A stretch of DNA of 62,104 nt, the filler included, from Asterionella formosa (taxonomy: Eukaryota): NCBI GenBank assembly GCA_002256025.1. It is 15 parts of 15 records of this genome, joined end to end, with 100 filler letters (N's around TTAATTAATTAA, not from the genome) between each part and the next. Parts side by side here need not be neighbours in the genome. Positions count along the whole stretch, not along the records: positions 58,070 to 62,104 come from NKIB01013759.1; 14 more parts are not named here. One strand, written 5' to 3'. Position numbers and translations under genes: made by a program. Positions 1-62,104 of this stretch are shown here, in pieces (positions within the stretch are counted from its first letter, which is position 1; each line of letters opens with the position of its first letter). The notes beneath the pieces were generated by a model. The model made no database searches. It was given only the letters and a program-made list of their open reading frames with translations, and had not been told where the DNA came from.

Positions 1-127
1 ATCTAGCAGGAAGGCTAGAAGCAGAGACAAGAGAGAAAGTGAGTGGTACTAGGTAGTACTACGATCACGTAAGAGTCTACGTGAAGAGAGACCCAACCCG
101 CGGGAAGGAGTACGGACCATTTCAACA
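1..127 (-). mobile_element. Possible partial LTR terminus at the contig edge
   Basis: Ends in ATTTCAACA, which reads TGTTGAAAT on the minus strand. This is the same terminus as the LTR-like element at 15900-16070. The other end is not in the contig. Confidence 0.3.
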
Positions 128-491
128 GATGTCATGGTGTGTTCAACTATTATGAGTTTTCATTGTGATTGTCTAAAATGATTTAGGAGAAAATTATAGA
201 TGACCACCTTTTTACTAATTTGCATAGTGTTATACCACTATAGCCCGAATTTCGATTCATGACATATGCAGTGTGATAGCTTGTTTTGATGAAAATCTAA
301 CTTTGTCAAATGTATGGATTTTCTGGGATGAATCCTGTGGTTACAGGGATTGTGCTCAAGAAATGTTCACCAGAAATTTTATACCTTTGACTGAAGTTAC
401 AAAATCAAGGTATGCTGAATGAGCCCCCCAATTTCTCTTTTTCTCAAAATTGGGAGGGCATTTTGGGGATTAGCATACAAATCTCGATTCT

Positions 492-795
492 TTTTTTTGG
501 CTGTTCCAAGGCGCCAGGAGAAAACCTATCTGGCCGCTTTGCCCACCTGCCCCATCGATGTGGGGTGCTTGGGGGGCATCATGAGACGAGGATTCGAACT
601 CCTCCCACCAGTTCATGTGTTCAGGAATGTTTTTGAGGCACCCCGTCATCCAATCATGTCCCAGTGTCCGGTGAGGCACCCCGCCCCTCCACCTGGGCGA
701 GGTAGTGTGAGACTTTCACTCACTAAAAACCTGTGTGCAGCCCCAGTCTTGACCAGTACGCGGTCTGCCCTACCCGTCGGGGCGTTGGCCCGTGG
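492..795 (-). mobile_element. SINE-like non-autonomous retroelement, copy 1
   Basis: Flanked by a perfect 17-bp direct repeat ATACAAATCTCGATTCT (475-491 and 796-812). Has an oligo-A tail on the minus strand (T-run 491-498) and a B-box-like GAGTTCGAATCC (minus strand, 590-601). A second copy with the same ends lies at 48582-48880. Confidence 0.8.
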
Positions 796-1352
796 ATACA
801 AATCTCGATTCTAAAGGCCGAAATGTGATGTACGTGCCCCGGCATCTATATACACATATCTGCAAATGACAAAAAAGTATAAAAGAAAAAAGGATAAAAA
901 AATCAACAACATCAGCACACAAAATCTTGAGCCGCCGCGCACCAGCCAGCGCGCCCCTTGATGATCATAAAATCCGGTTTGTCGCATGTATATACCAGGT
1001 ACCAGGTAGACTACCAGGCTACCAGGTACCCTAGACCCTACGTAGACCCTAGACCATGCTTTAGACTCTCTACCGTATGCTACCTGGTATGTAGCTAAAA
1101 ATATGCATCCACAAAAGCCGAGCTACCGGTACCTGGTACCAGTACCCTTGTACCGGTATCCCGGTTGTATGGAGTACCTGATACTACCGGTAAAAATGGA
1201 TATTTACACATTTACCGGTATATCATGAGCCACAGCACAGGAAAATGCATACCGGTACATACATCATCTTTTATGGGAGAGCAGGGAGAGGAGAGTAGGT
1301 ACACAATTTTTTGAAGCACAGATCTGTTGATGCCACGACCTCAAAACAAACA

Positions 1353-2609
1353 ATGATATCACTGTCAAGACAGACAACAACATCCACAATCCTTCGATTG
1401 CAGTGTTCCTTGCGTCTAGATCGAGTATTATTCCAACGTCGAAACATACTTTCCGACGCCATCAAAAAACGAGTTGATACAATTTGCGAACGACATGACA
1501 AAATCAACGAATTATTGAACTCGGGCGAGGGATCTTCTCTTGGAAAAGAATTCGGTTTGCTGATACCAGTTTCTCGACTGAGAGATAAGCTTGAAGTTTT
1601 AGACAAGGAAGAGCAATCGTTCCAGGAATTGCTAGCTGAGGCTTCAAGTACTGGAGACCGGGAGTTGGAACAGGAGTGCATTGGAGAGATAAAGAGACTG
1701 GAGGAAGTGAGATCGAAAGTTGAGAAACGCATTTTGGAAGCGGTCCTACCTAAGGACGAAGAAGATTACGGATCTGATGCAATCATTGAAGTCAGAGCAG
1801 GATCTGGAGGCGACGAAGCAGCTCTTTTCAGTGCTGCGATTGTGGAATTGTACACGAACTCGGCTAGGGCTTTGGGATTCAAGACAGAAATTCTGACCGA
1901 AACAAAGACTGAATTGGGAGGATTAAAGGAAGCTTCTCTGGCTGTTTCTAGCAGTGGTTCCTATGGATCTGGCATAAACGATGACGGTGACGACTATTCA
2001 ACCAATTTGCTCGCTGGCTTTGGTCCTTACGGTTTCTTCAAATTTGAGAGTGGAGTGCATCGAGTGCAGCGAGTTCCCATCAATGATGTTAAATTACAGA
2101 CAAGCGCCTGTTCGGTCGCAGTTTTGCCATCCTTGCCTGAAAGCTCAAACCACGGGGAGCTGCTTCCAAGCTCAGAATTAAGAATTGAAACTATGAGATC
2201 CTCCGGAAATGGAGGACAGAGTGTTAATACCACCGAGAGTGCCGTTCGGATTACTCACATACCTACCGGAATTACTGCAGCCATACAGGACGAAAGAAGT
2301 CAGCATAGGAACAGAGAGAAAGCTCTCAAGCTAGTCGCAGCTAGGGTGAGGGACAGACAGCAAGCAGAGGCCATTAAAGAAAGAGGTGAAGAACGCAAGG
2401 GTCTAATGGGAGGTGGCGATCGGAGTGAGCGCATTCGCACTTACAACTATCCCCAAGATCGAGTGACAGATCATCGATGCAAGCACTCAGAGTATGGTAT
2501 CTCGAAGTTGTTCGAAGGAAGGGTAGAAGACGGTTTGGTAATGGCATTCGCTCCTCGAATGCGAGAGATGCATCGTGACGAGCTTGTTCGAGATCTTAAA
2601 GGAGAATGA
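1353..2609 (+). CDS. prfA: Organellar (probably mitochondrial) class I peptide chain release factor, RF1 family
   Basis: Motifs EVRAGSGGDEAALF, FKFESGVHRVQRVP, GNGGQSVNTTESAVRITHIPTG and DRSERIRTYNYPQDRVTDHR. First ATG at 1353. The N-terminus is R/S/T/L-rich, like a mitochondrial presequence. Confidence 0.9.
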   Translation: MISLSRQTTTSTILRLQCSLRLDRVLFQRRNILSDAIKKRVDTICERHDKINELLNSGEGSSLGKEFGLLIPVSRLRDKLEVLDKEEQSFQELLAEASSTGDRELEQECIGEIKRLEEVRSKVEKRILEAVLPKDEEDYGSDAIIEVRAGSGGDEAALFSAAIVELYTNSARALGFKTEILTETKTELGGLKEASLAVSSSGSYGSGINDDGDDYSTNLLAGFGPYGFFKFESGVHRVQRVPINDVKLQTSACSVAVLPSLPESSNHGELLPSSELRIETMRSSGNGGQSVNTTESAVRITHIPTGITAAIQDERSQHRNREKALKLVAARVRDRQQAEAIKERGEERKGLMGGGDRSERIRTYNYPQDRVTDHRCKHSEYGISKLFEGRVEDGLVMAFAPRMREMHRDELVRDLKGE

Positions 2610-2747
2610 TTGTAGTTAGATTGAGGTCGATTGCTAATCAGATAGACTGTGGATATCTAATGAACAAATTATTTTATTCTTGTCGCTCTATTCTTTCGGT
2701 ACGACTAGTTTACATCATCAAGTCTTGGTTTTGCGATAAGCAATTTA

Positions 2748-4063
2748 TCATGCCAGTGAAGCGCATTCAGGATGAAACTTCGACAAGGCATAAAAATTGA
2801 ACCCAGCAATAACAAGCGCATCATCTTGACGATTGTTCTTTTTGTATATTCTACTGGCTTCAGAGTAACAAGTCATAAGTTCCTTCACCTCAGCTCGTTG
2901 CAAATGAATGTTTCCAATTAGGTTCAAGACCTTAGCGACAGCTACATCGTCGTTACCTCGCTTCTTTCTTTCGATGGTGAGAGCTTCACGGAAATAAGAC
3001 AGCGCCTCGTCGAGCTCTCCCCGTTGTTGGTGGACTTGACCCATGTGCTGTAACGTGAGGACGACGTCGTGGTGATCACGTCCAAGTGCCTGACGTTCGA
3101 CACGAAGGGTTTCACGATAATATTTTACGGCTTCTTCATCTTCACCAATTTCCAAGAAGATAGTGGCAATATTGTACCACAAAATGGCGACATCACGGTG
3201 GTTAGGTCCAAGGATCTTACATCTGATACGGAGACTCTCCATGAAGCACTGCTTAGCCACCTCAAAAAGTTCTTGCTTGAAGAGAACAAGACCGATAGAG
3301 TTCAGGGTGGAAGCAACATCGGTGTGATCTTCCCCAAGGAGATCCCTGCGGATACGAAGAGCGTCCTGGTATAACTCAAAGGAAGAATTGTAATTTTTAA
3401 TCTGGTACTGCATTAATCCCAAGCTACTCAAGGTAGCCGCAACATCAATATGGTTGGGTCCATAAGCACGTAGCTGCATAGCATGAACTTCGCGGTACGT
3501 TCGAATAGCAGTGCTGAAGTCTCCACGTTGCTTGTGGATTTGAGCAATGTTGGTCAATGTCACCATAATGTGAGGATGATCTTTGTCAAGAACCGAGCGT
3601 TCGACCTTTAGACCTTCATTGTAGTAATTCATAGCAGATTCCAAGTCACCCATCTCATATGACAAATTACCGATCTTGTTCAAGGTGGATGCAACCTCAG
3701 GGTGATGTTCTCCGAGAGCCGCGCGGCCGGTAGTCAAAGCTTTTTCGAACATAGTCTTTGCATCGTCGAATTCACTGCGCTCTTGGTGGATTTGACCAAT
3801 ACACTTATACATGATAGCCATGTCTCTGTGCTCACTTCCAAGTCGGATTGTGGCAAGGACAAGGAATTCCTTGTACAATTTCATGGCGTCATCAAGTTCT
3901 CCACGTTGGTGATGGGTCTGGCCGGTGTTATAAATTGTGGCTGCGACGTCAATATGGTTCTCTCCAAGGGTACTTCTGCGAATGAAAAGTGCTTCTTTGT
4001 AAACCTTGAGAGCATCGTCATATTCGGTGCGAAGATAGTGGATGCGGCCAATGTTGTTCAAGA
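2748..4063 (-). CDS. Tetratricopeptide-repeat protein (kinesin light chain/nephrocystin-3-like repeats), 5'-truncated by the contig end
   Basis: About ten 42-aa repeats of the type LGxxHxDVAxTLNxIGxxxxxxGxxxxAxxxYxEAL. The frame is open to the contig edge. Confidence 0.85.
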
Positions 4064-4163
4064 NNNNNNNNNNNNNNNNNNNNNNNNNNNNNNNNNNNNN
4101 NNNNNNNTTAATTAATTAANNNNNNNNNNNNNNNNNNNNNNNNNNNNNNNNNNNNNNNNNNNN
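4064..4163. other. Artificial contig spacer (N44-TTAATTAATTAA-N44). Others at 8226, 12385, 16547, 20695, 24841, 28985, 33127, 37269, 41413, 45554, 49694, 53834 and 57970, each 100 nt
   Basis: Identical linkers with stops in all six frames, separating roughly size-sorted ~4 kb contigs. Confidence 0.98.
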
Positions 4164-4288
4164 AATTTCTCTCGCAGCTGTTGAAATTGATTTTCAATGT
4201 CATCAAGACTGGATTGAATTCATCTCCGTCCCCATGGGAAGAATTGATACAAAAAATCTTGTCGTTGAAAGTCGGGAATAAGTTGGGC

Positions 4289-4915
4289 GTGCTGTCAATC
4301 GCTCTTGCCTTTGATGAAATTGATTTTTAATTTCATCGAAAACTTGATTGATTTCACCTCCATCGCTATGGGGATTGATATGAACTTGTCGTTGAAAAGC
4401 GGGAATGGGTTGGGCTCAGTCCATAGCATGGGCAAACAAACGATGCATGTTCCTCTAACTGTCTTTGTTTAGGAGTGAAAAGTCGTTCTTGGAGAGCAAT
4501 ACCTTGTTGTGAAAGTTCTGTTGGCCTGATTCGACGAACAAAGGCTTGCTTCTTGAGAAAAGCTGAAATTTCTATGTCTCTGTCTCTTTTTTAAAGTTCA
4601 CTCATGGCATCATCCTTGTCATCAGGAGATGAGGAGAGGTAAGCCGACATGCTGGTCAGTGACTGATACTGGTGAAATTAAGGAACTCATGTGGATAATG
4701 AACAAGAGGCCGCATAACACGCAAGAGGATGCATCGCTATGAAAATATAACTGTTATAAATTAAAGTTAAATTTCTATAAAATGTCAGATGACTAATCTA
4801 AAATATCTTGATTATCAGAGCGTGACGACGTTATTATGTATCAAATCGCCAAAATAATTTGTGTTATAATACACACATGATATAATAATTTTTTATTATC
4901 AGAGCGCGCCCAGTG
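4289..4915. mobile_element. Interspersed repeat, probably the end of a Tc1/mariner-pogo-type DNA transposon, copy 1
   Basis: Highly similar to 12833-13475. Both copies stop matching at TTATCAGAGCGCGCCCA(G/C)T, whose reverse complement resembles a CAGTG-type TIR. The subterminal motif TTATCAGAGCG is repeated. Confidence 0.6.
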
Positions 4916-5028
4916 TGTATACTTTTGTACCTAATTCTATGCTAGTAATAATTTGTGTAGAGTCTACAGTTTTTTTCTTGATAGAAATTGAGGTTAACCA
5001 ACCAAATCATTTTTTCGGTATCATCAGC

Positions 5029-5957
5029 ATGACAACCAAGAAATATCTCTGCATCAGGCAGAAGAAAAAGATTGTTGCGGAAGCACACAGCAAGCACAAC
5101 AATATCAAGGCAACCGCCAGAGCATATTCGGTTCAGCCAAAGCAGATCTGGAGCTGGAAGTCCATGCTGGACGATGCAATTGTTGTGGATCCATCTGTGA
5201 TGGCGGAGATTATCCTGCAGGAAGAAGTTTTTATTCAGAGGCAGGTGTTGGTGAAAAAAAGCGCTCACCCCGGCCGCTCTCCAAACATTGCTGCTAACTT
5301 TGAAGGCTTAAAGTTCTTCGGATCAACAACTTTGGCAAACCGTGGCGAAAGGACCATTGGACTTCGAACCACAGGGAATTCGAAACGCTGCACTGTGTTA
5401 TTAGGTGTCACCATGGGTGGTGAGAAGTTTCCACCATTCATTGTATTCACAGGAAGAAGGGATGGTTGTATTGCCAGGCAATTGGGATTATTAGACAACA
5501 ATCAACAACTTTTCCGGTTGGTACTATTAAACATGTTTGTCAACCCAAAGCTTGGGTTGATACAGACATATTCTTACAATGGATCGAAAAAGTTTGGAAT
5601 CCATTTGCTTTAGGAAAAGGCGGCAAGTCTACTTACCTCATCATGGATGATTTTACTGACCACAAGGTAGGACGTTGTGTCGATGCAATTAAAAATTGCG
5701 GCACTGAGGAGGTTAATTACGTCCTCCCAGGCTACACATCTAGACTTCAAGTGTTGGATGTTGGAGTGAATAACACCTTCAAGGATTACATTTGGGGATA
5801 CTTGGAAGACGACATGGTTGCCAATGTGGATAATTCCAAGGTGCAAAGGCACAACATTGCACAGTGGGTAGAAATGGCATGGGCTAGAGTCTCAATTGAA
5901 AGAATCACCAATACCTGGAGGAGCATTGGATCTGAGGGCTTTGCTGCTGTGAACTAG
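5029..5957 (+). pseudogene. pogo/Tc5-like (DDE_1) transposase, frameshifted and internally deleted
   Basis: N-terminal HTH-like NIKATARAYSVQPKQIWSWK, then RCTVLLGVTMGGEKFPPFIVFTG. A second frame gives KAWVDTDIFLQW, LIMDDFTDHK and PGYTSRLQVLDVGVN. Confidence 0.85.
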
Positions 5958-6214
5958 TCAATTAAAATAGGATCGGATCATCTGATAATCTATTTTAGCA
6001 TTTAATTTTAGTGAAATAATCATTATTGTCAATTAGATTTATGATGGCAAAGCGTAGTCGAATAAATTAAGCTGATGTCTACAAAATAACTAAACCAAAG
6101 TGATTCTACTGTTGAAAATGCTAATTTCTAATACCAATTACTAATGTTCTAATGTAGATTGGTTGAAGGACTTGAAGGCTTGTCCAGTTTTCATAACATC
6201 TATTCCTGAATCTG

Positions 6215-6618
6215 GATGTCCTCAAGGAGCCGGAATGAACAAACTCCAAGGCAGGTTATTATGGCTTTTTGCCCTTTTGGCAGCATTTTCACTAGAATCA
6301 TAGAGCTCAATGACTTGAGCAAGCTTGTTGACAAACTTGTCGCTTGTTTTCTTCAAAGCTGCAATATTTTTGCCAAGGAATCCAATGGTGCACAGTTCCA
6401 TCCCATCAAGGATCAGAACAGCCTTGATACCTGCCTGATCAACTCCAACAATTGGGACCACTGATGTGATGCCTTGAACCGAACAAAATCATTAGGCCTC
6501 ACAATTGATCCACAGCAGGCATGCTGCTCACAGCTTCTTCCAACGGTACCTAGTAGTACCTCTGAGGCCAAGGATTTCGCCATCACAAATGTCATCCGCA
6601 ATTCTCATGTTGCTCCAT
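6215..6618 (-). pseudogene. Degenerate small Cys/His-rich ORF convergent on the pogo transposase
   Basis: Joining three frames gives DGEILGLRGTT/VGRSCEQHACCGSIVRPNDFVRFK/...IKAVLILDGMELCTIGFL...AQVIELYD...KSHNN. This looks like a single frameshifted gene. Confidence 0.5.
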
Positions 6619-7499
6619 GAATACACCTACTGGTACCTGCATATGTGAGAATATTTTCATAAACCTGGCATGTGATGATACTTTACAGGGAACAGTAATA
6701 TACGAAAATAAAAATGAACAAATAGAATACGTTTATGTTGTGTTATTTTTTCTGTACACATAAAATAGTTGGGAGTGTTGTGCCAGATGTACAAAGGGGT
6801 ACAAGACTATGGGGAGATATGAGACACCAAGTTTTATGGTGGCCCTTATCGGTTGATTGTTGTGATATTCGAAGGAGAAACTGCTGGCCAGCGAGCAACT
6901 TTTGGTTCTCCATTCTGGGAGTCCGCTTTTGCGCATCGTTGTTCAGTGTTGGGGTCATCATCATGCCACCAAGATCCAAGAAGATTCGACAGGGTGGAAT
7001 GGTCTCTAAGAGTATGATTGTGGATTAATGGGCAACAAGAGCACAAGTTCGCAAAGACCAGGGACAGGATGAGCTCCTGGAGCCGTTGATGTTGTTGAGG
7101 CGTAAGGGGTTGTGGAAATAAACCGTCTACAGGAGGTTCCAATCCCTGGAACAGACCTGCAAGCAAGTGATTGGATTCAGAGTGACAGTCCCTCTGGACC
7201 TGAAAACCCCAGTGATATTGGAGACAACAAAAGCAACAATGACGATGATGATCCATCAGGAGCGTCAGTAAATGATCATTTTGCCATTGCGCAAGCATTC
7301 ATCAAGTTCAATTGTGTGATGGAAGAGCCTCAGTTTTGAGAAAATCGATCACCTTTGGACTCTAGCCCAATAACATCTTGTGATTGGTAATGGGGCAGTT
7401 TCAGCAACATCATTTGCATGCCTTTTTGATAAAGGTTCTTTGGATAAGCTTTTCATTATGAAGGCTTTTTGACAGGAATGTGGGTCCTTGTGATTCAAC

Positions 7500-8225
7500 C
7501 TCCTCAGGGTATTACAAATTGATTTGAAGCATTTAGTTGTGCTCATGTTGAGATTTAGGAATGCTTCACATGAGGGACACATGGAGGCAGTGCTTTGCAT
7601 ATTTGGTTATGTGAAAAGGTATTTATGGTCTTGGATTGTCTTCAATCCAGCTTATAGAGATTGGACTACAATCAATTGGTATGATGGTGCTGATTAGAAA
7701 GAATTCTACTCTGATGCTTTTGAGTTGACTCCACCAGGAGCGCCGGAGGCTCTTGAGAATGAGGTGCAAATAAACCTCTTTTGTGATGCCACACATGCAA
7801 ATTGTCTTGCTACTCACAAATTGACAATGGAGGTATTGGTATTCTCAAATGGTGCTGCTTTGAGGTGGTATTCCAAAAGGCAAAATACTCTTGAAATGTC
7901 AGCTTTTTTTTAATGGTGCAGCTGTGAGGTGGTATTCCAAAAGGCAAAATACTGTCAAAATGTCCTTTGGGAGTGAGTTTTTAGCAATGAAAATTGCTAT
8001 TGAAATGAATGCTGCACTTGTATGTAAGTTTTGTATGTGCTCATTGATGGTGCTGCAAATGTGTTTGGTGACAATGCAAGTGTGGTGAAGAATTTGACTA
8101 GGCCCAAGTCAACTTATAATAAAAGGCATAATGTGATTGCTTTTCATAAGTGTCATGAAGAATGTGCATGTGGATCAGCTCATGTGGCACATGGACCTGG
8201 TAAGGCAAGCTGCTCTGATGGTTTA
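7500..8225 (+). mobile_element. Degenerate Ty1/Copia RT C-terminus and RNase H fragment
   Basis: Motifs FCDATHA, WYSKRQNT (tandemly duplicated), FGSEFLAMKIAIE and FGDNASVV...KRHNVIAFHK, split by stops and frameshifts. Confidence 0.8.
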
Positions 8226-10653
8226 NNNNNNNNNNNNNNNNNNNNNNNNNNNNNNNNNNNNNNNNNNNNTTAATTAATTAANNNNNNNNNNNNNNNNNNN
8301 NNNNNNNNNNNNNNNNNNNNNNNNNATGGATGACTATCACCAGGCCACCAGCAAGATTCATCCCATAGGATTAGTGTCACAAGAGTACATCATGAATCAT
8401 AGGGTTGTATGCATATACTTGTACACCATAAAGCACAGAAATCACCACAGGGAAAATTCACAAATACTTCCACTTTTCGTTCTATTCGCTCTATCATTAC
8501 CAGTAATCCTATACTATCCTTCTATCTGCTCTATTTTTGCGTTGTTGTGCTTACTAAGTGATGTCATTAAGAACCTGGCAATCTTGTTATTTATACAACT
8601 ACACATTTTGGAAAAACAAATCTCCTCCATGTAACAATCGAAAGCATCAAGCCATTTAAATGAAACAGGAAATTCCGGTGCTCCTGTCTCATTTTCCAGC
8701 ATTCGATATTTGGAAGCAGTATTGTATACAGAGTCTCCATGACATCATCTAGTAGTAGCTAGATGACTACGATGTTCCATTTCATAACAATGATGATCAT
8801 AATAACTCAGTGAATTCTCAAACCTCAGCAAAAGTTCACAAAGAACAATGAAATAAGATAAATAAATGAATTAGATAAGGATTATATGCTGTATACTGAG
8901 AATCTAGAATGAGCTGGATTCATTCCCAAAGAATCGATGAAAATGCTTCTTCCTCTTCAATTTCAACTTCCAAATAGAAATTTTCTCAACATGGTTGCAT
9001 CCAATTGAATCAGAACTCATATTATTCCTTGATGAGATTACCTTGCCCCAATGTATGTTGATTATCTTATGAAAATGTTATTCAAAGCAAAGTCTATGAA
9101 ATATTTTGATTGAAATAATCAAGCACTATCATCCTACCAAACATTGAAGAAGCAAATGGATTGCTTAATATTATATGATGAATTTTTGTTATAATTTTGA
9201 GTCAATATTGATTATTATTATGATGTTTAAATGTTTATTCAAAATTTTATATAATTGATAATTTGGCTTATTACAAGACTTCTTGATCAAGGTTTATTAA
9301 GGTGTGGGCTTTATAAATATGATCAAATGATCATATTCAGCTTTAACATCAATTAGTCTATCATACATATAGCTAGTGATGCAATTATCATGCAGCAAGA
9401 AATTCTGTGCCACTCGCTGTAAAACAACTGCGATCTGTTGCATGTTAGTGGGGAAATGAGAGACAATGGCAGATTGATATGCGTGGAGTAGAAGTTGAAA
9501 GGGGATGGTCTTAATGCGGTCGAGGGGAAAATTGTGTTTAGAGTAGTGCTGCTGCTGGCGTTGGAGGCAGAGATCGATGCCCCCCAGCCTGTATTATCGT
9601 TCTGCATCTCGTCCTGGCTGCTCACGATGGTGTCTCCTCTCTCTTTTTTACTGTTTCTTTTACACTGCATCTACGTGAATAAAATAGCTGGGTTGAAAGT
9701 GATTGCTCTCGATGCTTGCAAACACATCGCCATGTTGAGTTTGTTCCTGATGTCAATTACAATCGATCATTGCTCTAGCTAATACATACATAAAGTTCAT
9801 GTAAACTATCATAATAGCATCTATTAGACTAGCAGCTGCAGTTAGAATAGTGGCTTCCATTCAACCAGGAATAGATCATTGCCATTAATCTGATGAAATG
9901 ATCATGGTCATTTCAAAAGGGGGTCTCAAAAATCACATGCTAAATGAGTCAAAACATAATTTACTATAAGAAAAGATGAACAAACTAAGAAATGAATATT
10001 ATTATCTATGAATCATTTTTTAAGGTTGCAGCCCCCGCATAACCCTAGTTTATAGCAAAACATCGCTAGGGTTGTAGAATCGGCATGGAACAGGGAGTTC
10101 GTTTCTGCGAATTCCCATGATTCGAGTGTCCATTCGAATATTTATATTGAATAGTAATCGGCGCCAGATTAAAGAGTTCCATTTCAAAGAAACAAACAAA
10201 CATGATATCTTCATGATTATGTTATATCTTCATTGGTGTATTTAGATATAAAATTACTCCACGCCTAAAATACATGTTAATCAGTAGTAGGATGCCGGTA
10301 TGTATAGTAATCATGGGTCTTTTTCAAACAAAGGAAATGATATTTAGATCTTCATATTCAATCTACGTTGCTGAATGTAAATTTAATAATTCTCTACGCC
10401 AAAAGGCATCTACGTACCAGTTAATCAGTGCTTAGTACCTGGTACCGATATGAAATCTTGGTTCATGACAAGCATGGGAAAACTACCGGTACCAGCCAGA
10501 AGTCCTGATTTTACTTACCAGTATACAGTACCTGTACATGTAGATTGGCGCGCTAGTGTGCCTTTACAAAATTGGGAGAATCCAGCTGATCTCGAGCAGG
10601 TGAGTAAATTTGGGTTTAATGGTGATTAAAATATATAGCCGTGTAACTTGCTA

Positions 10654-10808
10654 CAACGTCAGGAGTTAACTTCTGTAGAGAAAGTGCGATTACTATGTAT
10701 CAAATTAATTCTTTACTATACTTGATAGCCCCTTTTTTGAATATTTTTGGGATAGTTACAAATCTACAATACATGACAGCATTTTCTCTCAAGAAATGAG
10801 GTCCTGCA
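10654..10808. mobile_element. ~155-bp fold-back MITE, copy 1
   Basis: Imperfect long TIRs (GTCAGGAGTTAACTTC... / ...GAAATGAGGTCCTG), preceded by TA. Similar to 11753-11912. Confidence 0.5.
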
Positions 10809-11752
10809 CAAAATATAAGCTAAGCAGGATGGAAAAAGTGGTCAATACACCGGGAGCTCGAAGAAAACAAGGGTGAAGCACAGGTATCCGTGTGGTATGC
10901 CAACGGAGGGAGTACAGAATGGTGGCATTACACCACAAGGTATATGCACCAAAATCCTTAGTTTTTCTGAAAAACCGTTTAAAAGCAGAGCAGCTGGCAG
11001 AACGACACTTGATCAGGATGGTTGCCGATGGTTAGCAACAGAGCAGAGAAGAAAAATTTGACTTGGCCGGCATGTCGAATCCTTTTGGTAACATCCCTTC
11101 TTTTGATGCCGCCATTCCTGCTGCTGATTCAGCTGGCGCCGATGTGGTATGACCCCTTAGATCAGCTCAGCGTTCCTTGTGGACGTCACAAGGAGGTTGG
11201 TTAATGATCCAGGTAAGAAACTTCGTTTGATGAAATTTGTCGATTTCACATTGGTTTGCTTGTCAGGGAGTCATAGCGGCTGCAGGCGGTGGAACTCAAC
11301 GTTTCTGCACTATTGGGGGCGCAAACTGTAAAGTGGCGGGGCACAAGATTAAAAAACATTTAGTCTTAGGAAATGGTGTCTATGTGAATGGCTGCCACCA
11401 ACAAATCAGCATTAATCGAGGCTTACTACTTGAGTATTGAAGAAGCACAGATGTTGGAAGATGAATTAACATTGGTTCTTTGGGGGAAAGAAAGAGGAAA
11501 CAAAAAATTGGGCACTATACAAATGGGTTTTATCAATATTTAGAGAGAGTGCAAGAATCATCTCCTCATAAAATACCCTGGAGTCTTTTCGGACAGAGAA
11601 TTATGCATCAAAACATACCTACGCAAGACTCTAATTCCGATTCCACTATTTTGGTGACTGTTGAAAAAGCCAATCAGGTCGACTTTTTGGAGGAGGATTG
11701 CTCTACATCTGCTGGGTTTTATGAAGATTTAAATAGATAGAAATGTACCATA

Positions 11753-11912
11753 CAGTGTCAGGAGTTAACTTCAGGAGAGAAACTGTAGTTATCTAGTATC
11801 GTAGATTTTTAAAGCTTGGTAGCCCCTTTCTTGACTATTTTTGCAATACTGTAGTTATGAATCTACAATACATAACTGCAGTTTCTCTCCAGAAATTAGA
11901 TCCTTACCATAT
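11753..11912. mobile_element. ~160-bp fold-back MITE, copy 2 (TA-CAGTG terminus, Tc1/mariner-like)
   Basis: Inverted repeat GGAGAGAAACTGTAGTTAT...ATAACTGCAGTTTCTCTCC. Begins TA|CAGTGTCAGGAG. Confidence 0.55.
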
Positions 11913-12186
11913 CTGCATATAGAACATACCCGTCGTTTCATATGCTTTCTACAGTTGTTGCACTTACATTGACCACACTGCCAGATATTTAATGGTAATT
12001 TCCTCAAAACAAGCATACCATCATTTTCTTCCTTCCCACCATTGCAACTTTTGGGGTTGTGCATTCTACAATTGAACACAAGTTGCCATTGTTCTACTGC
12101 TATATCCTACTTGAATGTTGAGAATACTAGAGGGTTCGAAGGAAAATGGGTCCTCATGCATCTGCATTTTGCTCGAGATAGCCTTA

Positions 12187-12384
12187 CGGCCGTTCTTATC
12201 ATTCTGTTATTTGTTGTCATTGGTGTATCATCGCCGAAATATGATACAAAAATGGCGGTTTGGTTTTCTTTTGTGTATCACCAACGGTTTTTTTGGTCTG
12301 ATCACCGGTGTATCATGGGTGTATCACTGATACAGTTTTTGGACCCCTGACCAATGCTGTATCACTGATCAAGCCGTTGATCAC
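12187..12384 (+). mobile_element. Left end of a PIF/Harbinger-like element, copy 1
   Basis: Starts TTA|CGGCCGTTCTTATC and has repeated GTATCA(C) subterminal motifs. Homologous to 40765-41010, which starts TAA|GGGCCGTTCTTATC. Confidence 0.55.
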
Positions 12385-12540
12385 NNNNNNNNNNNNNNNN
12401 NNNNNNNNNNNNNNNNNNNNNNNNNNNNTTAATTAATTAANNNNNNNNNNNNNNNNNNNNNNNNNNNNNNNNNNNNNNNNNNNNTATAGAATTACGTGAA
12501 CAAAAATTTAAGGCAATGTGAACTGAATTACAGAATTAAT

Positions 12541-12633
12541 TGAAGTATTTCAAATAATTATGTGAAGTATTTCAAATAATTATGTGAAGTATTTCAAATA
12601 ATTATGTGAAGTATTTCAAATAATTATGTGAAG
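12541..12633. repeat. 22-bp tandem repeat (TGAAGTATTTCAAATAATTATG) x4.2
   Basis: Four exact adjacent units with no spacers. Confidence 0.95.
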
Positions 12634-12832
12634 GTGATCACGTAATAGCTATAGTGATGATCAGGAATGCATGCATGATACTCTGATCAAATAATGAACG
12701 TGATGTATTCAGATAATATATAGATATATTCAAGTAAGCATTTTGATGTATTCAACTAATTCATGTGATCCATTCAAAATCAACTAGGCTTATTTACGTG
12801 ATGGTCACTTCACGTAATACACGGCTTAGATG

Positions 12833-13475
12833 GTGCTGTCAATCGCTCTTGCCTTTGATGAAATTGATTTTTAATTTCATCGAAAACTTGATTGATTCAA
12901 CCTCCATTTCTATGGGGATTAATAAGAACTTGTCGTTGAAAAGTGGGAATGGGTTGGGCTCAGGTCATAGCATGGGCAAACAAACGATGCATGTTCTTCT
13001 GACTGTCTTTGTTTAGGAGTGAAAAGTCGCTCTTGGAGAGCAATACCTCGTTGTGAAAGTTCTGTTGGCCTGATTCGACAATCAAAGGCTTGCTTCTTGA
13101 GAAAAGCTATAATTTCTATGTCTCTGTCACTTTTTTAAAGTTCACTTATGGCATCATCCTTGTCATCAGGAGATGAGGAGAGGTAGACTAAGCCGACATG
13201 CTGGTCAGTGACTGATACTGGTTAAATTATGGAACTCATGTGGATAATGAACAAGAGGCTGCATAACCACCAGGCAAGAGGATGCATCGCTATGAAAATA
13301 TAACTGTTATAAATTAAAGTTAAATTTCTATAAAATGTCAGATGACTAATCCAAAATATCTTGATTATCAGAGCGTGACGACGTTATTAGTACTATGTAT
13401 CAAATCCCCAAAATAATTTGTGTTATAATACACATATGATATAATATTTTTTTGTTATCAGAGCGCGCCCACTAT
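12833..13475. mobile_element. Interspersed repeat, copy 2 of 4289-4915
   Basis: Collinear high similarity with substitutions and small insertions, two of them at TA sites. Confidence 0.65.
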
Positions 13476-14190
13476 AGCAGCATGGGGACTCAGCTGTTAC
13501 TAGATTCTATGTAGGTGTCTATTCCGGATTGAGTACAGGGGTCGTATGAAGTGTGCCAGATACACGATAGCTATCTATGTATCAAGTTGGAAGCTGCACA
13601 ACTAATAGAAAGCGAGCTATCGGTATAGTAGAGGTACCAGGTACCATAGTAATAGCTTGATCGGCCGCAGGCTGAAGATGGCTGCGGAATACCTGGCTAC
13701 CATTGTAGCCCCCATCCCTAGTAGCTAGTCTTATTGCATAACTACCGCTCTCGTTAGTAAAGGCATTGTTACCTGGTACTAGGAGGGTAGGGCGGATTGC
13801 ATCATACAGATGCCGACTTGGTGTGACCTAGACTAAAGGTATCGGAAAAAATAAACTCATCGTTTCTGGCACTGTCGGCATACATGCTCTTGTGCGCTTT
13901 GTCCATTTTGGGAGCAGTTGGATAGGTTGCTGGAGATGCATGGAAACGCAAGTACTATTCTATAATATTACTGGGGTAATAGTGGCTATACAATCTCCAT
14001 CGTTTGCGGTGGATGCTACATAGAGTGAAAACAAAGTTATTAACTTAAGTAATGTTTAAGATCCAGCTTTAGATGGTACATCTAATTTTCTGAATGAAGG
14101 AAAAGGATCTTCCGATGGAAAGAAATCGGTACTCCTGTCGATGAATATAGATTGAGCTACAGAAATTATACAGACAGCGAGCTTAGAAGT

Positions 14191-14252
14191 TGAGTCTTTG
14201 ATTTAATGAGTGGAAATTTCAATTTCCGGTTTGTTTTGTCGCTGAAAGCAAC
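14191..14252 (-). promoter_or_regulatory. H2A 3' element: hairpin, histone-type stem-loop and CAAAGA box
   Basis: Minus strand reads GTTGCT-TTC-AGCGAC AAAACAAACC GGAAAT-TGAA-ATTTCC ACTCA TTAAAT CAAAGA. The same layout follows H2B. Confidence 0.7.
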
Positions 14253-14264
14253 AAGGATGTGAAT

Positions 14265-14645
14265 TTATTTCTTGGTTTCTGTCTTTTTTGGTAGAAGGAC
14301 CGCGTGAATGTTGGGAAGGACACCTCCAGACGCGATAGTAACTCCTCCCAGAAGCTTGTTCAACTCTTCATCGTTCTTGACAGCAAGAGTAATGTGACGA
14401 GGCACAATACGGCTCTTCTTGTTATCGCGAGCGGCGTTTCCGGCAAGCTCGAGAATCTCGGCGCAGAGGTACTCAAGGACAGCTGCTAGATAGACAGGAG
14501 CTCCTGCTCCCATTCGGGTGGCGTATTTGCCCTGACGCAAGTAACGTCCAATACGACCGACAGGGAACTGAAGGCCGGCCTTCGCAGAAGCCGTGGTGGA
14601 CTTCTTCTCTCCGCGTCCTCCCTTTCCTTTACCTTTTCCAGTCAT
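14265..14645 (-). CDS. H2A: Histone H2A
   Basis: [16 protein letters not shown]...[15 protein letters not shown]...RIVPRHI...[15 protein letters not shown]; 126 aa, no intron. Confidence 0.98.
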
Positions 14646-14975
14646 TCTTACGTTGTTTGTAGATTATTGACTTCAAGCTAATTTGTGACCGATGGGAACA
14701 ATTGTCGACAGCAAAATGGAATCACTTTTTCAGCGAGAAAAATAGCTGGCGCGTCGAAAACCCGGATCTCGTACCAGCTCCACACGCGTTCCACACGGCG
14801 CAATTTTTTCAAATATCCAATCTCAAAATAATTCTGGCGCGGTTCGTAGACTCTACGACAAAGTGTTACTACATCTACCCGGTACATCATGCCGGTTCCA
14901 GTCATGTCATTGTGAACCCAAACTGAACTCCCAACTCACAATTTCCATAAGCTCAGCTTAACTTTATTTTCAATC
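14646..14975. promoter_or_regulatory. Bidirectional H2A/H2B promoter region
   Basis: 330 bp between the divergent ATGs. Contains two CTGGCGCG and one ACGCGT (E2F/MCB-like; function inferred). Confidence 0.55.
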
Positions 14976-15400
14976 ATGGCCAAGACACCATCCAAGCAAT
15001 CCGCCAAGGCTCCCAAGAAAGCCTCCACAGGCAAGAAGGGAAAGAAGCGCACTGAATCATACTCTTCGTACATCTACAAGGTCCTCAAGCAGGTTCACCC
15101 TGATACGGGAATCTCCAAGAAGGGAATGTCCATTATGAACTCCTTCATCAACGATATCTTCGAGCGCATCGCCACTGAGGCTGGAAAGCTCGCCACCTAC
15201 AACAAGAAGGCAACTCTTTCTTCCCGTGAGATCCAAACTGCTGTCCGTCTTATGCTTCCTGGTGGTAAGTTCCTCGTGCGTGTTCTCTTAGTTCTACCTT
15301 TCTTTTTTCCAATGCTTACACTTTTTGCCAACAAACAGAGCTTGCCAAGCACGCCGTATCCGAGGGAACCAAGGCTGTCACCAAGTTCAGCAGCGCCTAA
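14976..15400 (+). CDS. H2B: Histone H2B; exons 14976-15264 and 15339-15400
   Basis: [23 protein letters not shown]. Removing a 74-nt GTAAGT...CAG intron (15265-15338) restores [24 protein letters not shown]. Confidence 0.97.
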
Positions 15401-15428
15401 ATCTTAAAATATCACTTTCAATTCAACA

Positions 15429-15486
15429 GTTGCTCTCAGCGACAACACAACCGGAATTTTCTAATTCCACTCAACGAACCAAAGAT
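15429..15486 (+). promoter_or_regulatory. H2B 3' element: hairpin, histone-type stem-loop and CAAAGA box
   Basis: GTTGCT-CTC-AGCGAC AACACAACC GGAATT-TTCT-AATTCC ACTCA ACGAAC CAAAGA. Confidence 0.7.
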
Positions 15487-15899
15487 CATTCTTTCTTTCA
15501 TTTCGGGATGTTGACCTGCGGTTAAAAAATTTCCCGCTTTCGACTGTACTGTATACTTCTTAAGTTGTTTCATTCACTTCACATTCAAGTCAAATAGAGT
15601 CTCAAGTGACGGAATACACTAGTGGTCGATCTACGATTCTGCCTCATAATTCCCACAACGAGGTGGGCACAATTTTGAATAGATTTTGTAGGTAGCTTTT
15701 TTTGTGACTTTTCTTGACCCCGTTTAGCATAACCATTTGATTTTGTATAAAATAAATATAAATTATCATGAACGAATTAACTGGTTCAAATATTATACGG
15801 TACCATTATACATAAGAATATGCCACCGAAAGGGAATACCGGTAAAGTACGGGTAAATGAATGTCCATGATGATCCTTGTCAGAGTGTGTCTGTTAGGC

Positions 15900-16070
15900 T
15901 GTTGATGTCGACAGGTGTCCGAAGACTAGGTAGTCTGAGGAATGTCTAAACGGAAATAGACAGGATTTATATAGCAGAAGAATCTGCAGACGAGCGGCGT
16001 GAGAAAGATCTTGACCGGTCATTCCAGGGCAGTACTGGAGCGCGCTAGAGTAGCGCCATATATTTCAACA
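15900..16070 (-). mobile_element. 171-bp LTR-like element
   Basis: TGTTGA...TCAACA termini and TATATAAA on the minus strand. Directly abuts a Copia gag fragment. Confidence 0.6.
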
Positions 16071-16546
16071 CTTCACATTCTTTCTCTTATTTCGTTGCTC
16101 GGGAGTTAATTCTCTCTTTTCTGTAGTATTGCCCTTGCTTCGGCAATCAACTGCCTTGTGGCCATACTTGCCACACTTCCTGCAGTCTCCCTTAAACTTG
16201 CTTTTTGAAAAGAAGGCCTGCTCGCCATTCTTATTCGTCTTGGTTTCGTCACGCACATACAAATCGTAATAGTCGCGTACATTCTTCTTGACCTCTTGGA
16301 TCGTGAGCTCGGAGCTCGCGAGACCAAATTTTCCAACCACCAAACTCTTGTAGACTTCCGGTAGGTTGTTGATAACATGGGCCACATAGGCACCATCCGA
16401 TATTGCGGAGCTCGTATGACTCAATCGTTCTCGAATTCTATCCAACTCCACAAACCAAATGTCGGGGTTCTCATTCTCGTTAATCGTGCATTTTGTCCAC
16501 TGACCTGACAAGGCAATCACATTTGCCATATTACTTGACTCGTACG
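16071..16546 (-). mobile_element. Ty1/Copia gag fragment with a CCHC zinc knuckle
   Basis: ENPDIWFVELDRIRERL...HVINNLPEVY and CRKCGKYGHKAVDC. Similar to the gag at 22910-23800. Confidence 0.85.
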
Positions 16547-16646
16547 NNNNNNNNNNNNNNNNNNNNNNNNNNNNNNNNNNNNNNNNNNNNTTAATTAATT
16601 AANNNNNNNNNNNNNNNNNNNNNNNNNNNNNNNNNNNNNNNNNNNN

Positions 16647-17054
16647 AAATATGGTATCCCATGTAGACATACTATCTTCGACAAAATGAAGAGCTCTGGA
16701 ACATTCCAAAGCACCGATTTTCACGAGCATTGGATGCTTCAGCATGAGACTTCATCCCCAGCAGCCAATGTCTACTCTCCACGACAGAAGCGGCTGAACT
16801 CAATCCAAGAGACCCTATATTCGGTAGATGCTGATCAAGTTCCCGTTTTATTGCAAAGACTTGAGGAAGCCACTTCTCGACCGTTACAAATGCTTTCAAA
16901 TCCAGTGGTCAGTGTAGTTAGGAAGCGTGGACGTCCTCCAGGCTCTAAGAACCGTGCTAATCAACGAGATAAGTCAAGATTTGAATATGTCAGTGGAAAT
17001 CAATGTGGAAATTGTGGGGTGAATGGGCACAATTCACGTACCTGTCCCAAATGA
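16647..17054 (+). mobile_element. C-terminal part of a Mutator-like (MULE) transposase, 5'-truncated
   Basis: YGIPCRH (end of SWIM finger), FHEHW, KRGRPPGSKN and a terminal CGNCGVNGHNSRTC knuckle. Confidence 0.75.
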
Positions 17055-17083
17055 ATAGATATACTTATTTTTAGTAAATCATA

Positions 17084-17941
17084 TCATATATATCTAGTCA
17101 ATGCAATCTGAACTACACTTTGAATGCTATTAATTGTTAAACAAAGACTCAATTGTAAACACCTGGTAAATTGAATATTTTGATCAATATGTTGTAACAA
17201 AGAAATTACCTTTGCACAATACCTGTTGATGCCACTGTCTACACATCCATCAGTGTTGGGCAATCTATTTTCTTCAGCAGCAGTTTGTGCTGAAAGTCGA
17301 ATGAATATCTCAAGAGAGGAATTGTGGACTAGACTATCAGAAGTTGCTGATACACTGCTGTGTGATTTGGGTGGGCTATCTTTCCATCTTTGTAAAGAAT
17401 GAGTCTCAAACCAGGTTTTCTTAACCATAGAAAATATCCCAAAGCAGTTCGGGATGTTGTAGGAGCTGAACTCGGGAATGGACTTGGATGTTCATCTACA
17501 AACTCATTTCTCAACGAGCTGGCTGTGCTTGTATCTATCGCAATGGAGTCGGGAGTATTTCCTTCAATGTCTCGGACGTTGAGGAACTCTGATGGAGTCT
17601 TTTGGAAAATTGTGTAAATATCTGGAGGGGCGTCAAATGTGAACGTTCCATTGCTGTCTGTCACAGTGGTCATTGCAACAGTTACATTTGGATACTTAAG
17701 CTCAATGGACACACTTCTGATAGGAATGTCCCCGCTATCATTGTTATCAGTATCTTCGAGTACCTGCCCGGCAATGGTGCGTAGTTGTAGCACTGACATT
17801 GCTGGTATGGTCATATAGCGTCACAAGCACTCCGACTAAGTTGGTATCACCACTGTCATTGTTGTCTGTATCCTCCTTGGCACAGCCGGAAATTGAGCCA
17901 AGTTTGGTGAAGTTGGTTTGCTCGCAGTGTTGGATTATCAA
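17084..17941 (-). pseudogene. SdrD B-like repeat protein, frameshifted
   Basis: Two units, ISGCAKEDTDNNDSGDTNLVGVLVTLYD and IAGQVLEDTDNNDSGDIPIRSVSIEL...TTVTDSNGTFTF, lie in different frames. A PSxxP linker follows. Confidence 0.65.
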
Positions 17942-18473
17942 AAAAGGTCCGATGTCTTGTACTCCCCTCTAAGTAAAATCAGTCGTGGCTGTGTACATTG
18001 AGGGGTACGAGACACCAGGTTTTACGGTAGTTTTATTTGTACCAGTATCATATGTGCGAACGACATCAGTTTATTCTATAAATAATTTTATGTACCGGTG
18101 GTAGTTCTTTGCAAATACTTTGATGAACGGAACTCATCTTAATGTCAATATACCAGGCAGGTAGGTAGTGTACAGCCAGTTCCGAACTCCGCACTACGGT
18201 AATCTAACTCAAATTTTACTCCAAAGTACCCTACCGGTAAATAGGTTACTTACTACCTGGTTCCTAGCTTAAGACTACTATTAAGACAAGCTTGCTTACA
18301 AAATTTCACGACCATAGATTTACCTTCACCGCCAACATAAGTACTGTTACTACTTTTATCTTGTAGGACCTTTTTTCATTTGTTCTAACCACTCCTACTA
18401 TGTAAGACAATATAACCACAACACTCCTTTGCGTGGTTTACTATTTGCTAAGACATCATCAGATGCTATACAA

Positions 18474-18518
18474 ATTGCAGATTGCAGATTGCAGATTGCA
18501 GATTGCAGAATGCAGATC
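18474..18518. repeat. Heptamer tandem repeat (ATTGCAG)n, ~6 copies
   Basis: Seen directly. Lies next to the point where the Copia ORF loses homology to the copy at 41513-45553. Confidence 0.9.
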
Positions 18519-18547
18519 AGAACCTTCATCAGTAGAAGCATCAACCG

Positions 18548-20626
18548 GACACTGAAGATGTTGGTGATTGCCTTTTCATTAAACCATACTTCTCCCCATT
18601 TTGGAAGATCAGCCTTAATATTAGTGACCATGGATCCACCATTTGTGGCCAGGTGCATGCTTCCGTTGGTTGCCATTCGAATGTTTTCAACCATTTTTGG
18701 ATTGCAAAAGACTGTGATACTTGATTGATTATCCAATAGTATCCAGTCACGCATCTCAGATGCTTGGTAAAATTGTAGTTTCATATGAGCTCCCGCCCAT
18801 CCAAATTGATTGACATTTGCTTGTTGTGAAGCTTGTGATGATGGCGGGTTGTTGGAATTAACAGAGGTAACTGTACTCGTGTCGGATGTATTAGCCTGCA
18901 CCTGTGCATGGCTTTGTTGGGCCTTGTTGATTGCCCATTCCTCATTGGGTTTATTCTTATCGCGACATGACGGTGATTTATGTCCAGCTCTTCCGCAGCA
19001 GTAACATTTTCCTTCTAACTGTGCGAACGATAAGTTCACATCTTCAACTTCCTTCCTTGTGTCCTTTTGTTCTCTGTCTTTATTAGGGTCCCCTGGTTTC
19101 TTGTGGCTGTTGGGTTTATTTGTTATGTCGAACCTGTGGTGACTGATAACATTATTTGATTCGGTGATACTCTTTGGGTATTGATCATTGCCGAGCGACT
19201 GTTGAGTGTTCAGCCCGGTCATAATTGATCCGTATTTGGCTTTTTCCGCATTATCGAGGTATAAATATGCCATAAATTGACTGAAAGCTTGTTCACGAAA
19301 TTTATCTCGTAGCTTGATGTCGGTCTCGTTGTATCCGTCCATGGCTTCAACAAACTTTGTGAGGATAATGGGTCCTCCCATCTGTGACTTGAGCACATCT
19401 TGTACCAAACGAAATCTCTTGGTGTAGTCTTGTAGACTTTCTCCTTCCTTTTGCTTTGTGAATAAAAGCGTTCTCATCGCATCTAAAATGATCGACATTG
19501 AATATCGATTCTCTTGAAAATTTAGTGCGTGTTCTTTAATTGCCATAAGCAATGCTATTGGGATATTTTTGATCATATTGTAATCGGATCTTGCTTCAAT
19601 TTTGTTCTTTATGGCCTTGTTGCATCTTTCCCAGAGCAAAGCATAGTATGCCTTGGTATTGTTGTTTTCGTAGGCCCGTAGCGTTTTACTGTAGGTGTCA
19701 TAATCAGCCTTAAACTCAATCTCGTATTGCCGATTCTCTGCAGTGCGATCTTCTTCTGTTGTTGCAATGCTCACTTGCATACTTGGCGTCCATGCCATTG
19801 TGCTCATCGGTTCTAATAACTCAAGCGTGGATCCTATGTTGTTGCCATAATCGAAAACTTTCTTGATGTAGTTGATGAAGTACTCAGTAGTAGTCTCATA
19901 ATCAGATGCCTGCTTTGCTGATGCGAGGTAGTAGTTATAGTCATTTACTGACTTCTTGATGGTGTGAGAAGCATTATTGCTCCCTCCCTTGGCTTGAAAC
20001 TTGCCCTAGGCCTGAGCCTTCTTGGTGACCTTTCCTCTGCCACTCATGATGCGCCTTGTGCGACTTCTTCAGACTCTGGATGGTCTGGTACCCTCAAATC
20101 TCGTCTCTGGACTCTCAACGGTCTACCTGTTGTTGATTGTGATCTTACGGCGCTTCCTGGCCGGCTAATTCTACTAAAACTGTTGAAATTGCGTCCCGAA
20201 GCACTCTATGCTTTCTTGTATCCTGTAAGGACACGTCAGGGACCAAATAGGCTGTAGATATGAACAACGATGTTGCAGTTATCGATTGTAATCGTTGCTT
20301 CCTAAGAGTTTTAGTAGAATTATGGGTTTTTATTGCCGATGTAAATTGTTTTCGAATTCTGAGTTTTCTCTGGTACCATATTCTTTTTGATTCATTCGAT
20401 TCAATATGTAGTAGGTAATTCATACTGGGATTTTTCTTTCCTTCAATAATTTTTCCAACATCTGTAGGGCGGTGTGGTATGGTGGTATGGTGGTATTCTT
20501 CTTCGTTTCTTGTACAGAAGGCAGCTTCTCCTAGCGAAGGGGAGGTTGAGACTTGGGAGGAGGCATCTGATTCTTGTTCCTTTTGAGTGTTGTTACAACT
20601 GGTCCGCTAAAGTTGATCGTCAAGAG
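18548..20626 (-). mobile_element. Truncated Ty1/Copia (CoDi-like) element: 5' internal region, gag and protease
   Basis: gag runs from ATG 20047 with one in-frame TAG. Contains CYCCGRAGHKSPSC and protease-like WILLDNQS. Closely similar to 41513-42930; homology ends at TNIFS. Confidence 0.9.
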
Positions 20627-20694
20627 TTAGGGTTAGGGTTAGGGTTAGGGTTAGGGTTAGGGTTAGGGTTAGGGTTAGGGTTAGGGTTAGGGTT
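20627..20694 (+). repeat. Telomeric repeat (TTAGGG) x11.3 running to the contig end
   Basis: Perfect array with the G-rich strand pointing toward the end. Confidence 0.95.
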
Positions 20695-20849
20695 NNNNNN
20701 NNNNNNNNNNNNNNNNNNNNNNNNNNNNNNNNNNNNNNTTAATTAATTAANNNNNNNNNNNNNNNNNNNNNNNNNNNNNNNNNNNNNNNNNNNNACCTCT
20801 TATCATTAGAATGCTGGAAAGCTAGCTGTATACCTGTACCGGTACGCGT

Positions 20850-22645
20850 GTGTTTCGTCCCTACAATGGAAGACGAGTGGTACGAAGACCAATACTGCGC
20901 ATCAAGCAACGGAACGGAGCGCTGGCTTGCGGACACTGGGGCTACCACGCACATCACTAGACTGACAAATACATGACAAACGTCGAAAATGTAAACGTCT
21001 CGGTCATTGTCGGTGACGGTAAAGAGGTGGTATGCACGAAACGAGGTGATATTCTGATTACCAACAAGACGTGTTCCATGTTACTACGCAAGGTACTCTA
21101 CACTCCTCACTTCCACAAGAATATCGTCAGCATCGGGCAATTTGTCAAGAACGGAGGGTGCGAGGCACGCATGAAGGGGTCTGAGTTGAGTCTACATAAG
21201 GAAGGGTACGACAACGAACTAACCTTTTCTTGTGAGGATCAAGGCGTCCTTTACTACTTCAAGGGAAAACGTACCCTACAGTCCGAAACGGTCTTGTCTA
21301 TTCACGACTCGACAACAAACCGTACACCTGATCCTACTCCAACGAATACCAAGACAGTGACGCAACTTCCTACGGCATAAACTACCAAGAAACCAACGCA
21401 AATTGACATCAACGAGGCCCACGACAAATACGGCCACATCAGCGAGGCATCCCTTCGCGCAACGCTAAAGTCCCTCGGTATTGAACCTACGGGCAAGATT
21501 CAGTCGTGTGAAGGCTGCGCACTAGCTAAGGCAAAGGCCAAAGCGGTACCTAAAGTCACGACCCTCAAGGCCTCTACTCCTGCTGAACGATTGTACGTGG
21601 ACATTTCAGGTCCCTACGAGAAATCTCTAATTGGAAGCAACTACTGGATTCTATTCGTGGATCAGTACACAGGCAAGGCATGGAGTTATTTTGTTAACAA
21701 GAAAAGTCTTTTGGCGAGCATCGCAGATGCCCTATTGACTACACTCAAGTCAGCGGGCTATGTAGTACGCTTCCTACGCTGGAAAATGCCGGTGAAAACA
21801 TGACCAGTCTAAGTATCGTCTGCACCACGCAGGGTATTCAGATTGAGTATACTGCCCCCCATACTCCTCAACAGAACTGAGTCGTGGAACGAAATTTTGT
21901 GACAATACAAGACCGAGCATGTGCCTCCATGTTCAGCGCAAAATTGTCAGACGAATACTAGGGGCTACTGTGGACCAAGAGTGTCCACATGCACATGCGA
22001 CTAACGAACTCTGTCGCTAACTCGAATACGGGAAAATGCCCCGATTGGCTTTTCTACGGCTTTCAGCCTAAGATTTATCCTCACCTGATTCAGTTTGGCA
22101 GGGTGGGGTGGGCTACGATTCGGACGCCAAGGCAGAAACTAACCCCAAAAAGTGTCAAATGTGTCATGCTTGGATACAGCCATGACCACGCCGGTGATAC
22201 CTACCGCATGTACAACGTTACAACGAAAAAGGTCTTCAACACAAGAGACCTTAAATGGGCCGACTGGCATGGAAATGCCAAACCCACAGCGGACATGGAC
22301 GAATTCACCACAGACGGATCCGGTATAGACGAGGAATTCGACACTCCTACTAAACCTACCAACGCAATGCCTCCTGACGAGCAAGGGGCTACTACACTAC
22401 TACCAACGAAACAAGACGATCCCAGTACTCCCAAGGGAGTGAGCTTTGCAGATTCCGTCGCAGGTGGTATGAATACGAACGAGCCTCGTACGAATAATGC
22501 TACGAAATCTACAAAGCTCGATCGAGAAATGAATAGGCTATCTACAGGCTTTGTGACCTCACCTACTCCTACTCGTGCAGGCACACGTCAGCAATCATCC
22601 GCAGCACGCACACTAATATTGGATGATGATGTCATTATTCATGAT
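20850..22645 (+). mobile_element. Degenerate Copia pol fragment (protease, GAG-pre-integrase, integrase)
   Basis: WLADTGATTH, HDKYGH...CEGC, YVDISGP...ILFVDQYTG and KCVMLGYS...YRMYN, with several stops and frameshifts. Interrupted at 22646 by another LTR. Confidence 0.88.
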
Positions 22646-22807
22646 TGTTCTACTAAGTGAGTGGAGTTGAGTTGTCAGTTGAGACTTGAATGTCTGACAA
22701 CACAATGAATATCTATATACAAATTTGGGAAGAGAACCTTAATAATTGGTCATGTGAATGATTACAAGATAGATCAAATAAGCTCACAATAAGGTTGGAT
22801 TAGAACA
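22646..22807 (+). mobile_element. 5' LTR (162 bp) of a nested Copia element
   Basis: TGTTCTA...TAGAACA inverted termini. A gag ATG follows ~100 bp later. Confidence 0.75.
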
Positions 22808-22909
22808 GAAGGTTTTATTACACAGAGCTTGTCTAGAAAGAGCTAGCATTGCAGCCAGACTGCAGAAGAATTTAACATGCTTGCAAGCGGATCAACTTCG
22901 TTTTGCAAC

Positions 22910-24840
22910 ATGACTGAAGACAAAGGTGAGACCATTCGCCTTGTGAAGTTTGATGGCGAGGACGCCAATTGGCATGAGTGGAGTGTGAAGACACTTGCAC
23001 CAGCCAAGACAAGAGGATTCAAGAATGCCTACATGAAGGATACCAATCCATGAAGCGATGCTGTCTACGAAACTACAGACAAAGACGATGTCAAGAAAAT
23101 CTACGAGATGAACGACCGCGCATACCAGCTTCTGATTATGAGTTGCACTGGGATTGCGTTTGGTTTGGTTAACCAAGCCAAGACAAAGAATCATCAAGAC
23201 GGCGATGCATTCCTTGCTTGGACCTACCTCAAGGCTCGCTATGTTCCTAATGCTACAAGCGACTTAATCCAACTGTCAGGACAGTTCAACAAGTGCATCT
23301 GTGAGGGGAAGACGCAAGACCCAGACGAGTGGTTCATCCAACTCGAGTTGTTGAGGAATCGAATGGCGACGATTGATTCTGCTTACGAAAAGAAGGATCT
23401 CGAGATGATTGCCCACATACGTGATAAACTACCTAAGGAGTAATCAGAAGTGGTAACAATGGTTGAGGCTATGCCCTCCCTAACACTAGAAGACCTTAAG
23501 GCCAAGATACGTGCGTTCTTCAAACGCAAGTTTAAGAACGAAAAGTCGGATGGCGAACTTGCTCTTGCTGCCTTTGGAACTAAGTTCAAAGGACTCTGCC
23601 GCTCTTGCGGCAAGCAAGGACACAAGGCAGCCGATTTTCGAGTCAAGAACAAGACACACGGCGACAGAAACAGGCCTCCTCCGAAAGGCGTCAAGTGTTT
23701 CAATTGCAACAAGCCTGTCGGACATATCGCAAAAGATTGCCCTGAACCCAAACGAGAACGTACTACAACGAAAGAGACCGGCATGTTTGTTGGCATGTGT
23801 ACGATTGACTACGAAGACATCGAAGCAAACGAAAAGAAACAAGATATGAATGACAAGTACAACGAGAACGACGATAAAGAGTGGACTTTTGTCGGTATTT
23901 GCGAGGAAATTATTGATGATTGTGATGTAAAATTTAATAATAAAGAGTTTTGTGACTCTGCTGTTGCTCCTCGCTCTATTGCCCTACAGGAGAATTGGGT
24001 CGCTGATACTGGAGCTACCGCCCATATCACAATGAGTGACGTCGGTATGACAAATGTACGCCCAGTCAGTGTCACAGTTGTCGTCGGCGATGGCTCGGAA
24101 ATCAAATGCACAAAACGCGGTGACATCAAGCTCACCAACGGAGAGAAGACTTTGACATTGAAGGATGTCCTGTACACGCCTAAGTTTCACAAGAACGTCG
24201 TCAGTTTGGGCGTCCTAATCCGTGACGTTTTTGACCTTTCAGTCACAGGGTCTACAATGACAGTTAAGAAAGGTCGTGGAGGACATATTTCATTTAACAG
24301 AGAGACCAATGGAGTTCTCTATTATTTTAAAGAAAGTTGCGCGAGTTGTGCCGATGTCGTATCCATGATTATTGCCCCATTGTCCCAGGGGGCCGATAGT
24401 ACCAAAAACTTGTCTACAAACACCCATACAGTTATGAGTGGGGAGGACAAAATGAAGTCACAGGATATCAACCAGGCACACGATATCTACGGGCACATTG
24501 GGGAAGCCGCACTACGTGCTACCTTCAAAGCACTGAAGATAGAACTTTCTGGTACCCTCCGGTCATGTGACGGATGCTCTAAGGCAAAGGCGAAAGCAAA
24601 AGCAGTTTCAAAAGTGTCGACTGTACAGGCCGAAAAACACGGTGAACGGATTTTCGTGGACACTTCAGGGCCGTACAAAAAGTCCATTGTGGGAAGCAAT
24701 TACTGGATACCGGTACTTGTTGTCGATCAATTCTCTGGAAAGTCATGGAGTTTTTTTGTTAAGAAGAAGAATTTACTATCCAAAATTGTGGACGAGCTAC
24801 TTATCAAGCTATTTGCAGCAAAATATGTCATCAAGTATCT
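22910..24840 (+). mobile_element. Nested Copia gag-protease-integrase ORF with two premature stops, truncated by the contig end
   Basis: MTEDKGETIRLVKFDG..., two zinc knuckles, WVADTGATAH, HDIYGH...CDGC and FVDTSGP. In-frame stops at 23051 and 23441. Confidence 0.9.
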
Positions 24841-25329
24841 NNNNNNNNNNNNNNNNNNNNNNNNNNNNNNNNNNNNNNNNNNNNTTAATTAATTAANNNN
24901 NNNNNNNNNNNNNNNNNNNNNNNNNNNNNNNNNNNNNNNNGCGGAACTTTGCCTTTTCTGGTACTAAGCAGCATGTCTCTGGAGTTGACCGAAGTACCTG
25001 GGTAAATAAGCAAACAAATCCCCATGTGTCCCCTGTGTTGTTTAAAACAGTAGAATAAACTAAAATCGAAAAGGAAGAAAAATTCAGAAAAGAATATTCA
25101 AATCAATGGAAATTTGTGCGTACGTACATAGATTCCTTTTTGAAATAGGTAAATATATATAGTGACACTATACATCGCAATATGTATATATGATACCACA
25201 GATTTTGTTTCTTATATAGTACTACAACCCGGCGGCTCGGCAAATATTTAAAAGTGCAATCCACGAGTGGTAGCAGGTACCAGTCCCACACAGGCTTAAA
25301 CAAGGTGCAGTTAGTTGCAGGAATAATGG

Positions 25330-28300
25330 ATCCAGGGTGGACCCAGTCTCCGGAACAAATTAAAAGTCAGAATCAAGGAAGCTGAATCTGCTCTCCATCA
25401 GGCGCAACAAAACTCCTTAAACCTAAGAAAAACGGACATAGAAACAGATATTGCTGCCTTAGAGGGTTACGCATCACAGGAGGTGCGCCAGAAACGCAGA
25501 ATACTGCGGGCCATCCTTCAGGCAGAACACTCCAGGGAAAGCTTTCACAGGATTAAAAGAGTTTTCAAACCTAGAACAGCGGGACTTCTGGCTAAAGTGG
25601 TTCTGATTCCAGTTCAAGCAATGGATGGGACAACCCTGACCTGGACAATGGAGTTCGAGTCTAACAAACTTGAGTCTGCTGTCCTAAATCATTGTCACAA
25701 CCAATACAGAAAGCATTATCATCCCAATTCGGTCATAGCACCATGCAAGATCTACTGGGATTCAATGGCGTCTCTGAAACCGCAACACAAATCCTTGCGG
25801 GCACTTTATTTGACAAGCTGTACCAGAAGGAATGCGGAATAGTCTTCCAATTGACACTGAAGTCACGGAACAATCTTTTCGCCAAGGAATCAATGGCTGG
25901 AAAGAATCCACGTCTACATCACCCAGTCGAAGGCATCTAGGTCACTACAAAGCGGCTTTGCAAGATAGTCAACCGACAGGAGGGTATCAAATGATGCTAA
26001 ATATTCCTGTTCAGCACGGGTTTGCACCCACTCGCTGTTAAAATGCGGTCTCAGTGCTTCTGGAGAAAGACCCAGGCCAACCACAGATATCTCGCCTGCG
26101 CATAATACATCTGTTTGAGGCTGACTATAATCTCTTCCTCAAACTAATCTGGGGCAGTAGGCTGGTGTGGCATGCGGAGGACCATGGCATACTTGGGGAT
26201 GATATGCAAGGATCCAGAAAAAAACAGAAGCACCATGGACCTACTCTCAAAAAAGGTTTTGAGCTACAATATTGTACGACAAACACGCACAAACATGGCA
26301 ATATTCGACAATTGACGCGGCTAGCTGTTATGATAGGATACTAGTCAATTTGGATATGGTTTGTGCGCGTAGACTGGGCATGCCAGTTGCTGCCATTCTA
26401 GCTCATTCTGAAACTTTAAGACAAATAAATTACACAGTCAAAACTGTGGATGGGATATCAGAAGACCACTATTGTGGTACAGAAAGGCAATCCTTTGGCT
26501 GGAACAGGTCAAGGCAGCGGAGCATCTCCAGCAGTATGGCTTTCCATATGCTTAGTTATCATCTCTGCATACAGTCGGTCAGCCCAAAGAGCATGAAATT
26601 CTCTGATCCTACAGGCAACATAGTTTCCACTAGATTTGTGGATGCTTTTGTGGATGACAGCAACACCTCGGTGGGCTTTACCTCTCATCCCAAAGAAGAA
26701 CAACTGAAACCTCCCAAAATGCTACAACTACTACAGGATTGCGCGCAGCTCTGGCAAAATCTCCTTTTTGCATCGGGAGGTGAACTGGAACTAAGCAAAT
26801 GCTACTACTATATGCTCCATTGGCACTGGGACTCGCAAGGATATCCAAAACTGTCCGAATTCTCTCCTCACTTGAAAAATCTGGAAGAACACAATTTTGG
26901 CGACAGGAATTATAAAGCACTCACTTTTTTCAGGAAGAGATTTACACTCTGTAGGAACAAATCAGCAAAGATCAGCTCAAAGATACTGGGGGTAAAGATT
27001 CCAGTCAACAACATATGGACAGATGAGATTCAACGGCTGAAAAAAAAAGTGACAATCATGCGATTCCGACCATGTCACATAAACAAAGGCATATGAACGC
27101 AAACATATCTCATAGGATGGTATGGGCCGGCCGCACAACAAACATACTCACTTCCTATCACCAGTATTCCAAGCAAAGATCTGGAGGAAATCCAGAAGAA
27201 ATCGAGAAGAGTAACCCTAGGCAAACTAGGGTTTAATCAGAACTTTCCCAGGTCAGTTGTCGAGGGAACCCAGTCACGTGGGGGCCTAAATATGGTGAAT
27301 CTGACAATAGAACAGGTAATCAAAGGGATACAACATTTTCTCCATCATCTGTATGCACAAGACTCGATTGCGGACATGATGAGGATTTCAATTCGTCTCT
27401 CGCAGCTTGAATCAGGCAGAGGGGAGGGCATTCTGATGCATCCGGAGCAATCAAGCATCCTGTATCTTACTCCCACCTGGATTACAAATATGAGGTTGCT
27501 CGTTCATGGCAACGCATCATTTAAGCATAGAAATGACCTCTCCATGGTTCACTCCGCTTCAACGTCAACACAAGAGGTATATCATGGAAATATTTCAAGA
27601 ACAGCAAATAGGTTGTTCACTCAAACTTTTTCACATCAATTGTTGCAGAATTTAACTCCAAGTCTCCACAATGGCAGACATAACGACGGCTTATGGGAAG
27701 AAACTCAGACGCAATATCTTCAAGTGTAAGCAATCTAGGGATAGAAAATCGCGGTTGCTATGGCCTAATCAACAACCTGAGCCCACGGACCAACAGAAAG
27801 CAGATTGGAAAGCGGCCCTGGCGTCATGCCTATTAAAATCCTCTCAAACTAGTATGGATTTGCATCAACGACTGGGTAAATGGATTAGGCCTCCAAATTT
27901 GGCGTGGAAATTCTACTACTACCAAGAGAAAAAACAACTATGGTGCAGCTCACATAACAGGTGGCTAGTCCATGACTATCTGAAATCAAACAGACTCTCA
28001 GTATCCTTCCACCCTGAAGGGAGCATGACACAACAAACTCTTCCACTGAAAGCGTGCCCACGAGATGTAAACAAGGATTGGAAAATTGTCTATCGATACA
28101 TAGATTTTCCCCAGGTCACAGCTCCAAGCGCGCGATCAACGTTTCGCGATTCAATTCTACATCTTCCATCATTTCAAAAACGGTTACTCTACAATGTTAA
28201 AATGAGTCCTGCAAGTGAATCCAGGCTGACACGACACGTTCAACTGGGATTGAAATGTAATGTGGGGAAGGACGGCTCCTTCAAAGACAGTGCAGCGTCA

Positions 28301-28984
28301 TATGCATGGTCACTCCACCTTCAACGTGCCCCTAGGACCATTCCCTGGGAAACGGTGTGTTGTGCAGGCCCTGTGGATGGAGAAGCAAAAGAAGGGGAAC
28401 AGCTCCACACGAGCAGAACTTTCCGCAATAGCTTCGTCGATGAGCTTTTTCGCGGAATTCATCAAATTTCATCAAACTTCATGCAATCACAACAGAAAGC
28501 CAGCTATGCATTTGGAGAGACAGTGAAGTTTCTCTCCGCAGAGTCAAGTACCTCAGCATGATTAAGTCGCTGGGAAGACCACCCCCAAATGCAGATATTG
28601 TCTCTTTCATTTATCATTTGATTCAGAAGCTCCCTCTGCGAGTCAAGCTAGACTGGGTTCGCTCCCATCAAGACGAAACATCGAAGCAGAAAACACCACT
28701 CTCTTCAAGTGCCTTATTGAATGTCAGAGCAGATTCGATAGCGTATACCTTTCTGGCGGAGCATCCAATCCAAAATTCGGAGCACTTTCCTCACATGAAT
28801 GCTAGTCTCCTGATAGGTAAAATCAGAATACATAGCTCAACGGCACACCAAATACACACAGCAATTCAAGAAGAAGCATACAGGGAATTTTTCGTTCGCA
28901 AACACAAAATTACCTTTGTCTATGATAGCATTCATTGGGAGGCATTTTCAAGTGCATTAGGTAAAACGACACACCAGAAAAAAA
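25330..28984 (+). mobile_element. Degenerate non-LTR retrotransposon, RT plus RNase H (Ambal-like)
   Basis: RT motifs STSPSRRHLGHYKA, LLEKDPGQPQISRLRIIHLFEADYN, DAASCYDRI, GTGQGSGASP, FVDD and ASGGELELSKC. RNase H motifs DGS, GPVDG, SSTRAEL, WVRSHQD and LNVRAD. Many frameshifts. Confidence 0.85.
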
Positions 28985-29379
28985 NNNNNNNNNNNNNNNN
29001 NNNNNNNNNNNNNNNNNNNNNNNNNNNNTTAATTAATTAANNNNNNNNNNNNNNNNNNNNNNNNNNNNNNNNNNNNNNNNNNNNGTAGTCAGAATTGAGA
29101 GAGTTAACACTTTCATAATCTGATCTGGAATCAGGAATCTCTAATATGTTTCAACACTATATATTACACTACCGGTACTTAATATGTTATATAGCAATTA
29201 CTTGTCTATATGCCTGATACATATTACTTACCGGTACTGTTATTTCGCATTGTATAAAATAATAGATGAAACTATTTGTAATCATAATTATATGAATATG
29301 AATGGAACTAAAAAAGAATCCTTAATATGTCCATATAATATATAGTTTTTAAATTCTGCTGTGCATCACCATGACACAT

Positions 29380-30335
29380 GTGGGCCACTGTTAAGAAGTA
29401 TAACTACCACAAAGCATAAGAAGGTTTGGATCATCAAATTGATTGCCAGTCAAACATAGATAACCAATATCTTTCGAAAGTGCAATCCATATCTCATCTG
29501 GTGCTGTATCTGAGAAGCTATTGTAGCTCAAATCTAGATATTTGAGATTTTTCATTCATCCAATCTCTGAGCGAGGGAAGTGTGCCATTGAAGAAATTGT
29601 CAGACAAATCTATCATGACTTCAAGACTTGTCAAGTCTCCAATCTCTGTTGGAAGTGTGCCAGCGAAGAAATTGTCAGACAAATTTAGAACAGTGAGACT
29701 TGTCAAAAGTCCAATCTTGGGCGGAAGAGATCCATCAAGTTCAGAAGAAAAAGGTCCCAAATTAGTGATAACACCCCCACTATTGCAAATAATGTAATAC
29801 CAGTTACAAAAATAGTATCCAGAAACAATTCCATTATCTGACAACCATGCATTGCTTGAAAGTCTTGAAAGGTTTCACCAATGGCATAATTAAACACTGC
29901 CAAGGCATAGAATTTGCTGACACTATTATATACTGTCGACTCCAACCATTTCAGTGCCTTTTGTTGTGAGGATCCATCAGTTTCAAGTGCTGCTCCATAA
30001 TCAAATGAATTTTCAGCCAAGAAATTAAACAATGAAAATGATGAAGGTGATGATGTAGGTGATGGTGTCAACAACAATGATGAAAGTGATGATGAAGGTG
30101 ATGATGTAGGAGATGGGTCTGCTGGCCGTTTGGGCTTCCCTTTGACAATAGCAATGATGAAAACTAAGATGCCAATCATCACAAATGTTGCCATGACTCT
30201 CCACCTCCCTTGAGGCCGACGCTGGGCTTTTTCAACTGCTTTTTTGTCAGCAATGTGTGACTGTATGGTATATATCATGTACCATGTACCAGTACTCATT
30301 TGCAACGATATTTGCAATGATGAATCTGTGAGCAT
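29380..30335 (-). pseudogene. Membrane-anchored leucine-rich repeat protein, frameshifted
   Basis: TM helix, SPTSSPS linker and SSQQKALKWL, then LDGSLPPKIGLLTSLTVLNLSDNFFAGTLPTEIGDLTSL in another frame. Confidence 0.7.
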
Positions 30336-31581
30336 ACTATATAGGCTACACCCAGATGTGATTCACACTTTTGACAATATAACAACTAGCTAGGTCAGTA
30401 TGTTTGTTTAATGCACAGAGCTAGTGTATTGTAGCATCTAGAGTTTGTATTGTACCTGTCGATCCAAAAACTAACAACCACTACTACTATTCCTCCTTTA
30501 CTGCTGCACATCTACCAACACTTACTACACCTACACCTACTATGTTTAAAAGTTCAAACACGTACTCTAGATATGGATAAATAAATTCTCAAAATGTCTT
30601 CATCAGTCATGCAAAGTTTTCATAGTACAAGATGATGCATTCTGTATTCTGCACAAGTTTATATTCCGGTATTGAATATTTACAAAGATATTTATAGACA
30701 GCGGTAGACTAAACGTGTGACTAACTATATAGTTTTTTATCATATGCACAAAAGCCCCTTTCAAAACCATATTTTATTGCTCATATAGTGCACATATCAC
30801 GAAGGGCATATGTACAAACATATATTATAATGGACAAAGGTTCCGGCATCATGGTGATGATTTCATGTAGAACTCAACGACATCAGTTGGTATAGAAATT
30901 ATATCAGATACTAACTATGATGGACAAGAGTCAAGAATTACAATCACGAGCGACATCATACGACATGCACGCAAATGAATGTTATTTTTCCATACCGGTA
31001 TGCCAACAGGTATATATATAAGCCCTTTCATCACTCCCCTCAGTCCAATCGTATACATTCGGGTAGTCCAATCGTATAGATTACCATCATCATCATGCAT
31101 CATATGTAGCTGCTATATGTACCGTATATTGGTACCGATTTTATGAGGGTGGACAAAATTTTCGGCATCTTCCATCTATCAATCATTCAGGAGGAATGAG
31201 TTGAGTAGCATTCTACGACAAGTGGTAGAGACACTATTTTGGCAGAAGGGCTCAAGAATTACTTTTCAATCACCACGACGACAAGAAAAGGAGTTTTAAC
31301 ACGAACAAGAAAGTCGCTCGAATAAACCAACAAGAAAGTATCTCGAATAAAGAATAGACAACTCTCATTACATTCAAGACGACATTGACAATGTTTCGAA
31401 GAAAAGTTCGAAGGAAGACAGAAACAGAATTGGTTTGACTACACTTGAAAAGGTTTGTTTTTGAACTTAAAATAACTAATTCGCAAAACCCGTAACAGTA
31501 CGAGAATACCCAGACTATAGACCCTATTGTGAAATAGAATGTACAATAATTAAAAAACGATTATTAGTAACATACATAAAT

Positions 31582-32664
31582 TTATGCAGGCAATCCAATA
31601 CGCATGCGCATAGTACCTTTCTCCTCTTCTGTGAGAGGGAGAAATCCTGCAACAAGTAGGTCAGCGGTACCTTGAGAGGAAAATGCATACTGAATGTAAC
31701 TGCTGACCACGCCAGTGCTTTGGCTATTCACATTCATGTACAGCGGCATAGTGAGGGGCTTGTAAAGATCCTTTGTGATTGTGTTGATGGAAGGGAGATA
31801 ATAGATACCAGTGCTGGGGTTCTTGATCTTGAGGGCACTAGGCAAGGTCCTGGAACTGCCCGAACCCATAATCTTATTGTAAGTAGTGAATCGAAGATAT
31901 CCAACTCCTCCTACAGTGCTTTGAACCATTGACATGATGTTGTTCTCAGGAACGCGGGTAAAAACAGAGCTGCGAAACCCCTCGCCATTTCGGTTATTTA
32001 TGAGGATTTTTCTGAGGAAAAATTCATTAGATTCAGAAGAGACAGGACCAACAAGTTTGATCAAAGCATTAGGGCAGGCAGTAAAGAGACGGTTCCAGTT
32101 CTTAGCTGTTCCTGTCGTGCCCATGAGTTCCGAGGAAGACCATCCGGTGGAGGTCAACTGGTTGTCAGTGTAGTTGCTGAAAATCCAACGGAGTTGTCCA
32201 ACAGTCAATCCACCGGAAAGGCAGTTACTCAGTGCGGCATGAGCAACAACGACAAGAGCGTCATAGGCGCCCGTAACCTGATTTCCAGTACGAAAAGAAG
32301 TACGGGAAGAACTACGGGAACTGGCAGCTATAGGAATAGGAATCGGACAAGTATATTGAAAAGAAGAAGTGCTAAAAAGGGCTTCAGTGGACTTCCAGTC
32401 ACGGGATGTGGCATAAATGTCGATACCAGCAGTGGAGCTGCAGGCAAGCTCAGCACCGGCCCCGGAGTCGTCTACTTCAACAATCACGCTAGCCTTTGGG
32501 CACCTTTGCTGGAATCCAGCTCCCCAGGCGACAAAAAGAGGTTGAACAATGGTGGAACCAGAAATCTTGATGACAGAGGGTTCGGAAAAGCAAGTGACAT
32601 TATCGAGTGCTGTCACTGCATGCATGGCCAAGAAGAAGGTGGCGATCAAGGAGAAGGCGAACAT
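31582..32664 (-). CDS. Secreted PstS-like phosphate-binding protein
   Basis: Signal peptide, IKISGSTIVQPL, SGAGAELAC, DIYATSRDWK, AYDALVVVAH, QLRWIFS and YKPLTMPLYMNVN. Intact 360-aa ORF. Confidence 0.8.
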   Translation of the reverse strand: MFAFSLIATFFLAMHAVTALDNVTCFSEPSVIKISGSTIVQPLFVAWGAGFQQRCPKASVIVEVDDSGAGAELACSSTAGIDIYATSRDWKSTEALFSTSSFQYTCPIPIPIAASSRSSSRTSFRTGNQVTGAYDALVVVAHAALSNCLSGGLTVGQLRWIFSNYTDNQLTSTGWSSSELMGTTGTAKNWNRLFTACPNALIKLVGPVSSESNEFFLRKILINNRNGEGFRSSVFTRVPENNIMSMVQSTVGGVGYLRFTTYNKIMGSGSSRTLPSALKIKNPSTGIYYLPSINTITKDLYKPLTMPLYMNVNSQSTGVVSSYIQYAFSSQGTADLLVAGFLPLTEEEKGTMRMRIGLPA

Positions 32665-32770
32665 GTTGATGTTGTCTTGGTTGGTTGCAATACTGAGTTA
32701 CACCACCATTTTACCGAACACTGAGGTCGCTGTGTTAAGTTTGTTCCAGGCAGCTAGGCTATTGTTATTG

Positions 32771-32805
32771 TTAGGGTATTGTTAGGGTTAGGGTTAGGGT
32801 TAGGG
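32771..32805 (+). repeat. Short interstitial TTAGGG array (4 tandem copies plus 1)
   Basis: TTAGGG at 32771 and four tandem copies at 32782-32805. Confidence 0.85.
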
Positions 32806-35065
32806 CTAACAGTTCATCTATTTGCAAACGACCCGGTTGTCTTGACAAATATTCATAGTGCACTCTAGTAGTGGTACGCCTATGTGAAATGATAATCTTC
32901 TACACCCACCACCTTTGTAATGAATAGGGTTCCGTTTATTTTTTTTAGGCTACGCTTATGCATACTACTGCTCAAATATATCTAGATGTTCGTAGTTGGT
33001 GTGGAGGAGAGATGGGTGACGAGTTCGTGCAATCGGGTTGAGGACAACGTAATTACAAGTAACTGAGGGTTTAATTAGATTATCTATTTCTGTTGTGTAT
33101 CGGATATACCGGGATCTGCGCACTTANNNNNNNNNNNNNNNNNNNNNNNNNNNNNNNNNNNNNNNNNNNNTTAATTAATTAANNNNNNNNNNNNNNNNNN
33201 NNNNNNNNNNNNNNNNNNNNNNNNNNACCAAGTCCAGTCACCACCAATTCATGCATTCAATCCATCATGGAAGCCACGCACACTTTCCTTGCTTGTCTCA
33301 TATTTTCACCTTTCTTTTTCCTGTGAGAGTTGATCCATTTACGTCATCCACACGGCCAAAAGTCAATGAGTCAACAGTAGCTACAGTACACTTCAGCCAC
33401 CATCCATATCTTGGCCTTTTCAACACGAAATAAATTATAAATAATCAGATCCCACCTTTCAAACTCTAGCCATTTTGTTGGCATAGTAATAAGATGCTAT
33501 ACCCTGTGTGAATCCTCGGGATGAACCCATCGAGAGAACTCCGAGTCAATCCACTACTTCTGCCCCTTGATTGCTGTGCGTGTGAGCTCGTGGATAACAA
33601 CGGAACTACGGAATGATACATTTCGAAGTTGCCACTGACGACGTTAAGTCTTTCCCATTGTCTTTTTCAGAGCGTTGTAATGCATTGCTTCTCTATTGTT
33701 AGTTAGGCAGACGAACCAGGTACTAACTAGCAGGCATAAACAACAAGGACTGAAGTAGTGGCTGGCTGCTGGAGAGAAGTGAGAAGCACAAGTGAAACGA
33801 AAGAAAATGTGCTGCGTACTACAATCAATGGGCTCAGGGCTCAGGGCTCAGTATTATCTTAGTACGGTAGCCTACGTGTAGTAGCTATCCAGCCAATCAT
33901 TTCCAATGTATCCATGGCCCAAGGTCAAGGTATATGAAGGTGAAGCAAGGAGAGGGTCGCGATGAACTGAGGCTGTGTTCTTTTCTTGTGCTCTGACTCA
34001 GTGGCAAATATATTGAGTTACAAGGTATAGAATGATTTAACAGTACTGTATATAATGTTTGTTCACGTAGGTCTAGGCACGGCATTATTATTCCGCCCGC
34101 GGTAATAAAAGGTATACCTGGTACCAGTAGAGTAGCATTCTGGAGTACGAGGTATACCGGTACCGGTAAGTGCATACCGGGATTTGAATTATTTTATCTG
34201 GGTGCAGCCAGAGTTGGTTATTATGTAATCTGGGTTCCCTTCATGGGGAAGGCAGTTTTTAGTTGAAGTTTGAGAATCTTTTTGTGGCCAGCGAGTTCTG
34301 GGATGGAGAGAGTGTATGTGGAGGGTTGTAGTGGCGAGACAAACGCTTCTTGCTTTGCGTGGTTATCAGTAGAAGGGAGGGAAGGATGGTGGGGAGGAAG
34401 ACAGCGAGGTGGGGTAAAGGGTGCCAAAGGCGTTGGGAAAGAAATCGCATGGCGCTTGAAATAAGCTCCTAGGCGGGGCTGTCCAGCGGTAATTGCTCTT
34501 TCGAGCTTTGACTTTGAGCTTTTGCAAAGGATTTCTTCAAGGAGGAGTCGGAAGAAAGGAGATGTCGAAGTCCATGGGACGACCATCGGAAGGAGTGGTG
34601 GGGGGGGGGGAAGAGCGGCGGCGGAGGAAGCGCCACACTTGTAGTAATTACCTGCAATCTGATTTCCAGTATGGAGGTGAGCTTTTTGAATGCTCTGTGT
34701 GAAATTCTGTATGTCTTTTCGAAAGCAATCTTGTGATCGCTCAGCTTTATGTGTGCTTTCTTTGTGGACTTCATTGTTTGGATGAGTCATAGTGCCATTT
34801 GTGGCGTTGCCTTTGCCTTCTGGATGAGTGTTATTGTTCCTCTGCTTCCTTAGCTAAACGACAGAGGAAGAAATCCAGATCGCTGCTGTCATCATCTGTT
34901 CCAAAACCAAAATCATCATTGCTGTCAAGTAACTCAAGATGCGACAATATGATGATTCATGCAATGGTGTGTTTTAATATATAATACAGTATAAAATAGC
35001 TTCTTTGTTGGTTAGCTCGCTTTCCGAGGTGGCAGGAATCGACCTGCTTTAGTCCCTTGAGTTAT

Positions 35066-35149
35066 GGGTGGTGAGGCAGACAGCAAGCTCTGGGGGGCCA
35101 AGTGTGAGGGTGGTGAGGCAGACAGCAAGCTCTGGGGGGCCAAGTGTGA
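35066..35149. repeat. Exact 42-bp tandem duplication
   Basis: GGGTGGTGAGGCAGACAGCAAGCTCTGGGGGGCCAAGTGTGA x2. Confidence 0.95.
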
Positions 35150-35431
35150 CTTCACAACCTCCACAATTGTCAAGTTGTTTAACAATAAAATTTACTTAAT
35201 AATTTTAGGAAAAAGATATTTCGTCCCCCTATTTCGATATTTCGTCCCCCTCTTTTTATTAACCCTTAAACCCTAGCCTACATAGCGCCTTCATATAAAC
35301 CACCAATTATTTTTTGCTAGTACACGGAAATCAGTTGGCTTGATGACACTGCCGTGACGGCTGCTACTCATACTACACATGCACATCATTGTGTTCAAAT
35401 TGACTCTGATGGCCTCAACCAAAGCCCAAAT

Positions 35432-36725
35432 CCCGCTCTAGCTATCGTCGCGTCATTCGCTTACCTACTGCCCACAAATTTAGCATAAATGTCAATTTTA
35501 GCCTACTATTGCCCATCATATAAAATGAATTTTGTATATTTCCTATCTTCACCTCGAAAATTGCCAAAGGTCCGATATTGCCCATCATTAAAATATATTT
35601 TATATATTTCATATGTTCGCATTTTGGCAAGACAACAGACACCAATTGCCCCTCGGTTTTCCAGCGCTGGGATTGCCGAAATCGGCAAGGGGTCTACTTA
35701 AGGAAAATAATTTATATACTATTCAGATTCTAATAATTTATATCTAGAATTCACCTCGTTTTTGTTCGTCTCCTGAAAAGTGGACTCCGGCAATTTTACC
35801 TTTCACCATGCCAATCGTCGTCCATCATGACCGGTTTGAAGCGAAATCGGTTCCGCGATGACGCCAGTAGCGATTCTTTGCCTAACGGATGCGGTTGATT
35901 GTTGGATTGCTTTTTTTCCGAGGTATTCATGTAGTCGCATCGTCCATATTTCGTCGGACGAACGATGATATCGATACATCTGATGTTGGTGGCAAGTTTT
36001 TGCTCCGGTCATGTACGTATGTAATGATGCTTAACGGATATTCTACCGGTAGCGGTTACCGGCAGTCATCTAGTCTACATACGTACGTGGTACTAAAAAC
36101 AACCATGCATGGTTTAAGCTATGCTTCAACGCTTACTTTGAACACGTAATAATATTATCTCTGTAGACTCGGTATTATTTTTACGAGACCTGAAATGTTG
36201 AATTATATCGTTCACATATTCATTGATTTTACGTATCGTATGCCCGATTTCGTCCTCACAAATATAGTTCTCACTCTATCTTGCCTGCCTTTGCTCTATT
36301 CGGGCTTGCAATAGGCAACGTTCGTCTTTATTTGATCCCATCTTCTGCTGCTTGTTATGCTAGTTGAAGCGGATCGGTGAGTACAACAGTGAAACACTGA
36401 ATGTGGATTGTAGATCGTATTTATCGACTTTCCGATTTGATTGCTTCCGTGGTTTGTTTTGATTGCTTCCGTCGTTGTTTGTCGTCACGCACTGTCGTTT
36501 TTTTTTCGATTGTATATATCTACATAAGAACCAATGCATTTATCAATGACTACTCATTGAAGATGTGGTATTGTGTCGTTGTTGATCGTATTTGTTGATT
36601 TGTATAGGCGTTGACAATGATGTCAATATTGCTTGATGTGCCCCATATTGCCCTTAAATAAAAATTACTTAGAGACTAAAAATTACTTAGAAGTACCCGA
36701 ATGGCAAGACGATAGCTGGAGCGGG
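35432..36725. mobile_element. Non-autonomous DNA transposon, 1294 bp, ~28-bp imperfect TIRs, AWWT flanks (Sola1-like?)
   Basis: Ends CCCGCTCTAGCTATCGTCGCGTCATTCG and CGAATGGCAAGACGATAGCTGGAGCGGG, flanked by AAAT and AATT. The left end recurs at 61990 after AATT. Confidence 0.75.
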
Positions 36726-36951
36726 AATTGCTCAAGTAACAACCATCCCTAGAAGTGCTGGGTGCTCCATAGCTTTGACACCTACATGGCAGAATCCCTT
36801 GACCCTAACCGAATCCTAATAGTATAGTAGTCTAAGCAGTTCATAATGGTCTCTAGACTCTAGAATAGATCCTTAGCACTATGTGTACATGATCTTTAGA
36901 AGGCGTGCTCCCCTTACCCTAGCACCCCAAATTCTGAAACAATATCTTTCT

Positions 36952-37268
36952 TCATTTCATTGGTTTAGGCCATTGTAGAGTCTTGAGACAGGGTATACTG
37001 CTTTTGCATAGTGCAACAACTGTGATTCGCCCCTGTGTTTTAGGAATAAGGTTTTGAACAGAATTAGCAACACTTTGTTCAGGACTTAAATAAAGCAAAT
37101 AAATCGTCTTGAACTTTGTAAGCCATCCCGCCTTTTTACACATTTCTGTAAACTTTTTCAGTACATTGTGATGTTTGGAAACATGTACCTGGACACCACA
37201 CACACTATCGCCACACTTCCAGATGAGATCAATTGCAGGAAAATTGGAGTTTCGGGGAACATACATTC
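36952..37268 (-). CDS. C-terminal PD-(D/E)xK-like nuclease domain of a Crinkler/RHS-type protein, 5'-truncated
   Basis: YVPRNSNFPAIDLIW...GVQVHVSKHH matches the YxP...NFPxID...QxT/H...H pattern of CR-effector REase domains. Confidence 0.55.
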
Positions 37269-37368
37269 NNNNNNNNNNNNNNNNNNNNNNNNNNNNNNNN
37301 NNNNNNNNNNNNTTAATTAATTAANNNNNNNNNNNNNNNNNNNNNNNNNNNNNNNNNNNNNNNNNNNN

Positions 37369-37530
37369 GCACATTTTGCGATTCGATGTGGTTGTTCATT
37401 AGGCTTGAATTCCAAAGAATATCAACTCCCAGTTGTGGCACTTGTTTGCAACTTGCAAGCGCCTCAAACTGGTTATGCTGCACTGTTGAGCCATATTGAA
37501 GTCGAAACGTTGTTTCATGAATTTGGTCAT
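37369..37530 (+). CDS. M3 metallopeptidase fragment (mitochondrial intermediate peptidase-like)
   Basis: AHFAIRCG...[12 protein letters not shown]...[16 protein letters not shown]. Similarity stops right after the HExxH motif. Confidence 0.75.
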
Positions 37531-38514
37531 ATGCCTTTTAATACCGGTACCAGGGTTTTTTGTAGTTTACCTTTGTACACAGTGCTAGTTGACTGCTAGT
37601 ACACTAGCTTTCACTACGGTCTTAAAAGGTTGCACTGGGGGTTGAATTTTTTGCATGTACCACCCTGGTACTTCTTTTGACTTGCACTCTTCACCTGTTA
37701 TTAGGAGTACCAGGTACTGCAAGTTGCTGTCATTTGGCTTAAATAAACATTATAATTGAGGATAAAGATAGCTAAACATTTTGTTTCAGCAAAATTTCCG
37801 CCACTTGCTGATACCAGGTACCGAGTACATTGTTACATGGGGTAGCCTTTGTGGTATGGAATACACATCGAAGGACCGTGGCGAACCGTGGTCTGCACAT
37901 GCCATTTTTTCCTGACGAAGAAGATCGTCGAGCGAAGCCAACGGTTTCAGCATCAGACACACACTTATTATCATGAAGCCTATATGGTACCGGGAGTCTA
38001 TATACACAGTGCCTAGTACCTGGTACCAACCAGTACCGGTATATGAAATTGTCAAGAAAACCTACAGAATCTTACGTATCAGTACACAGCACGTATTTGT
38101 ATTGACTTGAGAGAACATCCTGAATGATGCACGTATGACATAAGATTCTCATGAGATTTCCATGTGGTGACGTAGGCGCCTAGTTCGCCAAGCGAACACA
38201 TCACAAGACCACACCGTCAGTTAGGTATATTTTTTCCATGTTCCTACTTTTTGTACGCAAAAGGTTGGACAGAGCGAATCATGATCACAGCATCCTATTA
38301 TTGGCGGAGAATATCATATATGTGTTCAGAAATGTATACACATATGCATCAAAGATACAACTTCATATATATATATATATATATTTGATGCGAACACCCC
38401 AACCCAATTCCAACCCAATTCTTGAGCACGGTACAATACGTAAGCAGGCATGAAATGTTGTAATGGGAAGGGTTGAACTACGGCACAGCATTGATTGGAA
38501 CAACCCACCAAAAA

Positions 38515-39686
38515 ATGATACAAACTCGAATGAATCCTCCTGATTCCATCGGAGACGCCGATCCGGCCCAACTGTTTGATTGGAGTGGTCCTTTGGTTGA
38601 TTTGAATCGCTCGCTGAGCCCCTCGCTGACTCTGACACCCTCAGAGAGTCGTTTGTGGTTTCCTCCCATTGACGACTGCGACGACGACGACGACGACGAG
38701 CCACTTGTCGTTGGCTTCGAGCGCAGCAGCAGCGACAGAAAGCGCATCATCAGCAGCGAAGCGCCGTCGCGTCGCAAGAAGAAGCTCAAGAGTCTGCCCA
38801 AGCGACCGCTCTCTGCGTATAACTTTTTCTTCCAGACGGAGCGCTCCCTGTTGATGCAGGACAGGGCCATTGTGCCGTCGTTGAAAGTTGGATTCGAAGA
38901 CTTGGGAAGGATCGTTGGCAAGAAGTGGAGAGAACTGTCAGAAGCGGAGCGAGAAACATACAATAGAAAAGCGATTGGCGACAGTGAGCGATACAGGAAG
39001 GAAATGGAAGACTACAAGAAACGAGAAACGGACAAGCGGCGCGGCGTAAAGGTCAGCGAGCCAGCGAGTCCAGCATTTTCACTGCCACCGACCCCCTATC
39101 GCTTCCCGACTTTTGAGCATCCGCATGGAATGCAGTCACCACCGATGGTTCAGTCGCAGCAATACTTTGGAAGGGCTCCCTACACGACGACTACCTCTGG
39201 AGCCCCCTTTTCTCCTTTGCCTCTGACGCATTCATCCTCAGACCACCCCAAGCACCACGAATACTCGGATCGCTACAAACGATTCTGTCCCCCTCCAGGA
39301 GGGCCAGGGATCTGTAAGGGACCTATTCCTTCTTCCGCCTTTCCACTTAGACCAAACCAAGAGGTGTTAATTCAAGATCAAAATGGACAATTGCAAAAAT
39401 ATAGAGTCCAGTATGCTGTCATGTCCATGACGGAGGCAGCTGCCAAATCGTACATGGAAGAAATGAACATGGCACTTCATCACACCCCTTCGTCACGGTA
39501 CGTTTATCATAAATTATTATCCTTGTGGTTCATTCGTGTGACGCTTGCTGTCCTGTACCTTGTGTGTGCTGGGGCTTACACATCTCTCGTTTTTCATTCA
39601 ATAGTGCCCATATGCCCCCTATGTATTATAACAGCAGTCATGCACAGAATCACAGGGATAATGAAGCATCACCATATCCACTGTAG
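38515..39686 (+). CDS. HMG-box transcription factor; predicted intron 39498-39604
   Basis: PKRPLSAYNFFFQTER...GFEDLGRIVGKKWRELS...RYRKEM. A GTACGT donor, GCTTAC branch-like site and TAG acceptor give a last exon AHMPPMYY...PYPL*. Confidence 0.85.
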
Positions 39687-40764
39687 CAAATCATATGTGT
39701 ATGTATTACATGCATATGATCTGATTGCAATATACAGACACTTGCTCTTGCAAGTAGTAATTATTCATGTTTTGTCCGTATTCACACATTGTAAAACTGC
39801 AAAGGCATTTTATGAACATATACTAATGGAATTATAGTATGGTATTACCTCTGGTTGAAAATAATTGTGTCAAATTGCCAGCACCACTAGTGTCTCAACT
39901 GTTTGCATATTAAGGATTTTTACATAGCCAACATACCACCTTTCTACATGAGGGTTGTTGGCTTACTTCCAAAAATGTAATGGTTATTAGTTACATAGAC
40001 ATGAACATATACTCTAGGGAAGATCACTGTCTTGTTGGCAGGAAGTGAGTTTCATTTTTTCAACATAAATATTTTATTGGCACACATCACCTGTATCTTC
40101 CTTGCCCTCCTTGTCACCCTTGCTATCTCTTTTGTCTTGATTCATGTCTCACAACATCACACTGGTTGATTGTTGACTTGGTTTTGTTAGCACAGTGATT
40201 GACCCCTCATTTCGCATTGCTTCATTGGCATCATAAAACAATATAAATTTAGATAAGAAAACACAAGACTATTTTCCAAAAATTTTCCATTGTCCTTTAT
40301 GTCAACAGACATTTGAAGTACAAAAGGTTGCATGTAGTAGTCAAAATTTTCCAAGTCTTCCGGGTTCGTTATTGAAGCTAAAATAGTTTCCCCGAGTTTT
40401 TTGGCGAGGCTTGTCAATAAAATCATATCGTACTTTTTAAGACTAGTTCAAAGTTATGCATCATTCTTGTTCAACATTGATTTGATACCACTAAAAATCA
40501 AGTAGCATGAAAAAGCTAGTGACTCTCAAACGACCATGGCAGTAACTTTTCAGACCTCTATGGATCTAAACAAAACCTTTAGGCTACAGGCCTGTCTATT
40601 TGGATTCATTGGAGACAATGTATGACTGTAACAGTTAATGGTTGAATTTTTCAAAACATAAGGACAGTTTAGTAGTAGGGAGACAAGAATTTTCTACCAG
40701 CTTTGTCCCGTATTTTTCATGTATCATTGTATGATGGTATGTCATGCATGTTCACTAGTAGTAA

Positions 40765-41010
40765 GGGCCGTTCTTATCATTCTTTCGTTGCTCGTCATTG
40801 GTGTATCATCGCCGCAATATGATAAAAATGATGGTTTGTATCATATTTTTGTATCACCCAATGGGATCATTGTAGGTCTGATCACCTGTGAATCATGGGT
40901 GTATCACTGATACATTTTTTGGGCTGCACCAGTGATACAGCCGTTGATTGCTGTGTATCACGTCCGTTGTCACTGATAAAATAACTGTAAACACGCCAGT
41001 ATCACATTTA
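40765..41010 (+). mobile_element. Left end of a PIF/Harbinger-like element, copy 2
   Basis: TAA|GGGCCGTTCTTATC; collinear with 12187-12384. Confidence 0.55.
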
Positions 41011-41512
41011 TATTACGCCAACTGCAATTTTTGTTGTTGGTCATTGAAAATTAATCACATCCTCGTTCTGACAACACTGCCGCAATTGATTGGTTTAATG
41101 GTATTTATAATTTGAATTTTATTATCACACCCATTTTGCTGGCCCTCTCGTCATATGATAGCTATAGTTGTAGTGGTAGTCGTTAGTTATGGCTTCAGAC
41201 TTTCTGAAACAAATCAACAGTTCTGTTTGTATTCCTATAAATTGACGAATACACTTTCCATTGTAGATTCGTTATTTCTTACACCTGAAAGTTATATCTA
41301 TGATTATTTTTCTATTGTATACTAGTTCGAACTACGATTTCTTACTAGACCTCAAAGGCACAACGACTCATTTGCCATCTTGATGGATAAATTCGAGATA
41401 AACACCATGGTCNNNNNNNNNNNNNNNNNNNNNNNNNNNNNNNNNNNNNNNNNNNNTTAATTAATTAANNNNNNNNNNNNNNNNNNNNNNNNNNNNNNNN
41501 NNNNNNNNNNNN

Positions 41513-44500
41513 GCAATATTGCTTCTCAATCAATCAAGAAGTCAGTCAATGACTATAACTACTACCTCAGATCATCGAAGCAGGCATCTGATTATGAGAC
41601 TACTACTGAGTACCTCATCAATCATATCAAGAAAGTGTTCGACTATGGCAACGACATAGGAACCGCGCTCGAGTTATTAGAACCAATGAGCACATTGGCA
41701 TGGAAGCCAAGAATGCAAGTGAGCATTGCAACAACAGAAGAAGATCGCGCTGCAGAGAATCGACAATATGAGATTGAGTTCAAGGCTGACTATGACACCT
41801 ACAGTAAAAGGGTACAGGCCTACGAAAATAATAATACCAAGGCATATGCGTTGCTCTGGGAAAGATGCAACAAAGCCATGAAGAACAAGATTGAAGCAAG
41901 ATCCGATTACAATAGGATCAAAAATAACCCAATAACATTGCTTATGGCAATTAAAGAACACGCATTAAATTTTCAGGAGAATCGATATTCAATGTCGATC
42001 ATTTTAGATGCAATGAGAACGCTTTTATTCACAAAGCAAAAGGAAGGAGAAAGTCTACAAGACTACACCAAGAGATTCCGTGTGGCACGTGATGTGCTCA
42101 AGTCACACATGGGAGGACCCATTATCCTCACCAAGTTCGTTGAAGCCATGGATGGATACAATGAGAATGACATCAAGCAACGAGATAAATTTCGTGAACA
42201 AGCTTTCAGTCAATTTATGGCATATTTATAACTCGATAATGCCGATAAAGCCAAATACGGATCAATTATGACCGGGCTGAACACTCAGCAATCACTCGGC
42301 AATGATCAATACCCAAAGACCATCACCGAATCAAATAATGTTCTCAGCAACCATCGGTTTGACATCACAAATAAGTCTAACTACAAGAAACCAGGAGATA
42401 ATGATAAAGAGAGGAAACAAAAGGATGGAGGCAAGGAAGACGAAGATGTGAACTTATCATTTGCACAGTTAGAAGGAAAATGTTACTGCTGCGGAAAAGC
42501 AGGTCACAAATCCCCTTCGTGCCGAGACAAGAATAAACCCAAAGAGGAATGGGCAATTAACAAGGCCCAAAGCCATGCACAGGCACAGGCTAATACATCC
42601 GACATGAGTACAGTTACCTCTGTTAATTCCAACAACCCGCCGTCATCACAAGCTTCACAACAAGCAAATGCCAATCAATTTGGATGGACTGGAGCTCATA
42701 TGAAACTACAATTTTACCAAGCATCTGAGATGCGTGACTGGATACTATTAGATAATCAATCAAGTGTCACAGTCTTTTGCAATCCAAAAATGGTTTAGAA
42801 CATTCAAATGTCAACCAACGGAAGCATGCACCTGGCCACAAATGGTGGATCCATGGTAACTAATATGAAGGCTGATCTTCCAGAATGGGGAGAATTATGG
42901 TTTAATGAAAAGGCAATTACAAACATCTTCAGTTATGCCGAAATGGCAGATAGGTACAGAATTACCTACGACTCTGAGAAAGAAGATGCATTCATTGTTC
43001 ATTTGCCTGACAAAGCAGTTCGATTTGAAAGAATTGGGATGAACTTATATGTTTTCAAGCCAACTACAAGAATTAGAGCGGAGAATGCTCAAATGTTAAA
43101 TACACTTGAAGAAAACAAAACATTTTACACTGAACGTCAATTTCAGAGAGCTAAGCGAGCTCGTGATCTATTTCATGCCTTGGGTACACCATCAATTAAC
43201 GATTTCAAGGCAATAATTCGTATGAATACGATCAACAATAATCCAGTGACTACCGATGATATCAAAATTGCAGAGAAAATTTTTGGACCTGACATCGGAA
43301 CACTAAAAGGCAAGACAACTCGTCGCAAGCTGCTGCCAGTTGTGAACGACTACATCGAGATTCCTAAGGAGCTTATTCAAGCTCAACGCGAAGTGACTCT
43401 TTGCATGGACGGAATGAAAGTCAATGGACAATCATTTCTCACAACAATTTCTCGAAACATTATGTACAGGACAGCGCAATGGGTCAAGAATCAGACAGCT
43501 GAAGTCTATCGAGATGCTTTGATTCAAGTATTCCGTGTTTATAATACCGGAGGATTTAAAATTACAACAATCCACTGTGACAACGAGTTTCGACCTTTGA
43601 TGGAATAAATTTCCAATGAATTTCAAGTCACTATGAACTACGCAAACCCACAAGAACATGTTCCCGAAGCGGAGCGAAATAATCGAGTGATTAAAGAACG
43701 CGTGCGCGCAGCTTATCATCGATTACCTTTCAAACATTTGCCGCGACTGATGATTAAGATTCTAGTGACAGAATCTGCAAGGAAACTGAATTTCTTTCCG
43801 GCAAAGAACGGGATATCCCCGTATTACAGTCCTCGTATGATTCTACATCAACGAAACCTGGACTATGCTCGACATTGCCAGTATACATTTGGCACTTATG
43901 TCCAAGCACATGAAGAACCTGTGTTTTCAAACACTAATGCACCTCGCAGCCTAGATTGCATTTTTCTACGCTACAATGACAATGTGCAAGGAGGTCATGA
44001 ATTGTTACACCTACCTACAAACTCATTGATCACTAGACGAACAATTACTCCTCTACCACTTACCCCAGCAATCATGAATCAAGTACACGCCCTTGCTGTG
44101 CAGGAGAATATGCCAGATGGTCTCAAGAAATCAAATCGAACGGGAAAACTATTTTATGATAGTGCTTGGATTGCAGGAGTGGATTATGATAATGAAGCAT
44201 TTGAAGATGCACAAGATGAAGATTATGAAGATCAACATGCTAGTGATGAAGAAAGCAATGATGAAATTCTCGGAGAAGAAGACTATGATGAAATGACTCC
44301 GGATGAAATATATGAAGCAGAACAGCTCGAATTAAACGACAATACTCAAGAGGATGACCCTGAACCTGACGAGGGCAACAATGAGAATAATATTGAAATG
44401 AATTCAGACGAAATCCAAGATGAGGATGAAGAGCCAGCAAATGAAACTGAAAATGAAGAGGCATTGTTAGAAGTCAATCCAAGCACTCAGGATGACTCAA

Positions 44501-45553
44501 ACCCAAATGTTAGAACTACAAGGTCTGGAAGAGTCTCAAGACCACCGTCAAAATTAACTATGGTCCAAAATCATTTGCATACCCAAGCGCACTGTCGAGA
44601 AGAATACACGACTGATAATGCGAAAGTGATCGCAAAGACAATGTGTTATATGAATGAGATGTGTATCGATAAAGAAGCATTTCACTTTGTTCAGTCATAC
44701 AGCTTAAGGAAAGGCCTCAAGAAATTTGGCCAGAAAGGAAGAGATGCTGCTTATAAGGAAATGAAACAACTACATGATAGAGTTGTGTTTGAACCGATTA
44801 GGATTGAAGACCTAACCGATATCGAAAAGCGACGTGCAATGGAAAGTCTAATTTTTTTGGTTGAAAAGAGAGACAAGAGCATAAAAGGCAGAGCATGTGC
44901 CAATGGCAGTTCGCAACGTGAATACATGGAAAGAGATGAAGCAGCTAGTCCAACTACCATGACTGAATCTGTTATGATAACAGCAACAATTGATGCAAAG
45001 CAAAATCGCGATGTTATGACTGCAGATGTGCCCAATGCATTTGTGCAAGTCGATATCGATGAGAAAGAAAAGGGGAACGAATCATTATGAAGATTAGAGG
45101 TTTGCTTGTCAATATGTTGACAGAACTCAGCCCCGAGACTTATGAAAAATATGTTGTTTATGAAGGGAACAACAAGGTCCTATATGTTAGGATGATCAAG
45201 GCATTATATGGCATGTTACAGTCATCATTATTATATTACAAGAAATTTCGGAAGGATATTGAGTCAATTGGATTCAAGGTCAACCCATATGATCCATGTG
45301 TTGCAAATCGCATTGTTAATGGCAAACAGCACACAGTTACTTGGCACGTAGACGATTTGAAATCAAGTCACGTGGACAGCAAAGTGAATGATCAATTTTT
45401 GGAATGGCTCAAAAAGAAATACGCTTCTGACGAAATTGGTGAAGTCAAGGTCATGCGTGGAAAGAAGCATGATTATTTGGCTATGACGCTAGATTACTCT
45501 CTTCCAGGAGTGTTGAGGGTGGACATGACCAAATATGTGAAATCAATGATTGA
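41513..45553 (+). mobile_element. Ty1/Copia (CoDi-like) gag-pol: gag, PR, IN, RT; inactivated
   Basis: CCHC knuckle, WILLDNQS, integrase HCDNEF and QEHVPEAERNNR, RT ADVPNAFVQ, KALYGMLQS and WHVDD. Integrase precedes RT. Stops at 42229, 42796 and 43606 and a frameshift near 45080. Confidence 0.93.
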
Positions 45554-45653
45554 NNNNNNNNNNNNNNNNNNNNNNNNNNNNNNNNNNNNNNNNNNNNTTA
45601 ATTAATTAANNNNNNNNNNNNNNNNNNNNNNNNNNNNNNNNNNNNNNNNNNNN

Positions 45654-46615
45654 AACAGGAAATATTGTTGAACGAGGAGATCCTACCTCGTCTTGAGCGC
45701 ATCAAAAAGATATGCGGAACCCTGTGCGAAGTTGATTCCATGGAAAAACTTTCTGCCATCACTATCAAGAGCAACAGCAAAAACTCTTTGATACTTCCAC
45801 ATGTCAGAGCACACGTGGACTGCCAAGCAATCATGGCATCAGAAGATATTGATGCAAGTGAGAATTCGGTTCCGTACCCATTGCCCAAACGACTTCACTC
45901 GTTGTATTCTTTGAATGGATCAGTCGAAATTGTTCATTGGAAGCAATTTAAAAGTATATATTTAGGTCAAAATGCCCTTGAGAATCATTGGGACGAAGAG
46001 AAAATCAAAACAATTATGCTTGAACTTGAAAATGGTACACATGAAGGGTCCTATGGCTTTGTTACAACCAACAAAGTCCTCAAGCATCTAAAAATTACTG
46101 GGAAGATACGGGGTAGTCGGGTACTTGTCATAGGCTCGCAGAGGCCTTGGATTGAAGCCATCTGTCTGCTGCTTGGAGCCAAGGAAGTTGTGACATTAGA
46201 ATATGGCAAAATTGTGTCCACTCACCCCAAGATCAAAACTTTGACACCACATGAGTTCCGAGAGGAATACTTGAATGGGAAATTGGGGCTCTTTGACACC
46301 ATTGTCTCGTATTCTTCGGTAGAGCACTCTGGATTGGGTCGTTATGGTGATGCATTGAACCCGTGGGGAGACTTGTTGGCAATTGCTCGTAGTTGGTGTG
46401 TAACAAAGCCTGGAGGAGCACTTGTGTTAGGAATACCAACAGGAAGGGACAGGGTGGTGATGAATGCACATCGCATTTATGGTGCAGTCCGATGGCCCCT
46501 TATATCTGCAAACTGGATGCAAGTGGACCATAATCTGCACAATTTAGCCAATTTATTGAAATCTGAAGGTCAAGATCAGCCACTGTTTGTGTTTGCTAAG
46601 TTGGAGGGGATATAG
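45654..46615 (+). CDS. DUF268-like putative methyltransferase-fold protein, 5'-truncated
   Basis: VLVIGSQRPWIEA, VTLEY, SSVEHSGLGRYGDALNPWGDL, KPGG and NAHRIYG. Confidence 0.8.
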
Positions 46616-47403
46616 TAATTACATATACTGAGAAAGATTAATTTTGTTTTTCTCAACTCATGCTGTGAACCCTATATTTATACATCTATCACTTCCATAG
46701 CAAATCAACCATAGCCTATTAGTACAGACTTGATTTCATTGAGCTCCATAGTTATGGAAATCTCAGACTACTTCTGTAAGTGCAAACAAGTTGCCAAATA
46801 CAGTGCAGATTGGACATCATGGAAAAGATGAACCAAGGACAAATTCAAAGTTGCATCTTTGCATTCACCTGCACTATTCTAGCTACAGACTAGGTTCATT
46901 TCTCATACTGGCAACTTATCATGAAAGCAATGATGGCCCCTCAACCCATAATTTTATTTAGCCCCTAATCGAAGGATTTGAGGTGTCTACTAGTACGGTA
47001 GTACACTTTGGAACCTTTTTCGAATGCTCTGTGGTCTTTGGATTAAGGTTTGTACACGGATGCCGGTAGTGGCCTGTGTCGATGGTCCAACTACGTACTA
47101 ACTGGTACTCCTACCTGTTAGTACCATATCAGGGACCCGGAGTTAACGACCCGTAGGTGCCTACCGGTACCTGGTACTAGGTACCTGGTACCATTAGTAT
47201 GATTACCGGTATGTGCTTACCTCTGAATCTCGTCAGCCACATCAGCCATGGTGCCAAAATTGCATGGTACCTGGTACCTGGTATCTGGTAGCTCTACCCG
47301 GTACTTCTTGCTGTTAAAAACTGCGGCGAGCGAGGAAAGCATCAACAAAGACCAACATGTAGTGTGTATTGATGAGCAATGAAATCAAAAGCACAGCAAA
47401 CTC

Positions 47404-48186
47404 ATGTTTGTCTCTATTCTACGGTCTACTCGCTCTCACATCATCTCCCAATTTTCGACGAATCTATCTAGAATACAACAAAAACAACAACAGCAGCAAC
47501 GCTTCAGGAGTACTTTATTTAAAAACAAGTACGTATCTCGAAAACGCCGCCTCCAAAAAGCAAAAGTACAATTTGCCGCGGAGGATGCAGAGAGGGAAGA
47601 CACAGTGTCAGAAATTATATTTGGCAAGCCACCCAAGAAACCGGAGGGGTTTAAACCCGAAAAGAGATGGCCCAGAACGATTGAGGAATGGAAGGGGATA
47701 ATACGAATTCGGTTACCACAATATTGGGCATCCTATGAAGGGTATATGCCTTGGTGGGAAGACAAGGGCACTTTGGAACGCTTGATGGAGAAGGAACTGA
47801 AAGAGCAAGGCCTTCCAATCGACAACAAGTTGGCAAACGCTTTGGAATTTTGGGAGAAAAAGAAAGCAAAAGCGCCACAGCAGGTGGACAACAATCTACA
47901 ATTGCTCAAAAAGGAAGGAGCCAAGGCTCTGGAAAAGGTCAAGGAGAATACTGGCATTCGTACGAAAGAAGATCTCAAAATATTTGCGGAAGACATGCTT
48001 CGTCTTGCCAATGATTGTTTGGGTGAGTTCATGAAGGGATACCGACAAGGACGGGATGATGAAGTTGAAAAGATGCTGAACATATATTTTCAAGAGCTGG
48101 ACCAGGCTGTTCATGCCTTGCCAACCTATCAGAGAATGAAACGACGAGGGCGAAAGCCAAAGCGCAGGAAAAGGTCTGTAGATTAG
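47404..48186 (+). CDS. Hypothetical protein (260 aa), possibly mitochondrion-targeted
   Basis: Long intact ORF with an R/S-rich, acid-free N-terminus and a helical charged C-terminal half. No family recognised. Confidence 0.7.
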   Translation: MFVSILRSTRSHIISQFSTNLSRIQQKQQQQQRFRSTLFKNKYVSRKRRLQKAKVQFAAEDAEREDTVSEIIFGKPPKKPEGFKPEKRWPRTIEEWKGIIRIRLPQYWASYEGYMPWWEDKGTLERLMEKELKEQGLPIDNKLANALEFWEKKKAKAPQQVDNNLQLLKKEGAKALEKVKENTGIRTKEDLKIFAEDMLRLANDCLGEFMKGYRQGRDDEVEKMLNIYFQELDQAVHALPTYQRMKRRGRKPKRRKRSVD

Positions 48187-48581
48187 CTTTTCAAGATTTT
48201 GTACAGCGCACTGTAACCTACTACAATACAGAAGTAGTAGTCTGTTGATACAATGTGCGAGAGTGGATTTTTTGCGTCATTTTACACAACAACTACAGTA
48301 CAGAAGAAGTGGCCTATTGCAAATACAGTCACGATGTGCAAAAGTTGATGAGGTTTTGCTGTTACAATTGCAATGATAGGCAACAATTGCTGATTGGATA
48401 GCTACTGTAGCTGAGTTCAGGTATATTTATGATTTTCTAGTTGCTATAGTCCACTAAGATTGTCATACATATTAGATGACCTACCGGTATGGTAATTGAG
48501 TACCCTGTAGCCTATACATACGACTATGTAAATAGCAATAATCAACCGAATACAGCAAATGTTAAGTCAGTTTCCGAGGGG

Positions 48582-48880
48582 TTTTTTTGGCTGTTTCAAG
48601 GCGCCAGGAGAAGATCTATCCAGCCGCTTTGCCTGCCTGCCCCATCGATGTGGGGTGCTTGGGGGGCATAATGGGAGGATTCTAACTCCTCCCAACAGTT
48701 CACGTACTCAGGAATGTTTTTGAGGCACCCCGTCATCCATTAATGACCTGGTGTCTGGTGAGGCACCCTGCCGTTACCTGGGCGAGGTAGTGTGAGACTT
48801 TTACTCACTAAAAACCTGTGTGCAGCCCCAGTCTTGACCAGTATGCGGTCTGCCCTACCCGTCGGGGCGTTGGCCCATGG
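48582..48880 (-). mobile_element. SINE-like element, copy 2
   Basis: Collinear with 492-795, with the same 5' end and A-tail. Degenerate 16-bp TSD: AAGTCAGTTTCCGAGG (48564-48579) and GAGTAACTTTCCGAGG (48881-48896). Confidence 0.8.
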
Positions 48881-49793
48881 GAGTAACTTTCCGAGGTCTA
48901 GTTACCAATGTAGAAACAAAGCTACCGGTAATAGCTTGATTGATCTGACAGGTAGGGATAGTGGGACTGCATCACATACAATAAATTCTACACACGAGAG
49001 TACCACAGGACGGAATCTAGAATCCGTTCGTATGCCATACTTGATGTCGAAATGGGTCAGCACATTACAAAAAATGAATGTGTGAAATCATACATGAATT
49101 TGTACGGTTGACCGGTTATACATAGTTCCCAATGCACCTGTGACTAAGAAGTAGCAGGACCAATATGGTGCTATTTCGAGGTGTTGTTGGATATGATTTT
49201 GCATCATGACAACAAATGGCAATTCAGATCGAAATCACAATGCGGTTTGGGCCTGCTAAGATTTAATTGGCACCAAATAGTCCAAATGCACAAACATACT
49301 GATTTGATCTATTAGGTTATTCGATCATCATGAAGAAGACACCTAATTCAAATGGAAAGTAAAATTTGGTTTGAGAGGACTGCTGACAGATTAACTAGAA
49401 AAATATTATGATTTGCATCGACTTATATGAACAAGGACCAGCATCATGCTTTGAGTTGTTGAATAAATCTACCATAAAAATAAAAGAAGAATTCACATGC
49501 ATGGAAGCAAAACGATAATCGATTTGGGGTTTGCTGACAGATTATGTAAAATCATTTTTATGTTGGTCGAGTTTTGCTCAACAAAGTATTGTCATGAGAA
49601 AGAAGAAGAATTCACATGGAATGAGAAACTCGATTTGGATCCAGTGAGCATTCAATCGAAAACAAAAAATTTGGTCAGGTTTGTGTCAACTAGNNNNNNN
49701 NNNNNNNNNNNNNNNNNNNNNNNNNNNNNNNNNNNNNTTAATTAATTAANNNNNNNNNNNNNNNNNNNNNNNNNNNNNNNNNNNNNNNNNNNN

Positions 49794-52700
49794 ACCTCTT
49801 ATCATTAGAATGCTGGAAAGCTAGCTGTATACCTGTACCGGTACGCGTGTGTTTCGTCCCTACAATGGAAGACGAGTGGTACGAAGACCAATACTGCGCA
49901 TCAAGCAACGGAACGGAGCGCTGGCTTGCGGACACTGGGGCTACCACGCACATCACTAGACTGACAAATACATGACAAACGTCGAAAATGTAAACGTCTC
50001 GGTCATTGTCGGTGACGGTAAAGAGGTGGTATGCACGAAACGAGGTGATATTCTGATTACCAACAAGACGTGTTCCATGTTACTACGCAAGGTACTCTAC
50101 ACTCCTCACTTCCACAAGAATATCGTCAGCATCGGGCAATTTGTCAAGAACGGAGGGTGCGAGGCACGCATGAAGGGGTCTGAGTTGAGTCTACATAAGG
50201 AAGGGTACGACAACGAACTAACCTTTTCTTGTGAGGATCAAGGCGTCCTTTACTACTTCAAGGGAAAACGTACCCTACAGTCCGAAACGGTCTTGTCTAT
50301 TCACGACTCGACAACAAACCGTACACCTGATCCTACTCCAACGAATACCAAGACAGTGACGCAACTTCCTACGGCATAAACTACCAAGAAACCAACGCAA
50401 ATTGACATCAACGAGGCCCACGACAAATACGGCCACATCAGCGAGGCATCCCTTCGCGCAACGCTAAAGTCCCTCGGTATTGAACCTACGGGCAAGATTC
50501 AGTCGTGTGAAGGCTGCGCACTAGCTAAGGCAAAGGCCAAAGCGGTACCTAAAGTCACGACCCTCAAGGCCTCTACTCCTGCTGAACGATTGTACGTGGA
50601 CATTTCAGGTCCCTACGAGAAATCTCTAATTGGAAGCAACTACTGGATTCTATTCGTGGATCAGTACACAGGCAAGGCATGGAGTTATTTTGTTAACAAG
50701 AAAAGTCTTTTGGCGAGCATCGCAGATGCCCTATTGACTACACTCAAGTCAGCGGGCTATGTAGTACGCTTCCTACGCTGGAAAATGCCGGTGAAAACAT
50801 GACCAGTCTAAGTATCGTCTGCACCACGCAGGGTATTCAGATTGAGTATACTGCCCCCCATACTCCTCAACAGAACTGAGTCGTGGAACGAAATTTTGTG
50901 ACAATACAAGACCGAGCATGTGCCTCCATGTTCAGCGCAAAATTGTCAGACGAATACTAGGGGCTACTGTGGACCAAGAGTGTCCACATGCACATGCGAC
51001 TAACGAACTCTGTCGCTAACTCGAATACGGGAAAATGCCCCGATTGGCTTTTCTACGGCTTTCAGCCTAAGATTTATCCTCACCTGATTCAGTTTGGCAG
51101 GGTGGGGTGGGCTACGATTCGGACGCCAAGGCAGAAACTAACCCCAAAAAGTGTCAAATGTGTCATGCTTGGATACAGCCATGACCACGCCGGTGATACC
51201 TACCGCATGTACAACGTTACAACGAAAAAGGTCTTCAACACAAGAGACCTTAAATGGGCCGACTGGCATGGAAATGCCAAACCCACAGCGGACATGGACG
51301 AATTCACCACAGACGGATCCGGTATAGACGAGGAATTCGACACTCCTACTAAACCTACCAACGCAATGCCTCCTGACGAGCAAGGGGCTACTACACTACT
51401 ACCAACGAAACAAGACGATCCCAGTACTCCCAAGGGAGTGAGCTTTGCAGATTCCGTCGCAGGTGGTATGAATACGAACGAGCCTCGTACGAATAATGCT
51501 ACGAAATCTACAAAGCTCGATCGAGAAATGAATAGGCTATCTACAGGCTTTGTGACCTCACCTACTCCTACTCGTGCAGGCACACGTCAGCAATCATCCG
51601 CAGCACGCACACTAATATTGGATGATGATGTCATTATTCATGATTGTTCTACTAAGTGAGTGGAGTTGAGTTGTCAGTTGAGACTTGAATGTCTGACAAC
51701 ACAATGAATATCTATATACAAATTTGGGAAGAGAACCTTAATAATTGGTCATGTGAATGATTACAAGATAGATCAAATAAGCTCACAATAAGGTTGGATT
51801 AGAACAGAAGGTTTTATTACACAGAGCTTGTCTAGAAAGAGCTAGCATTGCAGCCAGACTGCAGAAGAATTTAACATGCTTGCAAGCGGATCAACTTCGT
51901 TTTGCAACATGACTGAAGACAAAGGTGAGACCATTCGCCTTGTGAAGTTTGATGGCGAGGACGCCAATTGGCATGAGTGGAGTGTGAAGACACTTGCACC
52001 AGCCAAGACAAGAGGATTCAAGAATGCCTACATGAAGGATACCAATCCATGAAGCGATGCTGTCTACGAAACTACAGACAAAGACGATGTCAAGAAAATC
52101 TACGAGATGAACGACCGCGCATACCAGCTTCTGATTATGAGTTGCACTGGGATTGCGTTTGGTTTGGTTAACCAAGCCAAGACAAAGAATCATCAAGACG
52201 GCGATGCATTCCTTGCTTGGACCTACCTCAAGGCTCGCTATGTTCCTAATGCTACAAGCGACTTAATCCAACTGTCAGGACAGTTCAACAAGTGCATCTG
52301 TGAGGGGAAGACGCAAGACCCAGACGAGTGGTTCATCCAACTCGAGTTGTTGAGGAATCGAATGGCGACGATTGATTCTGCTTACGAAAAGAAGGATCTC
52401 GAGATGATTGCCCACATACGTGATAAACTACCTAAGGAGTAATCAGAAGTGGTAACAATGGTTGAGGCTATGCCCTCCCTAACACTAGAAGACCTTAAGG
52501 CCAAGATACGTGCGTTCTTCAAACGCAAGTTTAAGAACGAAAAGTCGGATGGCGAACTTGCTCTTGCTGCCTTTGGAACTAAGTTCAAAGGACTCTGCCG
52601 CTCTTGCGGCAAGCAAGGACACAAGGCAGCCGATTTTCGAGTCAAGAACAAGACACACGGCGACAGAAACAGGCCTCCTCCGAAAGGCGTCAAGTGTTTC

Positions 52701-53833
52701 AATTGCAACAAGCCTGTCGGACATATCGCAAAAGATTGCCCTGAACCCAAACGAGAACGTACTACAACGAAAGAGACCGGCATGTTTGTTGGCATGTGTA
52801 CGATTGACTACGAAGACATCGAAGCAAACGAAAAGAAACAAGATATGAATGACAAGTACAACGAGAACGACGATAAAGAGTGGACTTTTGTCGGTATTTG
52901 CGAGGAAATTATTGATGATTGTGATGTAAAATTTAATAATAAAGAGTTTTGTGGCTCTGCTGTTGCTCCTCGCTCTATTGCCCTACAGGAGAATTGGGTC
53001 GCTGATACTGGAGCTACCGCCCATATCACAATGAGTGACGTCGGTATGACAAATGTACGCCCAGTCAGTGTCACAGTTGTCGTCGGCGATGGCTCGGAAA
53101 TCAAATGCACAAAACGCGGTGACATCAAGCTCACCAACGGAGAGAAGACTTTGACATTGAAGGATGTCCTGTACACGCCTAAGTTTCACAAGAACGTCGT
53201 CAGTTTGGGCGTCCTAATCCGTGACGTTTTTGACCTTTCAGTCACAGGGTCTACAATGACAGTTAAGAAAGGTCGTGGAGGACATATTTCATTTAACAGA
53301 GAGACCAATGGAGTTCTCTATTATTTTAAAGAAAGTTGCGCGAGTTGTGCCGATGTCGTATCCATGATTATTGCCCCATTGTCCCAGGGGGCCGATAGTA
53401 CCAAAAACTTGTCTACAAACACCCATACAGTTATGAGTGGGGAGGACAAAATGAAGTCACAGGATATCAACCAGGCACACGATATCTACGGGCACATTGG
53501 GGAAGCCGCACTACGTGCTACCTTCAAAGCACTGAAGATAGAACTTTCTGGTACCCTCCGGTCATGTGACGGATGCTCTAAGGCAAAGGCGAAAGCAAAA
53601 GCAGTTTCAAAAGTGTCGACTGTACAGGCCGTACTACACGGTGAAGGAATTTTCGTGGACACTTCAGGGCCGTACAAAAAGTCCATTGTGGGAAGCAATT
53701 ACTGGATACTTGTTGTCGATCAATTCTCTGGAAAGTCATGGAGTTTTTTTGTTAAGAAGAAGAATTTACTATCCAAAATTGTGGACGAGCTACTTATCAA
53801 GCTATTTGCAGCAAAATATGTCATCAAGTATCT
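49794..53833 (+). mobile_element. Near-identical duplicate of contig 20795-24840 (nested Copia elements; LTR at 51645-51806)
   Basis: Same start and end. The differences I found are a few substitutions and a 6-bp indel in the last 900 bp. Confidence 0.95.
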
Positions 53834-54678
53834 NNNNNNNNNNNNNNNNNNNNNNNNNNNNNNNNNNNNNNNNNNNNTTAATTAATTAANNNNNNNNNNN
53901 NNNNNNNNNNNNNNNNNNNNNNNNNNNNNNNNNTGGGGGGTAGAGGGGATTCACATGATTGTGACGACATTCCCGGCTCAAAATCTTGCACCGAAATAGG
54001 TACTGACAAGGTTTCAAATGACCATATGTTTGGCGGATACTATGGGCATCCTTAGTGCTTATCCCTTCCATTGCTATGAACATTAATGGAGTTGTTACTA
54101 AAAAGTGTGAATGGCAGTGTATCTAATTAATACACCATCAATGTAGGAACAGGCAAGGTTGCCTAGAGGTCAGGATGCGAATTGACTTGCCGATGGGTCG
54201 AATGTTAATACACATGCTATCTAGAAATAGATGTTTCAAATGCTACAAAAATATTCTGGACACTTAGCTATAGAAAGTACTTTGCCATATGTACTGTACA
54301 TAGTTCGCTGCATTCAGTATTCGCCAGCTGTTGTTTTCATTGATTTGGAATCAAATTTTCTCGACACTTGTTGCGATTCAAGACCTTAGCGACCGTAACT
54401 GATTTAAAAACTGGGCACCAACAGGCTTAGTGGCAGGCAACAGTTTCTCACCCGCCGTACCGTGATCTCCCAGGGAACAAACATATAAATTAAATGTTTT
54501 CAATAAGAGGGAAAAATCCCCGAAGGCTCTTTTCCAACCAGACATGAGTTTGTTTATGTCAACGTAATCTCCAGAGTTCAAGGAATCGAGCATGCTTGCC
54601 ACACCGGACCAGGCGTACAAGTATCGAATAGGCTTTTGATCGGGTACCTACACTGTTCATCACAAACTCAAATAGTGA

Positions 54679-54741
54679 GCAGATCAGATCAGATGAAAAA
54701 AATGAAATCAGATCAGATGAAATGAGATCAGATCAGATCTC
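54679..54741. repeat. Degenerate (CAGAT/GAAAT)n pentamer repeat
   Basis: Seen directly. Confidence 0.75.
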
Positions 54742-55037
54742 ACGAAATAATCATATCGTAATAAAAATCATCCAATGTTCCAACTTTGAATTACATATTT
54801 GTTGAACAGTTGTTGATAGGAGGCACAGGCCTTGGACACTTCGCTACCCGATGATGGAAATATAATGGAACCATTTTGATACAGAAAATGGACAGTGGAT
54901 TGTGTGGACACAAAATATCGAGAACTCTCATGGAAGCTTTTTTGCAGAGCTGATGTGACCGCACGCTCGCGTATTCGACTTTGGTATACTACCAGGTACC
55001 GGTAGCATCAGAGCAGCTTCTGTCAAGTCGACAGGAC

Positions 55038-55287
55038 TGATAAGATGATATCTAAAGACGAATTGGCCTGTTAGTGCCCTGCTGTAATGGTAGGTCCAAC
55101 AAGTTGTGTCTTGACGCCATTCCAGCAGTACTTTTTACAAGGTTAGTATGTATCCACGTAGATGGTACAAGCACGTTGTACCAGCACCCATCAAGTACCA
55201 TGGATATCTGATTCATCAGTTGGTGCGGTAAGCGGTAAGTCACCAATTCCCCAGAGAACCCGAGCAATCTCGTTCCCGTATTTATCA
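55038..55287 (-). mobile_element. 3' LTR (250 bp) of a Copia element
   Basis: TGATAA...TTATCA termini. On the minus strand it is preceded by the purine tract AAGAGGAG (55288-55295), downstream of RNase H. Confidence 0.75.
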
Positions 55288-55295
55288 CTCCTCTT

Positions 55296-57364
55296 GAATC
55301 AATAATCCAATACGGTAGTTTGATTGACCATAATAGAATAATACTTGCATAGAATATGCAAATCCCTAATCCCTTTCCATGCATCACCTCCCCAACTAAC
55401 ATGGCAAACACCTTGTTAGTAGTCTGCGCCTTGGTGAGCACATCTGCAAAATTATACCTTCCATCAATCTTGACTGGATGTACAATTCCGCATGCTGCCG
55501 CCTCCCTCACCTTGTGATATGAGATGGCAACATGTTTCTTCTTCAACAAACTATCCTTGATAGTAATATTCTGAACTACTCCAAGGTTGTCACCGAACAG
55601 GTATGAGGCATGAGCCACCCGCACTCCCATTGAGCATAGCATATAACAAATAGCTATGGTTTCTTCAACTGCAATGCGCATAGCACAAAACTCAGTGCCG
55701 TATGTTGATGTCTCCACTGCTCCTTGTCGCCTACTCATAAAGAATACAGGTGTTCTTCCAATGAATATAATCAAACTGGTCACTGACCTGCGTGTGATCT
55801 TGTCATGGGCATGATCTGAGTCAACAAACACAGTTATGTCCAACTCATCAACCAATGGTTTTGGTAGGTTGCAGTCAACCTCCTCAGATGGTTCAGGGTA
55901 GTCTTCACCAAGAATACTTGCGTAGTCTTTAGAAAAATCTTCCTCAAATCCTGAGAAGTCAGGCGACCTAGAATCCACAACAATTCGCCTTTTTGGCCTC
56001 CTCTTAAGGTAGCCAAACACTTTCAATACCCGCTCAAGCTGTCCTTTTCTTGGACATGCAGAGAATCTTGACAATGACATTGTGGCGTGTGCGACGTCAA
56101 ATCTCCCAATTGCTACTACCCAATTCAACATGCCAATTAACATCTGAAACTTTCGATGTTTGTCATCACTAAGTAGTGTGGTGTCATCGAGTTCTGGATG
56201 ATCATTTGCATTCATTGGAATTGTACTTTTGGGTTGCACACCAAACATCACCTCAATTCTTGCAATCGACTCTTGTATGTATTTCTTGCATCCAAAACAC
56301 CACCTGCCCTTCTTGTCCTTCTTGCAGTCGTTCCCAAGGTAATATTCTGGAGGACCTTCAGACTTGATTGTTTAGACCTGCTTGAGTCCTTCCATAATTA
56401 CTTCAGGAATTTTCGACACTATCATGAAGTCATCTGAGTGGGTGCAGATATATTCATAGTGTGAAGTATCATTGCTCGTCTTGTACCACACATCTTTGTT
56501 GTACCTAGTTGGATGGAACCCCATTTCCCGGATCGTGTCCGCAAAATGCGCCCACCAGCCAACGCTCAGAGCTTGATCTCAAACCATATACTTTTCGGAT
56601 GAGAATGATTGATCCCCTCAACTCCTCTCCAAATTCTGGTCCAGCGCGGCAGTATACTAGCTCATTAGTGTATGCATTGACGTAAGCATTTCCAACATCT
56701 CCACAAAGCAGCTTCAAGTTCTGCTTGTGTGCAATCACATGTAGCATTTTAACACTCATGCCTTTCACAGTTGAAGAGTAAATATTGTTGTCAAGAGCGT
56801 CAACTAGATGTCCGCCAGACACAAGTCTTGCCTTGCGCCGTAGATCTTGTTTGACGTCAAAGATCACTGTCAGTGTTGTCCATTGATATCCGACTCCAGG
56901 AATAAAATCTGGCTTCTTTAATTCAAAACATTCCATTTCGACAAGTAAGGAAAGGGTTTGATTGCCTCTTGCCAGAATGTGTTTCCACTTTGCTTGTCCA
57001 ATTCCATTGCATGGGTGACATTTCATGGGACCTCAACGCCATACTTGAGAATTTGCTTCCTAATCTTAGGATGCTTCTTCGACTGCTTCAAAAACTCAGA
57101 TGAGTTGTTGGGAATTCGTGGTGTCAACCAATGAATTGTGTGGGAGTTTGCTTCTTCGATTGTAGGTAGACTAACATTGAATGTAAGAAGTTTTTCATCA
57201 TCAGTGAACAATAGTTTAATCTGAATGTCGTCAACCTCATTGCATTGCAAACCGCCATCCCGTTCAGAAATGTCATGAACAATAACATTATTCCGCCTCA
57301 TCACATGAGTATTGATCAGCGCCTCTGTTTGTTCTGGTCTTTCATCAAAGGCTGCTCCCCCCAA
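55296..57364 (-). mobile_element. Copia (CoDi-like) pol remnant: post-protease segment, RT and RNase H; integrase missing
   Basis: RKARLVSGGH, GDVGNAYVNA, FVDSDHAHDKITRRSVT, VETSTYGTEF, GDNLGVV and NFADVLTKA, with frameshifts. Confidence 0.88.
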
Positions 57365-57377
57365 CCCAAGGGATCAT

Positions 57378-57969
57378 CTATGAACGTGGCATCGGAGATG
57401 CAAATTTGGAAACACCACATTTTTGTAGGACTCCAATATCACATAATCGTTGTAATTCCGTTTTGAAAACTTCTAAATGAATATGAGCGACCGGATATGC
57501 TCGTTGATGACGAGGGACAGCATTTGATAATAATTCCAAATGTACCTGTTTGTGAGGATAGACTTTTAATTTGCCATCAAATAATGTTTGATATTTAACC
57601 AATATAGATCCTAAACATGATCGTTGTATTGTTGTCAAATGTATTTGTTTTTTCGCCACTGTATCAATATTTACGTAATTATTTTCAGCAGCTTTAATTT
57701 CCAGCGCATATGAAGATTCCACAATCAAAGGTGCATCGAAATATAATAATACATCTTGTAAACGTTCTCTATCATCAAAGAATGTGAGAGGATGCATAGG
57801 AACAGTCATATCCATACAGGACATGGTGTTATTTACGAAATCAACGATGTAAAATAGTGTCCAATAAATGTAGGTGATCTGAAAAATTCATTGAAAAACA
57901 ACCCACATCATCAATATAAATTTCCACATCCCCTAAATCACTAAGGATCTGTTCAATAGTTTCTTGTGC
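57378..57969 (-). mobile_element. Ty3/Gypsy RT fragments, rearranged
   Basis: KYQTLFDGKLKVYP...RAYPVAHIHLEVFKTELQRLCDIGVL...ASP. A separate piece AQETIEQILSDLGDVEIYIDDVG lies at 57900-57969. Confidence 0.8.
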
Positions 57970-58674
57970 NNNNNNNNNNNNNNNNNNNNNNNNNNNNNNN
58001 NNNNNNNNNNNNNTTAATTAATTAANNNNNNNNNNNNNNNNNNNNNNNNNNNNNNNNNNNNNNNNNNNNTGGACTCTTTTTGAATTCAAAGTGAAGTATC
58101 TAACTAGAAGTAGTAGTATTTGTTGAATATATGAGCTTATTTGTTAATCCTTGTGTGTAACTCGTTCTCCAAGTCGACACCAAAGTATACAATGAGAGTT
58201 AGTCGAGTTCTCTCATTATTGAGTTCTGATACATATATGATATAACACTAACCCTATATACATCTGTATTGATGCGCAAGATCGCTCACCAGGTACTGTT
58301 ACCTCGTACCGTTATGCATGTAACATGAATGCCACACAATCAGGATATCAGTATAGTAGACTAGTTAAGTACCAGTACTGGTAGTATAGTCTACTGTAAC
58401 AACGAAAGGTACCAATCATGTTTACTTTTAAGACATGATCGCTCCATGGTGCTCTCGCGCGATCTTCGGAAGTTGAAGTCCTTGACTAATTCGACCCCTG
58501 TGCGTCGTCGCCCATGCATGATCAGCCATCATCAGAGCACAGCCTTCCGCGTGTCCTTCGCCCTTTATTTCACCTCGCTGTGAGTTCACAAATCTCCTTT
58601 CCTGTTCCTGTTGACGACTGATATCTCCCCACATCTTGTCTAGAAATCTACTTGTCGGAACAACGTCGCTGACC

Positions 58675-60084
<1,410 letters not shown>

Positions 60085-60167
60085 TTGGCTGGAAAGAACA
60101 ACATTTTATTGTTGTTCTTGTATGAAAATAAAATTGATGTTACTGCCATACTATGCATTTCTAGGCA

Positions 60168-61562
60168 CTAAAAACTGTGTCTGAAAATTGTCAACAGCCC
60201 CATCACATCCTTGCCACCATTTTGTCGCAGCGCAAGACATTGCATTTTGACAACGGTGAAGTCATTGTCGAGTGCAAGTTGTCGAATATAGCCTTCCTGA
60301 TGCGCAAATCTAGCACATTCTCGCAAGGCAAAGGGATGATTGTTATCATCTGCGTTCAAATATTCCGTCGAGAAGGCAAAAACACCGCTCTCATTCAGTG
60401 CTGCCTTGACTTTCTTAAACAACTCACCCAAATCCCCAATGTAGCAAAAAACATCACAAGCAAAAATAAGATCAAACTTGTCGTCGCTTGCATCCAGCAC
60501 GCGTGTGACATCTCCAACTATGAGAACTTCGTAGCACTCCCTCGCGTAGGCCTTTTCAATCATTTCAGGTGAAAGATCTACGCCGATCAAGTGATCGGCA
60601 CAGTCTCGGAAGGCCATTCCTGACAAGCCAGTTCCGCATCCAAGGTCGCAGGCGCGTTTGGCCCATGATGTCTTTCTCGTCTTGATAGTCATATCAACCA
60701 ATTTTCTGAGTTTGATTGGTGTCTCGTACTTGAGTTTGCCCAATAGCATGTCGTCAAAGTTGGCAGCAAAGGTAGAATAAAGCGACTTGATGTAGTCTTC
60801 TGGACATCTATCAACTATTGTTTCATTGGCTGAAAGGGTTGCCAACCAAAATTGAGCCGTCTCGCGCAGATTGTGAGAGGACGGAAATGATCGGAAGGCA
60901 TCTTGAAAATGAGAAATGCATCTGGGTCGATTCGTCTCAACTGGCTGTAGCTTGCGAAATAACGTTCCAAGCCGAAGGTGAATTCTGCCGATATAGAGCT
61001 GGTCCCCATCCCCTATTCGTTGCAGCGTGTGTTGGATATTTTTGTAAAACAACAATTCCTTTTCAGAAAGATCTCGCTTTGATGGATGTTTTGACGAGTT
61101 CTTTCCGATCAACTTGCTTTCCAGCAGTCGCTTGGCTTCGTCCTCTCGAGGTTCTACCAACAAACGTACAAGAGCCCCAGCAAAAGCACTTGGCGTAATG
61201 CTGGAATGTTGATTCCAAAGAGCTACAGTCTTCCGAAGGGCCTCCATTCTTTCGTTGTGATTATTGGATGCCATGGAAAGGGCAAAATAACCTGCTGGTT
61301 TGTCTGGGGCCATCTTGATAGCTCGTTTGGCCAGGAATATTGCTTCAGGCCGTTTGGATTTGTCGTTTTTGGCTTGCTCTGCAATGAAACTCGCCAGTCT
61401 CGAAACTGCACTAGCTTTCAGTGGTATCTCTTGTAATTTTGCTCTCAGTGATTCTTCTTTTGCTGTGGTAGACATTGTCATTGGCGATGACTTAGATTCC
61501 GTCATCTTGACAACGACAACAAAATTAGTGAAGATACGGACGTTCCACAAGGAACAAATCAT
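60168..61562 (-). CDS. Class I SAM-dependent methyltransferase with a TPR-like N-terminus (COG4976-like)
   Basis: YIKSLYSTFAANFDDMLLGKLKYETP, DLGCGTGLSG, GVDLSPEM, DVFCYIGDL, FAFSTE and RFAH. Confidence 0.88.
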   Translation of the reverse strand: MICSLWNVRIFTNFVVVVKMTESKSSPMTMSTTAKEESLRAKLQEIPLKASAVSRLASFIAEQAKNDKSKRPEAIFLAKRAIKMAPDKPAGYFALSMASNNHNERMEALRKTVALWNQHSSITPSAFAGALVRLLVEPREDEAKRLLESKLIGKNSSKHPSKRDLSEKELLFYKNIQHTLQRIGDGDQLYIGRIHLRLGTLFRKLQPVETNRPRCISHFQDAFRSFPSSHNLRETAQFWLATLSANETIVDRCPEDYIKSLYSTFAANFDDMLLGKLKYETPIKLRKLVDMTIKTRKTSWAKRACDLGCGTGLSGMAFRDCADHLIGVDLSPEMIEKAYARECYEVLIVGDVTRVLDASDDKFDLIFACDVFCYIGDLGELFKKVKAALNESGVFAFSTEYLNADDNNHPFALRECARFAHQEGYIRQLALDNDFTVVKMQCLALRQNGGKDVMGLLTIFRHSF

Positions 61563-61583
61563 GGCAATATTACAAATTTAAAA

Positions 61584-61773
61584 GAGCATCTCCACCGTTC
61601 CGACCAAATACCAAGCCAATTAAAATTGCGGGTCATTACACGTATTCAAGCATCACATTGGTCGAAAAAGCAAAATAATTTTAGCCACCACATCGACCAA
61701 GAACAAATTTGCTTTGATCTTGGTAAACTATGACCCTCTCATTTTATTGACCAAAATATCAGGTATTTGGTCG
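61584..61773. mobile_element. Tourist/PIF-like MITE remnant
   Basis: Starts GAGCATCTCCA. Inner inverted repeat CGACCAAATACC (61601-61612) / GGTATTTGGTCG (61762-61773). The outer right TIR is absent. Confidence 0.45.
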
Positions 61774-61788
61774 ATTAGAATCTGACCC

Positions 61789-61987
61789 TTGCTGAAGGCA
61801 ATACACGCCCGAGGTGGTCTCTTGCCTGCGAGTATACATGTGTTCGAGGCTGGGTGGCGCGAGTAGGTTGACCGTACGAGTGGCGCCCCCGGCGCTGCGA
61901 GAAGGTCACCCTACAAGTGCCATCCCAGCCGAGTACACATTTATACGAGAAGGCAAGTAGCCGCCGAGAAGGGTATTGTTGAGGCAA
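61789..61987 (+). other. ~200-nt rod-like hairpin with periodic tandem G.A motifs (structured RNA or ssDNA element)
   Basis: The arms pair along their length, with G-T wobbles valid on the plus strand only. Five CGAG on the left arm sit opposite four CGAG and one CAAG on the right arm. Confidence 0.8.
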
Positions 61988-61989
61988 TT

Positions 61990-62104
61990 CACGCTCAAGC
62001 TATCGTCGCCTCATTCGCTTACCTACTGCCCACAAATTTAGCATAAATGTCAATTTTAGCCTACTATTGCCCATCATATAAAATATATTTTGGATATTTC
62101 CTAT
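61990..62104 (+). mobile_element. Left end of the AWWT-flanked TIR element, copy 2 of 35432-36725
   Basis: AATT|CACGCTCAAGCTATCGTCGCCTCATTCGCTTACCTACTGCCC..., near-identical to 35432-35545. Confidence 0.85.

Follow-up and report, generated by a model that had tools for sequence, protein, structure and literature searches.

Animals cut their histone mRNAs without a poly(A) tail, by means of a hairpin and a downstream box. Current work is addressing whether the complete poly(A)-free system of animal style (stem-loop, SLBP and U7 snRNP) exists in organisms other than animals and green algae, and a divergent H2A/H2B gene pair in a 62,104-nucleotide stretch of DNA from Asterionella formosa (the whole stretch analysed, referred to here as the window) raises the question of whether diatom histone genes end in a signal of this kind. 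Of 310 protozoan species, 214 have been reported to carry stem-loops 3' of their histone genes, those of stramenopiles lying further downstream and being less conserved, and LSM10/LSM11 have been reported in stramenopiles, with Ectocarpus named (Zhao, Bond and Ni Leathlobhair 2026, 10.64898/2026.10.14.759114). As described in the text of that preprint, the scan for downstream elements considered 'AAA' or 'AAGA' only, Rozella is the only organism outside animals named for a U7-like RNA, and neither diatoms nor a second hairpin are mentioned in that text; its supplementary tables may list diatom stem-loops. The preliminary description of this DNA had taken stem-loops alone to be known from some protists, which understates what the 2026 survey presents, i.e., stem-loops together with LSM10/LSM11 in stramenopiles. 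Our literature searches retrieved nothing on a histone stem-loop or SLBP in diatoms, Phaeodactylum included, or on a diatom histone U7 snRNA, and a search on the polyadenylation of diatom histone mRNAs yielded nothing about diatom histone 3' ends.

The H2A gene (14265..14645, minus strand, with the stop codon at 14265..14267), recognized as an open reading frame and by Pfam, encodes a protein of 126 amino acids (PF16211, 1.3e-20; PF00125, 1.2e-13) with a canonical C-terminus that has no SQ[DE]Y tail, and the 90% identity cluster to which it belongs includes diatom proteins (Rhizosolenia, Stauroneis). The region between the two start codons (14646..14975, from the ORF coordinates) is the shared divergent intergenic, or promoter, region. 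The H2B gene lies on the plus strand and is split, as had been described: exon 1 (14976..15264), supported by the read-through ORF, by PF00125 (2.8e-19) and by the spliced translation, is followed by a 74-nt intron (15265..15338, GTAAGT...ACAG, i.e., GT..AG) that interrupts the Glu codon in ...LPG-E-LAKH..., and by exon 2 (15339..15400), which ends in a TAA stop codon at 15398..15400. The spliced product has 116 amino acids, and its C-terminus is identical to that of an intronless H2B from a close relative (L002), which corroborates the intron. No intron was seen at this point in any of the H2B genes of the diatom-like relatives.

After each stop codon the same elements follow in the same order: a first hairpin (hairpin 1), a linker made of A and C only, a stem-loop of 6 bp with a 4-nt loop, ACTCA, 6 nt and CAAAGA. 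In the H2A gene, hairpin 1 (GTTGCT-TTC-AGCGAC, exact pattern match) begins 12 nt past the stop codon, at 14252..14238 on the minus strand, and has a 3-nt loop and a 6-bp stem in which one pair is U-G and which becomes 7 bp long if the flanking U-A is counted. The linker AAAACAAACC (14228..14237, minus) leads to the histone stem-loop GGAAAT-TGAA-ATTTCC (14227..14212, minus), which begins 37 nt past the stop codon, and the 3' flank (14195..14211, minus) consists of ACTCA as the putative cleavage region, the spacer TTAAAT and the HDE-like box CAAAGA at 14200..14195. In the H2B gene, on the plus strand, hairpin 1 (GTTGCT-CTC-AGCGAC, 15429..15443, also an exact match) begins 28 nt past the stop codon, the linker is AACACAACC (15444..15452), the stem-loop GGAATT-TTCT-AATTCC (15453..15468) begins at 52 nt, and the flank (15469..15485) comprises ACTCA, the spacer ACGAAC and CAAAGA at 15480..15485. 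We considered, and rejected, the idea that hairpin 1 brings the stem-loop to an equal distance from the stop codon in both genes: 12 nt precede the hairpin in one gene and 28 nt in the other. The stems are flanked by ...AAACC / ACTCA in one gene and ...ACAACC / ACTCA in the other. The exact pattern GTTGCTNNNAGCGAC occurs twice in the window, as does ACTCA-N6-CAAAGA, in each case at these two sites. At the fifth pair of the stem-loop one gene has A-U where the other has U-A, a compensatory difference. The arrangement described previously for the two genes, this difference included, is therefore upheld by exact matching.

Both stem-loops were located by folding and by a covariance model. The two-hairpin fold is at once the minimum free energy structure and the centroid for both 3' UTRs, with z-scores of -3.0 and -3.25 against 200 dinucleotide shuffles. 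Taken singly, hairpin 1 folds with -7.1 kcal/mol in H2A (z -3.99) and -6.0 kcal/mol in H2B (z -2.31), and the stem-loop with -3.5 kcal/mol in H2A and -5.4 kcal/mol in H2B (z -4.09 for the latter). The covariance model was built from 33 sites of other contigs, excluding the window, and was run with filters off over both strands of the 62 kb. Its two best matches are the H2A site (14190..14241, minus strand; 46.0 bits, E 9.7e-7) and the H2B site (15439..15490, plus strand; 40.3 bits, E 1.2e-5), the third reaching 15.9 bits (E 0.59).

The relatives from which those sites came were fetched with the H2A protein, blind to the motif, and the best 80 of 506 confirmed relatives were inspected. Among these, a hairpin of 6 bp starting with GG and preceded by an A/C-rich flank follows the H2A stop codon in 62 of the 79 loci with a findable stop codon, a count that represents our own reading of the sequences. 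When only the loci with at least 92% H2A identity are considered, again among the best 80 of 506, the hairpin is present in 19 of the 25 that could be assessed, and at such loci H2B, H3, H4 and Lys-rich H1-like ORFs carry the same hairpin at their 3' side. The module of the diatom-like contigs can be written as an A/C linker, a GG-start stem-loop of 6 bp and 4 nt, AC(Y)CA or GCCC, and CAAAG(A) 10-11 nt past the stem, and its orientation is constant relative to the mRNA for genes on either strand. It is missing from four H2A genes whose products end in an H2A.X-type ...SQDY tail (L017, L023, L035 and L022 (87% identity)), which is the selectivity expected of a replication-linked signal.

The stem varies in a way that preserves pairing. 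Pair 4 is U-A, A-U or G-C and pair 5 is U-A, A-U or C-G, both sides changing, and the covariation score of the stem (18 cells) was reached by 0 of 500 shuffles. Only variation in pair type counts as evidence in this alignment, since the site filter demanded six perfect pairs and complete pairing is thus given by construction. All 35 aligned sites have A at -3 and C at -2 before the stem, the G-C pair at stem position 2 is likewise found in 35/35, both window sites included (columns 16/29), and so is U at the first loop position (35/35). The module is thus conserved and histone-specific across the diatom-like contigs, stem-loop and CAAAGA box together and on all histone classes, which supports this part of the preliminary description. 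In related diatom DNA the signal is present on all histone gene types, which marks it as real, although as an extension of a known system.

Hairpin 1 had been presented as an additional conserved element, and this part of the proposal stands only partially. It may have no function of its own, being a local palindrome that both window genes hold by common descent or gene conversion, with its recurrence elsewhere due to chance or to a general tendency of these UTRs; this could well be right, even if we lean slightly against it. In the nearest relatives (L002 and L003) neither the sequence nor the position of hairpin 1 is conserved, and the hairpin cannot be aligned; it is absent from most histone genes among the relatives' loci, and in the window its unequal distance from the stop codon (12 versus 28 nt) points the same way. 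Blanket conversion, however, fits poorly with the uneven conservation between the two window genes, where the arms of hairpin 1 are identical at 12/12 positions while the loop of the stem-loop agrees at 1/4 and the spacer at 2/6. Moreover, the U-G pair favours the mRNA-sense helix in both genes, although they lie on opposite DNA strands.

The intervals between stop codon and stem-loop also speak on both sides. In the diatom-like set they are structured, with a mean z of -1.40 (n=33, p 2e-6) versus -0.11 in matched downstream controls (n=31; Mann-Whitney p 2e-4), and TGCT.{3,12}AGC[AG], a pattern loosened post hoc on data already seen, occurs in 8/81 intervals and 0/81 controls (shuffle mean 0.45, with 0/500 shuffles reaching 8). 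All eight matches fall in H2A or H2B genes, in several lineages. Against a specific function, hairpin cores of 4 nt are overall equally frequent in intervals and controls (179 versus 175). The folding of the diatom-like intervals has no sense bias (16 stabler in sense, 17 in antisense), and in the other lineages the antisense strand is the stabler in 21 intervals and the sense strand in 7 (p 0.006). Thus, the folding test gives hairpin 1 no support as an RNA element. What remains of the proposed additional hairpin is its occurrence in both window genes, the structured intervals and the recurrence of TGCT-loop-AGC; its conservation in the nearest relatives and in most histone genes, and a bias towards the sense strand, did not hold.

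Of 36 diatom-like sites, 29 have CAAAG at a distance of +10 (16 sites) or +11 (13 sites) from the stem, where about 0.11 sites would be expected (frequency 0.0015 per position), and the remaining 7/36 have CAAACAAAC-like or AAACAGA-like boxes. The lineages with CAAACAAAC boxes are L002 and L003, and those with AAACAGA boxes are L007, L011, L012 and L029. The columns between stem and box are not conserved in the aligned sites, and this spacer is usually unlike between genes of one contig, so that gene conversion fails to explain the box. Other lineages have boxes of their own at a fixed place: CGGAAG in L027/28, CGAAAGA in L040/41 and CAAAAAAGAAAAA in L054/55/60. In relatives, the box named HDE-like in the preliminary description accordingly keeps its distance from the stem while the spacer varies, and this is how a downstream element of U7 type would look: conserved, containing purines, and placed a short and constant way 3' of the putative cleavage region.

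A partner RNA was sought in the same DNA. At E<=5 nothing in the window matched the U7 model (RF00066), and a regular expression for UCUUUG followed by an Sm-like site found no real candidate in 292,234 bases (the window plus the relatives' loci), its sole return being the antisense of the stem-loop region of L025.

The Rfam model of the histone stem-loop (RF00032, Histone3; gathering threshold 34 bits) sets the window apart from its relatives. Rfam gives 18 matches with E<=1 in 16 diatom-like loci; all are to RF00032 and lie at module sites, one of them above the threshold (the H4 of L018, 36.1 bits) and 17 below it (20.2-31.9 bits). In the window the model had no match at gathering, none with E<=10 in 13900..15800 and none with E<=5 in the whole window. 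Loop position 3 is A in the window H2A (UGAA) and C in the window H2B (UUCU), whereas it is U in 32 of the 33 relatives' sites; one relative's loop, for example, reads UCUA. This U3 and the G-C pair at stem position 2 are the features called diagnostic in the text of the preprint (10.64898/2026.10.14.759114), and the window sites have the second but not the first.

Set beside the metazoan signal (RF00032 plus HDE, with SLBP, a U7 snRNP containing LSM10/LSM11, and CPSF73), the window sites share the 6-bp stem and 4-nt loop, the G-C second pair, the U at the first loop base, the 5' flank rich in A and C and a 3' flank of the form ACNCA, which resembles ACCCA. Their stem-loops, 37-52 nt past the stop codon, are followed closely and at a constant spacing by a box that contains purines, and the relatives have the module on five histone classes and not on several H2A.X-type genes. 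In one of the other lineages (L057), a stem-loop that passes the Rfam Histone3 model is accompanied by a CAAAGAGAG box with a CAAAGA core at about the same spacing. Unlike the metazoan signal, the window stems are A-U-rich after their first two G-C pairs and consequently weak, their loops have no U3 and no RF00032 score, the H2B gene has an intron, and a stabler extra hairpin lies 9-10 nt upstream of the stem-loops. We think it probable that both 3' flanks, which come from a freshwater diatom-like organism, hold a genuine though diverged signal for the 3' ends of histone mRNAs, of the type that combines a stem-loop with a downstream element. The stramenopile variant of histone 3' processing suggested for this locus thus finds support in the conserved stem-loop and box, and only in part in the extra hairpin.

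In the mechanism that we propose, an SLBP homologue would bind the stem-loop, CAAAGA would pair with the 5' end of a U7-like snRNA bearing UCUUUG, and the pre-mRNA would be cut a few nucleotides past the stem, in or after ACTCA. The resulting 3' UTRs would measure about 58 nt in H2A and about 73 nt in H2B, would have no poly(A) and would be tied to DNA replication. Hairpin 1 would most likely be an accessory, and this is the least secure step: as a self-contained helix it could, together with the linker free of G and U, shield the weak A-U-rich stem-loop from competition by the remaining 3' UTR, or alternatively it might be a second protein-binding site.

A different division of labour deserves consideration, although we regard it as unlikely: the stem-loop would be regulatory or bind SLBP, the 3' end would be made by ordinary cleavage and polyadenylation downstream, and CAAAGA would be the site of another factor or an auxiliary poly(A) element. 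MMETSP transcriptomes, which were reportedly poly(A)-selected, are the source of the canonical diatom H2A proteins that share the 90% cluster, so that polyadenylated forms may exist, and Lopez and Samuelsson (2008) are said to have described polyadenylated histone mRNAs that also bear stem-loop signals. The loops of the window without the diagnostic U3, and the lack of a U7 match in the window or in the 292 kb searched by regular expression, would fit it as well, and moss H2B is reported to produce both forms (PMC13130582, in the text cited). However, a box that stays 10-11 nt from the stem in five gene classes while the spacer varies fits a measured, two-site cleavage signal, while a poly(A) signal would need no tie to the stem. 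The poly(A) signals of diatoms are, moreover, described in the cited account as UAA trimers and not as CAAAGA (PMC11529991), and the boxes specific to particular lineages suggest a co-evolving RNA partner. That the shared elements act in the DNA, for instance as palindromic sites bordering the histone gene pair that bind protein, terminate transcription or are linked to replication, is very improbable: the upstream hairpins are mostly Watson-Crick palindromes, with equal folding on the two strands, and the commonest recurring cores (ATTG/CAAT, TTGC/GCAA and TGCT/AGCA) are palindromic half-sites, but the module keeps its orientation relative to the mRNA on either strand, the linker and flanks are strongly strand-asymmetric (A/C-only in sense), the stem varies by compensatory changes, and the relatives score on an RNA model, RF00032.

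Returning to a stem-loop and box that direct cleavage, a bolder extension can be drawn, which we hold to be doubtful: diatoms would have a complete U7-type system plus a third RNA element, an upstream UGCU-pyrimidine loop-AGC hairpin functional on H2A and H2B. The UCUUUG 5' end of a U7-like snRNA would then measure the cut from the CAAAGA box, and where a lineage has AAACAGA or CAAACAAAC as its box, the 5' end of its U7 would have changed to compensate. The hairpin, which recurs in several distant protist lineages on the messages for H2A and H2B, would be a separate functional site, either bound by a partner protein or guarding the fold of the weak A-U stem-loop, and the regulation of H2A and H2B would be distinct from that of H3 and H4. 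If functional, the extra hairpin would be a new accessory of the system. The signal itself predicts a diatom U7-like RNA with a defined 5' sequence co-varying with the box between lineages, and transcripts that end a few bases past the stem.

Some Volvox histone genes also have introns. The green algae Chlamydomonas and Volvox are further comparable in being unicellular phototrophs with divergently paired histone genes that bear stem-loops, as the cited text presents them (PMC13525598). Poly(A)-less stem-loop histone mRNAs and SLBP are given as confirmed in green algae (PMC13130582, in the part cited), and purine-rich downstream elements are reported there in the preprint's text (10.64898/2026.10.14.759114). 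They belong, however, to another supergroup, their stem-loops pass RF00032 according to these sources whereas those of the window do not, and the passages cited describe no extra hairpin.

The environmental contigs, an unbiased set, indicate that diatom-like algae keep the stem-loop on five histone classes together with a box at a fixed distance. Given that the Rfam model misses the stem-loops of the window and that crude purine scans confuse a fixed box with A-rich background, surveys may under-call or mis-describe this lineage. As to expression, RNA runs with small word shares were taken as no evidence; in one study, lake-water RNA runs contain 0.43-0.59 of the sampled words of the stretch, shares that show only that something very similar is present in the RNA libraries and that are consistent with expression.

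The histone pair of the window consists of an H2A gene (14265..14645, minus strand; 126 aa; Pfam PF16211 at 1.3e-20 and PF00125 at 1.2e-13) and a divergent H2B gene (14976..15400, plus strand), which have a 330-bp intergenic region in common. As first claimed, the H2B gene contains an intron, of 74 nt and GT..AG type (15265..15338, plus strand): splicing restores a protein of 116 aa whose C-terminus is that of the intronless H2B of L002, a metagenome-contig locus of a relative, and the unspliced frame runs on into nonsense. The 90%-identity cluster of the H2A protein comprises 815 members, with diatom names in 2 of the 40 examined (Rhizosolenia, Stauroneis), and the stretch is represented in lake and freshwater metatranscriptome runs; on these two results we regard the source as a freshwater diatom or something closely related. 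Divergent histone pairs with terminal stem-loops have been described in single-cell algae (PMC13525598).

After the stop codon, both genes carry in the same order the hairpin GTTGCT-YTC-AGCGAC (hairpin 1), a linker of 9-10 nt that contains only A and C and ends in AACC, a stem-loop of 6 bp with a 4-nt loop, ACTCA, six unrelated bases and the box CAAAGA, exactly the three-part 3' element of the preliminary description. The stem-loops are GGAAAT-TGAA-ATTTCC in H2A and GGAATT-TTCT-AATTCC in H2B, with the fifth pair swapped on both strands of the stem. Two strict patterns of the module do not occur elsewhere in the window. The MFE and centroid folds of both 3' UTRs consist exactly of hairpin 1 and the stem-loop (z -3.0 and -3.25), and hairpin 1 (-7.1 and -6.0 kcal/mol) surpasses the stem-loop in stability (-3.5 and -5.4 kcal/mol).

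Relatives were gathered blind to the motif, by searching metagenome contigs with the H2A protein, and the best 80 of 506 confirmed relatives were taken; a stop codon was findable in 79 of these loci and not in L074. A perfect 6-bp hairpin starting with GG, with an A/C-rich 5' flank, lies within 260 nt past the H2A stop codon in 62 of the 79, among them contigs with animal-type stem-loops. H2A identity is at least 92% in 26 loci, of which 25 are assessable, since the contig of L010 ends 15 nt past the stop codon; the hairpin follows H2A in 19 of them. The six loci without it are L017, L023 and L035, whose H2A tail (...SQDY) is of the H2A.X type, L001 and L005, which have canonical tails and lack the module too, and L004, whose contig stops 125 nt past the stop codon. 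The ...SQDY gene of L022 (87% identity) has no hairpin either, and stem-loop and box are absent throughout each examined locus of these four ...SQDY genes; both are present in L029, with a ...SQDF tail. We also scanned both strands of all loci for hairpins with ends of GG...CC type, a stem of six standard pairs closing a 4-nt loop, and A/C at 8 or more of the 10 upstream bases. The same hairpin was found 3' of H2B, H3, H4 and lysine-rich H1-like ORFs in the diatom-like contigs, those grouped with the window.

The flanks of the stem-loop depend on gene class in some contigs. In L020 and L021, H3 has AACC-stem-loop-ACCCA, and H2A, H2B and H1-like genes have AACA-stem-loop-GCCC(T/A); L018 has the ACCCA type at H4 and H1-like sites and GCCC at H2A and H2B, whereas both window genes have AACC...ACTCA.

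Thirty-five distinct sites, 33 from relatives and the two of the window, were aligned. Invariant are both G-C pairs, A-U as third pair, the sixth pair, a U as first loop base, and A at -3 and C at -2. Pair 4 (U-A 25, A-U 5, G-C 5) and pair 5 (U-A 27, A-U 6, C-G 2) vary on both sides and change in 18 cells, with a covariation score reached by 0 of 500 shuffles; only this variety of pair types counts as evidence, the 100% pairing being by construction because the filter demanded it. A covariance model built from the 33 relatives' sites only, run with filters off, recovered both window copies, at 14190..14241 (minus strand; 46.0 bits, E 9.7e-7) and 15439..15490 (plus strand; 40.3 bits, E 1.2e-5), with no third window match above 15.9 bits (E 0.59). 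The Rfam Histone3 model, RF00032, gave no match in the histone region at E<=10, nor in the whole window at E<=5 or at the gathering threshold. In 16 diatom-like loci, all 18 Rfam matches with E<=1 are RF00032 and fall at histone stem-loop sites, one above the 34-bit threshold (H4 of L018, 36.1 bits) and seventeen below. Judging from these matches, the diatom-like stem-loop family is a diverged branch of RF00032, and no members of it have diverged more than the two window copies. Loop position 3, where U is termed diagnostic in a 2026 survey (Zhao, Bond and Ni Leathlobhair, 10.64898/2026.10.14.759114), is A in the window H2A and C in H2B, and U in 32 of the 33 relatives' sites.

The downstream box is sharply placed. 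In 29 of 36 diatom-like sites CAAAG starts 10 or 11 nt past the stem (16 and 13 sites, respectively), against about 0.11 sites expected at its frequency of 0.0015 per position in these loci, so that the CAAAGA spacing first noticed in two genes is conserved. The seven remaining sites form two groups with boxes of their own, CAAACAAAC-like (L002, L003) and AAACAGA-like (L007, L011, L012, L029). The covariance model added sites with CAAAGA at +10/+11 after H2A of L006, L013, L014 and L015 and H2B of L013 and L014. The spacer separating stem and box shows no conservation and for the most part varies even among genes on the same contig, so that gene conversion does not account for the box.

More distant lineages each have their own box at a fixed place behind the stem-loop, common to several histone genes per contig: CGGAAG (L027, L028), CGAAAGA (L040, L041), CAAAAAAGAAAAA (L054, L055, L060), AAAAATAAAGCAA (L070, L075), AAAGTC-type (L046, L051, L061, L080) and TGGAT-like (L062, L063). 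In L057, whose stem-loop passes Rfam Histone3, the box CAAAGAGAG lies about 11-12 nt past the stem, with the core and spacing of the diatom-like box. Such lineage-specific boxes at fixed distance are the pattern expected from a co-evolving guide RNA, and they are ready data from which U7 5' ends of various protists could be predicted. A 5S rRNA gene (109.6 bits) lies at 1166..1284 (minus strand) of L054, within a histone cluster with Rfam-passing stem-loops.

This 3' module is histone-specific, conserved and has two sites. On sequence grounds, stem-loop and box appear to be a histone 3' processing signal that is genuine but has diverged, and we infer the processing outcome from the animal pathway of SLBP, U7 snRNP and CPSF73 (10.64898/2026.10.14.759114, introduction). 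SLBP would bind the stem-loop together with the A/C flank, a U7-like snRNP would pair with the CAAAGA box, a CPSF73-type nuclease would cut between them, a few bases past the stem, and the message would end in the stem-loop without poly(A). The stramenopile variant of 3' processing proposed at the outset is favoured by a conserved, histone-specific stem-loop and box at fixed spacing, but no U7 candidate was found in the 292 kb of window and loci. Diatom H2A proteins are present in MMETSP transcriptomes (90% cluster), which we take to be poly(A)-selected, a hint that polyadenylated diatom histone messages may exist too.

The same survey finds stem-loops in 214 of its 310 protozoan species, places those of stramenopiles 'further downstream' with reduced conservation, and lists LSM10/LSM11 in stramenopiles (10.64898/2026.10.14.759114). 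According to its text, the HDE scan targeted 'AAA' or 'AAGA' and U7 was searched by RF00066 only; the main text mentions neither diatoms nor a second hairpin, and the supplements may list diatom sites. Both SLBP and stem-loop histone mRNAs that lack poly(A) are confirmed for green algae, one moss and one fern (PMC13130582), and the diatom poly(A) signal is described as UAA trimers (PMC11529991). Our literature search found no paper that deals with SLBP or U7 together with diatom or Phaeodactylum. What is extended here is a known system, and surveys already assign it to the lineage concerned. For diatom-like algae, stem-loop and box are now documented on every histone class, the box being sharply defined; of value are the prediction that diatoms have a U7-like RNA, which can be tested, and a possible accessory hairpin.

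The arms of hairpin 1 are identical at 12 of 12 positions between the window genes (stem-loop loop 1/4, spacer 2/6), in both the helix is better in mRNA sense owing to its U-G pair, and its distance to the stem-loop is constant at 9-10 nt, its spacing to the stop codon differing (12 vs 28 nt). Stop-to-stem-loop intervals were folded with the last 8 nt omitted, identical intervals merged and those <20 nt excluded. The diatom-like intervals exceed dinucleotide shuffles in stability (mean z -1.40, n=33, p 2e-6), in contrast to equal-length controls 30 nt past the stem (mean z -0.11, n=31; Mann-Whitney p 2e-4); other lineages gave -0.54 (n=59) versus -0.08 (n=58), and about -0.9 for intervals of at least 30 nt. 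With the window and the near-duplicates L014, L021, L028, L041, L055 and L059 omitted (81 of 92 intervals), the relaxed pattern TGCT.{3,12}AGC[AG], picked after data inspection, matched 8/81 intervals and 0/81 controls (shuffle mean 0.45; 0/500 reach 8), and the stricter TTGCT...AGCRA matched 3/81 (0.04 expected). All TGCT-type matches are in H2A or H2B genes and have pyrimidine-rich loops. Total 4-mer hairpin cores did not differ (179 in intervals, 175 in controls).

These 3' UTRs thus do tend to contain an upstream helix, and the window genes do have one in common, but hairpin 1 as a distinct, general conserved element is only partly supported: it is not alignable in the nearest relatives, most histone genes of the set lack it, and for the diatom-like intervals the sense fold has no advantage over the antisense fold (16 vs 17), the antisense being more stable in other lineages (21 vs 7). 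Our best guess is insulation, in which, next to a weak stem-loop and a linker free of G and U, the closed upstream helix would keep the rest of the UTR from pairing with the stem-loop; alternatively, hairpin 1 may be a second protein site. The H2B 3' flank of L028 (minus strand) has tandem GG-start hairpins, GGTTTC-CCCG-GAAACC and, 10 nt on, GGTGTT-ATTT-AACACC, another extra helix directly ahead of a histone stem-loop.

About 580 nt past the H2B box, a 154-aa ORF (16065..16529, minus strand), without Pfam match at 1e-5, contains a gag-like CX2CX4HX4C zinc-knuckle string. Two ORF pairs (21989..24892 and 50988..53885), exactly 28,999 nt apart and with identical Pfam scores, each encode a retroviral polymerase SH3-like domain followed by a Pol beta-barrel domain; they are either two Copia-like retroelement copies or a large direct duplication. 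A 15-mer is repeated at 23249 and 52248. Unrelated to the histone module, Pfam also identified a peptide-chain release factor with PCRF and RF-1 domains (1311..2609, plus strand), an HMG-box protein (38473..39837, plus strand) and a methyltransferase (60168..61562, minus strand).

Follow-up and report, generated by a model that had tools for sequence, protein, structure and literature searches.

The hairpin of 199 nt at positions 61789-61987 of the window, as we call the whole 62,104-base stretch of Asterionella formosa DNA analysed here, appears to mark the end of a transposon and not a new gene. The transposon is most likely of the Helitron2/Helentron type, with an exceptionally long stem-loop phased by mismatches, and we think it probable that the hairpin is the terminal stem-loop of a high-copy, non-autonomous Helitron2/Helentron (HLE2, HINE-like) rolling-circle transposon of a freshwater eukaryote; transposase class and HLE2 membership we infer from the architecture of the ends alone. 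An earlier sequence-only reading had offered two candidates, an undescribed non-coding RNA and a folded single-stranded recombination site. The rod forms part of a mobile element, and the best reading of it is a site where one strand folds on itself; to that extent the second candidate stands, whereas a stand-alone RNA finds no match in Rfam and the RNA contigs that cover the hairpin are copies inside transcripts. The features on which the argument turns are as follows.

61583..61787, no strand assigned: unrelated high-copy MITE-like repeat abutting the hairpin end, placed by a rise in depth, loose contig ends and inverted repeats
61788..61790, no strand assigned: terminus of the element, placed by loose contig ends and differing flanks; by the Helitron2 convention its 3' end, reading ...CAGCAA on the minus strand
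61789..61987, plus strand: rod hairpin, terminal stem-loop of the element, placed by folds and CGAG counts; the same architecture is found in loci L001 and L003 and partly in L002
61985..62017, plus strand: subterminal inverted repeat (3'-ATIR or subTIR in the Helitron2 convention) directly inside the hairpin, placed by its match to the copy at 35427
61988..62104, plus strand: start of the non-coding body, cut by the end of contig and window; L002 matches along 35427-36313 (890 nt, 95%)
35427..36730, minus strand: second family copy of ~1.3 kb, without the hairpin, bounded by inverted repeats; its longest stop-to-stop frame is 87 aa
36731..36765, minus strand: degenerate remnant similar to the final ~30 nt at the hairpin end, with ~70% identity to the L001 junction as judged by eye

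Fifteen contigs of ~4 kb make up the window, with a spacer of 44 N, TTAATTAATTAA and another 44 N between one and the next (4064-4163, 8226-8325 and so on to 57970-58069), and neither distance nor neighbourhood carries any meaning across a spacer. The spacers are also the source of a "109-nt repeat every ~4140 nt" and of most of the long "palindromes" returned by repeat detection. The contigs are eukaryotic: they hold H2A and H2B-type histones, a two-exon delta-aminolevulinate dehydratase (ALAD), Ty1/copia pieces, an HMG-box protein and TTAGGG telomere repeats, the last at 20619-20694, reaching a contig end, and at 32786-32808. The hairpin lies in the last contig (58070-62104), 117 nt from its end and upstream of a minus-strand methyltransferase gene (60171-61577); the ALAD gene precedes it. 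Several other repeats are present in the window. Two pairs of stretches, 20695-20994 with 49694-49993 and 24714-24940 with 53707-53933, belong to contigs that are 100% identical over the stretches compared, and these duplicates share Ty1/copia fragments and identical ORFs (20961-22657 and 49960-51656). A sequence of ~1.4 kb occurs in two contigs in opposite orientation (18551-19980 and 41513-42933, 85-95% complementary), and the former is overlapped by a minus-strand open frame of 535 aa (18401-20005) that has no Pfam match and probably belongs to another repeat family. An AT-rich tandem repeat of 22-nt units at 12494-12646 is self-complementary over 12530-12632, and a fragment of a DDE_1 (pogo/Tigger-type) transposase (Pfam E 1.4e-16) lies at 5424-5954, on another contig than the hairpin.

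What sets this hairpin apart from an ordinary palindrome? The minimum-free-energy structure of the plus strand of 61789-61987 is one unbranched rod with the terminal loop CCC, with RNA and with DNA parameters alike, as the sequence-only reading had drawn it. As RNA the fold has an energy of -111.3 kcal/mol, compared with -66.95 +/- 4.09 for shuffled sequences (z -10.84), and as DNA -49.2 (z -6.31); in each case none of 200 shuffles folded as well. The minus strand forms a similar but weaker rod under both parameter sets (RNA -85.6, z -6.09; DNA -42.7, z -5.02), which agrees with the strand preference that had been proposed, and the near-consensus copy L001, folded as DNA, gives -50.9 for the plus strand (z -6.90) and -44.1 for the minus strand (z -5.81). 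The 72 predicted pairs of the plus strand comprise 64 Watson-Crick pairs, eight G.T and no A.C, so that the helix mismatches are indeed mostly G-T on that strand. The longest unbroken run of stem is 7-8 bp, and mismatch loops recur every 15-19 nt. A blast of the window against its own opposite strand detected no second hairpin of this kind, the other top matches being the AT-rich tandem palindromes at 12530-12632, and a blast of 61561-62104 against the window likewise detected no second copy.

The mismatch loops are built from one motif. CGAG occurs nine times, at 61810, 61829, 61845, 61860 and 61877 in the left arm and at 61898, 61930, 61946 and 61965 in the right arm, where the copies at 61898, 61946 and 61965 extend to CGAGAA; a CAAG at 61914 faces the remaining left-arm CGAG. 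These are the positions that had been read from the sequence. They form five 2x2 loops of CGAG opposite CGAG, G.A/A.G on the plus strand and C.T/T.C on the minus strand. The motif 5'-CGAG-3' opposite itself forms sheared tandem G.A pairs in RNA and in DNA. Mononucleotide shuffles contained 1.2 CGAG on average and at most 7 among 20,000, and CTCG, the complement that a palindrome would have, is absent from the hairpin. Random palindrome decay cannot produce CGAG/CGAG loops, and the earlier contention that this is not a decayed palindrome is upheld. The two departures from regularity are private to the window. At 61915, within the CAAG, A>G is the majority in all four sequencing runs compared (in the DNA run X2, 70460.8 of 81349.5 depth units) and G is present in 3/3 other copies, while at 61941 T>G is the majority in the runs, is found at 3/3 loci and restores a C-G pair where the window has a C/T mismatch (61838/61941). 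The family majority of G at both positions indicates that the founder had five perfect CGAG/CGAG loops.

It is nevertheless conceivable that the hairpin is a functionless, accidental quasi-palindrome of the founder copy, arising for example from a duplicated and inverted end, that was amplified along with the element. The copies are 95-97% alike, so every feature could descend from one master; the variation among them resembles neutral CpG decay; and shorter or missing hairpins occur. An accident accounts poorly, though, for five loops with the same four letters on both arms and no CTCG, a density of CGAG beyond that of any shuffle, for eight G.T pairs against zero A.C, and for a hairpin that sits exactly between subterminal repeat and terminus, which is the place of the HLE2 stem-loop in the descriptions available. 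Quasi-palindromes also tend towards perfection by template switching, of which one copy, L002, provides an apparent example, and uniform mismatches therefore argue for constraint on the master. We consider the accidental origin unlikely.

The left limit of the element is sharp. Contigs of two DNA runs and two RNA runs (X15 and X17) were aligned on 61000-62104, where X2 alone contributed 1302 contigs. Over the gene part the X2 depth is the 163 of a single contig; the summed depth climbs ~25-fold or more between bins 61740-61776 and 61777-61813, and reaches values of 8x10^4 to 3.5x10^5 from 61777 onwards. Loose ends were placed at 61788, 61789 and 61790 by 19, 32 and 33 contigs (84 among those listed) with a consensus agreement of 0.35-0.39, as expected of a sharp repeat boundary with many unlike flanks. 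Parts of 61600-62104 are present in 20 of the 24 runs among those listed, from 15 studies, mostly freshwater metagenomes and metatranscriptomes, and "organism A" of run X11 has the family too. Scanning metagenomes with a pattern for the hairpin tip returned three short loci of ~1 kb, L001, L002 and L003; viral contigs scanned with hairpin-tip and inverted-repeat patterns yielded no locus, nor did the pattern scan of prokaryote genome contigs. The hairpin is complete in L001 and L003 (95-97% identity), whose left flanks are unrelated, and L002 begins inside it, so the three hairpin ends that can be compared (window, L001 and L003) have three different flanks. Read on the minus strand, those flanks are GGG in the window, TTCC in L001, where it belongs to another copy, and TTTT in L003 (n=3 only), and the X2 flank consensus is A-rich on the plus strand, that is, T-rich after the 3' end.

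The sequence on the other side of this limit is an unrelated, high-copy, MITE-like repeat. Its extent is given by a depth rise from bin 61555-61591, by loose ends "behind" 61786/61787 and by pieces spanning 61583-61722 and 61581-61779, and it contains inverted repeats at 61601-61612 and 61762-61773 and several TTGGTCG/CGACCAA motifs. Its other copies have ~30 extra letters before 61754 (loose-end consensus, 0.79 agreement). The sequence-only reading had placed the hairpin where the right terminal inverted repeat of a MITE should be; this does not survive, as the neighbour keeps its right inverted repeat at 61762-61773, the mate of 61601-61612. A different element abuts the MITE-like repeat and runs rightward off the contig, and the hairpin makes up its first 199 nt.

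Variation among the copies consists mostly of CpG transitions (G>A at 61861, 61878 and 61963, C>T at 61873, in run contigs), the pattern expected for decaying copies, and X2 also holds diverged contigs that are 82-88% alike. Other forms in X2 skip the hairpin tip, for example from 61834 or 61838 to 61942, and are centred within 2 nt of the rod centre at 61888. In L002, positions 104-109 (window 61946-61951) read CTCGCA where the other copies have CGAGAA; this is the exact complement of the opposite arm and turns that loop into perfect helix. It looks like an arm-to-arm correction, by template switch or by mismatch repair within the palindrome, and is what one would expect of arms that pair in vivo or serve as templates for each other. 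The four hairpin copies are too alike for covariation: among the 72 pairs none changes on both sides, two change to G.U and two break, and shuffles equal the observed values. Compensatory change, which had been named as a check of the structure, is thus not seen among copies that are 95-97% alike.

A different interpretation takes RNA to be the selected form, with transcripts of the element, its own or produced by read-through, that fold into a long imperfect hairpin and feed host small-RNA machinery, or evade it through a mismatch every 15-19 nt, or that bind a protein at the tandem G.A. The plus-strand RNA fold, with its z of -10.8, is by far the strongest signal that we obtained; eight G.U without A.C, together with tandem G.A, is a classic signature of a strand-specific RNA helix; and contigs of RNA runs X15 and X17 cover the hairpin. 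However, those contigs come with one figure each and carry no strand, ends or level, and RNA libraries can contain DNA. The depth in X17 is higher on the left arm, and parts of the stretch have no RNA-contig cover, again at one figure per contig. The RNA contigs mostly run into unlike sequence (a share of 0.89 in X17), which suggests copies embedded in other transcripts. A covariance-model scan of 60000-62104 against Rfam (E up to 10) gave seven weak matches, none overlapping 61789-61987, so that no Rfam family of the kind which the sequence-only reading said would remove the novelty was encountered; there is no covariation among the four copies either. In DNA, too, no mismatches are more stable than G.T and tandem G.A. 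The exact placement of the hairpin at a transposon terminus, beside an inverted repeat, is explained by a function at the DNA level. We judge an RNA-level role decidedly improbable.

The element itself becomes apparent from its second copy. The segment 61985-62104 matches 35427-35546 at 94%, and 35427-35459 is the inverted mate of 36698-36730 (33 nt, 85%), the repeat reaching 39 nt at 87% when L001 and L002 are included. All four hairpin copies (window, L001, L002 and L003) run unbroken into this same sequence of ~33-39 nt. On the minus strand of the window the element thus reads from a repeat beginning 5'-TTCCCGC, through a non-coding body of ~1.3 kb and the repeat mate, to the 199-nt hairpin and the end ...CAGCAA-3'. 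Within the body, near the subterminal inverted repeat, there is also an internal direct repeat of ~44 nt (35507-35550 and 35576-35618, and also 62065-62104; 88-92% alike).

Copies of this element lie head to tail. In L001 nothing separates the hairpin end from the 5' end of a second copy, and in the window the remnant at 36731-36765 directly precedes the 5' end of the copy at 35427-36730. From a likeness judged by eye (~70% identity), that remnant is probably the relic of a head-to-tail neighbour, in which case both 5' ends seen (2/2, one resting on the by-eye relic) are preceded by the 3' end of another copy, and neither a free 5' flank nor an empty site was encountered. The L001 junction, folded over 286 nt, gives -71.6 kcal/mol (z -7.67): the two inverted repeats pair and extend the rod by ~22 bp, and the junction ...GCAA|TTCCC... 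falls inside one continuous helix of the predicted fold. GCAA, common to both ends of the element, is the sole feature resembling a direct repeat. Just outside the 35427 copy, the stretch 35400-35426 (GCCTCAACCAA) resembles the reverse complement of the base of the right arm (12/16 by eye), and may be the relic of a collapsed, inverted ("flop") hairpin.

Could the hairpin instead be an independent foldback miniature element, or the end of another class of transposon, for example an attC-like site, lying beside or captured by an ordinary transposon with terminal inverted repeats? The copy at 35427-36730 has both inverted repeats and no hairpin, so an inverted-repeat element can exist alone, and among the 48 ORFs of at least 130 aa in the window none has a RepHel, Helitron_like_N, PIF1-type helicase, HUH or tyrosine-recombinase domain. 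The size of the hairpin is also unlike that of the HLE2 ends described in the sources available. Against this, flanks diverge at 61788-61790 and not at 61987, where every hairpin copy continues; no direct repeat surrounds 61789-61987; and the only recombinase domain in the 48 ORFs is the DDE_1 fragment at 5424-5954, on another contig. The hairpin-base-like stretch upstream of 35427, as judged by eye, makes it more likely that this copy lost its hairpin, and such a copy, together with the tip-skipping forms in X2, suggests that the full hairpin may be dispensable for persistence. Either of these alternatives seems quite unlikely to us.

Three specific candidates were rejected. The hairpin is not a whole foldback or inverted-repeat MITE, in view of the missing direct repeat and the continuation of 4/4 copies into the same element. 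A canonical Helitron (HLE1) needs 5'-TC and CTRR-3' ends, insertion between A and T and no inverted repeats; here the ends are TTCCC... and ...CAGCAA, and inverted repeats are present. A Crypton would have a tyrosine-recombinase ORF, short terminal direct repeats and no terminal inverted repeats. No ORF of that kind is among the 48 ORFs of the window, and Cryptons lack the inverted repeats that this element has (PMC3627910), so the suggestion in the sequence-only reading of a tyrosine-recombinase element with an attC-like site finds no support on either ground.

The layout that remains, one terminal inverted repeat, a subterminal mate followed by a stem-loop, A/T-rich flanks and head-to-tail copies, points to the architecture of non-autonomous HLE2 elements, to which we now return. 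Bao and Jurka (2013, PMC3627910) describe Helitron2 as having short asymmetric terminal inverted repeats, the 5' one 0-2 bp from an end that starts with T and the 3'-ATIR ~20-30 bp from the other end, on the upstream side of a 3' hairpin; their suggestion is that the end point of rolling-circle replication is set when the two repeats pair. Thomas et al. (2014, PMC4067079) describe, for the HINE/DINE-1 elements derived from Helentrons, subTIRs of 12-15 bp at a distance of 2-4 nt from the 5' end and of 38-60 bp from the 3' end; targets are rich in T, and the 3' end has a palindrome. According to HELIANO (PMC11417382), HLE2 elements insert between T and T and have short TIRs, the right one followed by a stem-loop; in "reverse" forms, also mentioned there, the stem-loop is found on the side of the RepHel 5' end. 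In the work of Chellapan et al. (2016, PMC5148889) the repeats lie 20-51 bp away from the terminus, and tandem copies as well as amplicons of joined ends are reported; tandem Helitron insertions (PMC5148889) and circle junctions (PMC4778049) are thus both described. In the present family the asymmetric repeats are found (33-39 nt, 85-87%), the mate beside the hairpin being 61985-62017, and the hairpin fills all 199 nt between that repeat and the terminus. HLE2 insertion falls between T and T, or T and T/C, and leaves no target-site duplication; the hairpin-side flanks to set beside this are the GGG, TTCC and TTTT given above. A 5'-terminal hairpin of the Helitron2 kind, which involves the 5'-ATIR, was not detected, the minus strand of 36640-36740 giving -4.8 kcal/mol (z 0.79), with 158 of 200 shuffles as good.

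To judge from the descriptions available, this is therefore a known layout with unusual parts. The family resembles HLE2 elements and their non-autonomous derivatives (HINE, DINE-1 and Helitron-1N1_CRe of Chlamydomonas) in the inverted repeat at the 5' end and in the subterminal mate followed by a terminal stem-loop, and likewise in the non-coding body, high copy number, T-rich flanks, 5' T start and head-to-tail copies. It differs in a hairpin of 199 nt with ~72 bp, compared with stems of 5-20 bp in a tail of 20-60 nt, in inverted repeats of 33-39 nt compared with 8-18 nt, and in having five phased, identical 2x2 purine mismatches, no detected 5' hairpin and no RepHel partner seen; it is the hairpin size and the phased mismatches that are unusual beside described HLE2 ends. 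The comparison with HLE1 is mixed. In Helraiser termination is signalled by a palindrome of 19 bp that lies 11 nt before the 3' end, DNA has to be single-stranded to be cleaved, only the top strand is used, and circles with precise head-to-tail junctions are formed (PMC4778049, PMC5876387). A palindrome a few to ~11 nt before the 3' terminus and head-to-tail or circle junctions are common to both, unlike the 16-20-nt hairpin, the absence of inverted repeats, the 5'-TC and CTRR-3' ends and the A-T insertion of HLE1. For end recognition by Helitron2 or Helentron transposases we met no experiment in the parts of the literature available, and those that we met concern the bat Helitron Helraiser with its 19-nt hairpin. 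A literal full-text word search for tandem or sheared G.A mismatches in transposon hairpins gave nothing relevant among the matches listed.

The hairpin is also reminiscent of two bacterial systems. Transposons of the IS608 type have subterminal imperfect hairpins that are recognised as single-stranded DNA by an HUH transposase. As in those ends, non-Watson-Crick features set the hairpins of the two strands apart, and intramolecular pairing may take part in end recognition, whereas IS608 has hairpins of ~20 nt at both ends and a Y1 transposase, and nothing points to homology. At attC, recombination acts on one strand of an imperfect palindrome, folded on itself, and unpaired bases determine which strand is chosen. 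The attC sites are 57-141 nt long, are read by a tyrosine recombinase at extrahelical bases and flank bacterial gene cassettes, unlike the present hairpin, around which none of these was found. The IS200/IS605 group, which includes IS608, is mentioned in PMC3627910 and PMC5876387.

How might such an end work? By analogy with Helraiser and with the proposal of Bao and Jurka, a RepHel transposase would nick one strand at the 5' end and unwind the element. Once the end region became single-stranded, the long hairpin would close and the helicase would stall. The subterminal repeat could then act as a splint, one side of which pairs with the 3'-terminal GCAA and the other with the repeat at the 5' terminus, so that a single helix at the base of the rod would hold both transposon ends ready to be cleaved and joined. 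The five identical CGAG/CGAG loops, together with G.T pairs confined to one strand, would differentiate the hairpins of the two strands, possibly serving as a strand discriminator as in IS608-type ends, and mismatches that hold perfect stem runs at no more than 8 bp should limit deletion of the 200-bp palindrome.

The polarity of this scheme is a puzzle. The G.A/A.G loops and the eight G.T pairs, the features with a look of selection, favour the plus strand of the window, where the hairpin occupies the 5' side of the element. With canonical polarity the transferred strand would be the minus strand, whose loops are C.T/T.C, whose wobbles become A.C and whose fold is worse. One reading is that the family runs with the opposite polarity. 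Another takes the complementary strand as the one that folds, or invokes a cruciform or a circle stage, and a third traces the asymmetry to an RNA-level cause. More speculatively, the rod could be a new kind of rolling-circle end, a 200-nt scaffold of single-stranded DNA whose five evenly spaced tandem G.A platforms dock several copies of the transposase or a host single-strand-binding factor and mark just one of the strands, while the adjoining repeat serves as a splint for lining up both transposon ends, a proposal that we put forward tentatively and regard as unlikely in this complete form. Were it true, and were the G.A strand the one that moves, polarity would be opposite to that assumed for Helitron2 elements, and the hairpin would be the first sequence-level handle on how an HLE2 transposase chooses strand and end.

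Helitron2/Helentron elements are widespread. Ends like the present one are missed by tools that expect TIRs of 11-18 nt and short stem-loops, as in the HELIANO settings available (PMC11417382), and such hairpins break short-read assemblies, many contigs ending inside them. The hairpin may show a way in which a 200-bp palindrome can stay stable in a genome. Ten times the 19 nt of Helraiser, it could help in studying how HLE2 ends are recognised, and a strand-asymmetric and very successful family, with hundreds of contigs per metagenome, is a natural substrate for asking whether the role of a terminal hairpin is to stall the helicase, to choose the strand or to align the ends.
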